The notes under the pieces were generated by a model. The model did no database searches. It saw nothing but the letters and a program-made list of their open reading frames with translations, and was not told the DNA's origin. DNA of 64,000 nucleotides, taken from a virus. Taxonomy: Duplodnaviria; Caudoviricetes. The position numbers and the translations under genes were made by a program. Location: the IMG/VR virus record IMGVR_UViG_2890766748_000002, positions 1-64,000 of that record; one strand, written 5' to 3'. Position 1 is the first letter of the stretch, and every line of letters begins with the position of its first letter. Positions 1 to 64,000 of the stretch are shown piece by piece.

Positions 1-237
1 ATGCTACTTTCTGAGATTCTGCAAAAGTACGACAACGGGACACTGGCAAATGAATCGGACGCATCCTTGCTGAATGCCCAATCGGCCATCAACCTGTTGG
101 TTTCTGGATTGACCAGCATCCAGAACGCCACCTTTCGGGTGACCGGGTTTAATAAGCCCGTCACGAAAAGCCGCCTTCTAAAAATCGCTGATTTCCTCAC
201 GAAAACACTCAATACCCGCTACGGGTGTAACGATTAA
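1..237 (+). CDS. Phage hypothetical protein (may be 5'-truncated)
   Basis: ORF co-oriented with the early operon. Confidence 0.5.
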   Translation: MLLSEILQKYDNGTLANESDASLLNAQSAINLLVSGLTSIQNATFRVTGFNKPVTKSRLLKIADFLTKTLNTRYGCND

Positions 238-251
238 TCACACCAATCCAC

Positions 252-716
252 ATGCAATTTCTCGCTACGATTTGGCCGCGACTGCTGAAGGATTCAGCGT
301 CAGCGGGTAAGGGAATGTCTGTTCAAAGCTTCTGCCTGACGCTTCAGGCCGACGAACTGTTGCTCCTGCAAGGGCTCCTGAATAACTGCATCATTGACTG
401 GCTGATGGACATACGCGGGTCACGGTTGTCGCCGGTAGAAATGTACCACCTGGACGAAATAATCAGTTGGGAATCTGAGCCGGAAGACTACCGGGGGGCG
501 GTTAATCTGGTGCTGACCAGCTTCCAGTTGTCGACGTTTCAGGAGTTGATTGCCGAACAGCAAATCAACTTCTATTGCCACCCGCAAAAAGGGTTTGAAG
601 ATTTGGAAAACGAAGAAGTCCGGGCGATGCTCTACCGCGTTAACGAAGCCGTCAAGGTCGGTTTTTGGGTGGTCGACTACCGGGATGTTTACGTCCTGTT
701 TAGGCATATGGGTTAG
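252..716 (+). CDS. Phage hypothetical protein
   Basis: 154-aa ORF in operon context. Confidence 0.65.
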   Translation: MQFLATIWPRLLKDSASAGKGMSVQSFCLTLQADELLLLQGLLNNCIIDWLMDIRGSRLSPVEMYHLDEIISWESEPEDYRGAVNLVLTSFQLSTFQELIAEQQINFYCHPQKGFEDLENEEVRAMLYRVNEAVKVGFWVVDYRDVYVLFRHMG

Positions 717-788
717 GGTTAACATCGGGCCTTTGGCCGGTCGGTTGGCTGGCCAAAGCTTTTTCAAACGATTTAACCGCCCTATGGT

Positions 789-968
789 ATGTTCTATCTG
801 ACCAACGCAACGATCCGATCCGGCGAGTATAAGGGCCAACCGGTGGCCAGCATAATGGATAAACGATTCCTGATTCAGTACCGAAGCACTTGCCCGAATT
901 TGAAGGGTCAGGAGCTATTGGACATCAATCAACGTATCCGTGAACTTCATCGCCTGACCCGCCCATGA
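789..968 (+). CDS. Small phage protein (59 aa) with a GxYKG motif
   Basis: Hand-translated MFYLTNATIRSGEYKGQPVASIMDK...; ATGA overlap with the primase start. Confidence 0.6.
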   Translation: MFYLTNATIRSGEYKGQPVASIMDKRFLIQYRSTCPNLKGQELLDINQRIRELHRLTRP

Positions 969-3877
969 GTACCCACCACATTGACTTAAAAGAACTGTTA
1001 GCCATTGATGGCGGCATTTCGTATATACTACATCGTTACCCGGACGCCCGGGAATCCGAAAATTCGAGCAAGCGGAAATTTAAGGTGCGACCAGAAAAAA
1101 CGGCGTCGGCATCGATGAAACGAACCGACGACGGTATTTGGATCGTGACCGACTTTGGCGGGGACCAGAAAGGCCGGAATGCGGTGCAAATCGCCCAACT
1201 GGAAGACAACGCCGACTTTGTGACGGCCCTCCGGACGGTGGCCGCATTCTACAACTTTGCCGGGGTGTCGCGCCCGGATCACAAGCCCGGTTACAACAGT
1301 TGGACGGCCAAACCCGACGAAGCCGAAGGCAGTATGACGTTCGACTTCCGGGAGTTTGAATTGCATGACCTGAAGCACATCTTCAGCGTTAACGCCTGGA
1401 ACGCCCTGGGAAGGGATGATGACGCCCGGACCAAAGCCGCGCTGCAACTCTGTAGCCATTATCACCTGAAATGCCTGAACTGGTACACGTATACCTCCAA
1501 GGGCATGACCCACCAATACACGTCAAACGAACAGTTCCCAATCTTTCTGTGGGATGAAGGCGACTGGAAGAAGCTTTACAAGCCGAAAGCCGAAAAACAA
1601 TACCGGTTTCAGAGTTACGGCGTCCGACCGGAACATTTCATCCACGGCCTTCAGCAAGCCCAAAAGAAATACGCTGAATTACAGGCCAAAGAAGACAAAG
1701 ACTACAACCCGGACGATCCGGACGCGGAAGAAAAACGGAAGGAGAAAAAACTACCGGAAATCATCCTGGTATCCGGCGGCTCCGATGCCCTGAATGTGGC
1801 CGCCCTGGGCTATCATGTGGTGTGGATGAACAGCGAAACCGCCCAACTGCGGCCGCAAGACTTTGTGGCCCTGGCCCGGATTGCCGATGCCGTATATAAC
1901 CTACCCGACATCGATGCAACCGGTATTCGTCAGGCTCACGCGCTGGCGCTCGAATTCCTGTCGATCCGGACGATCTGGTTGCCGGAAGAACTGAAAAAGC
2001 ACCTGGACGCCCGGGGCAATCCGTGCAAAGACGTCCGGGATTTTCTGAAGTATTTCCGGAAGTATGAGTTTGACGAACTCCGGAAAATTGCGGTTCCGTA
2101 CCAGTTTTGGGACGAAGAAATTGTCCGGGATAAGGATGGGAACGTCAAATACGCGTTTGGAAAACCGGCGGTAAAGTACGTTTTTAACAACGTTCACGCC
2201 TATAACTTCCTGTATCGGAACGGCTACGCCCGGTTTCGGAGTCCGAAGGAAAAGGAGGGATTCAAGTTTGTGCGGGTGGAAAACAACGTAGTGGCCACCA
2301 TCGAAACCAGTAACGTCAAAGACTTTATTCACGGTTTTCTGGAATCCCGGCGGCTTCCGATCGACCTGCGCAACACGATCTATCGGACGCCCCAATTGGG
2401 CGATACATCATTGGCCAACATTGGGATTTTCGACGGTGACTTTAAAACCTACGGCCCGGACTTTCAGTACCTGTTTTTCAAAAAAACGGCCTGGAAAATC
2501 ACATCCGCCGGGATTGCCGAAGAAAAGGCCGGAACCATCGATAAGTACATATGGGATTCGAAGGTGATCCAGCACGACGCCAAATTGCTCCCGGATATGT
2601 TCCGGATCAGCAAAAACGAAGAAGGAACGTGGGACATTGACGTGATCGACAATTCCTGCCTGTTTTTCCGATTCCTGATTCAGACCTGCCGGATTCATTG
2701 GCGGAAAGAGTTGGAAGAACGATTAAACCTGTGTGAACTGCCGGAAAAGGCCCGGACGGAGTACGCCGAAAAATACGGTTTTTCGCCCGATGACCTGAGA
2801 GCCATGTTGAGCTACGACACGGCCGAACGACAGGAAGCTTACCGGCTGGAATCAAAATTCAGCATCGACGGCGGGTTGCTAATGCTGGAAGAAATTGCCG
2901 AACAGAAGCTTCATCTGATCAACCGAATCTTTGCCATCGGCTACGCCCTGCATCGGTATAAGAACCCGGCCAAACCCTGGGCGGTGTTTGCGATGGACAA
3001 CAAGCTGTCGGAAGAAGGCGAAAGCCACGGCGGGGCCGGAAAAGGGCTGGTGGCCAAGGCGCTGTACAAGCTGGTGAACAAAGTACAGTTGGATGGACGG
3101 AACCCGAAGCTGACCGAAAACCCGCACGTCTTTGAAAACGTGGATGCCGACACGGATTTGATCCACGTCGAAGACGCCAATGAGTATCTGAACTTTGGTT
3201 TCTTTTTCGCGCCGTTGACGTCGGCCATGACCGTGAACCCCAAACAGAAGCGGTCGTTTGAAATCAGTTTTGAAGACAGCCCGAAGTTTTGGTTTGACAC
3301 CAACTTTGGCGACCGCATGACGGACCCGAGTTCGCTCCGACGCAAGCTGTATACGGTTTTCGGCGACTATTACCACGAAAACAACGGTGATTACCGGGAA
3401 AGCCGGACGCCGACCGATGACTTTGGCAAATCGTTGTTTACGGATTTCAGCCCGGACGATTGGAACCTGTTTTACAACTTCATGGCCCAATGCCTTCGGT
3501 TTTATCTGTCGACGGACGAAAAGATCATGCCGCCGATGAATAACGTATCGAAACGGAATCTGATGTCGGAAATGGGCGACCACTTCCGGAATTGGGCGGA
3601 TGTGTTCTTCAGCCCGGAATCGGGCCGGTTGGATAAGCTGGTGATCCGGGATGAAGCCTTCGAAGACTTCATTCGGGTGACCAAACTGAAAACCTACACG
3701 GCCCAACGCTTCAGCAAATCCCTCAAAGCCTGGGCAAGATTCAACGGCTATATCCTGAACCCGGACGAAATGAAGAACAGCCAGGGACGCATTATCCGGC
3801 GGCCGAACAATGAAGGCTCGAAGGAAATGATCTATGTCCGGACGCCCGGGAAAGCCATCAACGAAATCAACCTCTAA
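965..3877 (+). CDS. Phage primase-helicase fusion (TOPRIM plus P-loop NTPase)
   Basis: TOPRIM-like ILVSGGSDAL and LPDIDATG (DxD); Walker A GGAGKG; Walker B-like IHVED. Confidence 0.85.
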   Translation: MSTHHIDLKELLAIDGGISYILHRYPDARESENSSKRKFKVRPEKTASASMKRTDDGIWIVTDFGGDQKGRNAVQIAQLEDNADFVTALRTVAAFYNFAGVSRPDHKPGYNSWTAKPDEAEGSMTFDFREFELHDLKHIFSVNAWNALGRDDDARTKAALQLCSHYHLKCLNWYTYTSKGMTHQYTSNEQFPIFLWDEGDWKKLYKPKAEKQYRFQSYGVRPEHFIHGLQQAQKKYAELQAKEDKDYNPDDPDAEEKRKEKKLPEIILVSGGSDALNVAALGYHVVWMNSETAQLRPQDFVALARIADAVYNLPDIDATGIRQAHALALEFLSIRTIWLPEELKKHLDARGNPCKDVRDFLKYFRKYEFDELRKIAVPYQFWDEEIVRDKDGNVKYAFGKPAVKYVFNNVHAYNFLYRNGYARFRSPKEKEGFKFVRVENNVVATIETSNVKDFIHGFLESRRLPIDLRNTIYRTPQLGDTSLANIGIFDGDFKTYGPDFQYLFFKKTAWKITSAGIAEEKAGTIDKYIWDSKVIQHDAKLLPDMFRISKNEEGTWDIDVIDNSCLFFRFLIQTCRIHWRKELEERLNLCELPEKARTEYAEKYGFSPDDLRAMLSYDTAERQEAYRLESKFSIDGGLLMLEEIAEQKLHLINRIFAIGYALHRYKNPAKPWAVFAMDNKLSEEGESHGGAGKGLVAKALYKLVNKVQLDGRNPKLTENPHVFENVDADTDLIHVEDANEYLNFGFFFAPLTSAMTVNPKQKRSFEISFEDSPKFWFDTNFGDRMTDPSSLRRKLYTVFGDYYHENNGDYRESRTPTDDFGKSLFTDFSPDDWNLFYNFMAQCLRFYLSTDEKIMPPMNNVSKRNLMSEMGDHFRNWADVFFSPESGRLDKLVIRDEAFEDFIRVTKLKTYTAQRFSKSLKAWARFNGYILNPDEMKNSQGRIIRRPNNEGSKEMIYVRTPGKAINEINL

Positions 3878-3889
3878 ACCTTACCTGCC

Positions 3890-4012
3890 ATGTTCAAAAA
3901 CAAACTTATGACCTGGTTCGGGATCCTCGTAGTCGCTCTTTTTCTGCTGGCCAGCTTGGCAATTCCTGCCTTGCTCCGCTGGTGGAAAGCGGACGAACAG
4001 CCGGTAGAATAG
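3890..4012 (+). CDS. Small membrane peptide (40 aa)
   Basis: Hand-translated MFKNKLMTWFGILVVALFLLASLAIPALLRWWK...; single hydrophobic helix. Confidence 0.5.
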   Translation: MFKNKLMTWFGILVVALFLLASLAIPALLRWWKADEQPVE

Positions 4013-4037
4013 TCAGGAATTCATAACTACTCGTTTT

Positions 4038-4298
4038 ATGCACTACAGTCCGCCCCCGCATCGCTACAAAGCTGGCGATTTGATCCTGCACCCCATTTAT
4101 GGAAAATGCATCATAGTGTATGTACTGGCCGGAACCTTCAATACCTACTGTCTGATCAGTCACGACGGGTTGCAGCTCAACACGACAGACTCGCATACGT
4201 ACATGCGGAATACGGGCTTGGAGTATGATTACCGCGATTTCCGGCAAACTAAATTAGATTTTGTTGCGGGCGTTTTCGCTCCATACTTTAACCAATAA
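4038..4298 (+). CDS. Phage hypothetical protein
   Basis: ORF in operon. Confidence 0.55.
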   Translation: MHYSPPPHRYKAGDLILHPIYGKCIIVYVLAGTFNTYCLISHDGLQLNTTDSHTYMRNTGLEYDYRDFRQTKLDFVAGVFAPYFNQ

Positions 4299-4309
4299 CC
4301 GTCCCTTTA

Positions 4310-4483
4310 GTGAATACCTACACCGTGACTGCTTACATCGTTGAAAACAGCCGACGAAAACCGATTTCAACGATCACGGTTAAAGCCGCCAGCGCTTTTA
4401 TTGCTGAGTATGCTTTTGCCGATAAACTGACAAAAGACAACATGCGGTTTGACTGCGTCGTGGCCACTCAAAAACTCGTTTGA
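4310..4483 (+). CDS. Small hypothetical protein (57 aa, GTG start)
   Basis: Hand-translated MNTYTVTAYIVENSRRK...; fills the gap in the operon. Confidence 0.45.
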   Translation: MNTYTVTAYIVENSRRKPISTITVKAASAFIAEYAFADKLTKDNMRFDCVVATQKLV

Positions 4484-4593
4484 TCCTCTGTTTCCGGCAA
4501 CCATTTATCAGGATTTTAATAAAACGTTTCAGGCTAGAAAAATAGTCCCGTAATTTTTCAATTGATGTTTAACCATAAAGAAGGAAGTGTTTT

Positions 4594-4833
4594 ATGAAGA
4601 AGATTTTCAAAGTATTGTTGCTGGTGGCCGGGGTATGGCTGACGCTCCCGACGCTGTATTTATACGTCGCTTTTCCGATCATGGACGTGCTTGCCGACCA
4701 ACTGGATGAACTGTCGTTGGTGGTGAATGTGGCTTTTATCGGCTTCTTTTCAACGCTCGTTGTGTGGGGCCTTTACCGCTTGTCCCTGTTGTTTACGAAT
4801 CAACCCTATCAAAACGACGTCAAGCATGGATAA
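4594..4833 (+). CDS. Small protein with two transmembrane helices
   Basis: Two hydrophobic helices. Confidence 0.65.
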   Translation: MKKIFKVLLLVAGVWLTLPTLYLYVAFPIMDVLADQLDELSLVVNVAFIGFFSTLVVWGLYRLSLLFTNQPYQNDVKHG

Positions 4834-5230
4834 GATGGCCGAAACGCCGAAGGCGCTGATGGGCGCTACTCCGACTGTTGCGATGGGTGCAACCAAGAAA
4901 AAGAACCTGGTGGTGGCTTACCTGCTGGAAAACATGGCGCTGACGATGCTGACCGAAATCCGGCCGAACGGCCGGGCGGCTAAACTACTGGTCGACGCGG
5001 CCAGCGAAGCCCGGCGGCAATTGATGACGGCCCACACGCCGGACGAATTTGCCCCGATCCTGACGATGAAGAACGCGGCCGTGTTGATGGCCCGGAAACT
5101 GGCCGGGTGTGAGGATGTGGAAACGCTGAACACCTGTCTGCATTACATGGAGCAGTTGAACGAAGGCAAGGTGATGATTATGGAGGACGTTGCCGATCCG
5201 GAAGCTTACGGACTCAAACCCAATCGATAG
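4826..5230 (+). CDS. Phage hypothetical protein
   Basis: ORF 4727..5230; start moved to ATG 4826, which overlaps the upstream stop. Confidence 0.65.
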   Translation: MDKMAETPKALMGATPTVAMGATKKKNLVVAYLLENMALTMLTEIRPNGRAAKLLVDAASEARRQLMTAHTPDEFAPILTMKNAAVLMARKLAGCEDVETLNTCLHYMEQLNEGKVMIMEDVADPEAYGLKPNR

Positions 5231-5234
5231 CCTC

Positions 5235-5513
5235 ATGGAAGCCACGGAAGACGTCAGGGAACGAACCGTTCCGTTGTATAGCTGGTGGAAAACGCCGGGG
5301 GACTATTACCGGGGCTTTGCCATCGTCAACAAGTTCGGAAGCAATGTCGGCGGCAAATACTGGACAACCCACCTGCTGTTGTTGGAATGGCAGGTGGAAA
5401 CGCCCGTTACCCGATCCGTTGAAGACTTTTGGGATTTGGTCGACCGGGGGCAATTGATCGCCGTAGAGCCGGTTTGGCAACCAAGCCAGGGAATGTTTCC
5501 GGATGCTGGCTGA
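5235..5513 (+). CDS. Phage hypothetical protein
   Basis: ORF 5190..5513; likely start ATG 5235. Confidence 0.6.
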   Translation: MEATEDVRERTVPLYSWWKTPGDYYRGFAIVNKFGSNVGGKYWTTHLLLLEWQVETPVTRSVEDFWDLVDRGQLIAVEPVWQPSQGMFPDAG

Positions 5514-5548
5514 TACCTATAATAAATACAAAACCACAACCGCTTTTG

Positions 5549-5572
5549 AAGGCCCGATTTCGGGCCTTTTTT
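5549..5572 (+). terminator. Rho-independent terminator
   Basis: AAGGCCCGA-tt-TCGGGCCTT followed by a T tract. Confidence 0.8.
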
Positions 5573-5632
5573 GTTGCCTAGCCTTCCGGCTTTGGTTCCC
5601 TTCAACCCTCCGGCAAAAAACTTGCAGTTTTT

Positions 5633-5896
5633 TGTAACTTTGTAACCAAGCCCAATTTTACGGCTTATTAGTCTGGAAATCAGATGTTAAGAAGTTACAA
5701 TTTTTTTGTATCAAAGTATACAAAGTTACAAAAAATAAAAAAATAGGCTTTTTGAGGGGAGCCGCCTTAAAGCGGTTTTCGGCGCTGATACAAAAAATTT
5801 TGGAATGGATACAGAATCAAAAATAATTTTGTAACATGCCAATCGACTGATAGACAGATAAATAAGGGTGCCGGTTACAACTGATACAAAGTTACA
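5633..5896. repeat. Iteron-like G(T/A)TACA cluster; putative replication origin
   Basis: About 10 GTTACA/GATACA hexamers in both orientations within AT-rich non-coding DNA downstream of the primase operon. Confidence 0.6.
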
Positions 5897-6217
5897 GGAA
5901 TTTTCGCCCTCAGACCTGGGGCGTTTTGAGCCATCGACAGGCAGCAACGGCGACACGGCCCGGAACCGGCTATGACCAAAATACAATTCTTGCCGATGGC
6001 GGACGACAGTGGGGGATACGTCCAGGCAATTCGCCCAGCATGGTCTGACCTTCAGACCAGAATAGCAAAGGAACTCGAAACTAGATGCTGAAATTGTCAA
6101 CAAATAACCGTCTGATTACTTGAGGGTTAAGACAAATTTTTGTATCTTAAAGGAATGAAAAACGCCCGGTGGGACGGGCGTTTTCGAGTGCTATTCTGTT
6201 GGGCAACAGATGGATAG

Positions 6218-6760
6218 TTGATGTGTAAAGATACATCAACTTTTTCCAATCTGTCAACTATGACGTTCGCCGTACCTGTTAAGCCGTACATCAAAGAGTT
6301 TTTTCAGAATTCGGACGTATTTGGGCCGGAACCGATCATGGTTCGGCGAAACTCGCGGCTGGGCGAAATCATGGCCGCCGTGTTCTCCCATTATCCGCTT
6401 CAGGATATTGATTTGGAGGAGCTTGCCCCCACGGATGTGCTGGACCCGGCCAAACTGCATTTTGCCTTGTCGTTCCCGATTCAACCTTGCCTTTTGACGG
6501 ATTCCCGACTGAACCAGTTGGGCAAAGTGCTGGAAGTGATCTTTGAATTTTACGCCATCGCCTTCGTCAAGGGCCGCATGGATGTTTTCCCCTCGCTGAA
6601 CGGAGCCGCCGAACGGTTTACCGAAAAACACCAGATTAACGTAGAGTCCTACACACCTGATGCGGTGCGGAAGCTGGTGGACCGGAGCCGGTCGAAGGTC
6701 GATCCGTTCTATACCAAGCTTTCGGTTCGGGAAAAAACAAACCTGTCCAAAGTTGGCTGA
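6218..6760 (+). CDS. Hypothetical protein; candidate late-gene regulator (start may be ATG 6260)
   Basis: Stand-alone ORF between the origin and the structural operons, followed by the TGTCCA array. Confidence 0.6.
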   Translation: MMCKDTSTFSNLSTMTFAVPVKPYIKEFFQNSDVFGPEPIMVRRNSRLGEIMAAVFSHYPLQDIDLEELAPTDVLDPAKLHFALSFPIQPCLLTDSRLNQLGKVLEVIFEFYAIAFVKGRMDVFPSLNGAAERFTEKHQINVESYTPDAVRKLVDRSRSKVDPFYTKLSVREKTNLSKVG

Positions 6761-6811
6761 AACCTGTCCAGTTTCGGTAAAAAGCTGTCCAATTTCGGGC
6801 GTTTTTGTCCA
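6744..6811 (+). repeat. Four phased TGTCCA repeats (spacing 21, 21, 20 bp)
   Basis: GTCCA at 6745, 6766, 6787 and 6807. Confidence 0.8.
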
Positions 6812-6899
6812 ACGATTTTTGCGCTAAAAATTTGCTGCATGACCGGCCGGATGGTGACCGGTTTTGGCATACAGCCCGACACCCGGGCAGGGTTTTTAC

Positions 6900-6934
6900 G
6901 TCCAAGTGAATTCGGCCCGGGCGGTGTAGTTTTC
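6900..6934 (+). promoter_or_regulatory. Putative phage late promoter GTCCA-N22-TAGTTTCC
   Basis: Same motif and spacing as six other sites. Confidence 0.55.
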
Positions 6935-6938
6935 CTTC

Positions 6939-7541
6939 ATGGTTTTCGACTCTCTGAATTTGATTCCGGACGTGCTGATTCCGGTGCAACAGCCCAACGC
7001 CGGGGGGATTGCCCGGCTGCGGCTGGTTCCGGCCGATCACCTGACGCTGGTACGGCCCGAACGGTTTCCGCGCCCGGGCCTGCACGGGTATGCGGATTAT
7101 ACCCTGTCGGACCAGCACTTTGTTTTCCACCCGGGGGCGTCGCTGGTCGACGTCGATGTGATGCCGGACTATGCCAGTTTTACGGAAGAAAGCCAGGCAG
7201 AAGCCAACGGCGGTTTTTACGTGCCGACCATTCAGGTGGTGATTCCGAAGGTGCGGCCGGATGTGACGATCTGGCTACAGCGTTACCGGCTGGTGAAGTG
7301 GGTGGCATTGATCCGGGACCGGAACGGCCTGTGCCGGTGCGTCGGGACGCCCGAACAACCGCTTTCGATGGCCGTCAGCCAGGCAACCGGCAACGGCCAG
7401 AACGGACGGAGCCAAACAGCCCTGACGTTTTCAACATCGGTAGAACAACCAGCCTATTATGTAACCGGCATTGAAAACGAAGACCTGTTTGCCGCCATGC
7501 CTGATTTTGACGAATCCTTCAGCTTTGATTTCAACTCCTAA
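6939..7541 (+). CDS. Virion structural protein, possibly tail-tube-like fold, with C-terminal FDxxFxxDF peptide
   Basis: PNAGGIARL resembles PNPGGTRKL in the 12787 protein; ends DFDESFSFDFNS. Confidence 0.65.
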   Translation: MVFDSLNLIPDVLIPVQQPNAGGIARLRLVPADHLTLVRPERFPRPGLHGYADYTLSDQHFVFHPGASLVDVDVMPDYASFTEESQAEANGGFYVPTIQVVIPKVRPDVTIWLQRYRLVKWVALIRDRNGLCRCVGTPEQPLSMAVSQATGNGQNGRSQTALTFSTSVEQPAYYVTGIENEDLFAAMPDFDESFSFDFNS

Positions 7542-7551
7542 TTTTTTAGAC

Positions 7552-9267
7552 ATGGCAATTGATACCAATGCGATTAAGGCGATGATCGACGCCGGAATTA
7601 TCAGTGCACCGCCTGCGCGGGTGAACAATGTGGCAACGGTGCGGGCGTTTCTGAAAGCCTTTGTGGACCTGTTGGCCGCCCAGGACTATACGCCGTCGCA
7701 CAACTGGAACGGAACCCAACTCCGCTTTACGCTCCCGAATGGGGTTAACGGTGCATACGTCGATCTGAGGGGGGCAACCGGCGCACAGGGGCCAAAGGGT
7801 GACCCGGGGACGTTGACAAACAGTGCAATTCCGGCCCGAACGACCCCCATCAATCAGCCTCTAGACAAAATTGTCGTGCAACGAGCTGATGGCGTACTGG
7901 AAAAGGTGACCCTCTATCAACTGGCCGGGGGCACGCCCCTGGTGACGGGCAATCTGGTGGCCAATGGCAACGGCGAATTCGGCGATACGAGCAACATGCT
8001 GCCCGACAACCCCGCCAAACTCAGCTTCGACCCCACCCAGATTTCCCTGGCCGGTGGCAAAGGAGCCTTCCGATGGACCGGTGCACAAGGTAGTTTGCTG
8101 ACCGTCGATAAGATTGCCGTCAATCTATTGCGTCGCCTGCGGATTTCGGTCGTGGCCCGCACCGGCGATGCCAATGGCGCTAATTACGATGCCAATGCCC
8201 GAACTTATTTTGGACTGCAATGCCTGGATGCTGACGGCCTCTCCATCGCTCCGCACAATTTCGCCAAAGTTAGTGGGGCGGCCTTGACCACGCTGGCCAC
8301 GGCGCTGAATCCGGGTGACACGACCCTAACGCTAACCAGTGCTGCGGGTTGGTACAATGGCTCGAATGCGGCTTCGCGGGGCTTTGCCTGGTATCCGTAT
8401 GTGAATGCTCAGGGCCAGGTCTTTCCCGACTACGGGTATTCCCGCAACAACACCTTCGACAAAGGGCTCAGTGGCGGAGCCTGGGCCGCTGGCGGCATTG
8501 CAGGCAATGTGATCACCTTGTCGGTACCCTGGGCCGGACCAGCCCTGGCGGCTGGCACTAAAATCGCCAATGTGTTCTCCGGCGGAACGTTTATGTATTC
8601 GTCGGTTTTGAACAATGCCCATGTACCCAATACCTGGACTTCCTATGAAGCCTACGTGCAGGGCGTGAATCCGGGATCGACCGAAGATGGTAGCAACCTG
8701 ATGTTCCGCCCCGGCACGGCTTTCATCAAGCCCCTGCTGCTGATCAATTACAACAATCCGGCCCTGACGACTACCTTTTATTTTATGATGCTGGACGTGC
8801 GGGAGTCGGGCTTCGACCTGGCCACGTTGCTGGCCGGAGCGAACACCTACTCGGGTAATAACACCTTTTCGGGGGCCAATTCATTTTCCGGCGAAACCTC
8901 AATCAAGCGCCTGATTGCGTCGGGCAGTGCGCCCAGCATTGCCGCCAATGCGGTCAACTCGACCGGAGCCGGAGCGGGGGCAACGGCCAGCATCGGGGCG
9001 GGTTCGACTGACCTGGCCGGTACACTGACGATTGTGACGGGGACAACCCCTGGTACGAATGTGATCTTTGCCACCCTCACGTTTGCCCAGGCGATGGCGG
9101 CCGCGCCGAAAGCGGTGATTCTAACAGCCCGAAACAACCAGACGGGCATGAGCATCGGGCGGTTTTTTGTGGGTACCAAATCCACTACAGGCTTTACGCT
9201 CAACGCTACCGACTCGGGGCCAGCCGCCAACACCACCTTTCAATTCGACTATATCGTAATTGCTTAA
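7552..9267 (+). CDS. Tail fibre / receptor-binding protein with a short collagen-like segment
   Basis: GATGAQGPKGDPG; Gly/Ala/Thr/Asn-rich beta-type sequence; start moved to ATG 7552. Confidence 0.75.
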   Translation: MAIDTNAIKAMIDAGIISAPPARVNNVATVRAFLKAFVDLLAAQDYTPSHNWNGTQLRFTLPNGVNGAYVDLRGATGAQGPKGDPGTLTNSAIPARTTPINQPLDKIVVQRADGVLEKVTLYQLAGGTPLVTGNLVANGNGEFGDTSNMLPDNPAKLSFDPTQISLAGGKGAFRWTGAQGSLLTVDKIAVNLLRRLRISVVARTGDANGANYDANARTYFGLQCLDADGLSIAPHNFAKVSGAALTTLATALNPGDTTLTLTSAAGWYNGSNAASRGFAWYPYVNAQGQVFPDYGYSRNNTFDKGLSGGAWAAGGIAGNVITLSVPWAGPALAAGTKIANVFSGGTFMYSSVLNNAHVPNTWTSYEAYVQGVNPGSTEDGSNLMFRPGTAFIKPLLLINYNNPALTTTFYFMMLDVRESGFDLATLLAGANTYSGNNTFSGANSFSGETSIKRLIASGSAPSIAANAVNSTGAGAGATASIGAGSTDLAGTLTIVTGTTPGTNVIFATLTFAQAMAAAPKAVILTARNNQTGMSIGRFFVGTKSTTGFTLNATDSGPAANTTFQFDYIVIA

Positions 9268-9269
9268 CT

Positions 9270-9779
9270 ATGGAAACATCGTTGTTAAAACAGTATGGGT
9301 TGCTGGTATCATCAACCGGGGCTATTGTGGGAATTGAATTACCGGTAACAGGAAGTTCGTTACTGGCCGAAGGCACGCAACGGCGCGTTCGGCTGAAACG
9401 AATGTCTTTTGATGAAGACCTGGAAATCACGGCGTTATTTGAAATGCGGGTGGTGGATCAGGACGGCAAGGATTTGTTTGACTTCTACAATCAGGATACC
9501 ACTCTTCCCCCTATGGTGACCCGGGAACGCCTGTCGCGGGTACAGCCAATTGAGATTCCGCGAACGACCCGGGGTTCCTTCCGGGATGCGAAGACGGGGG
9601 AACTGGTTTCCTCCGACGCGTTGAACGCCATTCCGGAAGTACAATTTTTCCAGTCTATGGCACTGGTGCATCTGAAAGCCCAGGGATTGCCGTTGACGGG
9701 CAAGGAACCTTACCTGGTCGTGGTGTATTTAATGCTGGCCAACATCATCCGCGAAAAAGATGCCCGGAGCGAGTTCTGA
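9270..9779 (+). CDS. Hypothetical protein (possible fibre-associated protein)
   Basis: Directly follows the fibre gene. Confidence 0.65.
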   Translation: METSLLKQYGLLVSSTGAIVGIELPVTGSSLLAEGTQRRVRLKRMSFDEDLEITALFEMRVVDQDGKDLFDFYNQDTTLPPMVTRERLSRVQPIEIPRTTRGSFRDAKTGELVSSDALNAIPEVQFFQSMALVHLKAQGLPLTGKEPYLVVVYLMLANIIREKDARSEF

Positions 9780-9780
9780 A

Positions 9781-10164
9781 ATGGAAAATCAGGTCGTCGT
9801 ACGCTACCGGGAGGAAGATCCCGACAAGCCGGATCGGTGGATGGTGATGGAGCCGATCCGGTATCAAACCGCCATCGGAGAAGTAACCATTCCGAGGGGC
9901 TATGTTACCGATTTTGCCAGTGTCCCCGTGTGGTTATGGGGATTATTTCCGCCGATTGGGCGGCACAACCGGGCAAGTCTGTTGCACGACTTTTGGTATG
10001 ACAACCGGTTGGGAGAAAATGACTTTGGAATGGAGAACGCCCGGTTGCTGGCCGACCGGGAATTCTGGTTCAGGCTCAACGAAGCCGAACCAAACCGCAA
10101 GTTTCGAAACCGGTTGATGTACCTGGCTTGCCGGTGGTTCGGACGGCAATGGTGGGTTGAATAG
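9781..10164 (+). CDS. DUF1353-like phage protein
   Basis: IPRGYVTDFASVP...ASLLHDFWY...ADREF motif. Confidence 0.85.
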   Translation: MENQVVVRYREEDPDKPDRWMVMEPIRYQTAIGEVTIPRGYVTDFASVPVWLWGLFPPIGRHNRASLLHDFWYDNRLGENDFGMENARLLADREFWFRLNEAEPNRKFRNRLMYLACRWFGRQWWVE

Positions 10165-10165
10165 T

Positions 10166-10200
10166 GTCCTATTTGCTTCTTACAAGGTCCAGTATCGTTG
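10166..10200 (+). promoter_or_regulatory. Putative late promoter GTCCT-N22-TATCGTTG
   Basis: Motif and 22-nt spacing. Confidence 0.65.
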
Positions 10201-10224
10201 CAGCATCTTATTAAACCTGCTCCG

Positions 10225-11115
10225 ATGCTGGACCAACTTATTTCTACTGTTTGGGCGCTGCACCCTACGTTTCATGACCGAATGGCGGCAATTGCCGTTC
10301 GTCGGATTCAACAGGGATTACCCCCGTTTGAAGTCAGCCAGGACAAAAAAAAGCCGTATGTAGTCGGCTTCGAAGATGATGAAGACGGCGTTGAACCGGG
10401 CATTGAGATCGGGGCGGCTTCCTACGGCTACAGTCGTTTGGTGAAAGCAGAAACCGAATCGGGGAGTGTGGTGGTGTTGCCGATGATCGGGGCCATCACG
10501 CGCTACGGTGATTTGTGCAGTTGGGGAGCGGAAGACTACGCGCAATGGATCGTGGAAGCCAATCAGGATAAGGCTGTGTCGGCTATTGTGCTGGAAATGA
10601 ACGGTCCGGGCGGTTCGGTGGACGGTATCGAAATGCTCGGGGAAGTTGTTCGTTCGTCCGAAAAACCCATCATTGCGTACGTGGCCGGGTGGGCCGCGTC
10701 GGCCCATTTCTGGATTGCCAGCCAGGCCCGGGGCATTATGCTCGAATCGAACACCACTACTTCCGTGGGTAGTATCGGGGTGTTGGCGGTTCACGTCGAC
10801 GCGTCGAAATTCTACGAAAAAGAAGGCTTCAAAGTAACCATCATCCGATCCGACGGCAGCGATGACAAAGCCCGCTTCAACGATGTCGAACCGCTGACCG
10901 ACGACCTGTTGGCCGAAATCAAAGCCGAGTTGCAGCCGATCAAAGAAACTTTCATTGCCAAAGTAAAAGCCGGACGACCCGGCGTTGATGCGTCAGTTTT
11001 CAGCGGCAAAATGTATCCGGGCGGGGAAGCGATAAACCTGAAGTTAGCCGACCGGATCGGCTACTTGGCCGATTCTATTGCCTGGGCGAACGAACTAGCG
11101 CAAAAAGTCGCCTAA
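10225..11115 (+). CDS. S49 (SppA/ClpP-like) head maturation peptidase
   Basis: NGPGGSVDG, AASAHFWIAS, VGSIGV motifs. Confidence 0.92.
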   Translation: MLDQLISTVWALHPTFHDRMAAIAVRRIQQGLPPFEVSQDKKKPYVVGFEDDEDGVEPGIEIGAASYGYSRLVKAETESGSVVVLPMIGAITRYGDLCSWGAEDYAQWIVEANQDKAVSAIVLEMNGPGGSVDGIEMLGEVVRSSEKPIIAYVAGWAASAHFWIASQARGIMLESNTTTSVGSIGVLAVHVDASKFYEKEGFKVTIIRSDGSDDKARFNDVEPLTDDLLAEIKAELQPIKETFIAKVKAGRPGVDASVFSGKMYPGGEAINLKLADRIGYLADSIAWANELAQKVA

Positions 11116-11151
11116 ATATTTCACTGTATTCACTTTCAATTACTTATAGCC

Positions 11152-11634
11152 ATGAAAAAAGTCCAAATCAGTATCCGGGATTTGTTCCGTAGCAAAGCGT
11201 CGGAAGAAAAAAAGACGGAGCAAACCACCACGACCCAAACCGAAGAAGCGACCGAATCCACGTCGGCAGAATCCACGGCCGATGATGAATCCGACGCTGA
11301 CGAATCGGAATCCGAATCCACGGCGGTCGACGAAACGGAAGAAACGACCACGGAGGGCGAAACGACATCCGCCGAAGCCATGGCCGACAAAGGCCAGGTG
11401 CAGGTAAAAGAAATGAGCCTGACGGCGTACAACCAACTCGTGGCCGGTGCCAAAGCCTGGAACGAAAACAAAGACCGTTTTGCGGCTCTATTGAAGTGGG
11501 AAGCCGCCATCAAAAGCGTCGGCGGGAAGGGTGCGGCTGTGGATCAGAACACGCAAAACGGCAAAACCAAGCCGGGTGTACTGGATCAGCCCTGGAACCG
11601 GGCCGCGATGAAAGCCGCCGGGAAAGCGGAATAA
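11152..11634 (+). CDS. Acidic low-complexity protein, probable scaffold
   Basis: Glu/Thr/Ser-rich; lies between protease and capsid genes. Confidence 0.65.
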   Translation: MKKVQISIRDLFRSKASEEKKTEQTTTTQTEEATESTSAESTADDESDADESESESTAVDETEETTTEGETTSAEAMADKGQVQVKEMSLTAYNQLVAGAKAWNENKDRFAALLKWEAAIKSVGGKGAAVDQNTQNGKTKPGVLDQPWNRAAMKAAGKAE

Positions 11635-11636
11635 TC

Positions 11637-11671
11637 GTCCTACGGTTTACGGCCCGGATCGGCAACCTTCA
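11637..11671 (+). promoter_or_regulatory. Putative late promoter GTCCT-N22-AACCTTCA
   Basis: Motif and spacing, upstream of the capsid gene. Confidence 0.55.
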
Positions 11672-11715
11672 ACGTCTCAAACAAAGCTTTTTTCCAATCA
11701 ATCAACTCTCATTGT

Positions 11716-12702
11716 ATGAGCGCACTTAATCTTACTGCGTTGGCCGCTTCGTTGGAAACCTACGCCCGCGACAACCAGGAACACATTTTTACCCGGGCGC
11801 TGATTCCGGGCCTGGAAGGCGTCGAAGGTTCGCCGATCGTGCCGATTGCCGAATACATGACTATGATGCAGGCCACGGACGAAGTGGTGCTGACCAACCT
11901 GGAAGTGGGCGACGTGTTGCAGCCGGGCGGCAAAGACACCTTCAACCCCACGGCCAACGCCGTCAACTTCAAACCGCGAATCGGCAAGGTTCGGCAAGCC
12001 AAAGTGGATTTGCAGTTCCTGCACACGAAAATTGTAGCCCTGTACAAGTCGTACATGGGTCAGGTTCGGGCCAAAAGGATTGATCCCGAGCAAATTCCGT
12101 TTGAAGAGTACATCACCGCCCGGCTATTGGCCCGGGTTCAGGAAAACATCCGGGTCAAAACCCTGTATAACGGGGTGTACAATGCCGCCGGATCGAGTCC
12201 GCTGGATGTGAATGACGGCTTAAAAACCCAACTCCTGGCCGCCATTGCCGGGGGGGATGTGCCGGCCGGAAACATCATCGACACGGCGGTGTTGTCGGCG
12301 ACCAACGCGGTGGGTGAACTCGAAAAAATCATTGCTGGAATTCCCGACGCGGAGTTCTACGCCGGTGATCTGATTTGCGTATGCAGCCGGACGGTGAAGG
12401 ATTTCTACGAGAAAGATTACCGGACCCGCTACGGTTCGTTGCCCTACAACCAAAGCCAGTTGAAACCCAACATTGTGGGAACCGACATTCCGTTCGTGGT
12501 GGAGCCTGGTTTGTCGGGCTTCAACCGGCCGATTTTCACGGTTCGGGGTAACCTGGTGTATCTGTATGACGACCTGAGCGGAGCGGACACGCTGGCGGTC
12601 GATTACAACAAACGGAACCGCGACATAGCCTGGATGATGGATTGCCAGGTGGGGGCCGGTATCGCGGTAGCCGAGCAAATCTGGACGAACGACAACGCGT
12701 AA
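11716..12702 (+). CDS. Major capsid protein
   Basis: 328 aa; position after protease and scaffold; HK97-like features (DVNDGL). Confidence 0.8.
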   Translation: MSALNLTALAASLETYARDNQEHIFTRALIPGLEGVEGSPIVPIAEYMTMMQATDEVVLTNLEVGDVLQPGGKDTFNPTANAVNFKPRIGKVRQAKVDLQFLHTKIVALYKSYMGQVRAKRIDPEQIPFEEYITARLLARVQENIRVKTLYNGVYNAAGSSPLDVNDGLKTQLLAAIAGGDVPAGNIIDTAVLSATNAVGELEKIIAGIPDAEFYAGDLICVCSRTVKDFYEKDYRTRYGSLPYNQSQLKPNIVGTDIPFVVEPGLSGFNRPIFTVRGNLVYLYDDLSGADTLAVDYNKRNRDIAWMMDCQVGAGIAVAEQIWTNDNA

Positions 12703-12786
12703 GACTTCCTGCTGCTAACGCCGGGCCTGGGCGAACAGACCCGGCAATTCTTCAATCAATTCATTCAACTTCAACTTTTTCAACTC

Positions 12787-13455
12787 GTGAAACGAAGCGA
12801 AATTTTTAGTTTTCTGCTGGCGGCTCTGGCCTTTGGCATTGGGGTGGTGTTGCCCCACGAAGTTTTTTCCTCGCTGGCATCTGAACCGCTGGTGGTGGTC
12901 GGGATGGCAACCGTCAGTTTTGCCAACCTGAATGGAACCAGCTACCAGAAACCCAACCCGGGCGGGACACGAAAGCTGCTGATTGCCCTGTCGAAAGACA
13001 TCGATGGGGTTTGGCCGAAGCAAGCCGATATTGTGGACGGGGAAATTGCAACCGGACCAACCATGAAGACGGGTAAGAAATGGGCGGAATACCAGTTTCC
13101 GGACGGAACGTTTGATATGGGCGACGACGGCGGGGGTGATCCGGGTTTTCAGTCGTTCAAGCATACGATTGAATTCATGATTGCCGGAATGGGGCCGCTG
13201 ATTCAGAAAGAAATTCTGAAGCACCTGAACGCCGGGTCGGTGGTGATCGGTGAGTTGAATGACAATCAGTATTACGTGGCCGGAACGTCGGACAACCCGC
13301 TGTATATCAAGCCAACGGGCAAGATCGGAAAAAAAGGAAACGACAAACGGGGCTACACGCTGAAGGGGGACCAAGACGGTTTTATGTGGCCGCTGACGCC
13401 CCTAAAATCAACGGTTGCCACCGCACTGGTGCTCATACCGGAAGAAGGGGTTTAA
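12787..13455 (+). CDS. Major tail (tube) protein; alternative start ATG 12904
   Basis: PNPGG...; GTSDNPL; GKKGNDKRGYTL typical of Bacteroidetes siphovirus tube proteins. Confidence 0.7.
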   Translation: MKRSEIFSFLLAALAFGIGVVLPHEVFSSLASEPLVVVGMATVSFANLNGTSYQKPNPGGTRKLLIALSKDIDGVWPKQADIVDGEIATGPTMKTGKKWAEYQFPDGTFDMGDDGGGDPGFQSFKHTIEFMIAGMGPLIQKEILKHLNAGSVVIGELNDNQYYVAGTSDNPLYIKPTGKIGKKGNDKRGYTLKGDQDGFMWPLTPLKSTVATALVLIPEEGV

Positions 13456-13479
13456 AAGCAAGGGTTTGTAATCAATCAC

Positions 13480-13809
13480 ATGCTGACAAAATACGAATTG
13501 GTCAACGTTCCGGACGGGGGCGTTGACCATTTGATTTCCGGCCGCCGGGTTTCGATAACCCCGAATTTGACCGACGAAGAAGCCGACGAATTGATTGCGG
13601 TCGGACTGCCTTATTTTCAACCAAAAACACCTTCTCCCGATGGGACGCAAGAAACAAACCCCGACATCAACGCCAACGCCGGAACCGACACAAATGCCGG
13701 AGCCGACACCAACACCGGAGCCAAAGCCGGAGCCAACGACAACGCTGGAACCGACACCAACACCGGAACCGACGCCAACGCCGGAACCAGTCGCCGGGCA
13801 AAATCCTGA
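13480..13809 (+). CDS. Small phage protein whose C-terminus overlaps the next gene
   Basis: Globular N-terminus (NLTDEEADELIAVGLPYF) followed by the repeat read in another frame. Confidence 0.6.
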   Translation: MLTKYELVNVPDGGVDHLISGRRVSITPNLTDEEADELIAVGLPYFQPKTPSPDGTQETNPDINANAGTDTNAGADTNTGAKAGANDNAGTDTNTGTDANAGTSRRAKS

Positions 13810-14041
13810 AACACCAATCCCGCCAACGCCGGAGCCGACGCCGGATGATCTGAAACAGCCGGGTGAGCACTTCGATAAAACGGCTAGGATTGCTGATGTT
13901 GTGGATGATGTATTCCGGGCCAGACGAGTCCGGCGTAACGCCAAGGCCGAGCTAGACGCGTTACGAGCGGAATCGAAGCGACGGCAGGAAAAAGCCGAAG
14001 CTGACGCCGAGCTATCAACCCGGGAGAATCCGAGAGCTTAA
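13640..14041 (+). CDS. Pro/Thr/Glu-repeat (PEPTPT) protein
   Basis: ATG 13640; repeat variation is mostly synonymous in this frame. Confidence 0.65.
   Translation: MGRKKQTPTSTPTPEPTQMPEPTPTPEPKPEPTTTLEPTPTPEPTPTPEPVAGQNPETPIPPTPEPTPDDLKQPGEHFDKTARIADVVDDVFRARRVRRNAKAELDALRAESKRRQEKAEADAELSTRENPRA
13672..13790 (+). repeat. Imperfect 18-bp tandem repeat ACRCCAACRCCGGARCCG
   Basis: About 6-7 degenerate units. Confidence 0.8.
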
Positions 14042-14050
14042 TCAGTAACC

Positions 14051-14082
14051 GAAAAAGCCGGGCTTCACGACCCGGCTTTTTC
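14051..14082. terminator. Rho-independent terminator, possibly bidirectional
   Basis: GAAAAAGCCGGG-loop-CCCGGCTTTTTC. Confidence 0.8.
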
Positions 14083-14096
14083 ATATTCAGCCAATC

Positions 14097-14330
14097 ATGA
14101 TCCTTCAGAAACCCGACCTGTTTCCCGATCTGGTTCACTACCTGAAAAACCAGGGCGTTGATCCGGAATGTCTTCAGAACGCCCTGGATTCGTATCTGTG
14201 GGATGCGGGTCAGCTTATTCAGGAAGAATACGACTACGACAACAACCCATTGGGCTACATTCAGGCAACCGAGTATAAAGAAGCCGTTTTGCAGTTTCGG
14301 GATGTTTTAACCCTTGAAATCGATGACTAA
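14097..14330 (+). CDS. Hypothetical protein
   Basis: 77-aa ORF overlapping the next start. Confidence 0.6.
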   Translation: MILQKPDLFPDLVHYLKNQGVDPECLQNALDSYLWDAGQLIQEEYDYDNNPLGYIQATEYKEAVLQFRDVLTLEIDD

Positions 14331-14979
14331 CGACGAATTGAGCAGTCAGCGTAAAAAAGCCCGGGCCAATCTGGAATTGCTTCAGATGAAAAAGAGGGCG
14401 GGCCTGGTATCGCAAGCGGACATTGACGAAGCGAACCAGATATACCAGGCATTGATAAACTACCAGGCACCGCCGGATGTCGCGACGTCGGACGTGTCGA
14501 CATCCGGCGGTTCGGCGGTTCCGGCCGCCATGCCGGTTTCGGAATTTACGGCGCTGTTGGAAACGCTGACGGGGGAGAAAGCCGAACTACACAAACAGAT
14601 GTGTTTGCGCTCGAACCAGTTGGCCCAAATCCCGGATGCGGTCAACGCCAAAGCGCTGGTGGATGAGATTCAGGACTACAAAGCCCGTCGGAACGAAATA
14701 GGGGCCAAAATTGCCTTTCTAAAGGCCAACGGGCGGTTGCCTGATGTCGTGGCCGATCCAAGCCCGCAACAGGAGCAAACGGCGTTTATGGAAAGCCTGC
14801 CGGGGGATAAATACGAACTGGCCCGGCTGCTGAAGGATTCGATTTTGCCGAACCTGTCGAAAGCCCGGGCAAAGCTGGCCCTATCTGCCAACGAGGTCAA
14901 AAAGGTGCATTACGGCCAAAAGGTGGCCCGGCTGGAAGCGGAAGCCGCGTTGGTTCGCGCCAGGATGAACGCACTATAG
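14323..14979 (+). CDS. Coiled-coil phage protein
   Basis: Helical ORF; ATG 14323. Confidence 0.7.
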   Translation: MTNDELSSQRKKARANLELLQMKKRAGLVSQADIDEANQIYQALINYQAPPDVATSDVSTSGGSAVPAAMPVSEFTALLETLTGEKAELHKQMCLRSNQLAQIPDAVNAKALVDEIQDYKARRNEIGAKIAFLKANGRLPDVVADPSPQQEQTAFMESLPGDKYELARLLKDSILPNLSKARAKLALSANEVKKVHYGQKVARLEAEAALVRARMNAL

Positions 14980-15054
14980 TTCATTATTTACTTGGATTTT
15001 CAATGTATTTTAACTATTTTACTTTTATGAAAAACCAAAAGCTTTATTTAGGAG

Positions 15055-15543
15055 ATGGAAAATACTGTAGAAGACTATATTGATGTAAACGAACGTGTTA
15101 AAGAGTTGAATTGTGAGAGGCCTACCACTTTTTGCTTTCTCCCTGAAAATTTCGAAAATGCAAGTTCTATAAATGAATTTGTATACAACGAGAATACTAT
15201 AACATTTAGAAAACTTTTTAAAAAATTCAATATTAAAGAGGATAAGTTAGAAGACCTATCTTCACAGTTCCGACAAAGAAGATCAAATGATTTATATACC
15301 CCAATGATATTTATCGGGTATTCAATTTTGTCTCAAAATCCAGAGTTGATTTCTGAAGGTTTAAATGTACTATCAAATTATATAACAGATTTATTTAAAG
15401 GAACTATTGGCAAAAAAGAAGTCACGGTTGAATTCGTTATTGAAAGTAAGACAAAGGAAAATTTTAAGAAAGTTACATTTAAGGGTGATCCTGAAAGTTT
15501 AAAATATTTTGATAAAATACTCAAATCTTTTAAAGATGTATAG
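15055..15543 (+). CDS. AT-rich cargo (moron) gene 1, hypothetical
   Basis: Abrupt GC drop; overlaps the next gene. Confidence 0.8.
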   Translation: MENTVEDYIDVNERVKELNCERPTTFCFLPENFENASSINEFVYNENTITFRKLFKKFNIKEDKLEDLSSQFRQRRSNDLYTPMIFIGYSILSQNPELISEGLNVLSNYITDLFKGTIGKKEVTVEFVIESKTKENFKKVTFKGDPESLKYFDKILKSFKDV

Positions 15544-16213
15544 TCAATATCACGATTTAGGCGACCTTTTTGATAAATACAATGAAGTTGTTAATTCCGC
15601 TAATTTAATGGCCTTCTTTACAAGGGATATTAATCTTCAGAAAGGAAACATTGCTTCTCTTTTGGAGTTGATTGAGTACGTTGAGGAATTTAAGCAGGAA
15701 AGTATACAAATTGAGAATGAGGAAAAAGCGAATTTCTTATTATGCTTACAGCTTTATGCACGTGCAATAATGACAGAGTTGGAAATGCTTGTTTCCTTGA
15801 AGGAAGATAATATATCTGAGGCATGGGATTATTTGGTAAGCGCTCAAAATATTGTTTCATCAACTGTAAGAAACTATCCTTTTCCTACTGATGGTTTTTG
15901 TGATCATTTATCCGAATACTCTGCAAGATTTCATCAATATGAAAAATTGTTGTTTCCACAAATTTGGTTTTTGAGCCGAGGTTCAATCGTTAATGAGACC
16001 AAATGTTCTATTTGTGAACAATCTTACTCTATTTGTGATCATTTAAAAGGATATGCTTATATGGGTAAACTCTGTTGTGAAATAACAGAAAAAGTTGTGA
16101 AACTGGAAGAAATTTCCTTTGTAGAAAACCCAAAGGATAAAAGATGTAGGATGACTCATTTTTCTAGCCAAGGAAATAAATATGACGTTTTGACACTTAG
16201 AAAAGTTAGCTAA
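15536..16213 (+). CDS. AT-rich cargo gene 2: helical N-terminus plus Cys-rich, prohead-protease-like C-terminus
   Basis: CSIC-x6-CDH-x2-GYAYMG...LEEISFVENP. Confidence 0.75.
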   Translation: MYSQYHDLGDLFDKYNEVVNSANLMAFFTRDINLQKGNIASLLELIEYVEEFKQESIQIENEEKANFLLCLQLYARAIMTELEMLVSLKEDNISEAWDYLVSAQNIVSSTVRNYPFPTDGFCDHLSEYSARFHQYEKLLFPQIWFLSRGSIVNETKCSICEQSYSICDHLKGYAYMGKLCCEITEKVVKLEEISFVENPKDKRCRMTHFSSQGNKYDVLTLRKVS

Positions 16214-16240
16214 GTCTTGCTAATTAGAGGTTATTAAAAG

Positions 16241-16270
16241 AAAGCCCGGGTGGAATCCACCCGGGCTTTT
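16241..16270 (+). terminator. Terminator closing the moron
   Basis: AAAGCCCGGGTGGA/TCCACCCGGGCTTT. Confidence 0.85.
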
Positions 16271-16333
16271 CCATTTTTTGATGTTTAACCACATAACGAA
16301 GTGTTAGATGGCCGGGCAAATATCGGCTAAAAC

Positions 16334-16368
16334 GTCCTGGAATCCTGGTCATCCGTCGTGTATGCTTG
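16334..16368 (+). promoter_or_regulatory. Putative late promoter GTCCT-N22-TATGCTTG
   Basis: Motif and spacing. Confidence 0.65.
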
Positions 16369-16382
16369 CCAAAAAGAATCAA

Positions 16383-16910
16383 ATGGCAAAAAAATCGGCG
16401 TTGGCGAAGGTCAAGAATAAGCTTCAGCTTGACGAACACAAAATGGATAAGTTCCTGGCGTATTACCACAATGGAACCGTCTTGAGTGACGACGATATGT
16501 CCATGCTGGAAAAATACCGGAAAGCCTGGTCGTGGCTCAGTCGGGGCAAGCAATTCGACGTAGTGATTTCGATATTGATGAAGGAATACGGTGTTCAGGA
16601 ACGGCAAGCCCGGTATATCATCACGGAAGCGACGTTTCTGCATGGCAATACGTCGCAACTCGACAAAGCCGGGAAAAAGGTAGCATCGGCCAACTTTCAG
16701 CGGTTGTTGGCGAACCTGGCCATGATTGACAGGCAGTATGAAACCGCGTCCCGCGCCTGGGAGAAGGCTGACCGGATGGAAGGGCTGTTAGACGAAGAAG
16801 CCGTTGGGCATGATCCCGAAAACTTCCTGAAGCCGGGAAAATTCGTCTTCATCAATAACGTGAACATCCTGAAACAGAACATTAAACAACAACTCGAAGA
16901 CGATGAGTAA
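16383..16910 (+). CDS. Probable terminase small subunit
   Basis: HTH-like segment (EYGVQERQARYII); directly upstream of and overlapping TerL. Confidence 0.65.
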   Translation: MAKKSALAKVKNKLQLDEHKMDKFLAYYHNGTVLSDDDMSMLEKYRKAWSWLSRGKQFDVVISILMKEYGVQERQARYIITEATFLHGNTSQLDKAGKKVASANFQRLLANLAMIDRQYETASRAWEKADRMEGLLDEEAVGHDPENFLKPGKFVFINNVNILKQNIKQQLEDDE

Positions 16911-18468
16911 GGATGTAAAGCAAATCTACGCCAACGCCAAACAGTTGAAGTTTCTTCGGAGTCGGGCAAAGCGGAAAACCTTCATGGGTGGCCGGGGATC
17001 GGGTAAAACCACCACGCTGGGCTACACAGTGGGCATGATGTTCGAAAACTTGCCCCGCGCGAAAGTGGTGTTGACAGGCCTGACCTACGTGCAACTGGAT
17101 TTAATCGTATTGCCAGAACTCAAGAACGCTCTTTCTCGCATGGGCTATGTCGAATACTCGAAAGTGACGCCTTGGGGTGTGTATGTGATCGGCCAGCAAC
17201 CGCCGGATCAATGGATCAAACCCTATTCCAGTCCGGGGAAACGGGGGTGGCAATACTGCGTCAGTTTCATTAATGGCTTTGTGCTTCAGCTATGCAGCCA
17301 GGACCGGCCCGACTCGCAACGCGGGATCAATAACGACGGGATTTTGGCCGACGAATCGGCTACGTTGAATTTTGACTTCATCAAAACGATCCTGTTACCG
17401 GCCAAACGCGCCAACCGATACGCGCCGTTTTCGAAGCATTTCTTGCACCTGTGTTTCTTTGATTTCAGTTCCGTGCCCTGGACCACGGAAGGCGGCTGGA
17501 TATTGCAGACGGAAGAACGTTGGAAGGCCGAACTGGAAGAACGCGCCCGGCTGTCGTACGAAGAAAAGTTGGAACGTCCCCCACAAAATCTTTTCCTGGA
17601 AAGTACCTGGGAAGACAATAAAGACGTGTTGCCGGAAGATTATTACCAGGTGCTGGAAGACTCTTTGGACCCGCTGACGCTGGATGTGGAAGTCTGGAAC
17701 AAACGGATCACCAAGCGCCCGGACGGGTTTTATTTTGCTTTCGTTTCCTCCAAACACTGCTATTATCAGAGCTACGCCTATGAGTACGATGAGAAAACCC
17801 GGCTGCATTTGCACGTCTCGAACGACTACCGGGACGATAAGAAGCTGGAAGTATCGTTGGATTTTAACGCGGCAATTTGTTGGCTGGTGATTTGTCAGGA
17901 AGTGGGGAAAGAATTCCGGCAAATCAACAGCATCTTCAAAAAACCTACCATCGATAAGCAAACCAGTTTGGTAATCCAGTTGGCTGAAGCCTTTGACCTT
18001 TCCTATTCGCACCATAAGGTTAAAGAAGTCGACGTATGGGGTGATCCCTCCGGCCGGGCTAAATCCGCCGGGACCAGTGAAGCTAATAAACCTTTCCTGG
18101 AACAATTCTGTGACTACCTGGTGAAGCGGGGATGGCGGGTTAATAAACCCTATCAACGCTTCCAATATCCAGCACATAAGGATAAGTACATCCTAATCAA
18201 CCACCTATTGGACGAGAGTAGCGACCGCACCCCACGGCTGCGCTTCAATCAGAACTCCAATAAACCGTTCCTGATTGCCCTCCAACAGACCCGAACCATT
18301 GACAACTTCAAGAAGGACAAGGGCAGCGAGACACCCAACAACAAGAACCGCGAGTATGCAACCGACGGGACCGACGCCTATGACTACATCGTATGGGGTA
18401 AGTACAAGCGGCTGTTGCCGTCCGGTTCGTCACCGGGCTACCGGAACACGCTGATCATTTTGAATTAG
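16903..18468 (+). CDS. terL: Terminase large subunit
   Basis: Walker A GGRGSGKT, Walker B ILADES, nuclease motifs SLDFN, GDPSG and TDAYDY. Confidence 0.92.
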   Translation: MSKDVKQIYANAKQLKFLRSRAKRKTFMGGRGSGKTTTLGYTVGMMFENLPRAKVVLTGLTYVQLDLIVLPELKNALSRMGYVEYSKVTPWGVYVIGQQPPDQWIKPYSSPGKRGWQYCVSFINGFVLQLCSQDRPDSQRGINNDGILADESATLNFDFIKTILLPAKRANRYAPFSKHFLHLCFFDFSSVPWTTEGGWILQTEERWKAELEERARLSYEEKLERPPQNLFLESTWEDNKDVLPEDYYQVLEDSLDPLTLDVEVWNKRITKRPDGFYFAFVSSKHCYYQSYAYEYDEKTRLHLHVSNDYRDDKKLEVSLDFNAAICWLVICQEVGKEFRQINSIFKKPTIDKQTSLVIQLAEAFDLSYSHHKVKEVDVWGDPSGRAKSAGTSEANKPFLEQFCDYLVKRGWRVNKPYQRFQYPAHKDKYILINHLLDESSDRTPRLRFNQNSNKPFLIALQQTRTIDNFKKDKGSETPNNKNREYATDGTDAYDYIVWGKYKRLLPSGSSPGYRNTLIILN

Positions 18469-18704
18469 CCGACCGGTCCGGGTAAAAATGTTACAGAACC
18501 AGTCGTCGGGCCGACAATCGTGATTTTATATTCCTTTTTTTTCAGTGGCAATTGCCATTGGCGGTAAAGGGCGGGCTACCTGATCGTGTTTGATTGGGTA
18601 GCTTTTTCGTTTTGTGGCCGACCAATGGGTTGATGATCAATTTAGTAGGTGAAAAAGAGACTGCAAAATGGTTAAAAAAACACCTGTTTGATGGCTGAAA
18701 ATGT

Positions 18705-18739
18705 GTCCTACAGTGGGCAAAATGGCGGCTGTAACCTTG
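18705..18739 (+). promoter_or_regulatory. Putative late promoter GTCCT-N22-TAACCTTG
   Basis: Motif and spacing. Confidence 0.65.
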
Positions 18740-18765
18740 CAAACGTCATTGAATAGTCCACCAGC

Positions 18766-19074
18766 ATGGCCAACGGCAAACAAACCATTACCCTCAAAAC
18801 GGTGCTGCATTCCATTCAGGAAGCCGGGACTGTCTTCAGCCTGAAATTCCGGAAGCTCGACGGGTCGATTTCCTTCAAACCGGAAGTGAAAAAGAACCCC
18901 ACCGCCGTACGCCCTGAATCGACCGGCGGCACGAAGGATTTGGGGACGATCCGGCGGAACATGAAGGGAGCCGGGGCGCTGTTGCTGTTCGATTGTCGGG
19001 AGCGGAAAACGTTCGAAGCCAAAATTGAACTGCTGGTGGAATTCAACGGCATGACCATTTTTCACAACTATTGA
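18766..19074 (+). CDS. Small phage protein preceding the portal gene
   Basis: FSLKFRKLDG...LLVEFNG; operon context. Confidence 0.75.
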   Translation: MANGKQTITLKTVLHSIQEAGTVFSLKFRKLDGSISFKPEVKKNPTAVRPESTGGTKDLGTIRRNMKGAGALLLFDCRERKTFEAKIELLVEFNGMTIFHNY

Positions 19075-19075
19075 C

Positions 19076-20398
19076 ATGACGGAAATTCGGAAGCTTTCCC
19101 GGAACGTGTACGTCCTGAAAACGCCCGGCGCGGGGGCGCTGGTTACGTTTGGCAACGCGGACACGGCCTATTCGCCCAACGCCAACAATACCCCCAACTC
19201 GGGCAGCCGGGGCGATCATGTGCAGTGGGGCGACAAAGACAAGCAATTGGCCACCATGCACCAACTGGCTTGTGAGTCGCCGAATAAATGGCGGCTCATA
19301 AAGACACGCCGGGATTTCGTCGTGGGCCGGGGCGTCTACACCCACATGGACGAAACCGCCGGGCCAGGTGCTCCGACGTATTATAAACCGGTGGTGTTTG
19401 ATGCGTTCGAACGCTGGCGACGGCTGGCCGATTGGGACCGCGCCTGGATCAAAATAGGTTTTCAGTACGGCTTTTCGGGCAACGTCTTTGTGAAGCTGGT
19501 GTTCGGAACGGACGGGAAAATTGAACGGATCGATGCCATTGACGCCTTCAAAATCCGGCCGCGCAAGCTGGCCAAAGGGGAAAGCCGAACCACGGCCTAT
19601 CTGGTGAATCCGAATCAGTTTGGCAGCAAGGCGTTTAAAAAAGACGATACTGAAACGGTTCCGGCCTTCGATCCGGCCCGCCCGGACAATTACCCGGTGT
19701 CGATTTTGCATCTGAAAGACGACATTCCGGGTCAGGATAATTTTGGGTTCCCGGAATGGTGGTCGACGGAAGAATGGTCGAAGGTGGCCAACAAGATTCC
19801 GAAGTTTCACGATGCGGGTTTAGACAACGGGTACAACATCAAATACCACATTTCGATCCCGGATGATTATTTTCTGGTGGACGGGTTGGACGAACAGGCC
19901 CAGGAACAGCGGAAAATTGATACCATCCGGCAGATGGGGGAAACGCTGTCGGGGTTTGAGAATACCGACAAAGCGTTGATAACGTTTCACAAAGTCGACA
20001 TGGGCGGGAAAGAGCTGGCCGGGGTCCGGATTACGCCCCTGGACAATAAAATGTCCGATGACGCCTACACCAAGCTGTTTAACACGGCCAACGTAGCCCA
20101 GGCGTCGGGCCACGGTGTGCTTCCGGCGCTGGCCGGGATCGATACCGGTACCAAGTTGGGCGGCTCGGGCAAGGAACTGGAAGCGGCCGCCAACTACCAG
20201 CAAAACTTCCTGACCTACGTCGACCGGTTTATTCTGCTGACACCCCTGCGGATTGCCCAGGCGGTTAACGGCTGGCCGTGGGAAATGCAATTTGACGTAC
20301 GCAACATCCAGCTTTACAACTACGACACCACACCCCAGGATTCGGGGGCGAATCCGGCTCAATCTGCTACCGAAACCGACGATCAACATGCTGATTAA
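19076..20398 (+). CDS. Portal protein
   Basis: 440 aa after TerL; WGDKD and HGVLPALAG...LGGSGKE motifs. Confidence 0.8.
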   Translation: MTEIRKLSRNVYVLKTPGAGALVTFGNADTAYSPNANNTPNSGSRGDHVQWGDKDKQLATMHQLACESPNKWRLIKTRRDFVVGRGVYTHMDETAGPGAPTYYKPVVFDAFERWRRLADWDRAWIKIGFQYGFSGNVFVKLVFGTDGKIERIDAIDAFKIRPRKLAKGESRTTAYLVNPNQFGSKAFKKDDTETVPAFDPARPDNYPVSILHLKDDIPGQDNFGFPEWWSTEEWSKVANKIPKFHDAGLDNGYNIKYHISIPDDYFLVDGLDEQAQEQRKIDTIRQMGETLSGFENTDKALITFHKVDMGGKELAGVRITPLDNKMSDDAYTKLFNTANVAQASGHGVLPALAGIDTGTKLGGSGKELEAAANYQQNFLTYVDRFILLTPLRIAQAVNGWPWEMQFDVRNIQLYNYDTTPQDSGANPAQSATETDDQHAD

Positions 20399-21371
20399 CG
20401 ACATTGCCGCCTTGAAAAGCCAGATTGGTGGGGTTCAGAAAACAATGAACTGGCCAACCTGGGAACCTTACGTCCGGGGGGCGGAAATCCGCCATATCAT
20501 TCCCGCCATCGGCGAAGAACTCTACGACGAGTTGACCGCTGTAGTGTCCCCATCGGCTGAACAAAAGAAGCTGTTGGACCGGCTGCGCCCAGCGGTGGCA
20601 TTTGCCGCTTATCTGGATGCGGTTCCGTACCTGGTGACGGCCACCGGTGACGTCGGAATTGTGATGAATACGCCATCCAACACGGCCAACATTTCCAAAT
20701 GGATGTACGTCACGCTGGTGAAAGATGCCCAGGCTAAAGCCGATTACTGGATTGAAACCGCCCTGCAATGGCTCGAACTTCATGCCGGGGCGTTCCCGAC
20801 CTGGACGGCTTCCGCGTCCTACACGATTAACCAGGGCCGGATCATCGCTTCCGCTACCGAATGGAGCCGGGCGTTTCCGGCCGGACGCGGAAGCCGTCGA
20901 TTGTTTCTGGCGGTTCGGAATTACCTGAACAATTCGGAGGTCGATTTCTTAAAACCGCTGTTGGGTCCGGCCCTGTATACCCATCTGTTAGAAAAGTTGT
21001 CGACGGCTCCGCTATCGCTGACGATGCCGGAAACCGAAGTGTTGCGCCTGAGCCGCCTGGCGGTAGCCCATCATGCCTTCGGGGAAGCCATTCCGTTCCT
21101 GAACATCAACGAAGACTTCCGGATTGTCTCGGAAACGGACGGGATTGTCAATGAAGACGCACTGGAAACCGGCCGGTTAAACGCCATCCTGCGCGATTGT
21201 CAGGACAAAGCTTCCGGGTACGCGGCCGATCTGGTCAAGTATCTGAACGCCAACGCGTCGGAGACGGTTTTGCACGACTACTTCATCTATGAACGTTATC
21301 AGCCGCCGGTGGCCGGTCAGCTATCGGGCGGATTTCCCAACGAACCTTCCAATCCCCACTTTGTCTTGTAA
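20388..21371 (+). CDS. Head-tail adaptor (DUF6712-like)
   Basis: Two internal repeats (IIPAIGEELY / LKPLLGPALY); follows the portal gene. Confidence 0.7.
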   Translation: MLINDIAALKSQIGGVQKTMNWPTWEPYVRGAEIRHIIPAIGEELYDELTAVVSPSAEQKKLLDRLRPAVAFAAYLDAVPYLVTATGDVGIVMNTPSNTANISKWMYVTLVKDAQAKADYWIETALQWLELHAGAFPTWTASASYTINQGRIIASATEWSRAFPAGRGSRRLFLAVRNYLNNSEVDFLKPLLGPALYTHLLEKLSTAPLSLTMPETEVLRLSRLAVAHHAFGEAIPFLNINEDFRIVSETDGIVNEDALETGRLNAILRDCQDKASGYAADLVKYLNANASETVLHDYFIYERYQPPVAGQLSGGFPNEPSNPHFVL

Positions 21372-21404
21372 TCACTTTTCACAAACGCTTCAACTTTCCA
21401 ACCG

Positions 21405-22181
21405 ATGGTTTCCAAATCCACCACAACGCAACCGGACGCAACGGTGAAACCGCTGCCGACCGCTGCTGACACCCTACAGGCCGAAAAAGACCAACTGGCA
21501 CAGGACATGCTAAAAATTCAGGCAAGGCAAGCCGACCTGATGCAGAAAGAAGAACTGGCCCGAGAGCAGCGCCGGAATGTGTTATTTGTCGAACTCGACA
21601 AGGCCCGCGAAGCCGCGGCCAATTTCAGGCGAGAAGCCCGGGCCACGGCCGATCCGGACGAAAAACGCAACCTGTATGAGTGGGCCGGTGAAGCCGACCG
21701 GGAGGTACAGCAACTGGAAGTCGAATTGGGCATTGCTGCCAAAGCCGATGCCGACGAACCGGCGACGGTGTTGCCGTGGATGCAGCGCAACAAGAAGGTG
21801 ATGGCGCTGCTTCAGGTGCTCGGGGTACTGGCGCTGATTCAGTTCTGCTACGGACAGTTCATGGCCTACAAAGACCAGATTGACGCCATCAACAAAACGT
21901 TGCCGTTCGATCAGCACTTGCAGCCCTACGACCTGACGAGCATTCAGAAATTCTTTTATGAACAGTTGGTTGTGTTTACGTCGCTGCCCATCGCCCTGGC
22001 GATCCTGTTTCTGGTGGTGCCCTTCGTCGGATTTTACGTCCTGCCATTTCTGAAGTCACGGAAGGATTTTTACAGTGAATTCTACGAAGATTTGACACCA
22101 TGGCAACGCACCGTTATTTCCACGGCCTTACTGTTGGGCTTGTTATTCTTTCTGGCCATTTCACACACGGTCAAACCGTAA
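21405..22181 (+). CDS. Coiled-coil protein with three TM helices (holin candidate)
   Basis: Three hydrophobic helices; upstream of the endolysin. Confidence 0.55.
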   Translation: MVSKSTTTQPDATVKPLPTAADTLQAEKDQLAQDMLKIQARQADLMQKEELAREQRRNVLFVELDKAREAAANFRREARATADPDEKRNLYEWAGEADREVQQLEVELGIAAKADADEPATVLPWMQRNKKVMALLQVLGVLALIQFCYGQFMAYKDQIDAINKTLPFDQHLQPYDLTSIQKFFYEQLVVFTSLPIALAILFLVVPFVGFYVLPFLKSRKDFYSEFYEDLTPWQRTVISTALLLGLLFFLAISHTVKP

Positions 22182-22744
22182 AACCGGCATCGGCCAAACC
22201 GCCGGTGGTGGCTCCGGATTTTGCGGACGAATGGGCACTCCGGCTGGCAATCCGGGACACGGCGGCTATGTATGTGGGTGTCAAGGAGCAGACCAACCGG
22301 AACGACCATCCGTTGATTACCAAGATCAACCGGGCATTCGGATTGCCAAAAAACGCCTATTACTGTGCGTCCGGTTTGGCCTACTGCTACAAGGTAAACT
22401 TCAAAACGAAGTTGCCCTTCAACGGAGCCGGATCGGTGGCGTCCTGGTTTGCCAACCGTCAGCGGTGGGTGTACCGACGCGGGGAACGCGGGAACCAGCG
22501 GACGGGCCGCAAACCGCAATTGATGGATGGGGTTAGCCTGTTTAGCTCGCACATTGAAGGGCTGGCGCAACTGCGGTGGGATGCCGACGCTGATTATATT
22601 GAAACCATCGGTTTCAACACAACCGCCGGAACCGGGCGTGGCGGTGTATATCGGGTTCGGCGACCCATGAAGGACGTGAAAGCCATCGTGAACCACATAA
22701 CGCCATATTGGGAATTAATCCACCAGGCCAAGGGAACACCATGA
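22100..22744 (+). CDS. CHAP/NlpC-P60-like endolysin with N-terminal signal-like segment
   Basis: YVGVKEQTNRND, YCASG (Cys), SSHIEG (His), GFNT. Confidence 0.7.
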   Translation: MATHRYFHGLTVGLVILSGHFTHGQTVKPASAKPPVVAPDFADEWALRLAIRDTAAMYVGVKEQTNRNDHPLITKINRAFGLPKNAYYCASGLAYCYKVNFKTKLPFNGAGSVASWFANRQRWVYRRGERGNQRTGRKPQLMDGVSLFSSHIEGLAQLRWDADADYIETIGFNTTAGTGRGGVYRVRRPMKDVKAIVNHITPYWELIHQAKGTP

Positions 22745-22890
22745 TCATTTTTCCGGATTGGGTTGAAACCGGGCTGACGTACCTGTACGATCGGATCATT
22801 CTGTTCGGTTCGGTGGCGATGTTGCTGGTTTGTTTTGTGTGCATGGTCCTTTTAAACTGGATACGTCCCGATGAAAACCGTAACGATTGA
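22741..22890 (+). CDS. Small single-TM protein
   Basis: ATGA overlap; hydrophobic helix. Confidence 0.5.
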   Translation: MIIFPDWVETGLTYLYDRIILFGSVAMLLVCFVCMVLLNWIRPDENRND

Positions 22891-23716
22891 AAAGAACCGC
22901 TATTCCGTTCCTGAGCGTTGGGAAGAATGTACGGAAGAACAGATTCAGCAGTTACTTCCGTTTCAATTGATCGATCTGAAAGAGCAGGAACCGGAATATC
23001 GGGGGCTACTGAAATCGCTGGCGCTGGAAGTACTGTTGCCGGTGGTGAAAACAATCCGGAACGTCCTGGACCATGAACCGCTTTGGCGGTTGGGCCAATT
23101 GACGCGCTGGATTTGGGAACAGCGGATCAGTCACAAACCCTTTGTGTCGTTTGAGTTTGAAGGCGTCAATTATCTGCTTCCGGATGACAACTACAGCAAT
23201 ACGACCTCCATTGAAATTGCGATGGCAAACATTCACTACATGGCGTATTCGCGGCCCAAAGACCCGGACCCGAATGCCCTGTTGCAACTGGTGGCGACAC
23301 TGTGCCGCCCGGCCCGCTCCGATCTGAAGCGCTGGCGGAAGTCGGCTGACTGGAACGGTGACGCCCGGGAAGAATACAACACCATTTTGGCCGACGAACG
23401 GGCTGACCGCATGAAGGGCTTAAGCCTGGGCGTGGTGATGGGCGTTCTTCAGTACTTCGAAGCCATGAACGCCCGGTTTATGGAGCTATACCCGGAAGTG
23501 TACGAAGCAGACCCGAACGCGCCGGATTTACCTCCCTTATACGCCAACGGGGAAGGGCTGGTGACTACCTTCATGGACATTGCCAAAACGGGCGTATTCG
23601 GCGATTTCGACAAGGTTTGCAAGCAAAACGGGCATACGGTTTGGCTGTTCATGCGGGACAACAATCTGAAGCTGGCACGGGCCAGACGGCTGGCGGAGAC
23701 TGAGGCAAATGACTAA
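22871..23716 (+). CDS. Phage protein, possible tail assembly chaperone
   Basis: PERWEEC...LVATLCRP...AKTGVFGDFDKV. Confidence 0.65.
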   Translation: MKTVTIEKNRYSVPERWEECTEEQIQQLLPFQLIDLKEQEPEYRGLLKSLALEVLLPVVKTIRNVLDHEPLWRLGQLTRWIWEQRISHKPFVSFEFEGVNYLLPDDNYSNTTSIEIAMANIHYMAYSRPKDPDPNALLQLVATLCRPARSDLKRWRKSADWNGDAREEYNTILADERADRMKGLSLGVVMGVLQYFEAMNARFMELYPEVYEADPNAPDLPPLYANGEGLVTTFMDIAKTGVFGDFDKVCKQNGHTVWLFMRDNNLKLARARRLAETEAND

Positions 23717-23820
23717 GGTAAATTTAAGTAAAAATAACTAATTTTTATTGAACAAATACTGCGTATTTTCTGTATGTATATTGATGGTTTTTTTATTCAC
23801 ATCTTATATAACTTACAATT

Positions 23821-24426
23821 ATGGCAGCACCAATTTATACTATTGAAAAAAGATTAAATGAATTTATGGAACAGGGGATTACGTTCGGCCCCTTAGATTT
23901 TACGATTACAGGAGTAATCAAAGCACACAATTCATATCCTGGTGCTTCTATCGGAACCTGGAACGGAGGAGAAGCTTATAATGGTGTGACATGTTTTATG
24001 CCACAGTTTGCGATTAAATTTTGGGATGGAGAAGGTACTATTGGTTATAAAGAAGGTATAGTACACGTTTTTTTGGAACTCATCCCAAACCAGGACACCA
24101 TCGGTCCGGAAGATTTACAAGCTACGTTTAACCAGCTACTCGAATCGCTTCCAAATGAAGGGGTTAATTATACACGGCACACCCCAAAAATGATAATTTC
24201 GGAGGAACAGGCTGAAAGAATAGTTAATGGGGAAGTTGATGACCTAGCTGGAGGAGCCATTGTTTTAGAACAAATGACATCTTTTTTTGAACAATGGTTA
24301 AGATATGGTTTCGAAGTACAAGTGATTGACGATCGGGGACAACGATTGGGGAATTTGTTATTAAAAAATAATAACCTGGTTTATTTGACAATTTTGGAAG
24401 CATATCAGCTATATATCTCAAAATAA
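23821..24426 (+). CDS. AT-rich moron, hypothetical
   Basis: GC drop, own AT-rich leader and terminator. Confidence 0.8.
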   Translation: MAAPIYTIEKRLNEFMEQGITFGPLDFTITGVIKAHNSYPGASIGTWNGGEAYNGVTCFMPQFAIKFWDGEGTIGYKEGIVHVFLELIPNQDTIGPEDLQATFNQLLESLPNEGVNYTRHTPKMIISEEQAERIVNGEVDDLAGGAIVLEQMTSFFEQWLRYGFEVQVIDDRGQRLGNLLLKNNNLVYLTILEAYQLYISK

Positions 24427-24435
24427 TATTTTAGA

Positions 24436-24467
24436 AAGCCCGGAGAATTCGAATTCCGGGCTTTTTT
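24436..24467 (+). terminator. Terminator closing the moron
   Basis: AAAGCCCGGA...TCCGGGCTTTTTT. Confidence 0.85.
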
Positions 24468-24469
24468 GT

Positions 24470-24504
24470 GTCCTGTTCATTGCAAATCTACTGGCTTACC
24501 TTCC
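24470..24504 (+). promoter_or_regulatory. Putative late promoter GTCCT-N22-TACCTTCC
   Basis: Motif and spacing; immediately after the terminator. Confidence 0.6.
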
Positions 24505-24522
24505 GATCAAAAAGAAGAAGCC

Positions 24523-24993
24523 ATGATGTTATCCGGTGATTTGCAAACCTTCATTCAGTACTTCCGGCAGTGGGCGACCGCTCACCCCGACGTTAAATTC
24601 TTCCTGTTCGGGTCGGTGGAAAAGGGAATGTCCTTTGCCCGGAGCCTGCCCGAATTCGACTATCCGTTTATCTGGCTGGAAGAACCGGTTATCGTGACGG
24701 TGGACAACGATGCGGCCCACGTTAATGACCGCTTCCGGGTCGGCATTTCGGCGCTGGCGCAAGCGCCCCTGGACGACAACGACGCCCAGATTGAAGCCTA
24801 CGCCCGGGGACCAAGCATCATGACCGACCTGCAACTGAAGCTTCGGCAGGACCGGCGCAAAGCCATTATTCATTGTGAACTGAACGGCCAGCGGAAAGAA
24901 CCGGTGTCGCAACTCTGGGCCGATGGCCACTTCGGTTTTCGGCTCGAATTTGAATTTGACATGAACATTAACGCCACCGTCTACCAACCATGA
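24523..24993 (+). CDS. Probable tail terminator/completion protein
   Basis: YPFIWLE...GFRLEF; position. Confidence 0.65.
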   Translation: MMLSGDLQTFIQYFRQWATAHPDVKFFLFGSVEKGMSFARSLPEFDYPFIWLEEPVIVTVDNDAAHVNDRFRVGISALAQAPLDDNDAQIEAYARGPSIMTDLQLKLRQDRRKAIIHCELNGQRKEPVSQLWADGHFGFRLEFEFDMNINATVYQP

Positions 24994-27017
24994 TTTATTT
25001 CCCGCTGAAGCTGGCGTTGAATCCCATCGTGATCAACATCGAAGCCGCCGACCCCTTGCTACCCGACCGGGCCGGGCTGCAATACTTTCTGAAAATCATG
25101 ATACCGGAATTCTTTCTTTCCAACAACTTCAAGGAACTGGTGACGCTCGAAGCCAGTGAGATTCCGCCCGAAGTGATGAGCCAGGGGACCATCTACCGGG
25201 GGGCGTATTTCGAACTGGAAGAACAGTTGGAAGGATTGTTGACCCGCACCGCCCCCGAGTTTGGGCAAACCGGGATTCGGGCGTGTGATGGGCTGGTGAG
25301 TCCGTTCTACCTGGAAGCCTGGATTGAAGACAATGGCGAATCCATATATATGAAGACGTTACCGGTCGATCATGTCATCAAAGCCGGGATCGACGAAATC
25401 AATTTTGCCGAGTATAAAGACCATTTCTTTACCAAATTTGTGGGGGAAGGCAAGCGGTTTTTGACCTGGGCAAGTAATGACAAACGGGTTCACGTCGACC
25501 AACCCGAGTTTCTGTACTGGCTGACGAACGGTTCGCCAATCCCGACGCAATTGAATTTGCGGTGTCGGGTGGAATTTGCCGATCAGACCAACGAGCTATT
25601 CACAGCGGCCAAGCTCGACACGGTTTCGGCCATGACAGTGTATTCGCTGGCGGTGGGGTATAAGGCCCTGGGATTGGAGGAAAAGGAAAATCAGGTGATT
25701 GGGTGGCGGGTCTGGCTGGAAGACCAGGCCGGAACCCGGCTGACGGAAATCCGGAGCTACTGGCTCGATCAGGATTACCGGCGGCAAGTGCGGTTTATTC
25801 TGTTCGCTAATAGCCTGGGCGGGTTCGATACGCTGTATCTGACGGGTAGGGGCGAAGAAAGCGTGAAGGTGGTCCGGTCGATTTCTGACCGTTACCCGGA
25901 TTACAGTTATTTGCCTTCCTACGCCGAAACCGTCATCAATGCCACAACCGGGGAACGCCAATTGACGGTATCGACGGGCTGGCTGACGAAAGAAAGCCGG
26001 GAGTACCTTCAGGAATTACTATTAAGCAAGGAAGTCTACTATGTATCCGAGCGGGCCTTTTTGCCGCTGATTCCGGCGTTTGACGAATTCCGGCCGCTGG
26101 TCGATGATGAAGATTTGATTGGGCGGCAACTCTCATTCCGGTTTACCAACCCCAAACGCAACTTTTCGCGGCTCCCCATCCTGACGGGCGTGACGCCCAG
26201 GGGTACGGCCTGGCGCCCAAAGGCCACATCCTGTTTACTCGACGGCAACGGCAAGCGGACGGGAAAAATGGCGGCTGCGTTGCTGGAAAAATACTACCTG
26301 GATGACGGCAGCCGGGTAGCCGAAGCGCCCATCAAACCGAACATTCCGGGTACGGAAGGCTACATCCCGCCAATGATTTCGCCTTTGTGTGCCGTCACGC
26401 CATACCTGAATACGGAAATCAGCCGTCAGGGAACGTTCACAAAGCAGGGATGCCCATCGGGTCAGGTGGGTGGAACGGCCCTGATTGTGATTCCGGCCGA
26501 AACCTACGGCAGCGAGATCAGCCAGGCCGACGCCCAGGCGAAGGCGGAAGCCGCCTGGCAAGCCCTGAACACGCAGGCATACGCCAACAGCAACGGCGCT
26601 TGTGAGATTTCGCCCGAACTGTATATGGTTTCGGTTCCGGCCGGTCATTTCCACTACCGGACGTCCGATCAGATGAGCGTTTCGATTCAGTACGGATCAC
26701 CCTCGGAAGCCAGCATGGGCAATGCGTGGTCGGTGCAGGGTGGGGGCGGCTCCTATGTATTTCCGCAATTCAGCAATGGGTTGAATTTTCCGGTTGCCGT
26801 GATGTACTATGATTTCTGGACACTCTGGATTTCGGGACCGAAAAACACCCAACGCCGGGTCAAGATTTACAACAATGGCGTGTTGAAGATCAATAAGGTG
26901 ATTACCCTAAACGGAGAAGGTACCGAACTGGTAAACGTATTTTGGCTCAATAACACCACGCCGGTGTTTGTTCCGGCCAGCGGTGACAAACTGTATATTT
27001 CCCTCGAAAACCTATGA
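24990..27017 (+). CDS. Tail/baseplate structural protein with a DUF5977-like domain
   Basis: FANSLGGFDT; GTFTKQGC...SEISQADAQAKA...YANSNGAC. Confidence 0.75.
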   Translation: MIYFPLKLALNPIVINIEAADPLLPDRAGLQYFLKIMIPEFFLSNNFKELVTLEASEIPPEVMSQGTIYRGAYFELEEQLEGLLTRTAPEFGQTGIRACDGLVSPFYLEAWIEDNGESIYMKTLPVDHVIKAGIDEINFAEYKDHFFTKFVGEGKRFLTWASNDKRVHVDQPEFLYWLTNGSPIPTQLNLRCRVEFADQTNELFTAAKLDTVSAMTVYSLAVGYKALGLEEKENQVIGWRVWLEDQAGTRLTEIRSYWLDQDYRRQVRFILFANSLGGFDTLYLTGRGEESVKVVRSISDRYPDYSYLPSYAETVINATTGERQLTVSTGWLTKESREYLQELLLSKEVYYVSERAFLPLIPAFDEFRPLVDDEDLIGRQLSFRFTNPKRNFSRLPILTGVTPRGTAWRPKATSCLLDGNGKRTGKMAAALLEKYYLDDGSRVAEAPIKPNIPGTEGYIPPMISPLCAVTPYLNTEISRQGTFTKQGCPSGQVGGTALIVIPAETYGSEISQADAQAKAEAAWQALNTQAYANSNGACEISPELYMVSVPAGHFHYRTSDQMSVSIQYGSPSEASMGNAWSVQGGGGSYVFPQFSNGLNFPVAVMYYDFWTLWISGPKNTQRRVKIYNNGVLKINKVITLNGEGTELVNVFWLNNTTPVFVPASGDKLYISLENL

Positions 27018-27532
27018 CAGACTTTTTTGAATCCTTCGAAGAAGACGCGGCCGAGATTGCCCGGGAAGGCATCGAAGCGTTTCGGCGGGCCATTGAACGC
27101 TACGGGCTGACGCTGACGGAAGACCTGAAACGGGACTTTCAATATCACGTCATCCGTTCGGCCACACAATTGATTTTAGAATTTGATTTCCGGCAATACG
27201 GCCGGTTTAAGGATATGGCCATGCTGCGGTATGCGTCGCACATGCCGCCGGTGGAAGCGATGGAATTCTTTGTCGATAAAGTGGGGCTGGATCAGTTCGC
27301 CTACGTCGATGGCTACAAGGGAAAGCAGGTTCCCACGGTGAAGAACGCAACGGCCCGGATTGCCTGGGCCATTGCAATGGGCCGAAGGCGGGTTCCGAGC
27401 GTCGCCCGGGGCTACCGGGGAACCTGGTATAACAGTACTAAGGTGGAGATTATCAATTCGGCTAAAAATCGAATCCATAAGAGAATTTCAGAGTTTAGCA
27501 TGGTATCATTAAAAAGCTCAATTAACTTTTGA
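27014..27532 (+). CDS. Neck/tail-completion-like protein
   Basis: TEDLKRDF...YGRFKD; PPVEAM; 3' end turns AT-rich. Confidence 0.6.
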   Translation: MTDFFESFEEDAAEIAREGIEAFRRAIERYGLTLTEDLKRDFQYHVIRSATQLILEFDFRQYGRFKDMAMLRYASHMPPVEAMEFFVDKVGLDQFAYVDGYKGKQVPTVKNATARIAWAIAMGRRRVPSVARGYRGTWYNSTKVEIINSAKNRIHKRISEFSMVSLKSSINF

Positions 27533-27679
27533 CAAAACGAAGTAAAAAGTAAATAATACTAGAGTTTATCCAGTGATAATGGAAAAAACATATGAGTAAC
27601 AAAATAACACCCAACGGAGGGCTGTCGCCTGTAAGGTAATTAATAGGAAATATAACTCTTTCCTTGGTCGAAGAAATTC

Positions 27680-27745
27680 AATATGATAAATGCTTTTTAA
27701 AAAATTGGAAAATTTTCCAATTTTTTAAAAAGCATTTATCATATT
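27680..27745. repeat. Perfect 66-bp palindrome (33-bp arms, no loop)
   Basis: AATATGATAAATGCTTTTTAAAAAATTGGAAAA|TTTTCCAATTTTTTAAAAAGCATTTATCATATT. Confidence 0.95.
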
Positions 27746-27841
27746 TATAAAGAAAATCATCATCTAAAATATTAATAATTCCAAGTAATTAAATATGTAT
27801 ATATTAATTTTATTTCATAATTAACTCTAAATTCTTGCAGT

Positions 27842-28621
27842 ATGAAAAATTTGATAACAAAATTCTCGTTCTTTATGATCTCATTTTTTTTGTTTGGTTG
27901 TCCTGATAAAAAAAATGATTTTACTGATAAGGTAGTTTTAATTGAAGGGACTAACCCGCCTGAGAAAATAAGTATTCAAGTTCCAAATGATTGTCAAAAA
28001 TTTGGAGACGGAGTAAAGGTATCCATTGACGCCTTAGTGAAATATAGTGAAAAGGAGTTAGGTTCTCTGAAGGGCAATTTTGAAAAGGCAAAAATTATTA
28101 GTGAATATGCTCAAAGGATTCAGACAATTTGTATAGCTCAGTGCAATTTAGTTAGAACGTCTACCGTGATAAGTACAAAAAAATCAGATTACGATTTGTA
28201 TTCAAAAATTGTGAGTGATTATACAGAATATCAAAAAATAAGAGACTTGATAACTAGCAATCCGACTGAAAGCCAAAAAAATAAAATAACCGATTCTATA
28301 CTTGAAGTCTACGAGGATCTTTATGATTCAAAAAAAGATGAGTTAATAGAAAATGCCGAAGCAGTTACATTTACTATAAACGCGTCTGTTGGACAAAACA
28401 TTACTTTATACATTGGCGATGAAATGATTGCAGGTACAGTACCTGATGCAAATGGGATCGCTACATTGACAATACCTCAGAAGTTTATGGTGCCGAAACC
28501 AAAAGAGGTAGTCAAAGTAAGAATCAAAATAACTTCTATTGGTTTTGCCGAAACAAACAAAACATTTTCACTTGGTGAAATCGTAAAGTCTTCTGTTGAT
28601 AAAACGCCTTTACAAATATGA
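27842..28621 (+). CDS. AT-rich putative lipoprotein
   Basis: Signal peptide with lipobox LFGC. Confidence 0.8.
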   Translation: MKNLITKFSFFMISFFLFGCPDKKNDFTDKVVLIEGTNPPEKISIQVPNDCQKFGDGVKVSIDALVKYSEKELGSLKGNFEKAKIISEYAQRIQTICIAQCNLVRTSTVISTKKSDYDLYSKIVSDYTEYQKIRDLITSNPTESQKNKITDSILEVYEDLYDSKKDELIENAEAVTFTINASVGQNITLYIGDEMIAGTVPDANGIATLTIPQKFMVPKPKEVVKVRIKITSIGFAETNKTFSLGEIVKSSVDKTPLQI

Positions 28622-29456
28622 GCTTATGTGGAGGATGGAGCCTAAGAAGATTCACTCATGGTCAGATATTATACCAATATTTTTTATCTTTCCTTTAACT
28701 ATAGCGATCCCTCCTAGAAACGGTTTTGAACAAAGAACTGTTTATGTTAAAGGAACAATGCAAGAAATCATAATTTCTGTTCCAAAAAGATGTGACCGAT
28801 TTAGTGAAGAAGTTAGTGAAATTTTTACTTCTATTCAAAAATTGAGCCATAAGAATATAGAGGTAGCTACTCAAAACTACGAAAAATTAAAAATTTTGAA
28901 TGAAAATGCAGATAGGTTAAAAGCTATTTGTGTTGCACAATGTCATTTTATTCGGACCTCTATTGTTATAGACCCAAATGAGTCAGATTATAGCTTCTAT
29001 TCGAATCTTTTGAAAAACTATATCGATTATCAAAAATTTAAGGACTTCTTAAATGGAGAATTTGTTGATCAGGAAAAAATAACTAATAATATGCTGGCAA
29101 TGTACAGGAATGTATATGAAACCAAGAAGCCAGAATTAGAATGTTTGGTCAAAGATTTTATATTTGCTATTAATTCTCCAATTAATGGTCAAGTAGAATT
29201 GTATATAAATGGAGAATTCGTAGCTAGTGCTCCCTCAAATCGAAATGGAAAAGCAATATTGACTATCCCTAAAGAATCTATGATTACTCATCCTGATTCA
29301 ACTTCAAAAGTTGACATAGTGATCATAATGTCAAATAATAGAAAGAAATATAAATCTATATTAGGCACAATAGTCAAAGAGGCTGATGAAAAAGGAGTGG
29401 TTGATACAGTACAAAGAAAACAATTTAGGAATCCGCTTAAGCCATTTGATCCTTAG
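28596..29456 (+). CDS. AT-rich membrane-anchored paralog of 27842 (start probably ATG 28626 or 28635)
   Basis: Shares VPxxCxxF, ICxAQCxxxRTS and SDYxxYS with the upstream gene. Confidence 0.75.
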   Translation: MIKRLYKYELMWRMEPKKIHSWSDIIPIFFIFPLTIAIPPRNGFEQRTVYVKGTMQEIIISVPKRCDRFSEEVSEIFTSIQKLSHKNIEVATQNYEKLKILNENADRLKAICVAQCHFIRTSIVIDPNESDYSFYSNLLKNYIDYQKFKDFLNGEFVDQEKITNNMLAMYRNVYETKKPELECLVKDFIFAINSPINGQVELYINGEFVASAPSNRNGKAILTIPKESMITHPDSTSKVDIVIIMSNNRKKYKSILGTIVKEADEKGVVDTVQRKQFRNPLKPFDP

Positions 29457-29552
29457 TTTTATTTGTTTTTTTATTATATTTTTTATAAAAACTAATATTT
29501 TAGAATAAGCTATCTATTTTAGCAAATACTTATGTTTTGATATTTAAAACCC

Positions 29553-29587
29553 GTCCTGTTCCGGCAAAAAGCTTTGGTCCAACTTGG
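29553..29587 (+). promoter_or_regulatory. Putative late promoter GTCCT-N22-CAACTTGG
   Basis: Motif and spacing; at the AT-to-GC boundary. Confidence 0.6.
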
Positions 29588-29610
29588 GTCAAAGCTTTTT
29601 TCATTTTGCC

Positions 29611-32600
29611 ATGAACAACACGGAAGTCAGTAAGCTGAAGGTGGAAATTGACGGCGACGAAGCGCAGGAAACGTTGCTTTCACTTCAGACCGAAGCCAAA
29701 GAGATCAATAAGGAGTTGCGCCGGATGAAGGAAGCCGGAGAAGAAGGCTCCGACGCCTGGAAGGAAATGAAGGTCCGGCAAAAGGAGGTCAACGAAGAAA
29801 TCCGGGAAATGACCCGGAATCTGGACCTGAATGATGCCACGATGACCGAGCTACGCGCCAACGCCCGGCTGTTGAACCGGGAATTGGACGGCCTGAAAGT
29901 TGGCTCCGAAGAATGGATTGCCAAAATGAAGGAAATCGCCGAAGTCGAAAACCGGATTTCGGACGTGAGGGCCGAAATGAAGCGGCTGAAGGGCGAAGGC
30001 GAAGAACAAACCGGCCTGTGGGACAACTTCAAAGCGGGTTTTGCCGGGGCGTTCACCTTTGAAGCGGTGAAGGAAGCCGCTCAGGCGGTTTGGGATTTCG
30101 GCAAAGAAGTGTTGGACACCGGGGCCAAATTTGAGAAGTATCAAAATATTCTCAATACCACCCTGGGCGATACCGAGAAAGGAGCGGAAGCGTTCGAAAT
30201 GCTTCAGAGCGTAGCGGCCAAAACCAACTTTACGTTGGACGAAATGACCGACAGCTACATCAAAATGGCGAATCGGGGATTGCGGCCGGGTCAGGATGAG
30301 TTGATGAAGCTGGCCGAGGTGGCCAACACAACCGGAAAACCGCTCGGTGATCTGGTGGAAGCCATCAACGACGTCAGCAATACCGATCGGTGGAACGAAT
30401 TTGGCATCAAGGCCCAAACCAACGGGGATAAAGTCAGCCTGACGTTTAAGGGCGTCACCCAGGAGGTGGACAAGTCGGAAGCCGGGGTGTTAAAGGCCAT
30501 TACCGCGTTCGGCGAAATGAACGGCGTGATGGGCATGACGGCCACAATTGCCGGGGGCGCTGAAGGCCAGCTTTCGAACATTGATGACAAGTTAGATAGC
30601 CTTTATGCCGGGATTTTCAACAAAGGCAAAGAAGGCTTCAACGGATTGATTTCGTGGTTTTCGACCCTGATTTCTGTGTTAGTCGATGCCGTTAAATACT
30701 CCGATCCGGTGTTGCAGGTGTTTGACTCGGTGAATACCATTTTTGCCAGCACCTTCCGAAGTATCGGCCAGTTAGTCGGTGGTTTCCTGGGCTTAAACAG
30801 CGAATCGTTTACCACGCAAAAAGTCATGGAAGGGCTAGGCGTGGTTTTCAATGTGATCCTGACGCCCATCCGCCTGGCGCTGACTACTGTTCAATTGTTT
30901 GCCGATGGCTTGAACGCCCTTCAGAATAAAGGCAAGGAAGTGATGAACTTCTTCGGGGCTACCTTCAAGATTGATCCCAAAGCGAATTTTGATACACTGG
31001 CGAAAAATGCAGCCGCCAACTTCAAATCCATTGAAGATTCGTGGACCAAAACCGAGAAAAGCCGGGAGACTCAAACCAAAGGAACAAATAAAAGTATTGA
31101 AGACGATTCAAAGAAATCCGGCCAAACGATCAGTGCTGAAGCCAAAAAAGAAGCCGAAAAACGGGCCAAAGACCAGGAGAAAGCCGAAACCGACAGTCTG
31201 AAGAAAATTCAGGATATGAAGGTGAAGGCCATCACCGACGAGCGTGAACGCAGAATTGCCGAAATCAACCTTCAGTATCAGCGGGAAGAAGAAGCGGTTA
31301 AAAAATCGGTGGCCAGCCAGAAGACAAAAAACGAGCAACTGCAATTGCTGGCTCAGGAGCGGGAAAACAAGATTGATAAAGTCGAAGACGAATTCCGGAA
31401 GAAAAAGGAGAAGGAGGAAGCCGACGCTCAGAACCGGATTGACCAACTCAAGATCAAGTTGATTCAGGACGATTCGCAACGCAAGATTGCCGAACTGAAC
31501 GCCCAGGCGCAACGCGATATTCAGACCATCAATACCACGATCAAGAACGAAACGCAGAAGGCCGAAGCCATCCGGTTGATCAATGAAAAGCTAACCCGGG
31601 ATGTGGAAGCCGTCAATGACAAACATCGGCAGGATGAAGAGAAGAAAAACCAGCAAAAGCGGGATCAGGAACTGAAAGCTGAAAAGCAACTATTTGACAA
31701 TCAGTTTAAAGAAGCCACTTTCAATGCTGATTTGAATTTGGCGCTGGCTAAAGACAATGCAGACAAAATCTATCAGGCCAAACTTGCCAAACTACAGGCG
31801 GAATATGCCTACAATAAACAGAAGCTTCAATTGGAAGCCGACGAAGAAAAGGCCAAAAACCAAACGCTGATCCAGGATGCCGACAAACGGGCGGCTGCGG
31901 AACAGGCCATTGACGGCCGTCTGAAGGCGCAATTGTCGGCCGCCGATGCCAAATTCCAAAACGACAAAACGGCACTCGATCAGGAACATACGGCTAAACG
32001 CAAGGCCAATGCCGATCAGTTTTTCAGCGCCCTGAATGGGTTGATGACCGGCGACTACAATGCGTTTATGAATTTCCTGAACCAGAAGTTGGCTAGTGAT
32101 GCAGCCGCCAACAACCAACGTTTGCAGGATTTTGCCCGCTCGGGTCAGGAGACGTTAGGCATTGCTGGCCAGGTGGTGGGGGCGTTGAACACACTCAACG
32201 AGCAATACACGAAACGGCAGATTGACCGGATTCATCAGGAACGCGACGAAGCCATTGCCCAGAAGCAGAAGCAAATCGCGGAAATTGAAGCCTTCGAAAA
32301 AGAATATGAGAAAAAGAAGCTTCAGTTGACCAAAGAAATGAATGCTGCGGCCACGGCCGACGAGAAAAAGGCTACCCAACTGAAGCTTCAGAACCTGGAA
32401 AATGAATACAATTCGCGGTTGGATGCCAAAGAACAGTTGGAAGGAGGTATTGATGACATCCGGAGTGAAGCCGACGAAAAGGAGAAAGCCGCCAAAGTGA
32501 AGGCGTTCAACCGGGAGAAGACGTTAAACATTGCGGCCGCGCTGATCAATGCTGCCCAGGCGGCCCTGAAGTCGCTGGCCACGATGGGGTTCCCGCTCGG

Positions 32601-33501
32601 GCTGATTGGAGTGGCCACATCGGCGGTGTTGGCCGGGGTGCAAATCGGAATCATCAAAAACCAGAAACCACCTTCATACCGCGCTGGGGGATATGTCCGC
32701 AACGCCGGTGTTCCGGCTGGGCCTTTGCATGGCCGACGCTACGGCGAATCCGGAATTTCCTTGACGCGCCGGGATACGGGTCAGGAAGTGGGCGAAATGG
32801 AAGGCGATGAGCCTATTATGATTTTGAGCCGCAACACCTACAAAAACAATCGGCCCGTGATTGATAAACTGCTTCATAGCTCCCTGCATCGGAACGGCGC
32901 TCCGATCTACGGCAACGGCGGGATCAACGACGGGGGCAGCTACCGGGATTATCTGGAACCCTTGGGCTACGGAAACTCGTACCTGTTTGGGTCGAAGAAA
33001 GCCAAAAAAGCCGCCAAAGAAGCGGAAGCCGAAGCCAAACAAATGGCTGCCGAGCAGGAAGCGGAAATGGCTAAAATGCAGGCCGAAATGGACGCAATGG
33101 CTACCGATGGGGGTGGGGGCTACGATTCGGGCGGTTTGCCCTCGGACGGGGTGCATGTGGCTGGGGCCGATGGCGACGCGACAGGCACCATCTCGACCAC
33201 CAATTCCCAGATTGAAGCCAGCCAGGAAATGATGGCGGCTATTGCCGACAATACGGAAATGACCGTGAAAGCCCTGACTGAGATGCAAACGTTTATAGCA
33301 GACATGCTGCTGCCCACGCTGAAGGCTCAGGGAGTAGAGTTGTCGACCAGCGTAAACGGCAAGGTGGATGAACTGATTACGGTGGAACGTACGGCAAACA
33401 GTTATCTGGACCGCATAGCGGCCAAAGAACTGTCGGTGCAAACGTTCGTCAATGTCATGAACCAAATCAGCGTTGTGGCCGGGGATTCCGATCTGAAATA
33501 A
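29611..33501 (+). CDS. Tape measure protein
   Basis: About 1300 aa coiled-coil; AAKTNFTLDEM tape-measure motif; GGYV...GPLH...EMEGDE. Confidence 0.9.
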   Translation: MNNTEVSKLKVEIDGDEAQETLLSLQTEAKEINKELRRMKEAGEEGSDAWKEMKVRQKEVNEEIREMTRNLDLNDATMTELRANARLLNRELDGLKVGSEEWIAKMKEIAEVENRISDVRAEMKRLKGEGEEQTGLWDNFKAGFAGAFTFEAVKEAAQAVWDFGKEVLDTGAKFEKYQNILNTTLGDTEKGAEAFEMLQSVAAKTNFTLDEMTDSYIKMANRGLRPGQDELMKLAEVANTTGKPLGDLVEAINDVSNTDRWNEFGIKAQTNGDKVSLTFKGVTQEVDKSEAGVLKAITAFGEMNGVMGMTATIAGGAEGQLSNIDDKLDSLYAGIFNKGKEGFNGLISWFSTLISVLVDAVKYSDPVLQVFDSVNTIFASTFRSIGQLVGGFLGLNSESFTTQKVMEGLGVVFNVILTPIRLALTTVQLFADGLNALQNKGKEVMNFFGATFKIDPKANFDTLAKNAAANFKSIEDSWTKTEKSRETQTKGTNKSIEDDSKKSGQTISAEAKKEAEKRAKDQEKAETDSLKKIQDMKVKAITDERERRIAEINLQYQREEEAVKKSVASQKTKNEQLQLLAQERENKIDKVEDEFRKKKEKEEADAQNRIDQLKIKLIQDDSQRKIAELNAQAQRDIQTINTTIKNETQKAEAIRLINEKLTRDVEAVNDKHRQDEEKKNQQKRDQELKAEKQLFDNQFKEATFNADLNLALAKDNADKIYQAKLAKLQAEYAYNKQKLQLEADEEKAKNQTLIQDADKRAAAEQAIDGRLKAQLSAADAKFQNDKTALDQEHTAKRKANADQFFSALNGLMTGDYNAFMNFLNQKLASDAAANNQRLQDFARSGQETLGIAGQVVGALNTLNEQYTKRQIDRIHQERDEAIAQKQKQIAEIEAFEKEYEKKKLQLTKEMNAAATADEKKATQLKLQNLENEYNSRLDAKEQLEGGIDDIRSEADEKEKAAKVKAFNREKTLNIAAALINAAQAALKSLATMGFPLGLIGVATSAVLAGVQIGIIKNQKPPSYRAGGYVRNAGVPAGPLHGRRYGESGISLTRRDTGQEVGEMEGDEPIMILSRNTYKNNRPVIDKLLHSSLHRNGAPIYGNGGINDGGSYRDYLEPLGYGNSYLFGSKKAKKAAKEAEAEAKQMAAEQEAEMAKMQAEMDAMATDGGGGYDSGGLPSDGVHVAGADGDATGTISTTNSQIEASQEMMAAIADNTEMTVKALTEMQTFIADMLLPTLKAQGVELSTSVNGKVDELITVERTANSYLDRIAAKELSVQTFVNVMNQISVVAGDSDLK

Positions 33502-33563
33502 TTGCTTCCACGTGAGCGCCCTGGCTGTTTCAACCTGCGCGCTCACACTTCTTTTTTATCACG

Positions 33564-34979
33564 ATGGTCGATATACGAATTGATGGGTACAGCGTCGACA
33601 TGACGCCGGGAACGCGGCTGACGCTCGAACGGTTTAACCCGATGCTGAATTTTACGTCGGTGCAGGGTTCGCGGGTATACGGTTTTTCGTTGCCCGACAC
33701 ACCCTTGAACCGGCGGGTTTTGGGGTTTGTCAATCAAGCCCAGGTACCCTATAAAAACCGGCGGTTTTACTGCGAAAAATACGTCAATACGCAACTGGTG
33801 GAACGGGGTTATGTGAAAGTGCAGGATGTTCCGGCCGGAAGCTACAACCTGTATTTTACGCAAAACCTGGGCGAAATCTTTGGCGATCTGCAAAACGTGC
33901 TGTTGCCGGATATTGATTTCGGGACGGTTCCGGCTCCGGTGGCTCCGACGCTGGCGGCCAATCATCTGACGGATGCTGTGGCGTTTCCGATGATCGAAAA
34001 TCCGGGGTTCTACGGCAACAACGCGGGCGTCGTGGGTTTCAACAACGCCATGAACCGCGTCAGCGCCGGAGAGATGGACACGAAAGCCCGGGTGCCAATG
34101 GTGTTTTTATCCTGGTTGTTTGAGCAGTTTGGACAGAAGGTAGGGTGGCAGTTTGGCGGTACTTTCCTGGAAGACCCGGACGTGTTGCGGCTGTTGCTGT
34201 TCAACCTGTACAGCCTGGACGATCAGCCGACGATCCAGTACCGAAACCACCTACCGGAACTGACGTTTCCGGGACTATTGATTGCGCTCCGGCAACTGTT
34301 CAACCTGTATCTAGATTTCGACGTCCGGCGTCGGGTGTGTACGCTCGACTACACAGACGACATTCTGAAGGCTCCCACGGTGCTGGATTGGACGGCCAAA
34401 GCGGAGCCGACCCACACAAAGCTTCCGGAACTGCAAAACCGGTTGGAACTGTCCTACGACATCGACGGCAACGATGCGCTGATGAAACCGATCCCGGCGG
34501 ATTTCGACAAATACACCACTGCCGAAACTCCGGCGACTGCCGGGGGGAGCCTGGTCCCGATCCGAAGCCGGTTCGGCACGTTGCAGACAAACAGCGCTAC
34601 GGGCCTGGCGATGACGTCACAGCCAGGAATAAGCCTGTATAACAAAGATTCAGCGGCTCGGGGCTTGCCCAGGCTGTTATTCTGGAATGGCGTGATTGAC
34701 GGCAAACCGATTGCTACCCACGCCATCGGCGACCGCCGGTTGGTGTGGAACGGCGCGGGGAACCTGGTGGACCGGCATTGGCGCATGTTCGAGCGCTTCA
34801 AAGCCAATACCTTTTTGATCCGGAAAATCCTGTACCTGACTCCGGCGGATTTGGCCACGTTCCGTTTTCGGAACAAAGTCCACATCCGGGGCGTGAATTA
34901 CCTGATTGGCAGCATGAAGGCGGTGTTGGGAGCCGATGAAAATATTATTCCGGCGGAAGTGGAATTGTGGAAGGTTTAG
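33564..34979 (+). CDS. Distal tail/hub protein
   Basis: Follows the tape measure gene; YGFSLPDTPLNRRVLG; NKVHIRGVNYLI. Confidence 0.75.
   Translation: MVDIRIDGYSVDMTPGTRLTLERFNPMLNFTSVQGSRVYGFSLPDTPLNRRVLGFVNQAQVPYKNRRFYCEKYVNTQLVERGYVKVQDVPAGSYNLYFTQNLGEIFGDLQNVLLPDIDFGTVPAPVAPTLAANHLTDAVAFPMIENPGFYGNNAGVVGFNNAMNRVSAGEMDTKARVPMVFLSWLFEQFGQKVGWQFGGTFLEDPDVLRLLLFNLYSLDDQPTIQYRNHLPELTFPGLLIALRQLFNLYLDFDVRRRVCTLDYTDDILKAPTVLDWTAKAEPTHTKLPELQNRLELSYDIDGNDALMKPIPADFDKYTTAETPATAGGSLVPIRSRFGTLQTNSATGLAMTSQPGISLYNKDSAARGLPRLLFWNGVIDGKPIATHAIGDRRLVWNGAGNLVDRHWRMFERFKANTFLIRKILYLTPADLATFRFRNKVHIRGVNYLIGSMKAVLGADENIIPAEVELWKV
34909..34979 (+). repeat. Gene-end repeat copy 0 (intact 3' end of the tail gene)
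   Basis: GCAGCATGAAGGCGGTG...AATATTATTCCGGCGGAAGTGGAATTGTGGAAGGTTTAG. Confidence 0.9.
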
Positions 34980-35020
34980 TTAAATTGTAGAATAGATTTA
35001 AATTATATACCCTTATCACA

Positions 35021-35230
35021 ATGGCTAACTTTATACGAGTTCACGAGCTTACTACTAAAATTGAGAACGTCCTTAATGTTGCAAAAATCGTTCGATTGAA
35101 GCCGACGGAAGATAGTTTCGGTAATCCTAAATGTCTAATTATATTCCAAGATGACGGTCTGACCGTTGATGAAACCTTTGAGGATGTAATTAAGAAAATC
35201 GAAGACGCTGCAAGCATTGACATTCTTTAA
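35021..35230 (+). CDS. Small cargo protein (69 aa)
   Basis: MANFIRV...LNVAKIV...VDETFEDVIKKI; followed by a hairpin. Confidence 0.7.
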   Translation: MANFIRVHELTTKIENVLNVAKIVRLKPTEDSFGNPKCLIIFQDDGLTVDETFEDVIKKIEDAASIDIL

Positions 35231-35288
35231 AAAGGAATATTTTGAATACCATAAAATCGCAGTTCAAAAAATTAAAGAATAATTGATG

Positions 35289-35324
35289 ACGAAACCTGTC
35301 CGATCTGGACAGGTTTCGTTGTTT
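35289..35324 (+). terminator. Terminator hairpin
   Basis: ACGAAACCTGTCC-gatct-GGACAGGTTTCGT. Confidence 0.75.
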
Positions 35325-35475
35325 CGGGTATAAATTGCCTATACAAAATTTTAGGATTGGCAAATCTATACGTATTCATTTTTGAACGCCTAATTTATAA
35401 ACAACACTGATTGTGTGAATAAAATAGCAAAATCCATTTTTGTGTCCTGCAAATACATAAGCTCTTCATAAATAA

Positions 35476-35541
35476 ATGAATGCGGTGTAGGGAATAGATG
35501 ATAATATTACCCAGGCAGAAGTGGAATTGTAGAAGGTGTGA
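35476..35541 (+). repeat. Gene-end repeat copy 1 (degenerate)
   Basis: Ungapped, about 52/66 identical to 34914-34979. Confidence 0.9.
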
Positions 35542-35599
35542 AAATATTCTTTAGTCTAAATCTATGGTTTTCTTAATAATTTGGTGAATTACATTTGAA

Positions 35600-37282
35600 T
35601 TGCATATTCTTGAGAAAAAACTTATGACAGTCTTTTTATATCCTACGCTGAAATATTCAGATATTTTTCCAATGGACGAAAGTGTTTCTGTGGAAGATTT
35701 ACTAGGAGCTTATGATTTTGATATACTATTAAATATTGCTCTATCTATCGATAGTATCAACATATCTGGTTATCATGGGGAAAATGGAGCTGTATTTAAC
35801 TTAAGCGAAACACTAGATAGATTTCATGTTGAATACGGTGAAGAAAGGAGTAAGATTAGGTCTTCTATCCTTTCTATTGGCAAGGCAATAGTTAACAGGG
35901 TAAGTACATTGAGATTAATTGATATAATCCTGAGAATCGGTCATCAAACTAATTATAATGATAAAAAGGTAGGCTTGAATATGCTGAAGGCTTATTTGTT
36001 GATTAATCAGAAAATACATGATAAGTATTATGAATCAAGGAGCCGAGCTATAGAACTAGGTTACGATGTGCCTGTATTTCAAGATATATTTTTATTGATC
36101 CATTCCGTAAGGTTTGAACATCATACAAATTTTGACATATATTTCCCAAACTTGGTTAAATCGAAATTGTATTTAAAATTTTGTAAAGGATATCCAGCTC
36201 TGAATAGTCACCTCGATGATTTTCTCAGAAGAAAAAAATGTAGAGACATAGATGACTTTTTTAGAAAATATTTTCCTTTGATCGAATTTATGATTTCTAA
36301 ATTTGATGAAAGATACCAGATGATAGAAGTGCCATCGGAGCACAATGAATATGAAGAATTATGTCATTATTTAGATGAAATGTCAATTGAGAAAAGTATT
36401 GACTTTGACTCCTGCGATTTTGCATATATTAGAAGTAAGCCAATGTATAAAATTCGAAATGGCCGTTATGTGGTGATAAATGAGATTTTTTTAATTGAGA
36501 AAATTTACAAGAGCTTATATTTTGATTTTAAAGAAATAAATAGTACTCAATTAAGCCCTATAAAAAACTTCAGACAAGAGTTTACTACACAATTTTCTGA
36601 AAAATATTTGCTATATACTGTGTTAGATAAAGTTTATAGAGAGAATAAAGGTTCAAATTTTATCACCTTTTCAGGTGAAGAATTAAAAATAAAACTAGTT
36701 AATGCAGAGCCTGATTATTACATAAGAAAATCTAATAAAATATTATTGATTGAGAATAAAGATAATATGATAAATGGCGTTGAGTTAGATAATAGTGATT
36801 TCGAAAAGATTATTTCAGTGTTCAAGGATAGAATTAATAAGGCTTCCCGTCAAATAATCGTAAATATAGATCGATGTTTGGGTCAAAAAATAGAAGATAA
36901 AGAAATTGTTAATCAAGAAATTTATCCTGTAATGATTGTTCATGATAATATTTTTATGACCCCTGCTTTAAATCTATTAGCCAGGAGTTGGTTTAAAGGT
37001 CTCTTGGGAACTCAAGATAAATATTCAAGAATTAAACCTTTAACAATTATCTCAATAGATTTTTTCATAAATTATAGTTGGTTTATTAGAAGTAATAAAA
37101 TTAATTTATTTAATTATATTGATAAATATCACAAGTTCATTGATAATAAAGTTTCTGAAAATAATAGCCAAAAAAGCCATTATTCATTTTTTCATTATAT
37201 CAAAAAAAGCTCAGGTACTGATGAGATGAAAAGATTATATAAAGATAGGTCTTTAATTGTTGGGAGATCATCTTTGTTTTAG
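35600..37282 (+). CDS. AT-rich cargo protein with a C-terminal PD-(D/E)xK nuclease-like motif; candidate defence gene (start may be ATG 35624)
   Basis: EPDYYIRKSNKILLIENKD. Confidence 0.75.
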   Translation: MHILEKKLMTVFLYPTLKYSDIFPMDESVSVEDLLGAYDFDILLNIALSIDSINISGYHGENGAVFNLSETLDRFHVEYGEERSKIRSSILSIGKAIVNRVSTLRLIDIILRIGHQTNYNDKKVGLNMLKAYLLINQKIHDKYYESRSRAIELGYDVPVFQDIFLLIHSVRFEHHTNFDIYFPNLVKSKLYLKFCKGYPALNSHLDDFLRRKKCRDIDDFFRKYFPLIEFMISKFDERYQMIEVPSEHNEYEELCHYLDEMSIEKSIDFDSCDFAYIRSKPMYKIRNGRYVVINEIFLIEKIYKSLYFDFKEINSTQLSPIKNFRQEFTTQFSEKYLLYTVLDKVYRENKGSNFITFSGEELKIKLVNAEPDYYIRKSNKILLIENKDNMINGVELDNSDFEKIISVFKDRINKASRQIIVNIDRCLGQKIEDKEIVNQEIYPVMIVHDNIFMTPALNLLARSWFKGLLGTQDKYSRIKPLTIISIDFFINYSWFIRSNKINLFNYIDKYHKFIDNKVSENNSQKSHYSFFHYIKKSSGTDEMKRLYKDRSLIVGRSSLF

Positions 37283-37408
37283 GATAGAATAAAAGCTAAG
37301 TCTTTGTAACAGGCTTTTAATTAGGGGAATGATTTTGTTTGTCGTCATTAATTGGATCACACAGATGAAACTGATTGTGAACCAAACAAATCGAAATACT
37401 CCTTCATA

Positions 37409-37479
37409 GCAGTATAAAGACAACGTCAGGGTCCGATGTAAATATTATTTCGGCGGAAGTGCAATTGTGAAAGGTTTAA
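37409..37479 (+). repeat. Gene-end repeat copy 2 (degenerate)
   Basis: Ungapped, about 56/71 identical to 34909-34979. Confidence 0.9.
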
Positions 37480-37582
37480 TACTAAAGATATTTTCTTTAA
37501 ATTGTATTTAATTTTTCTTTTATGCAATTTAATATTATGCGAATATTTGAGTATTATTTATTGAAACCGGAATCTTATAAAG

Positions 37583-38674
37583 TTAAAACATATTGCTAAA
37601 AACTGATTCATCATAATCAATATTCCACCTACTTTTGGCTTCAGCAAGCATTTTGTCAATTGTACCATTTCTCTTTGCTACCTTAAATAAATATTTATCT
37701 TTGGAGGATTCATCTATTATTGAGTGAAACTCAACGAATTCTGAATCATCTAATTCTACTTCCATTGTTAGTAGATCTCCTTCAGATGGACCAGAAATTG
37801 CAAGTGTTGTAGCTCCGCGATAATTCCATTTTTGTCTTGCCTCCTTATACATTTCAATTAATACGCCTTTTTCTATTGCCTTTTCATGTAAATATTTTTC
37901 TTTATCTTCATCAGACTTTAAAATTGTAAAATGAAAGTATTCGTCTTCCAATAGTTCGACAATTGAGGTTATTTTTTCATTTGTTAGGCTATTAGTAAAT
38001 GAAATAGGCATTCTAGCAGAACTTACTAATGGTTTAGGATATATATTTCTAGTTACATTATCATATTTGAAAAACTCAAATTCTAGATGGAATGGAAGGA
38101 AAGAACTTGCAATAATTTTTAAATCATCTGAAATGCCAGTTTTATTCGGCCTAGGTGGAATTATTGATCTGTCAATAGTATATTTTTTAAAATGTGGAAT
38201 AATATTTTCAGAGTATAGAATACTGAACCACATATTTATAACATTAACCATTAGATCAATTAAATATAGGTTTTCGTTGTTATTTGATAGAATACTGATA
38301 TTTTTTTCTAAAACTCTATATTCTCCATCATTATCTTCATATTCAATGACTCTAATCATCTCCTTTATAGAGCTTGCAGAGGTTACAACCGGATTATTTC
38401 TGTCTATTTCATAATGCTTACTTGCGTCTACAATATTGCCCAGTATCTGGTAATCTGAGCATTTTTTTATCAAGCGTGGTTTTACATCTTTTTTAAAGTG
38501 CTCTTTTTTATATTTAGCGTAGTGTTCCCCAAAATGATACAATAATGTTGCAGCATGTAAACCAGTATTAATGTCTTCACCAGTCCCAAATACTTTAGTT
38601 TGCTGCACTTTAGCATAATTCTGGAAAGAATTAACTACTCCAAGGAAAAAATGGCTCATTAAATCTTGATACAT
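37583..38674 (-). CDS. AT-rich cargo protein with a duplicated C-terminal domain
   Basis: 363-aa ORF; two repeats, VEL...KEKYL...EARQKWN and VEL...KDKYL...EAKSRWN. Confidence 0.8.
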   Translation of the reverse strand: MYQDLMSHFFLGVVNSFQNYAKVQQTKVFGTGEDINTGLHAATLLYHFGEHYAKYKKEHFKKDVKPRLIKKCSDYQILGNIVDASKHYEIDRNNPVVTSASSIKEMIRVIEYEDNDGEYRVLEKNISILSNNNENLYLIDLMVNVINMWFSILYSENIIPHFKKYTIDRSIIPPRPNKTGISDDLKIIASSFLPFHLEFEFFKYDNVTRNIYPKPLVSSARMPISFTNSLTNEKITSIVELLEDEYFHFTILKSDEDKEKYLHEKAIEKGVLIEMYKEARQKWNYRGATTLAISGPSEGDLLTMEVELDDSEFVEFHSIIDESSKDKYLFKVAKRNGTIDKMLAEAKSRWNIDYDESVFSNMF

Positions 38675-38733
38675 ATGAAATGAAAGATTGATTTACAGCT
38701 TAATTATATGGAACACTATGATTAAGTGTTGTT

Positions 38734-40002
38734 TTAAGCTACATCCTGATTTTCATCCTGCTTCCTGAACAGCTTATCAAATACATTGATTTTCTCCTTC
38801 TTCCGTTTCTCGCTTATGTGGACATATTTCATAGTTGTTTCCAACTTTGAATGACCCATATAATCCTTCAGGGTAACCACATCGCCCCCTAGTTCGATGA
38901 AAACCGTTCCGAAGGTGTGCCGGGCCGTGTGGGTTGTCATTTTGAAATCAATGCCAACGTGTTTTCCGATTGTGTCTAACAGCCGGTTGGTGTGTTGTTC
39001 GCTGAACGTATCAAATAACCGTCCCAGCGATGTGGTCACCAGCTTTCGAGCTGCCGGGTGGATCGGAACACGGACTACTTTATGATAACGATTGCGGTTT
39101 TTAACCGGAATAATAATGAGCCAGTCGCCCTTAATATTTTCATGATTGACGGTCTTAGCGTCGCTAATCCGAAGCCCTGTAAAACAGCTAAATAAAAAGT
39201 GTCGTAAAACCTTCCGCCAGGCGTCGGCCGTATTGCTGGCTTCAAATAGGGTCAATAAGCTCATGAGTTGTTCCTCTGTCAACGCATTGGGGAATGTCTC
39301 TGGTTTGAGAACTTTGACGGATTTGAACGGGTCATCGAATACGTTTTTATCTTCCAGGGCGATTCGAACGTAAGTCCGGATGTCCTTCATGCCCTTTTCA
39401 ACCGTCGATGGTGCATTGCCCAGGGCGGATCGTAAATACGCCCGGAAGTTTTCGAGCAGCTTAGGGGTAAGGTTGTTGAACGGCAGGGGCGGGGTTTGGC
39501 CGTCGATGGTGTCAGGATTTTTTTTGCGGCCGGATTTCGCATTGACTTCTCGGGTCCAAAACGCTTTTAATTTGTTTAGGGAAGCAAGGTGGCCGTCACG
39601 CGTTTGCTTTTCAATCTTTCTCCGTTTGAACCGTTCCTTTGCTTCAGTTTCCCAGAAGGACAGAAAATCCTTTCGGGATGTGAAAGTTCTATAATCCCGG
39701 ATCAATAATTCCATCGTAAGCGTCTTGCCAGATAGCCGATAGGATTTGAAAATCTCATTGACCTTCCCCATTTCCGTGTCAATCATCAAGGTATAGTCCG
39801 TGTAATCCTGATCATTTTTCGAACGGGGCAAGAGCTTCCCGGCAGCTTTGTCAAAATGTGTGGCTGGCCAATTCAACTTGAGTGGAATCCGGTCTTTGGC
39901 TCCATCAATTGACACATAAATGTAGAGAGCAGACGTACCGTCCGCTTTTTGATAATCATCCTTGATTATCAGCTTCTTAAAGAAATTTTGAACATTTCCC
40001 AT
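38734..40002 (-). CDS. int: Tyrosine integrase (arm-binding, SAM-like and catalytic domains)
   Basis: FTGLRISD, HTARHTF, MGHS, TMKY; start moved to ATG 40002. Confidence 0.95.
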   Translation of the reverse strand: MGNVQNFFKKLIIKDDYQKADGTSALYIYVSIDGAKDRIPLKLNWPATHFDKAAGKLLPRSKNDQDYTDYTLMIDTEMGKVNEIFKSYRLSGKTLTMELLIRDYRTFTSRKDFLSFWETEAKERFKRRKIEKQTRDGHLASLNKLKAFWTREVNAKSGRKKNPDTIDGQTPPLPFNNLTPKLLENFRAYLRSALGNAPSTVEKGMKDIRTYVRIALEDKNVFDDPFKSVKVLKPETFPNALTEEQLMSLLTLFEASNTADAWRKVLRHFLFSCFTGLRISDAKTVNHENIKGDWLIIIPVKNRNRYHKVVRVPIHPAARKLVTTSLGRLFDTFSEQHTNRLLDTIGKHVGIDFKMTTHTARHTFGTVFIELGGDVVTLKDYMGHSKLETTMKYVHISEKRKKEKINVFDKLFRKQDENQDVA

Positions 40003-40071
40003 TAGGAACAGGCTAGGAACAGGAAGGTAAAAAACCGGGGTGTTTCCAGAATTAGGAATTGTATTAGGAAC
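40003..40071. repeat. TAGGAA direct repeats, putative integrase arm-type sites
   Basis: Four TAGGAA(C/T) copies in two pairs between int and att. Confidence 0.55.
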
Positions 40072-40112
40072 CGAAAAAGTGCCATTACAGCGTATGTAGG
40101 CACTTTTTCGGT
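40070..40112. terminator. 14-bp inverted repeat next to the att core
   Basis: ACCGAAAAAGTGCC...GGCACTTTTTCGGT. Confidence 0.7.
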
Positions 40113-40118
40113 ATGTTC

Positions 40119-40139
40119 GTGGTCCCACCGGAAGTTGAC
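40119..40139 (-). other. Putative att junction resembling a tRNA 3' end
   Basis: Minus strand ...TCCGGTGGGACCAC; no tRNA 5' half adjacent. Confidence 0.6.
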
Positions 40140-40284
40140 CCCCTTCCATTTTTTGCCTTTCTATCGGTCAGCATCCGCCTTGATAGAAGTCAAACCCGTC
40201 AGCGTTGATCCGGGGCTATTTTTAGTAATGAAGAAAGGGGAGTTGAACCTATTGAGCCGGATGAAGGCCGAAGGATGGGTATAA

Positions 40285-40327
40285 AATTTGACCCCAACAG
40301 GTGGAGGTTTACCGTTGGGGTCAAATT
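40285..40327. terminator. 14-bp inverted repeat downstream of the methyltransferase
   Basis: AATTTGACCCCAAC...GTTGGGGTCAAATT. Confidence 0.6.
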
Positions 40328-40330
40328 AAT

Positions 40331-41128
40331 TCAGTAATTCCAGGTCAGACACTCGACCTTTTTCCGGTTCGCTTTCCGACGGCCGTCAACCGCCAGCGTT
40401 TTTTCAATGTCTTCTGATTGCCAGCCGAGCCGGTTGCGGTAGTCCATCAAAACCGGTTCCGGATACGAGCTGAGCAGGAATTTCCCCTGAAGCTTTGAAC
40501 AGGCTTCGAGCAACCTCGTGAAGTCTTCCAGCGTGTAACCGGCATAGTGTCCCTGATCGGCGCTGACGTACGGCGGATCCAGGTAGAAAAACGCATCGGG
40601 AGAATCATACGCCTTCATCACCTTCAAAACATCGTACGATTCGATCGCTACTTTTCGGAGCCGTTCCTGATACGCATCGGTCAGCAGCTTCTTTTTGTTG
40701 GCGATCTTCAGCGCGCATTTCCCAAACCGGTCGTAGCCGAATCCTCCACCGATTGTTGAGGAAAAGCTCATGTTGGTTTGCACCCAGACGGCCCAGGCCA
40801 TCTGGAGCACATCGCGGATTTCCTGTTCACCTGATTCGTATTCCTCATCGGACTGTTTGTGCTGGGCCCGGCTGTGGAAGGTTTCGTCGATGAGGTCCTG
40901 CAATTCGTCCAGATCGTATTTCAGGACTTTGTAAAAGGTAATCAGCCGGTTGTTGATGTCATTGACAACCTCGGCACTGCTGGGAGGCTTTGCCCAGAAT
41001 ACAGCACCACCGCCGAAGAACGGCTCGATGTAAGTGGCATGATTCGGGATTTTGGGAAGGATGTGACGCAGCATGAGCTGCTTACCACCATAATAGGTGA
41101 TAGGGGTTTTCAATTGTACGGTGGTCAT
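40331..41128 (-). CDS. D12-class N6-adenine DNA methyltransferase (Dam-like, orphan)
   Basis: YYGGK, EPFFGGGAV, NDIN, YLDPPY. Confidence 0.95.
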   Translation of the reverse strand: MTTVQLKTPITYYGGKQLMLRHILPKIPNHATYIEPFFGGGAVFWAKPPSSAEVVNDINNRLITFYKVLKYDLDELQDLIDETFHSRAQHKQSDEEYESGEQEIRDVLQMAWAVWVQTNMSFSSTIGGGFGYDRFGKCALKIANKKKLLTDAYQERLRKVAIESYDVLKVMKAYDSPDAFFYLDPPYVSADQGHYAGYTLEDFTRLLEACSKLQGKFLLSSYPEPVLMDYRNRLGWQSEDIEKTLAVDGRRKANRKKVECLTWNY

Positions 41129-41242
41129 AACGTTGAGTTTTGACCAAAAGAACAAAATCGTATAATACAAATCAAATATAGATAGATAATGGACTTGTAT
41201 TATATGTAAACGGTTAGCATTCCATTGACCGTACGGAAAAAC

Positions 41243-41356
41243 CTAGGGCTGCAATAGAATAATCAGGAAGAGGAAAGCGGCTGTGCCCAGCAGCATGATG
41301 AGAAAGACATGAAACCCCGTCGGGAGTTTGCTCAGGATCCGGTTGACCGTTTTCAT
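41243..41356 (-). CDS. Small hydrophobic peptide (37 aa)
   Basis: MKTVNRILSKLPTGFHVFLIMLLGTAAFLFLIILLQP. Confidence 0.5.
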   Translation of the reverse strand: MKTVNRILSKLPTGFHVFLIMLLGTAAFLFLIILLQP

Positions 41357-41363
41357 AAACAGA

Positions 41364-41393
41364 GAAAAGCCACGGCTTACCTCGTGGCTTTTC
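41364..41393. terminator. Hairpin/terminator
   Basis: GAAAAGCCACG...CGTGGCTTTTC. Confidence 0.7.
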
Positions 41394-41427
41394 AAATATA
41401 GCAAAAAAGTTGCGGGGGCGGAATCGA

Positions 41428-41562
41428 TCAGATTACCGTGAAGCCGAATAGTCGTAGGCAAACCGAATACCCTAGTATAATCCGGCCGACATAACCATTG
41501 CGCCGACTGAAGAGGCATTTGTTTTTCCGCTTTATTGACATCCAAAACGGCTTTTTTTTCAT
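41428..41562 (-). CDS. Small basic protein (44 aa)
   Basis: Hand-translated MKKKPFWMSIKRK...; preceded by the linker motif. Confidence 0.45.
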   Translation of the reverse strand: MKKKPFWMSIKRKNKCLFSRRNGYVGRIILGYSVCLRLFGFTVI

Positions 41563-41573
41563 AATGGGACGGT

Positions 41574-41741
41574 TTATTTACTAGATGGTGTTTTAGCCTC
41601 TTCCTCCAACATATCCTTCAAGTCCTTCAATTCAGTTAAGACCGCACGGGCGGCTTCTAATTGTGTTGACAAGTCATCGATTCTGTTTTGGTAGTGAGAA
41701 ACCTTATTTCTCACGCGCTGTAATGCTGTTTCTTTGCTCAT
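41574..41741 (-). CDS. Small coiled-coil protein (55 aa)
   Basis: Hand-translated MSKETALQRVRNKV... Confidence 0.6.
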   Translation of the reverse strand: MSKETALQRVRNKVSHYQNRIDDLSTQLEAARAVLTELKDLKDMLEEEAKTPSSK

Positions 41742-41757
41742 TTTTTTCGGACGTTTG

Positions 41758-41934
41758 TTAGCTTTCTATAAATTCATTCCAAAAGGATTGTGCAGCTTTT
41801 TTCGGGTCGTCGGGAAAATCTTCGTAATTGAAGATGCAAACGGCATCATCCTCCGCTTTTAAGTCATTAGATCCTAATTTTTGCAGGGCTTGGTTAAACT
41901 GCTGAACCCATTCTGAATATTCTTCATTTTCCAT
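41758..41934 (-). CDS. Small acidic protein (58 aa)
   Basis: Hand-translated MENEEYSEWVQQF... Confidence 0.6.
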   Translation of the reverse strand: MENEEYSEWVQQFNQALQKLGSNDLKAEDDAVCIFNYEDFPDDPKKAAQSFWNEFIES

Positions 41935-41948
41935 ATCGGACGGTTTAA

Positions 41949-42191
41949 TTAATTGTCTCTTACTCCCGAATTTTCGATAATTTCTTTAGCCGCTTTCAGG
42001 ATCATCAATTTGCCCTGATGGGTGAGATCGAAACAGGACACATCGACATCGAAGCCACCACCAGAACCGGTACCGGTAATTACGATTACAAAGTTTGCGT
42101 CGGTCATTTTGCCGATTGCATTTGAGATGAATTGACCTTTGTCAGTTTCACCCGGGCCAGAGCCTCTTTCAGTTGCGAGATAGTTTCCCAT
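41949..42191 (-). CDS. Hypothetical protein
   Basis: ORF in the leftward operon. Confidence 0.65.
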   Translation of the reverse strand: MGNYLATERGSGPGETDKGQFISNAIGKMTDANFVIVITGTGSGGGFDVDVSCFDLTHQGKLMILKAAKEIIENSGVRDN

Positions 42192-42215
42192 TTTTATTCG
42201 GACGTTTGTTAGAAT

Positions 42216-42593
42216 TTAAAACCAAACAGCGAACCTTACCCAGCGTTCAGGTTTAACTTGTATGCTGACGTAGGCATACTTCCCGTCTTCGCACTCCCTT
42301 TGTTCAATCCAGACCGCTGGTATAAGCGGAAATCGGCGTTCAGCAACAGGGATGCCGGTGGGGGTTCTAACGATTCTCATGTACGCATTCTCGCACTTAA
42401 CAGCCTTTTTGTAGGCAGTCAACTGGCTGACAAATTCGGAACCACGTATTTTGCGCAAAATTTCCAACAAACGCTTATTACTACGCATGGTTCTGGCGGC
42501 TTGCTCTTGGGCGTAAGCCTTCCATCCTTTGTCAAATTCTTTTTCAACCGTGGCGTAAAATGCCCTTACCGCCGAAGCTCTCGTATGTATCAT
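42216..42593 (-). CDS. Hypothetical protein
   Basis: ORF in the leftward operon. Confidence 0.65.
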   Translation of the reverse strand: MIHTRASAVRAFYATVEKEFDKGWKAYAQEQAARTMRSNKRLLEILRKIRGSEFVSQLTAYKKAVKCENAYMRIVRTPTGIPVAERRFPLIPAVWIEQRECEDGKYAYVSIQVKPERWVRFAVWF

Positions 42594-42715
42594 ATCTGGG
42601 GTTAAAAAATGTGACTTTTTGCAACAGCCTGTATTTCAATAGAGAAAAACAACTCGGTCAATTATTCAAAGTGCGGAAAACGTTGGTTGATTGACCGGGA
42701 TTAATTGACTGTCCT

Positions 42716-43309
42716 TCACAGGTAATCTTTCACCGAAATTGCGAACTGGATGAGGTTGCGAACCGAACTAAGATTCAGCTTTGCCGCCATGTTGGTTTTG
42801 TGATTTATGAAGGTTCGGTAACTCATATTCAACTGGCCAGCGACTTCATAGCCCGGCAACCCCGTCGAAACCAGCTTTAAAACCTCGCGTTCCCGGGTGC
42901 TCAGTCCGGCGATGGCGCCAACTATCCTTTCGTCCGGCACCGGCGTTCCCGATCGGCGCAGGCCTTCCAGAACCGTTGGACTCAGGTGTTTTTGTCCAGC
43001 CAGCACCGATCGGACACCTTCGTATAATCCCTGCAAGCCATCGTCGCTCATGACAAATCCCCAGTAGTTTGCCTTTAACCCGTCTGCGATGAGGGTCGAA
43101 TCAAACGAGCTGAGCAGCAATACGAACCGAACTTTGGGAAATGCCTGGGCATTTATCACCTCGTCAGTAAGCACCAGATCCGGCTTTCGGACGCTGATCG
43201 AATCAAGGCTGTTTGATATACCTAGCGAACCAAAACCGTCCACGCGCAGGGTTTTTTCAAGCGTGTCGGCCTTAAGGCGGTCGGTGGTATGGATGAGGAT
43301 GGTTTTCAC
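42716..43309 (-). CDS. NarL/LuxR-family regulator with a degenerate receiver domain
   Basis: LSTREREVLKLV...A.QLNMS.RT..NHKTNM..KL; GTG 43309 overlaps the upstream stop. Confidence 0.85.
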   Translation of the reverse strand: MKTILIHTTDRLKADTLEKTLRVDGFGSLGISNSLDSISVRKPDLVLTDEVINAQAFPKVRFVLLLSSFDSTLIADGLKANYWGFVMSDDGLQGLYEGVRSVLAGQKHLSPTVLEGLRRSGTPVPDERIVGAIAGLSTREREVLKLVSTGLPGYEVAGQLNMSYRTFINHKTNMAAKLNLSSVRNLIQFAISVKDYL

Positions 43310-43995
43310 GGCTTCTTGTCGATCCGGGAGAAAGACACAACCCATACGAATGGATTAGATTCCCAGGACTCGGAACCGTTGATTTTTGCCCATATCCATT
43401 GAAAACTTTCCTGGGCGTTCATATTATCCCATTCGTGGGGCTGACCGTCAAAACCTAGCCGTTTTCCAGACTCGCCATAGTTTCCGCCCACACCTTCGGC
43501 GTATACATCCTCGGTGCTGATCATTTGAAGCCGCTCCGCCCGAACGTCGGTAATTTGCAGGAAAATACGGGCCGCTGCTTTGGGCATGTGGATGGACGGC
43601 CGCCACTGATACGGCCAGCCAGCTTTGATATAATCCTGACGCGCATCCTCACCGGCAGATCCACAATCTGCTTTGTAAGCATACTGCTGGTCTTTCGTCG
43701 CATGATGATCAACGAATTTACACCAAGTCTCCCTGACCCAGAGAATATCCCCAACCTGACCATATCGGCATGCAGGACCTGCCAGACCTTTCAATGGCCC
43801 AGAGCTGAATAAGTTTGTATAGCCGTCTTTTGAGGCTTGTTTTAAAAATACAGCAGCCTGGTCAATTGGCATTGGCAGGGGCATATCCAGCGCTTTGGGC
43901 TGTGGATTGATGATTCGCCGGGTTTGCGTTTTCTGGTTATCAAGGATCGCTTGAACCATCGGCGTAGAAAATAAGATTGGACGTTCGATTGTCAT
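43306..43995 (-). CDS. Phage protein of the 'PILFSTPMVQAIL...GDILWVRETW...WRPSIHMP' (ASCH/PUA-like) family
   Basis: Characteristic motifs including RLQMISTED and NPFVWVVSF. Confidence 0.85.
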   Translation of the reverse strand: MTIERPILFSTPMVQAILDNQKTQTRRIINPQPKALDMPLPMPIDQAAVFLKQASKDGYTNLFSSGPLKGLAGPACRYGQVGDILWVRETWCKFVDHHATKDQQYAYKADCGSAGEDARQDYIKAGWPYQWRPSIHMPKAAARIFLQITDVRAERLQMISTEDVYAEGVGGNYGESGKRLGFDGQPHEWDNMNAQESFQWIWAKINGSESWESNPFVWVVSFSRIDKKP

Positions 43996-44009
43996 GATTG
44001 AGGAGGTGA

Positions 44010-44201
44010 TTAAAGAGGGGTTGCGTTTTTTCTGTGACAATCCGGACAATAATGTTTATCCACAGACTTGACCCATCCTTCATCTTCGGCGCATTCCTCT
44101 GCGACGGCTATATCTGTGAATATTGAAAAGTCCCGGCTATCGGTATATACATCTTCGCAACCGTCGCAGGTCAACATGGCGGAATCTACTTTGGTGATCA
44201 T
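44010..44201 (-). CDS. Small Zn-finger protein
   Basis: CDGC...HYCPDC. Confidence 0.7.
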   Translation of the reverse strand: MITKVDSAMLTCDGCEDVYTDSRDFSIFTDIAVAEECAEDEGWVKSVDKHYCPDCHRKNATPL

Positions 44202-44263
44202 TTTGCGTTTGTTTAAAAAGTGGAGTTGAAAGAAACCGGCTACCCATTCGGCAGCCGGTCAGT

Positions 44264-44312
44264 GGACAGAGAAAAGTACAGGCAGGACAGAGAATTCAGG
44301 AGGGACAGAGAA
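44264..44312. repeat. Three exact GGACAGAGAA direct repeats next to a terminator-like hairpin
   Basis: Copies at 44264, 44285 and 44303. Confidence 0.85.
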
Positions 44313-44316
44313 CGTA

Positions 44317-45057
44317 TTAAAAAGGAAGGCCGTCGTTCGGATCTTCATCCAGAACCGTTACTGTTTCTCGAACAGCAGGCACCTCATCCACAACCGGTGA
44401 GCCTTCAATCAGCGTGTGGGTACCGGATGAGGTTGAGTTGAGGAGCGGATTGTAAAAGTTGAAGCTGGTTTTGACCTGGGCAACATCAGTCACCGTTTCC
44501 TGACGGTAGATGTTGTAGGTTTTTGCGTACCGCTGAAGTTGCTGAGTCTTTTTCGTATCCGCCAGTTTATACGTGAATTTGGCGATGTAATAAACACCCT
44601 TCGGTGTTATCCGGGTGTTTTCCCTTCGCTCAGCCGTCACCGTCACCACAATATCCGAAAGCAGCAGGTCGTCGTAAAACAGCGGCTCAATCAGCCGGTA
44701 GATGTTATCGACAGAAAAACCATGAAACAGGATCGACGAAACGCAGGCCTGTTTGTCGATGAAAAACAGTTCCGCCCAGTTCTTATGCCCCATGTTGAGG
44801 ATGTCGTCGTAAAAGATGCGCCACGCCATAGGCTGAAAAGTCAGCTCCGTCATTTTCGACTGAACGATGGCGCTTTCAACATCGAAGGTGCCCTCTTTGG
44901 CATCGAACCGGTACGTGCGCGGGTGGCCGTCAAGATGTTTGACAATGGAAACCACCTGATCACCGACGCGCTTTTCCCACCACTCCAGTTTAGCTGTTTC
45001 TTGCTGAGGATTCATATAAATACGATTTAGAAGTTGCTTAAGCGATTGAGCTTTCAA
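44317..45057 (-). CDS. SSB-like/recombination protein
   Basis: Acidic tail ending DGLPF. Confidence 0.55.
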   Translation of the reverse strand: MKAQSLKQLLNRIYMNPQQETAKLEWWEKRVGDQVVSIVKHLDGHPRTYRFDAKEGTFDVESAIVQSKMTELTFQPMAWRIFYDDILNMGHKNWAELFFIDKQACVSSILFHGFSVDNIYRLIEPLFYDDLLLSDIVVTVTAERRENTRITPKGVYYIAKFTYKLADTKKTQQLQRYAKTYNIYRQETVTDVAQVKTSFNFYNPLLNSTSSGTHTLIEGSPVVDEVPAVRETVTVLDEDPNDGLPF

Positions 45058-45319
45058 ACCCGACGATCATTTTTTCGAGCATGTCCACTTGTTCCCAAGA
45101 TTGAGGGTTGAGAAAGAAGATGGAGCCCGTGCCATCGAAAAGCGCAAACTCCGGAGCGTTCCGCACGTAGGTAAGTCCGATGCAGGGTAAAACATCGACG
45201 GCGTTGACATCGCAATTGCCGACCGTTCTGACCCATTCGGCATCGACGCCACCTGGAATCTGTACAAAACCATTCTGCATCAATTCAATTTCTGTTACTG
45301 TACTTGCAAAGTTTTTCAT
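45038..45319 (-). CDS. Hypothetical protein
   Basis: ORF in operon. Confidence 0.6.
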   Translation of the reverse strand: MKNFASTVTEIELMQNGFVQIPGGVDAEWVRTVGNCDVNAVDVLPCIGLTYVRNAPEFALFDGTGSIFFLNPQSWEQVDMLEKMIVGFESSIA

Positions 45320-45347
45320 GATCGTATCAGGTGTTGAGGTTGAATAA

Positions 45348-45488
45348 TTAGATTTTAAAAAGCTTCGTCGGGTGCCACCAGCTCAGATTGGATTGGTAAG
45401 TGTAAATCCGGTCGCCGATCACTTTGCTGACCTCCTCGATGGTTCCGTACACCGTTTTGACCTTGTTGCCTTTCCGAAAAGTTTTCAT
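45348..45488 (-). CDS. Small hypothetical protein (46 aa)
   Basis: Hand-translated MKTFRKGNKVKTVYG... Confidence 0.55.
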   Translation of the reverse strand: MKTFRKGNKVKTVYGTIEEVSKVIGDRIYTYQSNLSWWHPTKLFKI

Positions 45489-45553
45489 ATCCGTTTCTGA
45501 TTTGATGATTCAAATATCTAATTAATTTGAACAACATGCAAGTTAAATGCAAG

Positions 45554-45572
45554 ATATTTGCAAATATATTTG
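45554..45572. promoter_or_regulatory. Divergent control region: palindrome ATATTTGCAAATAT overlapping a TATATTTG -7 box
   Basis: Exact Bacteroidetes -7 consensus TAnnTTTG at 45565-45572. Confidence 0.5.
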
Positions 45573-45666
45573 ACATTATTGCATATTTCATGACGTAATG
45601 GTAATATTGAGTACAAATACTGACGGCTTACCGGCTGCTCAGGACTCACCGTAATATCACAAACCT

Positions 45667-46464
45667 GTGCCTGCTGAAGGGAATAGTCCCTCTTTGTCTT
45701 CCGAAGAGGCTTTATCCAAACTCAATCCGAGACAGCGAAAGTTTGTCATCGCTTACTGCCATTGCTTTAATGCTACTGAAGCGGCCCGCATTTCGGGTTA
45801 TTCGGAAAAGACTGCCTATTCCATTGGTTCTGAAAACCTGAGAAAACCTGAGATTAAGAAAGCAATCGAAGCTCTGTGTGAGGAACTTAGCATGAGTGCC
45901 GGCGAGGCCTTCAAACAACTCACCGACATTGCCAAAACCCGGCTTCAGGATTACATGGTGATTCGACAGGTGGAGCGGGTACCCCGGGTCAAAAAGCCGT
46001 TGCAGGTTTTGATCGATGAGGTGCAGGCGACTATCGATCTGGAAGAGGAATATGTTCAGGTTGCCGAACTGGACAAAGACGAACAGGACCGGCATGAAGC
46101 GTCCCAGAAAGACCGCAGAAATACCATCATCCGCTACCAGCTGGAATTGGCCCGAAACCCGGATGCCTTCCGGATTGTCGCTGGCGAACCGCAGCTGGTC
46201 GATGAGGCAAGGGTCGATCTGGTGGCCTTGCAGAAAGCCAAAGGAGAGGGTAGAATCAAATCGTTGTCGTTTACCGAGTTTGGTCCCAAGGTTGAGCTGG
46301 AGTCCAGCTTCTCGGCAATTGACAAGATTTTGCACATCCACGGTCGCTACGTTACCAAGATGGTTCTCGACCCGGGGAAAGGCGCTGACCTGAAAGCCTG
46401 GACGAAAGACGACGTCGGTCAGTTCCTGGCCATGCTGCAGGAGGGGCGAACCGGTGACCATTAA
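45667..46464 (+). CDS. terS: Terminase small subunit
   Basis: RQRKFV...NATEAARISGYSEKTAYSIGSENLRKPEI. Confidence 0.92.
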   Translation: MPAEGNSPSLSSEEALSKLNPRQRKFVIAYCHCFNATEAARISGYSEKTAYSIGSENLRKPEIKKAIEALCEELSMSAGEAFKQLTDIAKTRLQDYMVIRQVERVPRVKKPLQVLIDEVQATIDLEEEYVQVAELDKDEQDRHEASQKDRRNTIIRYQLELARNPDAFRIVAGEPQLVDEARVDLVALQKAKGEGRIKSLSFTEFGPKVELESSFSAIDKILHIHGRYVTKMVLDPGKGADLKAWTKDDVGQFLAMLQEGRTGDH

Positions 46465-47812
46465 CTTTCTGCCCGCTTCGATTTTCAAAGGCTATCCGGT
46501 ACCGGATGGCTGTTTTGTTGTTCCTGACGTCTTCATTCCTCATCTGTTCGACAAATCTCCGGTTCAAATCTGGTATGGCAGCCGGTTTTCGGCCAAGAGC
46601 TACACGAAGGCGCAAGAGCTGATTGGCCGCTGCTGTGGTAAGGAGTACTTCCGGGGTATCTATGCGCGACAGAACCGGGAGGATGTAAAGAATAGCCAGT
46701 TTCAGCTATTCAAAGACACGATTAAAAAGCGGCCCTGGCTCGACCGGCAATTCGACGTTCGCGATTCGGATTATGTGATTGAGAACAAGATCACCGGCAA
46801 CAAGTTGATTCCGGGATCATTCGACCAGCCGCAAAAGATCATGTCGATTGCCGATCCTACCGATATCTGGGTAGAGGAGCCGATCACCCGGAAAGGGGAA
46901 ATCAAACGAACCGACTTCTTTGATATGTTCGGTTCGCTGCGGAATCCCTACGGCGTACAGCCACGGTTTCACTTTACGTTTAACCCGATATCCATTTACA
47001 GCTGGATATACACTGATTTCTTTGAAAAGAAGTCGATACCCAGTAACCGGGTGCTGGCCAATTACGACGATAACCCGTTCTGTCCGCAGTCGGCATTTGA
47101 TTTCTTCTCCTGGCTTCAGGATGTCGATCCGGAGCGGTACCTGATCGATGCAAAAGGTAAGTGGGGTGTACCCAAACCGGACAACCCATACTTCCACAAA
47201 CTCAATCCGGCCAAGCATTTCGCCAAGGTGCAGTACGATCCCAGGCTCCCGGTGTACCTGTCCTTCGACTTTAACGTCCGCAACAGCTGCATCGTCAGGC
47301 AAAAACAGGACGGCTCGCCGAAGTACCTCAAGGAGTTCTACATGGCCAGCGGTGCGGGATTCGATCTGGAAAGCCTGTGCCGGGAGATTGCGTTTCTGTA
47401 TGGCAAAAACATGCTGATGTTTACCGGCGACGGATCCGGCAACAGCCGCTCGGCGTACACCACCGGCAACATGTCGGCCTGGCAGCTCATCGAAGGCTAC
47501 ATGAAAAAGTACGGCGCGCCGTATACGGACTGGAGTGCCGTACCTCGCTCCAATGTGGAAACCGATAACAGCCGGTTTATCTGTAATGCCCTCATCAATG
47601 AATTTAAGGATTTCACCATCGATCCGGAAGGTTGCCCGGTGCTGGTTTCGGATGTGTTGCGCATGAAAGCCGCCACCGATGGCAAGTTAGACAAGGCAGA
47701 TTGTAACAAGCATGATTACGGTCACGTCGGTGACTGCCTGCGGTACGACCTCGCCAATTTCGAGTTCAGCACGTTTCAACGGCTCGGCAACGGGCTTCAT
47801 AACTCTAATTAG
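46454..47812 (+). CDS. terL: Terminase large subunit (PBSX-like)
   Basis: GSRFSAKS, IWVEE, TFNP, SFDFN, GDGSG, HVGDCLRY. Confidence 0.9.
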   Translation: MTINFLPASIFKGYPVPDGCFVVPDVFIPHLFDKSPVQIWYGSRFSAKSYTKAQELIGRCCGKEYFRGIYARQNREDVKNSQFQLFKDTIKKRPWLDRQFDVRDSDYVIENKITGNKLIPGSFDQPQKIMSIADPTDIWVEEPITRKGEIKRTDFFDMFGSLRNPYGVQPRFHFTFNPISIYSWIYTDFFEKKSIPSNRVLANYDDNPFCPQSAFDFFSWLQDVDPERYLIDAKGKWGVPKPDNPYFHKLNPAKHFAKVQYDPRLPVYLSFDFNVRNSCIVRQKQDGSPKYLKEFYMASGAGFDLESLCREIAFLYGKNMLMFTGDGSGNSRSAYTTGNMSAWQLIEGYMKKYGAPYTDWSAVPRSNVETDNSRFICNALINEFKDFTIDPEGCPVLVSDVLRMKAATDGKLDKADCNKHDYGHVGDCLRYDLANFEFSTFQRLGNGLHNSN

Positions 47813-47844
47813 TACCCCCGCATCGGCGGTCCGACGTAATCTGT

Positions 47845-48105
47845 ATGAAAAAAGCTCTTCACAACCTGATTCAGTACCTGCTGCTGGCCATTGGCGTTCT
47901 GGCGGCTATTTCCAACATCGCTCACGAGCTGGGCGTCTGGTCGAAGGATTCCAGCGACTGGGTATTCTACCTCTGGATTCTGCTACCGCTGTGGGGAACC
48001 GTCGGCGTGGTAGATCTGCTGCTGGTGGCCTGGGCGATCGGCAAAGCATGGAGCGGGCTGGCGTCACTGTTAACCGGTTCCGAGGAGGAACGCTACTACC
48101 TATGA
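47845..48105 (+). CDS. Small protein with two TM helices
   Basis: Two hydrophobic helices. Confidence 0.65.
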   Translation: MKKALHNLIQYLLLAIGVLAAISNIAHELGVWSKDSSDWVFYLWILLPLWGTVGVVDLLLVAWAIGKAWSGLASLLTGSEEERYYL

Positions 48106-48410
48106 GATCACGTGACATCCTGCGGATGTATAACCAGATCAGCCACATCACGGCCGACAGCAACTACAGCCGGGTGTACCTCACCGACGGTCGGATGTTC
48201 CTCTACGGCAAATTGCTGCTGCACTGGGAAGCCGAGCTTTCGGGTTTCAACTTCTTCCGGATTCACAAGTCTCACCTGGTCAATATGGATCATGTGAAGC
48301 TTGCGCCGGTTGAATTGGCGCAAAAGACCATACGCATCCCGGTGAAAGGCGAATTGCTACCGGTTGCCCGGCGAATCAAACCTGCATTTTTAACCCATTT
48401 CAAATCATAG
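48102..48410 (+). CDS. Stand-alone LytTR DNA-binding domain protein
   Basis: ADSNYS, FFRIHKSHLVN, LPVARR; ATGA overlap. Confidence 0.9.
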   Translation: MRSRDILRMYNQISHITADSNYSRVYLTDGRMFLYGKLLLHWEAELSGFNFFRIHKSHLVNMDHVKLAPVELAQKTIRIPVKGELLPVARRIKPAFLTHFKS

Positions 48411-48413
48411 CGT

Positions 48414-49097
48414 ATGGAAATTCTATCTGATAAACTGACTGCCATTCAGTTCAATGGGCTGGATGATTACAACAGAATCTTTAAATGGATGTGGGATGAG
48501 GGTAACACCTACGCACTGGCTGGCGAGGTGCAGTACCGGCATCCAATTCTGTTACTGCCTGGACCTAAAGGCACAATGGCAGCTTCGCCGGGTGATTACG
48601 TCGTTCGGGACGAGAATGAAGGCGGTAATTTCTTTGTATGCCGCCCGGATGAATTCGCTAGATTGACTCAGCCAATGACTGATGATCAGTTATCGGTTCT
48701 CGAACAGCTACGAAGCTACGATCCAGTGAGCGCAGAAGCGGTTGAAGAATTCCACCGACTGGCTAAGTCGACCAAAAACGAAGCCGCCAAAACCATCCTG
48801 AATTACCTCGTTTCTGGTTTCCTGTCGACCGTCGATCAGGAGTTCACGCCCTGGCTGACGCCTTTTGACAAACCGGGTGACAATGCCGGGGTCATCAAAG
48901 GATATGGCAATGTTGGCGATATCGCTTACGTCAAAGTTGACGGTGAGAAGTATGGCGTTTGGTACACCAACAACTTCATTTACCGCCTGCGGTTCCTGAT
49001 GACTGGCAGACTGGCTGTTGGTTATCCGGTATCGGTTTTCGCGCACTGCATCCGGTTGGATGTAGAGGAAATGGGAATCATCATTAACGAAGGCTAA
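48414..49097 (+). CDS. Phage hypothetical protein
   Basis: GTMAASPGDYVVR...FFVCRPDEF motif common in phage proteins. Confidence 0.7.
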   Translation: MEILSDKLTAIQFNGLDDYNRIFKWMWDEGNTYALAGEVQYRHPILLLPGPKGTMAASPGDYVVRDENEGGNFFVCRPDEFARLTQPMTDDQLSVLEQLRSYDPVSAEAVEEFHRLAKSTKNEAAKTILNYLVSGFLSTVDQEFTPWLTPFDKPGDNAGVIKGYGNVGDIAYVKVDGEKYGVWYTNNFIYRLRFLMTGRLAVGYPVSVFAHCIRLDVEEMGIIINEG

Positions 49098-49098
49098 G

Positions 49099-50073
49099 AT
49101 GACAAACCCATTTAAAAAGCTCGTCGGCCTGAAAGGCATCGCCACTGCCGACAGCTACGTCAATGACCTGCCCGGTCTTTCGGTCGAGCTGGTCGATGCC
49201 CTGACCTCCGAATCTGACGATGAGGAGGATGTGCCCGCGCTGGAGGTCTGGAACCGCATTCATAACGCGGCTTTCGACCGGCTGGAATCCGAGATCGTGG
49301 GTTGCCTGTCGGCGGATTCAACCTTCACCTCGCTGATTGCCCGTACCTGCGAGGTTGAGCCGATCGATGGGTTGCCAACAACGCCGGTTGCACAGTACGA
49401 AGGTGTGCATATCAGGACACCGACTTCGCCCAACAGCCGGGTACGGCTCATGAACCTGGTATTCATGGCCGAAATCAACGCAAACGTCACGGCAACGCTG
49501 ATTGTAGCCGATACCCGGCGCGGTACGGTTTTGAAGCATCAGGAGGTAATCGTTGTTCCCGGTGTGAACATCATTCCGATCGGATATGATTACCCGCTAC
49601 CGATACTGGAAACGCCCCAGCTGTTTGTGGGGATCAATGCGGAGGAACTGGCTTTTTTGCCCCTGTCACCCGCTACATGGAGCGTCACCTCGACCGCTTA
49701 CCACATCGAACCGGCCTACTTTGCTGGTATCACCACGTTGGGACTGGGCATTCCCAACTACTTCTACCTCGAAGCCGAACACCAGCGTACCATCACTTCC
49801 GTCATTCCACGGTTTGCAGATCAACTGCGGCTGGCCTACATGTACCTCTGCGGTTCGCTGCTGATGACTGAGAAGCTGGGTTCGGTCAACTTCAACCTGT
49901 TCACCAGCACCAACCGGGATTTCACCATCGAGCAGGAAGAGAAGCTGATGAAAGATTTCAAGTCGGCCGTCAAGCCGGTGGCTCGATTGATCAAACAGCA
50001 CCTGCTGGCCAGCGGCAACCTGCAACGCGCATCGGATACCGAGTCAGGATACGAAGAGGGAAGCTATGTCTAA
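49099..50073 (+). CDS. Probable head-tail adaptor
   Basis: VNDLPGLS N-terminus; YLCGSLLMTE...S.NFN..T C-terminus. Confidence 0.55.
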   Translation: MTNPFKKLVGLKGIATADSYVNDLPGLSVELVDALTSESDDEEDVPALEVWNRIHNAAFDRLESEIVGCLSADSTFTSLIARTCEVEPIDGLPTTPVAQYEGVHIRTPTSPNSRVRLMNLVFMAEINANVTATLIVADTRRGTVLKHQEVIVVPGVNIIPIGYDYPLPILETPQLFVGINAEELAFLPLSPATWSVTSTAYHIEPAYFAGITTLGLGIPNYFYLEAEHQRTITSVIPRFADQLRLAYMYLCGSLLMTEKLGSVNFNLFTSTNRDFTIEQEEKLMKDFKSAVKPVARLIKQHLLASGNLQRASDTESGYEEGSYV

Positions 50074-50365
50074 CCTTAAAACGATAACCTACGACCTGGG
50101 AATCGACAATGTACCTCCCATCCCCGGTGAATACCTGGTGAGTGTTGGCAAGCGGGGGATAGGGTCAGTATGGTACATCAAAGAGGTTCGGAAAGTCAAT
50201 TCCAAAGTTGTTCGGGACTATACCCGATACGCTTTAAAGGTCATCCATACCCCCGAAATGAAGGAATTCACTGTGCTTGAAGGTGATATGTACGAAAGCT
50301 GGGTTTGGGTACGGGGGCAGGAAGCCCATCCGTGCGTCTGGTATCCAAGAGGCAAAAAGTTATGA
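50066..50365 (+). CDS. Hypothetical protein
   Basis: Overlapping ORF chain. Confidence 0.65.
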   Translation: MSNLKTITYDLGIDNVPPIPGEYLVSVGKRGIGSVWYIKEVRKVNSKVVRDYTRYALKVIHTPEMKEFTVLEGDMYESWVWVRGQEAHPCVWYPRGKKL

Positions 50366-50619
50366 TGGATGCAACGGATTTTGAGTCAAAAGGATTGGAG
50401 TTGCTGGTTTTCGCCGAGCAATTCAAGTGGATCTGCGTATCCAGTGATGGGCATTCGTGCCGGGTGTCATTCGTTGACGAAACCCGAATGATCAGGGTAG
50501 ATATCTACACCTCAAAAATGACGGTTTGCATGGTTCGGAAGGGCGAAAAGCCGAGGTATTTCAAGAATCAGACGCTAGATCAAATCAAGCAACTATTTAA
50601 AAACCCCTATACAAAATGA
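50362..50619 (+). CDS. Hypothetical protein
   Basis: ATGA overlaps at both ends. Confidence 0.65.
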   Translation: MMDATDFESKGLELLVFAEQFKWICVSSDGHSCRVSFVDETRMIRVDIYTSKMTVCMVRKGEKPRYFKNQTLDQIKQLFKNPYTK

Positions 50620-51050
50620 CTGAAAGACGCCCTATAAATCATGCCAGGCCGACACGCATCATTGCCATTGATTTCGATGGAACCTGTGTTGGTCACGAAT
50701 TCCCGCTGATCGGCAAAGAGGTGCCGTTTTGTGTCAATGTCTTGAAAAAGCTTGTAGAGGCTAATTGCGCTCTGATTCTTTTCACCATGCGCAGTGAAGA
50801 GCATTTGGTTCGGGCAGAGCAATGGTTCGCGGAACGTGAGATTCCGCTATGGGGGTCGAATGTGAACCCAGACCAGAAGTCGTGGACATTATCCCCCAAG
50901 GTTTATGCCCATGATTATATCGACGATGCGGCTTTCGGTTGTCCGTTGATTCACGATACCTCATTTGCGGAACGTCCATATGTGGATTGGCAAAAGGTAG
51001 ATGAATACTATTCGCAGTTCGCCTGGTATGGTATCAAACTAAATCCATAG
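50616..51050 (+). CDS. HAD-superfamily hydrolase (BT0820-like)
   Basis: IAIDFDGT, ILFTMR, KVYAHDYIDD. Confidence 0.88.
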   Translation: MTERRPINHARPTRIIAIDFDGTCVGHEFPLIGKEVPFCVNVLKKLVEANCALILFTMRSEEHLVRAEQWFAEREIPLWGSNVNPDQKSWTLSPKVYAHDYIDDAAFGCPLIHDTSFAERPYVDWQKVDEYYSQFAWYGIKLNP

Positions 51051-51060
51051 GTGATCTGAC

Positions 51061-51531
51061 ATGTTCAACTTCGATTCCAACGCCGAAGAGGTCTTCGCCC
51101 GGTTGCAAAAGGTCGTTCAACGCGCCGAGGCTGGTTTAGGTACCAACCTGAAGATTTCAGCCCACGACGCACTGGCCCTCATCGCCAACCGGGTGCAGCA
51201 ACGTGGTCAGAACGCTTCCGGTGCCCGGATGCAGACGAAGGCGACGCTACGAAACGGCGTGTATTCGAAACGGCATTCCGCTCGTCGGTCGGCTCGCGGC
51301 CGTCAGGTCAACCACATCGACTTTACGTTGGAAGGCGACCTGTTTCGCAACTGGCAGCTGCTGAGAACCGAGCCAAAGGAGGTGATGATCGGGTTTCTGG
51401 CGGATGATGCCGCTGATCTGGCGGGATATCTGGAGGAGTACTTCGGACCGGTGTTCAAGTTATCGCCGTCGGAAGAGAATCAGGTGATTGACGGATTTAT
51501 TGACCGTGTAATTGAGGATATAATGCTTTAA
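51061..51531 (+). CDS. Neck/tail-completion (virion morphogenesis) protein
   Basis: YSKRH...GRQVNHIDFTLEGDL...FKLSPSE. Confidence 0.7.
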   Translation: MFNFDSNAEEVFARLQKVVQRAEAGLGTNLKISAHDALALIANRVQQRGQNASGARMQTKATLRNGVYSKRHSARRSARGRQVNHIDFTLEGDLFRNWQLLRTEPKEVMIGFLADDAADLAGYLEEYFGPVFKLSPSEENQVIDGFIDRVIEDIML

Positions 51532-51535
51532 ACCC

Positions 51536-52072
51536 ATGATTCAGGAAACAATCGACGAAATCAACAGCCTGTTGCTGGCCTCCTTCAGCGAAGCGCAAAA
51601 GCTGAAAGACATCCAGCTGCACGGCGTGGCCATGCCGGTGCATGATCAACAGGCGAAAGGCGAGCGGCTGGTATTGCTGCTGGAAGAAAAACAACCGCGG
51701 CTGGTCCTCAACAACAAGTCGTTCTGGCAATCGGCTCACCTGGTCAGCGGGGGCTACCCGGCGATCAGTTCCGATTACGGCACCTTCAAATCCCACACCT
51801 ATGACATGTCGATGGTGCTCATCTGTTGCTGCAAACGGGCGTCGGGTCTTGCTCACGCACTGGCGGTACTGGAGAATGTCAGCAACATCCGGATCGAACG
51901 GTTTGAGAACAACACGCTGGACGTCCTTCGGAGTTTCTGGCGGCAACCGGTGAGCGACGAGAAGGGCTACGATCCGAACTGGTGGGCGATGGCCATCCGG
52001 TACCAGATCATTGGCGTCTCAGGTACCGAGTTCGCTGATTTCTACAACGTGTTAGACGAGGTAACTATATGA
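51536..52072 (+). CDS. Probable tail terminator
   Basis: Position and size. Confidence 0.5.
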   Translation: MIQETIDEINSLLLASFSEAQKLKDIQLHGVAMPVHDQQAKGERLVLLLEEKQPRLVLNNKSFWQSAHLVSGGYPAISSDYGTFKSHTYDMSMVLICCCKRASGLAHALAVLENVSNIRIERFENNTLDVLRSFWRQPVSDEKGYDPNWWAMAIRYQIIGVSGTEFADFYNVLDEVTI

Positions 52073-52824
52073 TTAAAGCTTTTCAAGACGCACTCGAAGC
52101 CGGTCACATCGAACCGGCAGTACTGCCGGACGGCAAGCCGTTTGTAATCAATGGGGTGCAGTACTATCAGGCGACCGATGGCGGGATCAACATGGCCATG
52201 GGCCGGTTTCATTCGTTTGGTGACACTTTACGCAAACACGACAGCCTGAAGCTAAGCGATGAGGTGCTAACCACCGCGCTGGATACGATGTATGACCAGC
52301 TGCGCACGGCCAGTGCCCAGATCGGCTTGGACCCCGAACAGGCTCAGGACAACATCCGCTACGCCCTGACGACCATCGAGCGCATTAAACAGCGCCGGGA
52401 GTTCGGGTTGGATGTCACCCAGGTGTATGACATCGCTTCGATCTTCTTTTTCAGTGAGAAGGAAGATCCGGCGTCCGTCGATCCGGCGACCAACCGGGCG
52501 AAGATCATCAGCTGGATGCCCTATCCGTGGCTTTATCGTTTTTTTTTGAGCATGCCGCTGGGCCAATACGTACCCTTGCAGCAGCTTGCCGCCGTCGATA
52601 CCCTGACGTTTATGAGCAATCTGAATCTACAGGAGTATCTGGATTGGAAAATAACCCTGTTGAAGTCCTCTGCGCATGGATTGATGCCCGCTACGATATC
52701 CACTATAAAATCGCGGATGGAGACCCTGCAAAACTCGGATGGCTTGATCGATGCACTGTTGAACAGTACCACAACTACGCAGCCGCCTGGATCCGGGAGC
52801 AACGGCGAAAAGCAGCCGAATTAG
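52069..52824 (+). CDS. Tail assembly chaperone (G-like)
   Basis: Upstream of the tape measure gene; T9 slippery run at 52539-52547. Confidence 0.65.
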   Translation: MIKAFQDALEAGHIEPAVLPDGKPFVINGVQYYQATDGGINMAMGRFHSFGDTLRKHDSLKLSDEVLTTALDTMYDQLRTASAQIGLDPEQAQDNIRYALTTIERIKQRREFGLDVTQVYDIASIFFFSEKEDPASVDPATNRAKIISWMPYPWLYRFFLSMPLGQYVPLQQLAAVDTLTFMSNLNLQEYLDWKITLLKSSAHGLMPATISTIKSRMETLQNSDGLIDALLNSTTTTQPPGSGSNGEKQPN

Positions 52825-52868
52825 AACGCCTTACCGCCAAAAGCAAACAACCTACACTTGAAGAGTAA
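52539..52868 (+). CDS. Putative -1 frameshift extension (GT-like)
   Basis: Open -1 frame ending IADGDPAKLGWLDRCTVEQYHNY... Confidence 0.5.
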   Translation, partial: FFFEHAAGPIRTLAAACRRRYPDVYEQSESTGVSGLENNPVEVLCAWIDARYDIHYKIADGDPAKLGWLDRCTVEQYHNYAAAWIREQRRKAAELERLTAKSKQPTLEE

Positions 52869-52910
52869 CCCAGAATCGGACATTCAAACCACTACTTACC
52901 GTAACTCGTA

Positions 52911-55900
52911 ATGTCCGTACGTGAAGAGAATATCAGACTCCGCATTCAGGCCAGCTCTGAACTGCCGGTGGTCAATGATCAGTTCAACGAACTGCTCAAA
53001 TTGTCGCGCCTGGTTGCGCAGCAAATCGCTATCCAGACCGGCGAGATGCGCGCTCAGTCCGAATCGCAAATCAAGGCGATCGGCGGTGTTACCGATGCGC
53101 TGAAGTCCCAGCGCGCGACTGTGCAGCAACACGATACCGACGTTAAAAATGCCGGGAAATCCTACGATGATCTGGGTAAGCAAGTTCGGAACTTCGCAAC
53201 ACTGGTTGGCACCGCCTTCACCCTCAACGAGATTAAAAGTTTTGGCATGGAAGTCATCGACGCCAAAACAAAGATTGATTCTTTAAAAATCGCGCTGGAT
53301 GTCATGCTCGGTTCGAAAAAGGAATCCACAGCCCTATTTAATGACATCGTTGCTCTGGCCAAAAAGACGCCGTTTACGCTGGATGAGGTTGCGGAGAATG
53401 TCGTCAAATTAAAGGCCTACAATATTTCCACCAAAGACCTTATACCTACCGTCGAAGCCCTTGGGAACATGGCTGCGGCTGTCGGAAAGGAAAAATTGCC
53501 TCAACTTACGCTGGCATATGGTCAGGTAATGAACATGGGTAAACTCATGGGAACCGAAACCCGTCAATTCGTGGAGGCTGGCATTCCTTTATATGACCTT
53601 TTGGCCGATTCGATGAAAAAGCCGAAGGACGAAGTAATCAAACTCGCTCAGGCTCATAAAATCATGGCATCCGATGTGCAAAAGGCAGTGATGGAAACGT
53701 CGGAGGTTGGAGGTCGGTTCTATAACATGATGGGGTTGCAGAGCAAGACTCTGGGCGGCCAGGTTTCCAATTTGTCAGATACTTTTTTTATTGCCAAAGC
53801 TCGAATCGGCGACTTTTTTGAGGATGAGTTAAAGGCTGGTATTAAAACCACAGGGGACCTGATAACGGCTTTGATTGGTTCGGATAATGCGATTAAGAGA
53901 ACGGTAACAAGCATATCCGCTATCATTTCCGCATTTACGACATGGCGTTTGGCCACGATCGCCCAGAATACCGCGTCCACTGCTTTAAATGTTGTCAAGG
54001 CAACAGCTCAGGTGGTCTATGGGGCTTATTTGCTGGTTGTCCAACGAGTAACGACCCAACAAAACACCCTGACCGCAGCGCAACTTGCCGCTACCACGGC
54101 GACACGTGGATTGTGGGCTGCACTTTCCGCTAATCCGCTCGGTTTGATTGTTTCAATCATCGGTACGGTTATAACCGGTATTCTGGCACTTGATGCGGCT
54201 ACGCAGGATGTAACCGCTACGATGGGCGAGATGGAGTATCAGGTTAAAAAGGAGCAATCCGAATTGATGGGTCTGGCTCAGCGGGCTATGTCAGCCGCTG
54301 AAGGAACATCACTTCGGAAAGAGGCCCTTGAAATGTTGATTGCCAAATATCCCGAATATTTCCGGGGCCTGGATTCGGAGAAGACCAGCAACAGCCAGCT
54401 TAAAAAGATTCTGGATCAGGTCAATATCAGCTATCAGGAACGGATCGACCTCGCACGCGATGCCTACAAAGTCGAATCGCTGACCGCCAAACAGCGTGAG
54501 CTATTTGAGAAAGAAGCGGCCTTGATTGCCAAATTGCCGCAGGATGTTCAGAACATGATCGGGGGGAGCCTAAAAAATCTCATCGAAATGTGGCAAAAGG
54601 GCATGATTCAAGGTTCTGAGGCATTCCGAAATGAAAGCCGGGACTTGATGGACAAGGTTTTCGGACTCAACCGACAGATATCGCTGGAAACAATCAACGA
54701 AATCATTAATGGTCAGCAGAAAGTTCAACTTGAACTCGGTAAGTCGGGCGAAAAAATCAAGTCTCAGAAAGATAAGGAGCGAATTGCGGAAACAGGGGCA
54801 ATCAACGCACATTACGAGGTATTGCGACAACAAGCTGACGGTAATTCGAAAGAGATTATCCGTCTTAATGCAGCCGAAAAGATCGAGATCGCAAAGGCGA
54901 ATGGTACCTACCGTGAAAAAGAGCGGGTAGCAAGTGAGGATGATGATAAAAATAAAAAAATACGGGTTTCGCAAACCGAAATTGATATTCGTAAACTAAA
55001 GGAGAAAGAGGGAGAACTTACCCTCGAAGATAAGAAGAGGCTACTCGACCTTGAAGAGAAGCTGGACATTGAAAATATCCAGAAATCAAAGCTAAATCTA
55101 ATTGCCAAGCAAAAGGCAGTTGAGGTTGTGATAGCTGAGTATGCTCCCCGAAAAGCCGCTCTCGAAATAGAGTTCGAAGCCAAAAAGAACGAAGGGTTAA
55201 TTGAAAAAGAAAAGGAGCTTCAAAATCAGATTGAAGTCCTTACTGCTCAACGACTGGAAGCGGAGCGGATTCTTGTCAAGTTGCAAACCGCTAATACCGA
55301 AGAAGAGCGCCGGGCGGTAATCGCCGAATTCGGGAAGAAAATAACTGATGATGTCAAAGCGCAGGCCGTAGAACGACTTAAGGCTCAGCGTGATGCTTCC
55401 TTGTCCGAGTTGGATGTGATTTTTGCGAATCAGGGATTAAAGAGCGAGGCCTACCACAAAGCCTACATAAAATACCTTGAAGATGATAAGCAGTACCAAA
55501 CTGCTTTACTGAATCAGACCAAAGAAGCGGGTCAGTCCACGATTCAGGTAATGTCTGAAACCGAGAAAAAGATTCAGGCACTCCAGAAAGAAACCGCTGA
55601 GATCGAAAAGGAAAATATCGAAAAAGGCCGTCGATATAGACAGGAGGCCATTCAGGGCATTGTATCGCTGCTGGGTAATGTAAACCCTGTTGTTTCCCAA
55701 TTCGCAAACGGGATACTGTCGGTAATGAACAACATGGATTTGTTGTCGGGGAAAAGCAGGGAAGAGGCCGAAACCAGGGTGAATGACCTTAAGCAAACAT
55801 TGGCTTCGCTCGAAATACTACGGAGTGAGCACGCGACCCGATCGAAAGAGCAAACCGAAAAAACGGAGCAGGATATAGCAAAAACCACAAAAGACCTGGC

Positions 55901-57803
55901 TGTGTCCCAGGGAATAGTTGACGAAACAAAAGCCAAGGCGTTCGGTGCATTTATGGACATTGCGGGCATTGTCATGCAGGTTTGGATGGCAATAGGGCAG
56001 GCGTACGAAAAGATGATGCAGGAGACGTATCAAGCCATCGCTGACGGTTACGCAAAAACCCGTGAAGTAATGGCTGATTTATACTCTTCAGTTAGCCAGA
56101 TGAATCGGGAGTCTCTGGATGCTCAATTGACCGATTTTCAAGGAAGCTATGCCGAAAAAGAGAAGCTAATCAACGAATACTACGCCAAAGAAATGGAGTA
56201 CGCTGAAGGCCACGACCGACTGGATGCGCAACTCGCCTACCAACAACAATTAGCGCAGGCTCAGGCTGATGCAGGCAATAATGCCAAGAAGCTTATGGAG
56301 GGTATCGTTCAGGCCCAGGCTGATTATGCAGCAAGAGGAATGCAAATCGAGATTAACCGAGTTGAGCAAGGCATCGCCAAAGCGAAAGAGCTTCGCGATG
56401 CCAAAATCGAATCGCTTAATCAGGAACTCGAAGCCTTCAAGGCCGCTAAGCAAGCCGAAACCGACGAGCTGAATAAACAGCTTGAAGCCCAGAAAGCGGC
56501 TACCAATCAGTTTTATTCCGATAAACAGCTCCGGTTGCAGGAAGATGATACCTACCGCAATCAACTGCTGGCCGCTGGCGAAGCCCGCGAGGTTGCTGCA
56601 CTACAGGCGGCTATGCAACGGGAACTTGACCGGGCCACCTCGGCAGAGGAGCGTACCCAGATCATAAACGCGTTTGAAGCCCTCATCGCGGCCAAACATG
56701 CGGAGTACCAAACGGCGATCGGCGACAAAACGAAAGAAATCAGCCTGGCCACTCAGGAGGCCAAAGCGCAGGAAGCTGACAAGGTTACGGCACTTGAAGC
56801 CAGTACCACGGCTGAAATCCAGAAGTTGAAAGACCAGGTAGCGGCAAAAGAGAAAGAGGTTTCCGCTGCCATGAAGGCCGAAAACGCATCGTATGCCCGT
56901 CAGGTGATCGAAGCCGAGTACCAGATCATGGACATCAAAAAGCAGATGGTGATCGCCGAACTTCGGGCAGAACAGGCGATGCTGCGGGGGAAGCGCTGGT
57001 TTATGAACAAGGGCAAAATTGATTCGGCGATCGCTGATATCGAAAACGCCATCAATGAAATCAACGGTACCGGCGGCCGTCAGGAGTATGTCAACAAACT
57101 GGAGACTCAGGAAAGGCTGTATGAAGAGGTCCAACAGCTCAAGGCCACAAAATCCGACTGGGATCAAAAGTTGGTAGCGCATCAGGCGAAAGTTGCCGAG
57201 AAGCAAAACCAGGTCAATACGGCAGAGTCATCCGGTCAGGACGCGACGGCTTTAAAAGCCGAATTGACGCAGTTGCTCGGTGATGAAACCACGATCAAGA
57301 ACTGGATAAACGCCGTTGTGCGAACTATCGCCGAGAAGGAAGAGGAAATCAAGCGGGTCGGTTTGGTTACCGGTACCGAATACGTTGACCGGGAAGGAAA
57401 TTTCTCAAACGGTATCGATACCGTTCCCGCGATGCTCACCCGGGGCGAGCGGGTATTGACCGTAGACCAGAATCAGGCACTGGGTGGCATTGCCAACGAG
57501 GACCTGGTTTCGCGGGTGAAGTTCTTCGAGAGGCTCGCCGGTCAGTTCCCTCAGCTACTTGATCCGTCCCGCTGGTCGGATATCGCCGGGCTGCAAATCG
57601 GGTTACCGGCTGGCCTGCTGACCGGTAGCGACGGCGGCCGGTCGGTCGATGTGTCGGGCCTTCGGGATGATCTACGGAGCGTACGGCAGGCGATTGAAAA
57701 TCAGAAACTCCTCAACGTCAATATCGATCGCAACGGGTTTGCGATGCATGAACAGGGTGCCCAGTCCAAAACCAACTACCACCAAAATTTACTGAAACGG
57801 TAA
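52911..57803 (+). CDS. Tape measure protein
   Basis: 1630 aa; AKKTPFTLDEV motif; DTVPAMLTRGERVL. Confidence 0.92.
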   Translation: MSVREENIRLRIQASSELPVVNDQFNELLKLSRLVAQQIAIQTGEMRAQSESQIKAIGGVTDALKSQRATVQQHDTDVKNAGKSYDDLGKQVRNFATLVGTAFTLNEIKSFGMEVIDAKTKIDSLKIALDVMLGSKKESTALFNDIVALAKKTPFTLDEVAENVVKLKAYNISTKDLIPTVEALGNMAAAVGKEKLPQLTLAYGQVMNMGKLMGTETRQFVEAGIPLYDLLADSMKKPKDEVIKLAQAHKIMASDVQKAVMETSEVGGRFYNMMGLQSKTLGGQVSNLSDTFFIAKARIGDFFEDELKAGIKTTGDLITALIGSDNAIKRTVTSISAIISAFTTWRLATIAQNTASTALNVVKATAQVVYGAYLLVVQRVTTQQNTLTAAQLAATTATRGLWAALSANPLGLIVSIIGTVITGILALDAATQDVTATMGEMEYQVKKEQSELMGLAQRAMSAAEGTSLRKEALEMLIAKYPEYFRGLDSEKTSNSQLKKILDQVNISYQERIDLARDAYKVESLTAKQRELFEKEAALIAKLPQDVQNMIGGSLKNLIEMWQKGMIQGSEAFRNESRDLMDKVFGLNRQISLETINEIINGQQKVQLELGKSGEKIKSQKDKERIAETGAINAHYEVLRQQADGNSKEIIRLNAAEKIEIAKANGTYREKERVASEDDDKNKKIRVSQTEIDIRKLKEKEGELTLEDKKRLLDLEEKLDIENIQKSKLNLIAKQKAVEVVIAEYAPRKAALEIEFEAKKNEGLIEKEKELQNQIEVLTAQRLEAERILVKLQTANTEEERRAVIAEFGKKITDDVKAQAVERLKAQRDASLSELDVIFANQGLKSEAYHKAYIKYLEDDKQYQTALLNQTKEAGQSTIQVMSETEKKIQALQKETAEIEKENIEKGRRYRQEAIQGIVSLLGNVNPVVSQFANGILSVMNNMDLLSGKSREEAETRVNDLKQTLASLEILRSEHATRSKEQTEKTEQDIAKTTKDLAVSQGIVDETKAKAFGAFMDIAGIVMQVWMAIGQAYEKMMQETYQAIADGYAKTREVMADLYSSVSQMNRESLDAQLTDFQGSYAEKEKLINEYYAKEMEYAEGHDRLDAQLAYQQQLAQAQADAGNNAKKLMEGIVQAQADYAARGMQIEINRVEQGIAKAKELRDAKIESLNQELEAFKAAKQAETDELNKQLEAQKAATNQFYSDKQLRLQEDDTYRNQLLAAGEAREVAALQAAMQRELDRATSAEERTQIINAFEALIAAKHAEYQTAIGDKTKEISLATQEAKAQEADKVTALEASTTAEIQKLKDQVAAKEKEVSAAMKAENASYARQVIEAEYQIMDIKKQMVIAELRAEQAMLRGKRWFMNKGKIDSAIADIENAINEINGTGGRQEYVNKLETQERLYEEVQQLKATKSDWDQKLVAHQAKVAEKQNQVNTAESSGQDATALKAELTQLLGDETTIKNWINAVVRTIAEKEEEIKRVGLVTGTEYVDREGNFSNGIDTVPAMLTRGERVLTVDQNQALGGIANEDLVSRVKFFERLAGQFPQLLDPSRWSDIAGLQIGLPAGLLTGSDGGRSVDVSGLRDDLRSVRQAIENQKLLNVNIDRNGFAMHEQGAQSKTNYHQNLLKR

Positions 57804-58039
57804 TGAGAAACAGACTTCCCAAAGTGCGAAAGCGCTACTTCGTCGATGAGCCGGTGATTGTGTTGCCGATCGCGGAATACGAGCGGTTGATTCAGCACCT
57901 GATTGCCATGGGCCTGCTGGAAGGATTGCAGGAGAACTCACGAAGAGGTGTGCTAAAGCGTCACGCCCTGCTGCTGTCCGAGTCGCAGGAAAAGCTCAAG
58001 TCGGCGAAAAATCATTACCATATCCCCGTTTCCGAATGA
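57803..58039 (+). CDS. Small hypothetical protein
   Basis: Start/stop overlaps on both sides. Confidence 0.6.
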   Translation: MRNRLPKVRKRYFVDEPVIVLPIAEYERLIQHLIAMGLLEGLQENSRRGVLKRHALLLSESQEKLKSAKNHYHIPVSE

Positions 58040-59865
58040 AGATCCTGCTCAATAGTGTACCCGTCGAGGCTCCGGTAGGGCTCGACGGGTTAACCCTAAA
58101 AAAATCCAGACACCCGCGCTACTGGGGCTGGCTCTACCGGAAATTGGGTTTCGTTCCCGGCATGGGTAACGTGACGTTTTCCGATCCGTATGCCGTGCGG
58201 ACGCTGCGGGATGCGTTCGATCGCGACAAACTGGGAGCCGAAACCTCGTTTCAGATTGTTGATGACAAAGGGCAATTGCTGTACGATGCGTACGTCGATT
58301 ACGCCACATTCGGTTTTAAGCCGGGTGAGGTGACCTGTTCGTTTCGCGATGAGAAGTCGGTCACCGAACTGGAAACATCGCTGGCGACGGTGTTCAGCAT
58401 CGAACCAACGCAGAGCATCAGCATGGCCGGTCAGCCGCTGAGTTCCGATGCGACGTATACGCTCAATAGTGTAGCAGTCGTCAGCCGGGTTTCGTCGGGT
58501 TCGTTTCTGCATGCTTTGCCGATTCGCCGGGTGGACGAGAAGAACCAGGCGGTGCCCGGTGAGCTGTATTCAGTTACCCAGCCGCTGGCTCTTCAGCCGG
58601 TGTACCGCAATACCACCGATAAGAAAGTGGTGTTGAAACTGTCCGGCGTCGTCGGAGTGTCGGTTTCCTGCTCGCTGAGTATGTCGGCCTCGCTGGGCTA
58701 CCGGATCATGAACGGCACGGCGGTCGTTTCCACTACACCACTGGCCACCTATGCCCTCAGCGGGACGGTGCTGGACGTTACAGCCCTGATCGATGCGGTT
58801 GTTAGCGTTTTGCCCGGGCAAAGCCTGGTACTGGGCTGGGTGGAAGCCGGTTCGTCGGTGATCACCATGGCGGCCACGTACAATTCAGCCACCGCCATTG
58901 CCCTGACTCAACCGATCGCCGTACCGACAACCGATTGTTATGGTCTGTACGCCAACGATCTGTTGAAATCCCTGCAACTGCGTTGTCAACCGGCGTTTGC
59001 ATTTTCTTCCTACTTTTTCCGGATTGGCATTGGCCGGGGAGCCTTTATCACCAACGGCGCCAACCTCCGCGGGGTGAAAAAGCCGCTGCAAACCTCGTTT
59101 TCCGATTTGTTCGATAGCCTGAACAGCATTTACAATCTGGCACTCACGCTGGACGATACGACGCTTCGGGTTGAGACGAAAGAAGTTTTAACCAAGGCGG
59201 GCGGAACAACCGTTCTTACGAGCATCCTCAAAGTCGGCTATACTGTGAACACAACTTTTATGGCCAGCGAGGTGATTGCTGGTTATGCCACCTGGAAAGG
59301 AGATTCGCTTACATCGGCAGCCGAAACCAACGGTTCGCGTTCTTACCGTACCGAAATCACCACGTATCGAAATCCACTGGACCTGCGGAGCAATTTGATT
59401 GCCGCCGGTTCGCTGATTGAAGAAACCCGGCAAAAGCAGTTCGATCCGGAAACCTCAGGATCCGACAAATCGGAGCCGTACGATGAGGATTTATTTATCG
59501 TGACCGTCGATCTCTACGGTCGTGCCCGGGCAACACCGTTTTACAACGACGGCATCTCGCCTGCCCACTGCCTGCTCAACTGGTCTCCGTTGCTGACGCA
59601 TTGCAACCGGCTGGTGCTGGAAACCCATGAAGGGTCCTTAATCAGTACCGGTGAACGGGAGCCGCTTGTGCTTGATGAATACCCTCCACTGATCGGCAAC
59701 CTGACGGCCGTCGTTGAAACCCCCATGTCCCTGGTGGATTACGCGGCCCTGCAGGACTGGATACAATTCAATGACGGCGAGCAGACCCGCAGCGGACTTC
59801 TCATGGACGCCCAGTGGAGTAATTCTGATAACGGAACTGTAGCAACCTTAACCATCGCGTGCTGA
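58036..59865 (+). CDS. Tail hub/baseplate protein
   Basis: Follows the tape measure gene; beta-rich; LRVE...DEDLFIV. Confidence 0.7.
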   Translation: MKILLNSVPVEAPVGLDGLTLKKSRHPRYWGWLYRKLGFVPGMGNVTFSDPYAVRTLRDAFDRDKLGAETSFQIVDDKGQLLYDAYVDYATFGFKPGEVTCSFRDEKSVTELETSLATVFSIEPTQSISMAGQPLSSDATYTLNSVAVVSRVSSGSFLHALPIRRVDEKNQAVPGELYSVTQPLALQPVYRNTTDKKVVLKLSGVVGVSVSCSLSMSASLGYRIMNGTAVVSTTPLATYALSGTVLDVTALIDAVVSVLPGQSLVLGWVEAGSSVITMAATYNSATAIALTQPIAVPTTDCYGLYANDLLKSLQLRCQPAFAFSSYFFRIGIGRGAFITNGANLRGVKKPLQTSFSDLFDSLNSIYNLALTLDDTTLRVETKEVLTKAGGTTVLTSILKVGYTVNTTFMASEVIAGYATWKGDSLTSAAETNGSRSYRTEITTYRNPLDLRSNLIAAGSLIEETRQKQFDPETSGSDKSEPYDEDLFIVTVDLYGRARATPFYNDGISPAHCLLNWSPLLTHCNRLVLETHEGSLISTGEREPLVLDEYPPLIGNLTAVVETPMSLVDYAALQDWIQFNDGEQTRSGLLMDAQWSNSDNGTVATLTIAC

Positions 59866-62195
59866 TGCAACCATTCGTTCATTTTATCCGATTTTTTACC
59901 CTGGCAGAGGACGGAAACCCGTACCCGAAAAACCGGCTGACGCCATCGGAGGAGCATCCAGCCATGCCCGCCGTACCCGGCGACGTATTGACGTTTCTGG
60001 TGCCTCAACCGGACGTACCTATTGACCTTTCCCGCATCCGGATTGATCTGCGGTCGGTCGATAATCCCACGGTTGTCCACCAGGCGGTCGGTAGCTTCCG
60101 GTACCAGGACGCTGAGGTGTGTTCGCGCATCCGCCTGCGGGTCAACCGCGCGCCACAACCGGGCGAAACCAAACAATTCGCCCTGATGGGCACGATCCCT
60201 GACCCGAATGGCGGTGACCCGATCGCTCTGCCGGTGATGGGCACGTTTGCCGGTACTCAGTCGGATTTGCAACAGTACATTTCGGCGATTCGGGCGCATT
60301 ACGAAAATTATCCGTATTCGCCGGTGTCGGTGGATCAGTACGGTTCGGAGCTGCTCATCCGAGCTTATCACGGTCCCCGTTTCCGAATCGGCAACCAGCC
60401 GCTTAGCATTGGCATTGGCCGAAACCGCAACTATAACACCAACAATCCATCGCTGACGGCAAGCAAAACCGCAACGGTTACCAATCCGGCCAAAGACTCG
60501 TATCTGGTGGGGGTTGGGGCGGACATCGAAGCCGGAAACGTATTTACCCTCGCGGGCGTCTCGGTGGTGGCAACCGATAGCCACACACCGGCCGACATCC
60601 TTGCTGCCCTGGGCGTTCCGGCATCGGGGCGCATTTTGGTTGCCGCTGGTACCGTTCCGGTGTATTCGGCGGCTGTCGGCAGTCAGACGCTGGCTAACCG
60701 AAACATTCCGACGCTGGCATTGACGTATTCAAACCCATCCGGGGGTAATGACCTCTACACCGTGACGGTGGGTGATGATGTGCAGGAAGGGAATATTTTT
60801 CAAGTGGCCACGCCGGGTCAGTCGACAAAAACGAAGGTGGCTACTTCCAGCGATACGGCGGCAACCATCACGGCGTTTTTCGCTACAACGTCTGGAAAGC
60901 TGGCGGTACCATCCGGTGCCATTCCTGTACCCACCAGCTTATCGGGCGTTCGGTCGATCGCCAATACCAACAGCCCGGAGCTGACGCTTTCGGCTAAACT
61001 GGTAATTCCCTCCGCAACCGTCGACCGCTATTCAGTTTTTGTCGGTACGTCTATCCGGCGCGGTAATCAGTACCTGCTCGGCACTACATTGGTGACGGCT
61101 GATGATGAAGATACGATTCTGACGATCGCTGAAAAGCTGGGCTACAGTGGATTTCCATTCACCGTCGAGGTGCCAACCGGAGCTGGATTGGTTGCCTACG
61201 CCAAAAAGGGGTTGGCACTGGGCGATGAAAATATTGCGGCTGTCGAGGTGATCGAAGGCTCGGTATGGATGCGGCATCTTGATATGGTTTGCATGGTTCA
61301 CATTCCGGCCAGTGTAATTCGCGGCAATTACCAGCTTGAGATCGTAGATACGGTTAATTCAGTGAAATGCTCAGTCAGCAATAACCTTTTGGTGAAATCC
61401 GACGCCAAAGACACTGTTTTCCTGCGGTGGGGCGATAACTTCAACGGATCGGGCCGGACGCTCTACGGTTACCAGTACGGCGAGCCGGGGCTGATGCAGC
61501 AGCTGCGGATTCCCTGCTTTCTGTCGGTGCCCAAACAGCGGCAGGAGGAGAGCCTGTATACGCCCCTTGATGGGGTAACCCGGCGGCAATCCGCCCGGAT
61601 GGAGAACCTGCGGACGTTGACGACGACTGTGCAGCCTTCGGCCTTCCACCGGTCTTTGCTGGCGGCTTTGAAACATCCGCTGGTCTGGATCGATGGGATC
61701 GAATTCCGCTCTGAAGGGGAATACTCTGAAACCATCATACCGGGGAAGCGCCAGCATTTGCAGGCCCAGGCGACGCTGGTCGAAACCGGTTCGCTACGGA
61801 GTATGAACGATTTTTACCCCTCCCTGCAAAGTTCATTATCAAGGCGTTATGCTCTCATTGAGCAGATTTCCGGCGCGGACGGGCTGGTTTTCTACCTCAG
61901 GAGCGAGAATATTACCCAGCCGATTACCGCCGGTCAGCAGGTGGAGCCGGGCACGTATCAACTGTTGGTTCGCGCCGAGCATGAAACCCGACACCTGGTT
62001 GTCTATCAGAATGAGATGATACTAGATCGTTTTGAGTTAACGGCACGTCACCTAAACCGCACACAACCGCTTTTCCTAAAGCCCGGCGACCGCATCGGGC
62101 TGGAACTGGAAGCGAAGTTGCCAACTCAGGCGAGCGCATGGTTCAATGAAACCACAAGCAATTTCGATGAAGGATTTAATCAAGACTTTAACTGA
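59865..62195 (+). CDS. Tail structural protein with internal repeats and C-terminal FDxxFxxDF peptide
   Basis: Three repeats Y.V.VG.DI..GN.F; ends NFDEGFNQDFN. Confidence 0.7.
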   Translation: MQPFVHFIRFFTLAEDGNPYPKNRLTPSEEHPAMPAVPGDVLTFLVPQPDVPIDLSRIRIDLRSVDNPTVVHQAVGSFRYQDAEVCSRIRLRVNRAPQPGETKQFALMGTIPDPNGGDPIALPVMGTFAGTQSDLQQYISAIRAHYENYPYSPVSVDQYGSELLIRAYHGPRFRIGNQPLSIGIGRNRNYNTNNPSLTASKTATVTNPAKDSYLVGVGADIEAGNVFTLAGVSVVATDSHTPADILAALGVPASGRILVAAGTVPVYSAAVGSQTLANRNIPTLALTYSNPSGGNDLYTVTVGDDVQEGNIFQVATPGQSTKTKVATSSDTAATITAFFATTSGKLAVPSGAIPVPTSLSGVRSIANTNSPELTLSAKLVIPSATVDRYSVFVGTSIRRGNQYLLGTTLVTADDEDTILTIAEKLGYSGFPFTVEVPTGAGLVAYAKKGLALGDENIAAVEVIEGSVWMRHLDMVCMVHIPASVIRGNYQLEIVDTVNSVKCSVSNNLLVKSDAKDTVFLRWGDNFNGSGRTLYGYQYGEPGLMQQLRIPCFLSVPKQRQEESLYTPLDGVTRRQSARMENLRTLTTTVQPSAFHRSLLAALKHPLVWIDGIEFRSEGEYSETIIPGKRQHLQAQATLVETGSLRSMNDFYPSLQSSLSRRYALIEQISGADGLVFYLRSENITQPITAGQQVEPGTYQLLVRAEHETRHLVVYQNEMILDRFELTARHLNRTQPLFLKPGDRIGLELEAKLPTQASAWFNETTSNFDEGFNQDFN

Positions 62196-62200
62196 TAATT

Positions 62201-64000
62201 ATGACTGCACTAGAGGAGTTTTTTGCATTGGTGGATGAGAAGTTTCCGGAAAATCTGGTTACAAAAATTAAACCGGAGGATATCAGGCTAAGCATCAAGG
62301 CGCTGGCGCTGAAGTTGTATACAGACCCAGAAGTCGCATCGACTATTCTGGATAGTTTGAACCTGAGGTTACGAAGAACCACGATTGATGCCGGTTTTTC
62401 TGCCATCACCGACGATGAAGTGCAGTTCGATGGATCAACCTGGGTGAAAGAAGTGGGCTCCATTTCGCCGGGGGATCCGGGATACGGTGGCGTACTGCTT
62501 TCAGGACCAACAGGTTTCCGATTCCGGCGAAGATTTGAAGGTCCAGTAAGACCTGAATGGTTTGGCGCTATACATTACCCGGTTATTTACATGAAGGGAA
62601 CCAACGAAGCTCCGCTTGGCTATTATGCAGATGCCGCATTCACCATTCCCGTTGTGGATAGTAGTGCGGCTTACAATGCCTGTTTTACCTATGCGAATGC
62701 TCTTGCCGGTTCAATTCGTTCGGTAGAAGCACCTTCCGGATTTGCCTTTATTTCAAACGTTCTCATTCCGGAAGCGTTAGACTTTTCTGGGCAAGGGACT
62801 GGCCTTCAGTCGGTTCGGCAGTGTACTACATTCGTTCAAAGCTTCGGCACCAATTTGGATGTTTTCAGGGTAATTCCGCACGAATTTGCAGGCCGATACT
62901 GGTGGTATGGAAGCATCCGAAAATTCAGTATCAAAGGGGAAAGGACTAATAATTCATCGGGATGGGGAATCGCCTTTCGGGATTCATTGAACAACCCGGT
63001 TAAACCGCAAGATACCACTTTGATTTCTGATATTATGATCCGGGGGATGGTGCAAGGCGGTATCGAATTTCCGGACGGCGGATTACCAGTACACTTGCAT
63101 CGAACCAATTTTCTATGGAATAACGGCCCTGGAATTTTGATTAGCTCTACTGCCAAATCAACCGGATTATTACAACACTTTGACCTTTTCGGAGTATCTG
63201 GCGATGGGAATAATGGTGGATTGGTGCGCATTGAAAAGCAGACTGCATCAAGTCTCATTGTCATTAATAATATAAAAAGCGAAAATAGGATCAATCCCTA
63301 TTACGGTAATGCGAAGATGCAGGACAATACTGTCGTCATCGGTAATTCGGACGGACTTGTCTTGTCGATTGTTGGCGGTCGCCATGATTGTAGTGTCCCT
63401 GATGGCTCCCTGTTTAAAAAACCGGGCGATTTTATTTTCCTAGAGAGCGATGCGAACAATAGCCAGATAAGCTGGAACGGCATTTCCATGCGAATACGCG
63501 AAACGGATACGGGAACTGATCCACGCATCCTTTATAAAGCGAATGGAACTGTAGCGATATCTTACCAAATGGCGAATGGGAAGTTTCCACAAATCAACGT
63601 ACAAGGCGGTGATGGCCTGGCGGAAAACTTTGGGGTCGGTGATAAAGGGTTTCAAGCCAAAGGGGAAACGCCATTTTTAGGTTTTTTTGAAACAGATGCT
63701 CCCACTGACCGAAAATCATTTATCATCACGCATTCAGGGGGTAATGCACAATTTAGGACGGTTTCTGATGCTGGCGTCTCAACTATCATTTCCGAAATAG
63801 TTCGTGGCGGGGCCGCTGGTATTGCCAGCTTGTGGCGTATGGTGTTGAATATTTTCCGGATAACCGATACAACGCCAACGCTGGAGTTTGAAGAAACTGA
63901 CCAAACCGCCGATAATCAGTTTTGGCAGATTCGCGCAAGTTCCGCTAACCTACAAATAACTCTGAAGGATGCAGCCGGAAGCCTGAAAACAGGCGTGTTT
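62201..64000 (+). CDS. Tailspike with a pectate-lyase-like beta-helix (3' truncated; absent from the ORF track)
   Basis: Hand-translated open frame MTALEEFF...VRPEWFGA...DSSAAYNAC...SGQG, open to the window end. Confidence 0.75.
   Translation, partial: MTALEEFFALVDEKFPENLVTKIKPEDIRLSIKALALKLYTDPEVASTILDSLNLRLRRTTIDAGFSAITDDEVQFDGSTWVKEVGSISPGDPGYGGVLLSGPTGFRFRRRFEGPVRPEWFGAIHYPVIYMKGTNEAPLGYYADAAFTIPVVDSSAAYNACFTYANALAGSIRSVEAPSGFAFISNVLIPEALDFSGQGTGLQSVRQCTTFVQSFGTNLDVFRVIPHEFAGRYWWYGSIRKFSIKGERTNNSSGWGIAFRDSLNNPVKPQDTTLISDIMIRGMVQGGIEFPDGGLPVHLHRTNFLWNNGPGILISSTAKSTGLLQHFDLFGVSGDGNNGGLVRIEKQTASSLIVINNIKSENRINPYYGNAKMQDNTVVIGNSDGLVLSIVGGRHDCSVPDGSLFKKPGDFIFLESDANNSQISWNGISMRIRETDTGTDPRILYKANGTVAISYQMANGKFPQINVQGGDGLAENFGVGDKGFQAKGETPFLGFFETDAPTDRKSFIITHSGGNAQFRTVSDAGVSTIISEIVRGGAAGIASLWRMVLNIFRITDTTPTLEFEETDQTADNQFWQIRASSANLQITLKDAAGSLKTGVF

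Follow-up and report, generated by a model that had tools for sequence, protein, structure and literature searches.

The DNA between tail gene T and the integrase gene (int) of this prophage is, in our reading, an array of three copies of one cargo slot, each running from a T stop to an int stop, with p69, p560, and p363 as their occupants. The T-int region is the lineage's cargo slot, and we propose with moderate confidence that it was triplicated in tandem, each copy with a different occupant, by recombination between related phages. Behind this proposal stand repeats of the T 3′ end, the decay of those repeats, a slot of variable content in relatives, a tandem prophage array, and an analogous arrangement at a related locus, L145.

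The window (the whole stretch of DNA analyzed, 64,000 nt, positions 1 to 64,000 of IMG/VR record IMGVR_UViG_2890766748_000002) includes the array, which lies in a 43.8-kb prophage of a soil bacterium of the Spirosomaceae. That prophage is itself a member of a tandem array at tRNA-Arg(CCT). The features of the region, in window coordinates, are as follows.

29584-33501, plus strand: tape measure protein gene, 1305 aa, upstream context (PHROG tape-measure families, E values 1e-41 to 5e-4)
33564-34979, plus strand: gene T, an ORF of 471 aa immediately behind the tape measure gene, putative tail protein; left flank of the slot
34909-34979, plus strand: in-use T 3′ end (last 23 codons and stop), reference for the repeat search and continuous with the rest of the gene
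35021-35230, plus strand: p69, slot A gene, 69 aa, 37% identical to a 68-aa gene at the same position in L004
35385-35467, no strand: J1, probable decayed spacer plus int 3′ end (source 38690-38800), ending CTCTTC; ATA filler at 35468-35470
35471-35541, plus strand: displaced T 3′-end copy 1, a pseudo-copy with three internal in-frame stops, 52/71 identical
35600-37282, plus strand: p560, slot B gene, 560 aa, PD-(D/E)xK nuclease-like; annotated elsewhere as 552 aa from ATG 35624
37316-37405, no strand: J2, probable decayed spacer plus int 3′ end, ending CTCCTTC (int 38794-38800); ATA filler at 37406-37408
37409-37479, plus strand: displaced T 3′-end copy 2, a pseudo-copy with Trp changed to TGA, 56/71 identical
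37583-38674, minus strand: p363, slot C gene, an orphan ORF of 363 aa, co-oriented with int and downstream of it
38734-40002, minus strand: int, prophage tyrosine integrase (Pfam Arm-DNA-bind_5, Phage_int_SAM_5, and Phage_integrase); right flank of the slot
40119-40133, no strand: att core GTGGTCCCACCGGAA, 15 nt, a tRNA-Arg 3′ piece that marks where prophage 1 ends on the right (extended contig searched with blastn and aragorn)

Genes T and int are convergent, and the DNA between them is variable and low in GC. Gene T gave no match in Pfam, PHROG, or NCBIfam; it is present in 81 of 400 other genomes of the family that were searched, and its atlas neighbors are viral clusters, with weak leads to Phage-tail_3 and Sipho_Gp37. 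The longest int ORF reaches 40149, and the likely int start is ATG 40002: alignments with relatives begin at residue 35, and a hairpin and arm-type TTCCTAAT repeats are found upstream of that ATG. The att core GTGGTCCCACCGGAA occurs three times in all: a second copy is found 3.7 kb to the left of the window, and a 13-nt match falls in tRNA-Arg(CCT), 51 kb to the right, this tRNA-Arg being common to prophage 1 and element 2. The integrase is orthologous to end-of-prophage integrases beside tRNA att sites, including those of relatives without repeats. It is the prophage's own tRNA-Arg integrase and serves tRNA-Arg integration only, with an att core unrelated to the joints of the array. The T end was also considered as a pseudo-att site for int and was rejected, as the two share only CGGAAGT, 45 nt from the joint.

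Displaced gene ends and their joints

A repeat search recovered one ungapped family of three copies: 34909-34978 (reference), 35471-35540 (74%), and 37409-37478 (80%). The recurrence of the T end described in an earlier note on this DNA is real (52/71 and 56/71 positions over 71 nt, without gaps, the copies ending at the stop position, where TAG has become TGA or TAA). The note is also right on CTTCATA, directly to the left of both copies, and on ACTGATTGTG, found at 35406 and again at 37370, and its G>A and C>T type of decay is borne out by GC-to-AT changes at 12 of the 19 differences in copy 1 and 10 of the 15 in copy 2. A 23-nt core matched all three places with at most 2 mismatches, compared to 0/100 shuffles. 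No more T-end copies were found in the 7.9-Mb genome, and no gene-end repeats were found at the window's other low-GC islands (15 to 16 kb and 27.5 to 29.5 kb).

Both copies are dead reading frames (Trp changed to TAG or TGA, plus further stops), with GC of 0.38 and 0.39 compared to 0.49 in the gene end. They differ from the gene T end at 21 to 27% of positions and from each other at 41% (42/71 identical), and the longest identical runs among the T-end repeats are now 11 to 13 nt. Both are closest to the window's own T allele, which suggests that the recombination partners were close relatives. The T end in use is the native one: identity to the end in the closest relative (L. arboricola, which lacks the insertion) is 93% and continuous across position -70, and this end is among the best-conserved parts of gene T at the DNA level (93%, versus 62 to 88% elsewhere). 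An end brought in by an inserted element, and integration into the T 3′ end that restored the gene, are thus not supported.

The two copies share a junction string, CT(C)CTTC-ATA, that is absent from gene T, and within the 70 nt they have no derived substitution in common, so that only the joint is common to them. Local alignments of the copies' left and right flanks, whether to one another or to T sequence further upstream, gave no significant similarity, nor was similarity between J1 and J2 beyond the junction significant (P = 0.03 to 0.1). Identical in position and in the ATA filler, the two joints point to one illegitimate joint, multiplied later by homologous recombination. The same start and the same left-hand string are expected equally from one joint copied twice and from a site-specific process; in the latter respect the identical joint position counts against our model.

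The DNA left of each copy is suggestive, by its sequence, of a decayed int 3′ end. J1 and J2 align collinearly to the spacer and int 3′ end (38690-38800), stopping exactly at the joint. In right-anchored alignments, which were devised after the CTCCTTC match had been seen, J1 scored z = 4.8 against the int 3′ region (0/3000 shuffles) and J2 scored z = 4.3 (P = 3e-4), while local alignment of J2 gave P = 0.04 to 0.06. The window's own int allele was the best of 14 alleles for both (P = 0.013 for J1). Judged against real AT-rich sequence, the J-int homology is weak, which tells against the model: for the 67 nt of int coding sequence, J1 and J2 both ranked 194th of 2676 windows (about the top 7%), and in a whole-region ranking J2 fell outside the top 15 of 656 windows. 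The int position to which the 10-mer ACTGATTGTG aligns also differs between J1 and J2. Each internal boundary would then consist of spacer plus the last ~67 nt of int, followed by ATA and the last 70 nt of T; we infer this int origin, as well as the order and type of the recombination events set out below.

Slot genes and related loci

The closest relative, itself free of repeats, has a p69 homologue in the same place, which makes p69 the ancestral slot occupant rather than newly captured cargo. A hairpin (35291-35317) can be read from the sequence after p69; a consensus sigma-70/terminator scan gave no terminator there. The second occupant, p560, carries D364...E377-x-K379, invariant in 11 homologues. 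Its AF2 model (pLDDT 78) resembles the Nt.BspD6I and FokI cleavage domains (VIA Z of 10 over 150 to 177 residues), and the combination of a D...(D/E)xK motif with a predicted restriction-endonuclease-like fold places p560 in the PD-(D/E)xK nuclease superfamily. Upx is an anti-phage defence protein of about 1200 aa with dual PD-(D/E)xK nuclease domains (PMC13099982). The p560 model aligned to the N-terminal half of Upx (residues 38 to 517) with a Z of 12.2 over 377 residues, a value within the chance range for helical models; p560 is half the length of Upx and had no PADLOC match.

The third occupant, p363, is convergent with p560, and copy 2 therefore heads no gene. A search of 5.8 billion proteins returned no homologue besides p363 itself, and no family matched; the single-sequence AF2 model was too poor for a structure search. 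Searches for cargo donors yielded only p560 relatives that are at most 32% identical and located elsewhere, and for p363 no homologue. Pfam, PHROGs, PADLOC, and NCBIfam gave no recombinase domain for any of the three genes. The repeat search found nothing within the slots, and p560 and p363 are unlike p69 and unlike each other. The repeats thus delimit different cargo as the earlier note had stated, although copy 2 does not head any. Its idea of repeated capture of defence-type cargo survives in part, given a variable-cargo spot and the nuclease-like p560, but not for the ancestral p69. The slot supplies two candidate anti-phage genes, one of a PD-(D/E)xK family (~560 to 620 aa) and the orphan p363.

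Displaced T ends were found in two of 61 related loci (the window and L145). The earlier note had counted repeat-free relatives against its own proposal, and relatives are indeed largely repeat-free, with 59 of the 61 loci having no displaced T end. The closest relative has a single slot, T-p68-int, without repeats. Where int lies downstream of T (17 loci), the gap measures 18 to 3758 nt with a GC of 0.28 to 0.44, versus 0.44 to 0.59 in T, and the cargo differs among L004, L005, and L006. The slot thus shows the fixed position between conserved genes and the variable, low-GC content of an accessory hotspot.

The distant locus L145 reads T, cargo, R1 joined to a T-end copy (102 nt, 89%), cargo, R2 joined to a ~30-nt T-end relic, cargo, and right-flank gene, where R1 and R2 are 80 to 91% copies of the right-flank gene 3′ end. 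Its two joints lie at different positions, contain right-flank gene DNA, and have no palindromic core. As read from their sequence, they are the signature of recombination between related phage genomes, and this upholds homologous exchange between related phages, which the earlier note had named as its alternative. Displaced int 3′ ends also lie beside cargo in L114 (55 nt, 87%), L043, and L054; no T-end relic was detectable beside them.

In L. arboricola, a relic (T end, 311-aa gene, internally deleted int, and att) adjoins an intact prophage at tRNA-Met. An "L146 end" match inside the int genes of L048 and L111 is probably spurious, and the L146 end-extension presumably ran into antisense int DNA of that deleted remnant. 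Decayed J and T-end DNA had been suspected in the L. arboricola T-p68 intergenic region; the match was not significant and was dropped. A degenerate T-end DNA pattern run on 185k genomes returned only the three known relatives and chance matches, a viral collection returned only the same three prophages, and a metagenome scan with T returned nothing. No closer relative with slot gain or loss was found in the genome, viral, or metagenome collections.

Origin of the array

In the scenario that we favor, two related phage genomes would have come to lie head to tail, either as tandem prophages at one tRNA or as a concatemer or dimer. An illegitimate deletion of about one genome length, with its end points just within the dispensable copies of int and T, would then have left one viable genome with both cargos and one joint. 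Homologous recombination at the T-end or int-end repeats, nearly identical at that time, would have copied the joint-bounded unit once more, whether by unequal crossover between relatives with different cargo or by circle loop-out and re-insertion, and such homologous copying would account for both joints sharing position and filler. The redundant gene ends would subsequently have decayed under AT-biased mutation and are now too diverged to recombine. No dedicated recombinase would take part at any step.

A site-specific origin is unlikely. It would hold that small integrase-less elements are inserted by a recombinase acting in trans at CTGATT-GGCAGC-ATGAAG in T, with an attP in which J, ending CTTCAT, is the left arm and AGCAGC the 6-nt overlap, and which also includes a mimic of the final 70 nt of T; every insertion would restore T and shift the previous end downstream, as in an integron or tRNA island. 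The copies do begin at the same nucleotide after the same ~10-nt string, ACTGATTGTG is common to J1 and J2, and the string together with the gene's ATGAAG reads as a 6-6-6 inverted repeat, CTTCAT-N6-ATGAAG, at which a small hairpin is predicted. Yet the cassettes have no recombinase and no family match, the adjacent int is orthologous to integrases of repeat-free relatives and uses the unrelated core GTGGTCCCACCGGAA, and p69, the most recent cassette on this reading, is the ancestral gene at its position. The native T end has no composition or identity break at -70, and J1 and J2 are not significantly similar beyond the junction. Folded as single-stranded DNA on both strands, J plus repeat gave z scores of -2.15 to +0.70 with no common hairpin, no better than shuffles on the relevant strands, and copy 2 with its J likewise folded no better than shuffles. 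The L145 joints, which differ in position, carry right-flank gene DNA, and lack a palindromic core, also speak against it. The integron-like capture suggested previously is unsupported on the same grounds, with no cassette recombinase, no attC-like fold, and an int that is a tRNA-Arg integrase. A particular form of the idea, in which mini-circles carrying a defence-type gene, a T-end mimic, and a CTTCAT-N6-ATGAAG core are inserted by a host or phage recombinase in trans, we regard as quite improbable; if true, such mini-circle cassettes would give temperate phages an exchangeable, integron-like defence array.

We likewise consider it rather improbable that the stretch from T -70 to int +67 was triplicated within one genome and its cargo later replaced or deleted, with no exchange between phages. 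Identical joints (position and ATA filler) are a product of tandem amplification, the best matches to the copies are the T and int alleles of the window itself, and both copies have decayed to a similar extent (19 and 15 differences of 71). However, the genes in the three slots are unrelated and show no sign of paralogy, and swapping cargo while keeping both relic flanks still needs recombination with other genomes, so that internal duplication merges into our main model rather than competing with it. A functional role, in which a promoter, leader, or RNA element in the T end drives each cargo gene, is very improbable: the T end is well conserved at the DNA level (93%, versus 62 to 88%) and the in-use end and copy 1 sit 41 to 83 nt upstream of a gene, but copy 2 heads no gene and the next gene is convergent, divergence (21 to 27% from the gene, 41% between copies) looks like neutral AT drift, there is no fold signal, the TAnnTTTG box for p560 (a motif of Bacteroidota promoters) lies downstream of copy 1 and outside it, and 59 of 61 relatives have cargo without T-end copies.

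The array of three slots thus looks like a set of recombination scars between related phages that calls for no new kind of machinery; site-specific capture found no support (no attC-like fold, no cassette recombinase, and an unrelated att core). The uptake and stacking of accessory and defence genes by temperate phages are usually inferred from presence/absence patterns alone. Here, the boundaries keep fossil ends of the flanking genes, which makes the events readable from the sequence. Cargo of related phages was probably stacked, not swapped, by way of intermediates, tandem or concatemeric, at a tRNA site that the phages had in common. Considering that the related but distinct L145 has the same layout, this stacking route may be general for slots between convergent conserved genes.

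Comparison with known systems

Like mobile integrons, the array stacks one-gene cassettes beside a tyrosine recombinase gene with a repeat at each boundary. Unlike integrons (IntI, attI, attC), its int has the Arm-DNA-bind_5/SAM_5 phage architecture and a tRNA att site, its repeats lack an attC-like fold, its cassette orientations are mixed, and no attI or Pc was identified in it. Gene-end direct repeats bracket foreign DNA here as they do in elements that use gene 3′ ends (e14 and phage 21 in icd, tRNA islands), and the whole prophage sits at tRNA-Arg in the manner of tRNA islands with tandem arrays. In contrast to the e14/icd type, the T-end repeats come with no element recombinase, the end in use is native and not element-borne, and the flank of the displaced end resembles int DNA, not an att arm.

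The lambda b region is a moron or accessory hotspot of the kind found beside int or att of temperate phages, and the slot is comparable to it in position. Rousset and colleagues are said to have described, in 2022, defence hotspots in P2 and P4. As in moron hotspots, variable, low-GC, non-essential, and often defence-type genes occupy a fixed place beside int. Moron hotspots are usually presented as a single slot that can have alternative contents, whereas here the slot occurs three times and fossil flanks mark its boundaries.

In T4-type phages, modular shuffling is mediated by PeSLs, cassettes of a functional promoter plus a stem-loop that are present in many copies, and recombination between them, which can also release mini-circles, inserts, deletes, or swaps genes (Arbiol et al. 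2010, PMC2839356; Comeau et al. 2014, PMC4122927). The repeats in the window differ from PeSLs in being dead relics of the 3′ ends of both flanking genes, in belonging to a temperate siphovirus-like prophage, and in being now too diverged to recombine. In both systems, short repeated boundary sequences, here T-end copies in the window and copies of both the T end and the right flank in L145, lie on either side of non-essential ORFan genes within hyperplastic regions, and no dedicated recombinase is needed.

Decayed tail-gene ends in the cargo region

The window spans positions 31930 to 95929 of contig 24 in a 7.9-Mb Spirosomaceae genome with relatives in Larkinella and Spirosoma. Genes there follow the order tape measure, putative tail gene T, p69, copy 1, p560, copy 2, p363 (minus strand), and tyrosine integrase (int; Arm-DNA-bind_5, SAM_5, and Phage_integrase domains), where p69, p560, and p363 are the cargo genes and copies 1 and 2 are displaced T 3' ends. 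The GC content of 35 to 39 kb is 28 to 33%, versus ~54% for the phage.

The last 70 to 71 nt of T (33564-34979, 471 aa) were found again twice downstream, free of gaps, at 35471-35541 (copy 1; 74% identity by repeat search, 52/71 by direct count) and 37409-37479 (copy 2; 80%, 56/71). Similarity of both copies to T breaks off exactly at the T stop codon, and CT(C)CTTC-ATA stands directly left of both, where T has ACCTGATTG, as the earlier note had described. A 23-nt core matched all three sites at ≤2 mismatches (0 in 100 shuffles), and the 7.9-Mb genome held no further T-end copies. Both copies are nearest to the window's own T allele. They are dead as reading frames, with Trp changed to TAG or TGA plus other stops. 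GC-to-AT changes account for 12 of the 19 differences from T in copy 1 and for 10 of the 15 in copy 2 (GC of 0.49 in the T end versus 0.38 to 0.39 in the copies), bearing out the decay proposed from G>A and C>T differences. The copies are identical to each other at 42/71 positions and have no common derived substitution within 70 nt. With identical runs of at most 13 nt between repeats today, they are effectively inert in their present form. The earlier note had copy 2 heading a cargo gene, but it does not, since p363 lies on the minus strand.

The variable slot in relatives and a distant analogue

T homologues were present in 81 of the 400 other family genomes searched. A total of 60 loci were taken with 9 to 12 kb of downstream sequence (two were cut by contig ends), and each locus was searched for displaced T ends with the 3'-terminal 150 nt of every one of the 61 alleles. 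In the 17 loci with an integrase after T, the gap ranged from 18 to 3758 nt, had a GC content of 0.28 to 0.44 (versus 0.44 to 0.59 for T), and differed in contents from locus to locus. The T-int gap is thus a classical variable cargo slot, flanked by conserved genes that converge on it, in line with the variable cargo expected in the earlier note. Displaced T ends occurred only in the window and in L145, a distant locus whose T is 35% identical.

The closest relative, Larkinella arboricola (T 84% identical), has one slot only: T is followed by p68, a terminator, and then int. The 37% identity between p68 and p69 indicates that p69 is ancestral in the slot rather than newly captured cargo. The in-use T end is 93% identical to that of L. 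arboricola, with no break in identity at -70; it is therefore native and not brought by an inserted element, contrary to the suggestion of an integration restoring the gene's 3' end.

L145 (G082 contig 1, 6611547-6621914) carries a three-slot array at positions 1303-5030, with the following features:
1-1413, T, followed by two low-GC genes
3341-3430, R1, a 90-nt element
3459-3560, T-end copy, 102 nt, 89% identical to its own T end, almost directly after R1 and followed by a gene
4289-4378, R2, plus a ~30-nt T-end relic, followed by a gene
right end of the array, R3, the 3' end of a conserved minus-strand right-flank gene

The right-flank gene 3' end is thus present in three copies, and this layout indicates that the internal boundaries are joints of a right-flank gene 3' end with a T 3' end. 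The two joints are at different positions. One L145 cargo protein contains DUF2971.

Displaced integrase 3' ends also lie beside cargo at three other loci, L114 (55 nt, 87%), L043, and L054. In L043 (the same as L006, Spirosoma telluris; oriented locus, 2415-4913), the integrase is apparently in two pieces, a 3' part (aa 360-467, 72% identical) and a body (aa 23-396), that overlap by 37 residues and are ~1 kb apart, with two minus-strand ORFs between them. Another locus, L146 (G168 contig 10, 162631-172631), is a remnant with a deletion that brings the N-terminal part of an integrase (aa 5-176) next to T aa 257-471, the junction falling 39 nt past the T stop.

Tandem prophages and the origin of the joints

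A 15-nt core, GTGGTCCCACCGGAA, is at 40119-40133, with a second copy outside the window, 3.7 kb to its left; tRNA-Arg(CCT), at window coordinate 91388, has 13 nt of it. The elements around these sites are as follows (window coordinates):
-3683 to 40133, prophage 1, ~43.8 kb
38734-40149, longest integrase ORF (minus strand), 471 aa, running over the att/tRNA-like piece
40134 to 91388, second element, ~51 kb, with its own integrase
90532-91317, second integrase, unrelated or distant (24% identical), belonging to the second element
91388-91460, complementary strand, intact tRNA-Arg(CCT), 27 kb right of the window

The three core sites and the second integrase indicate that prophage 1 and the second element are arranged in tandem at a single tRNA. 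For the prophage 1 integrase, the most likely start is ATG 40002 (422 aa), upstream of which are four TTCCTA(A/G) repeats (three are TTCCTAAT), a hairpin (CGAAAAAGTGCC...GGCACTTTTTCG), and a tRNA-like 3' piece. Elsewhere in the genome, a second T copy, 54% identical, near the end of contig 244 (1231-2637) implies another related prophage. On L. arboricola (G097) contig 5, at ~313.3 to 315.0 kb (L061/L062) and just outside attL, an older related prophage has left a fossil made up of 186 nt of the T 3' end, a low-GC gene of 311 aa, an int with an internal deletion (3' 235 nt and 5' 17 nt kept), and an att copy (144 nt of int promoter/att, 90% identical). The intact prophage adjoining it is 41 kb, at tRNA-Met. 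The group thus offers two documented cases of related phages residing in tandem at the same tRNA.

If the process proposed below for L145 also acted in the window, one would expect the stretches left of the two T-end copies to come from the int 3' end. These stretches, J1 (~35385-35467) and J2 (~37316-37405), gave z scores of 4.8 and 4.3 (3000 shuffles) in right-anchored alignment to 38690-38800. Both alignments are collinear and finish at the joint, and J2 ends in CTCCTTC, the same as int at 38794-38800. The window's own integrase was the best of 14 alleles for both (P of 0.013 for J1 and 0.06 for J2 once the maximum was taken). However, when real AT-rich windows served as an empirical null, J1 and J2 both reached only the top 7% with the 67 coding nt of int, the rank of J2 for the whole region was unremarkable, and a 10-mer common to both (ACTGATTGTG) aligned to different int positions. 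Given this weaker match and the discordant placement, J1 and J2 are probably, rather than certainly, integrase 3' relics.

Such joints, as in L145, probably arise from two related genomes lying head to tail. Deletion of about one genome length, from the dispensable right-flank gene copy to the dispensable T copy, would preserve the two cargos along with a single intact copy of every essential gene, with the joint marking the boundary. Since the window joints are alike in position and ATA filler, we infer that a single illegitimate joint formed first and was later multiplied by homologous recombination at T-end or int-end repeats, then still nearly identical. The route may have been an unequal crossover involving close relatives whose cargo differed, or circle loop-out and re-insertion.

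The integron-like accretion of the earlier note, in which cassettes are captured site specifically at the T end, would account for both copies beginning at the identical nucleotide and for a 6-6-6 inverted repeat (CTTCAT-AGCAGC-ATGAAG) at the joint. We consider it unlikely: the cassettes encode no recombinase, a search of J and the repeat found no attC-like fold, the core of the neighboring integrase is unrelated to the joint, p69 is not a recent cassette, and the L145 joints vary and consist of flank DNA.

Cargo genes and comparison with known systems

The p560 family (~560 to 620 aa) has members at ≤32% identity in 21 of the 400 other family genomes, with D364...E377-x-K379 invariant. The AF2 model of p560 (pLDDT of 78) resembles PD-(D/E)xK cleavage domains, those of Nt.BspD6I and FokI at Z scores of 9 to 10 and those of Can2, McrC, and Shedu at 5 to 8. 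A further match, with a Z of 12.2 over 377 residues, is to the N-terminal half of Upx (PDB 9wuf), a dual-nuclease defense protein (PMC13099982). PADLOC gave no hit for p560, and there was no sequence-level match to Upx. It is a plausible candidate for a defense role. In keeping with the suggestion of defense-type cargo, p560 is nuclease-like by motif and model. p363 is an orphan for which the homologue search was empty and no usable structure model was obtained.

Two other low-GC islands (30 to 39% GC) lie inside the structural region, at 27456-29551 and 15000-16250. Both are missing from the three relatives compared at the DNA level, and neither showed flanking-gene-end repeats. Positions ~27660-27760 gave an unexpectedly good alignment to the AT-rich spacer that lies below int, probably a composition effect.

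The array is not an integron, and it is not an integrative element of the e14 type. In its position and cargo slot it resembles moron hotspots adjoining int, for example the b region of lambda and the hotspots of P2 and P4. Functionally, it resembles repeat-mediated modular shuffling by the PeSLs and mini-circles of T4-type phages (PMC2839356). What is new is descriptive: in two independent lineages the slot is present three times over, and its boundaries keep fossils of the gene ends on both sides.
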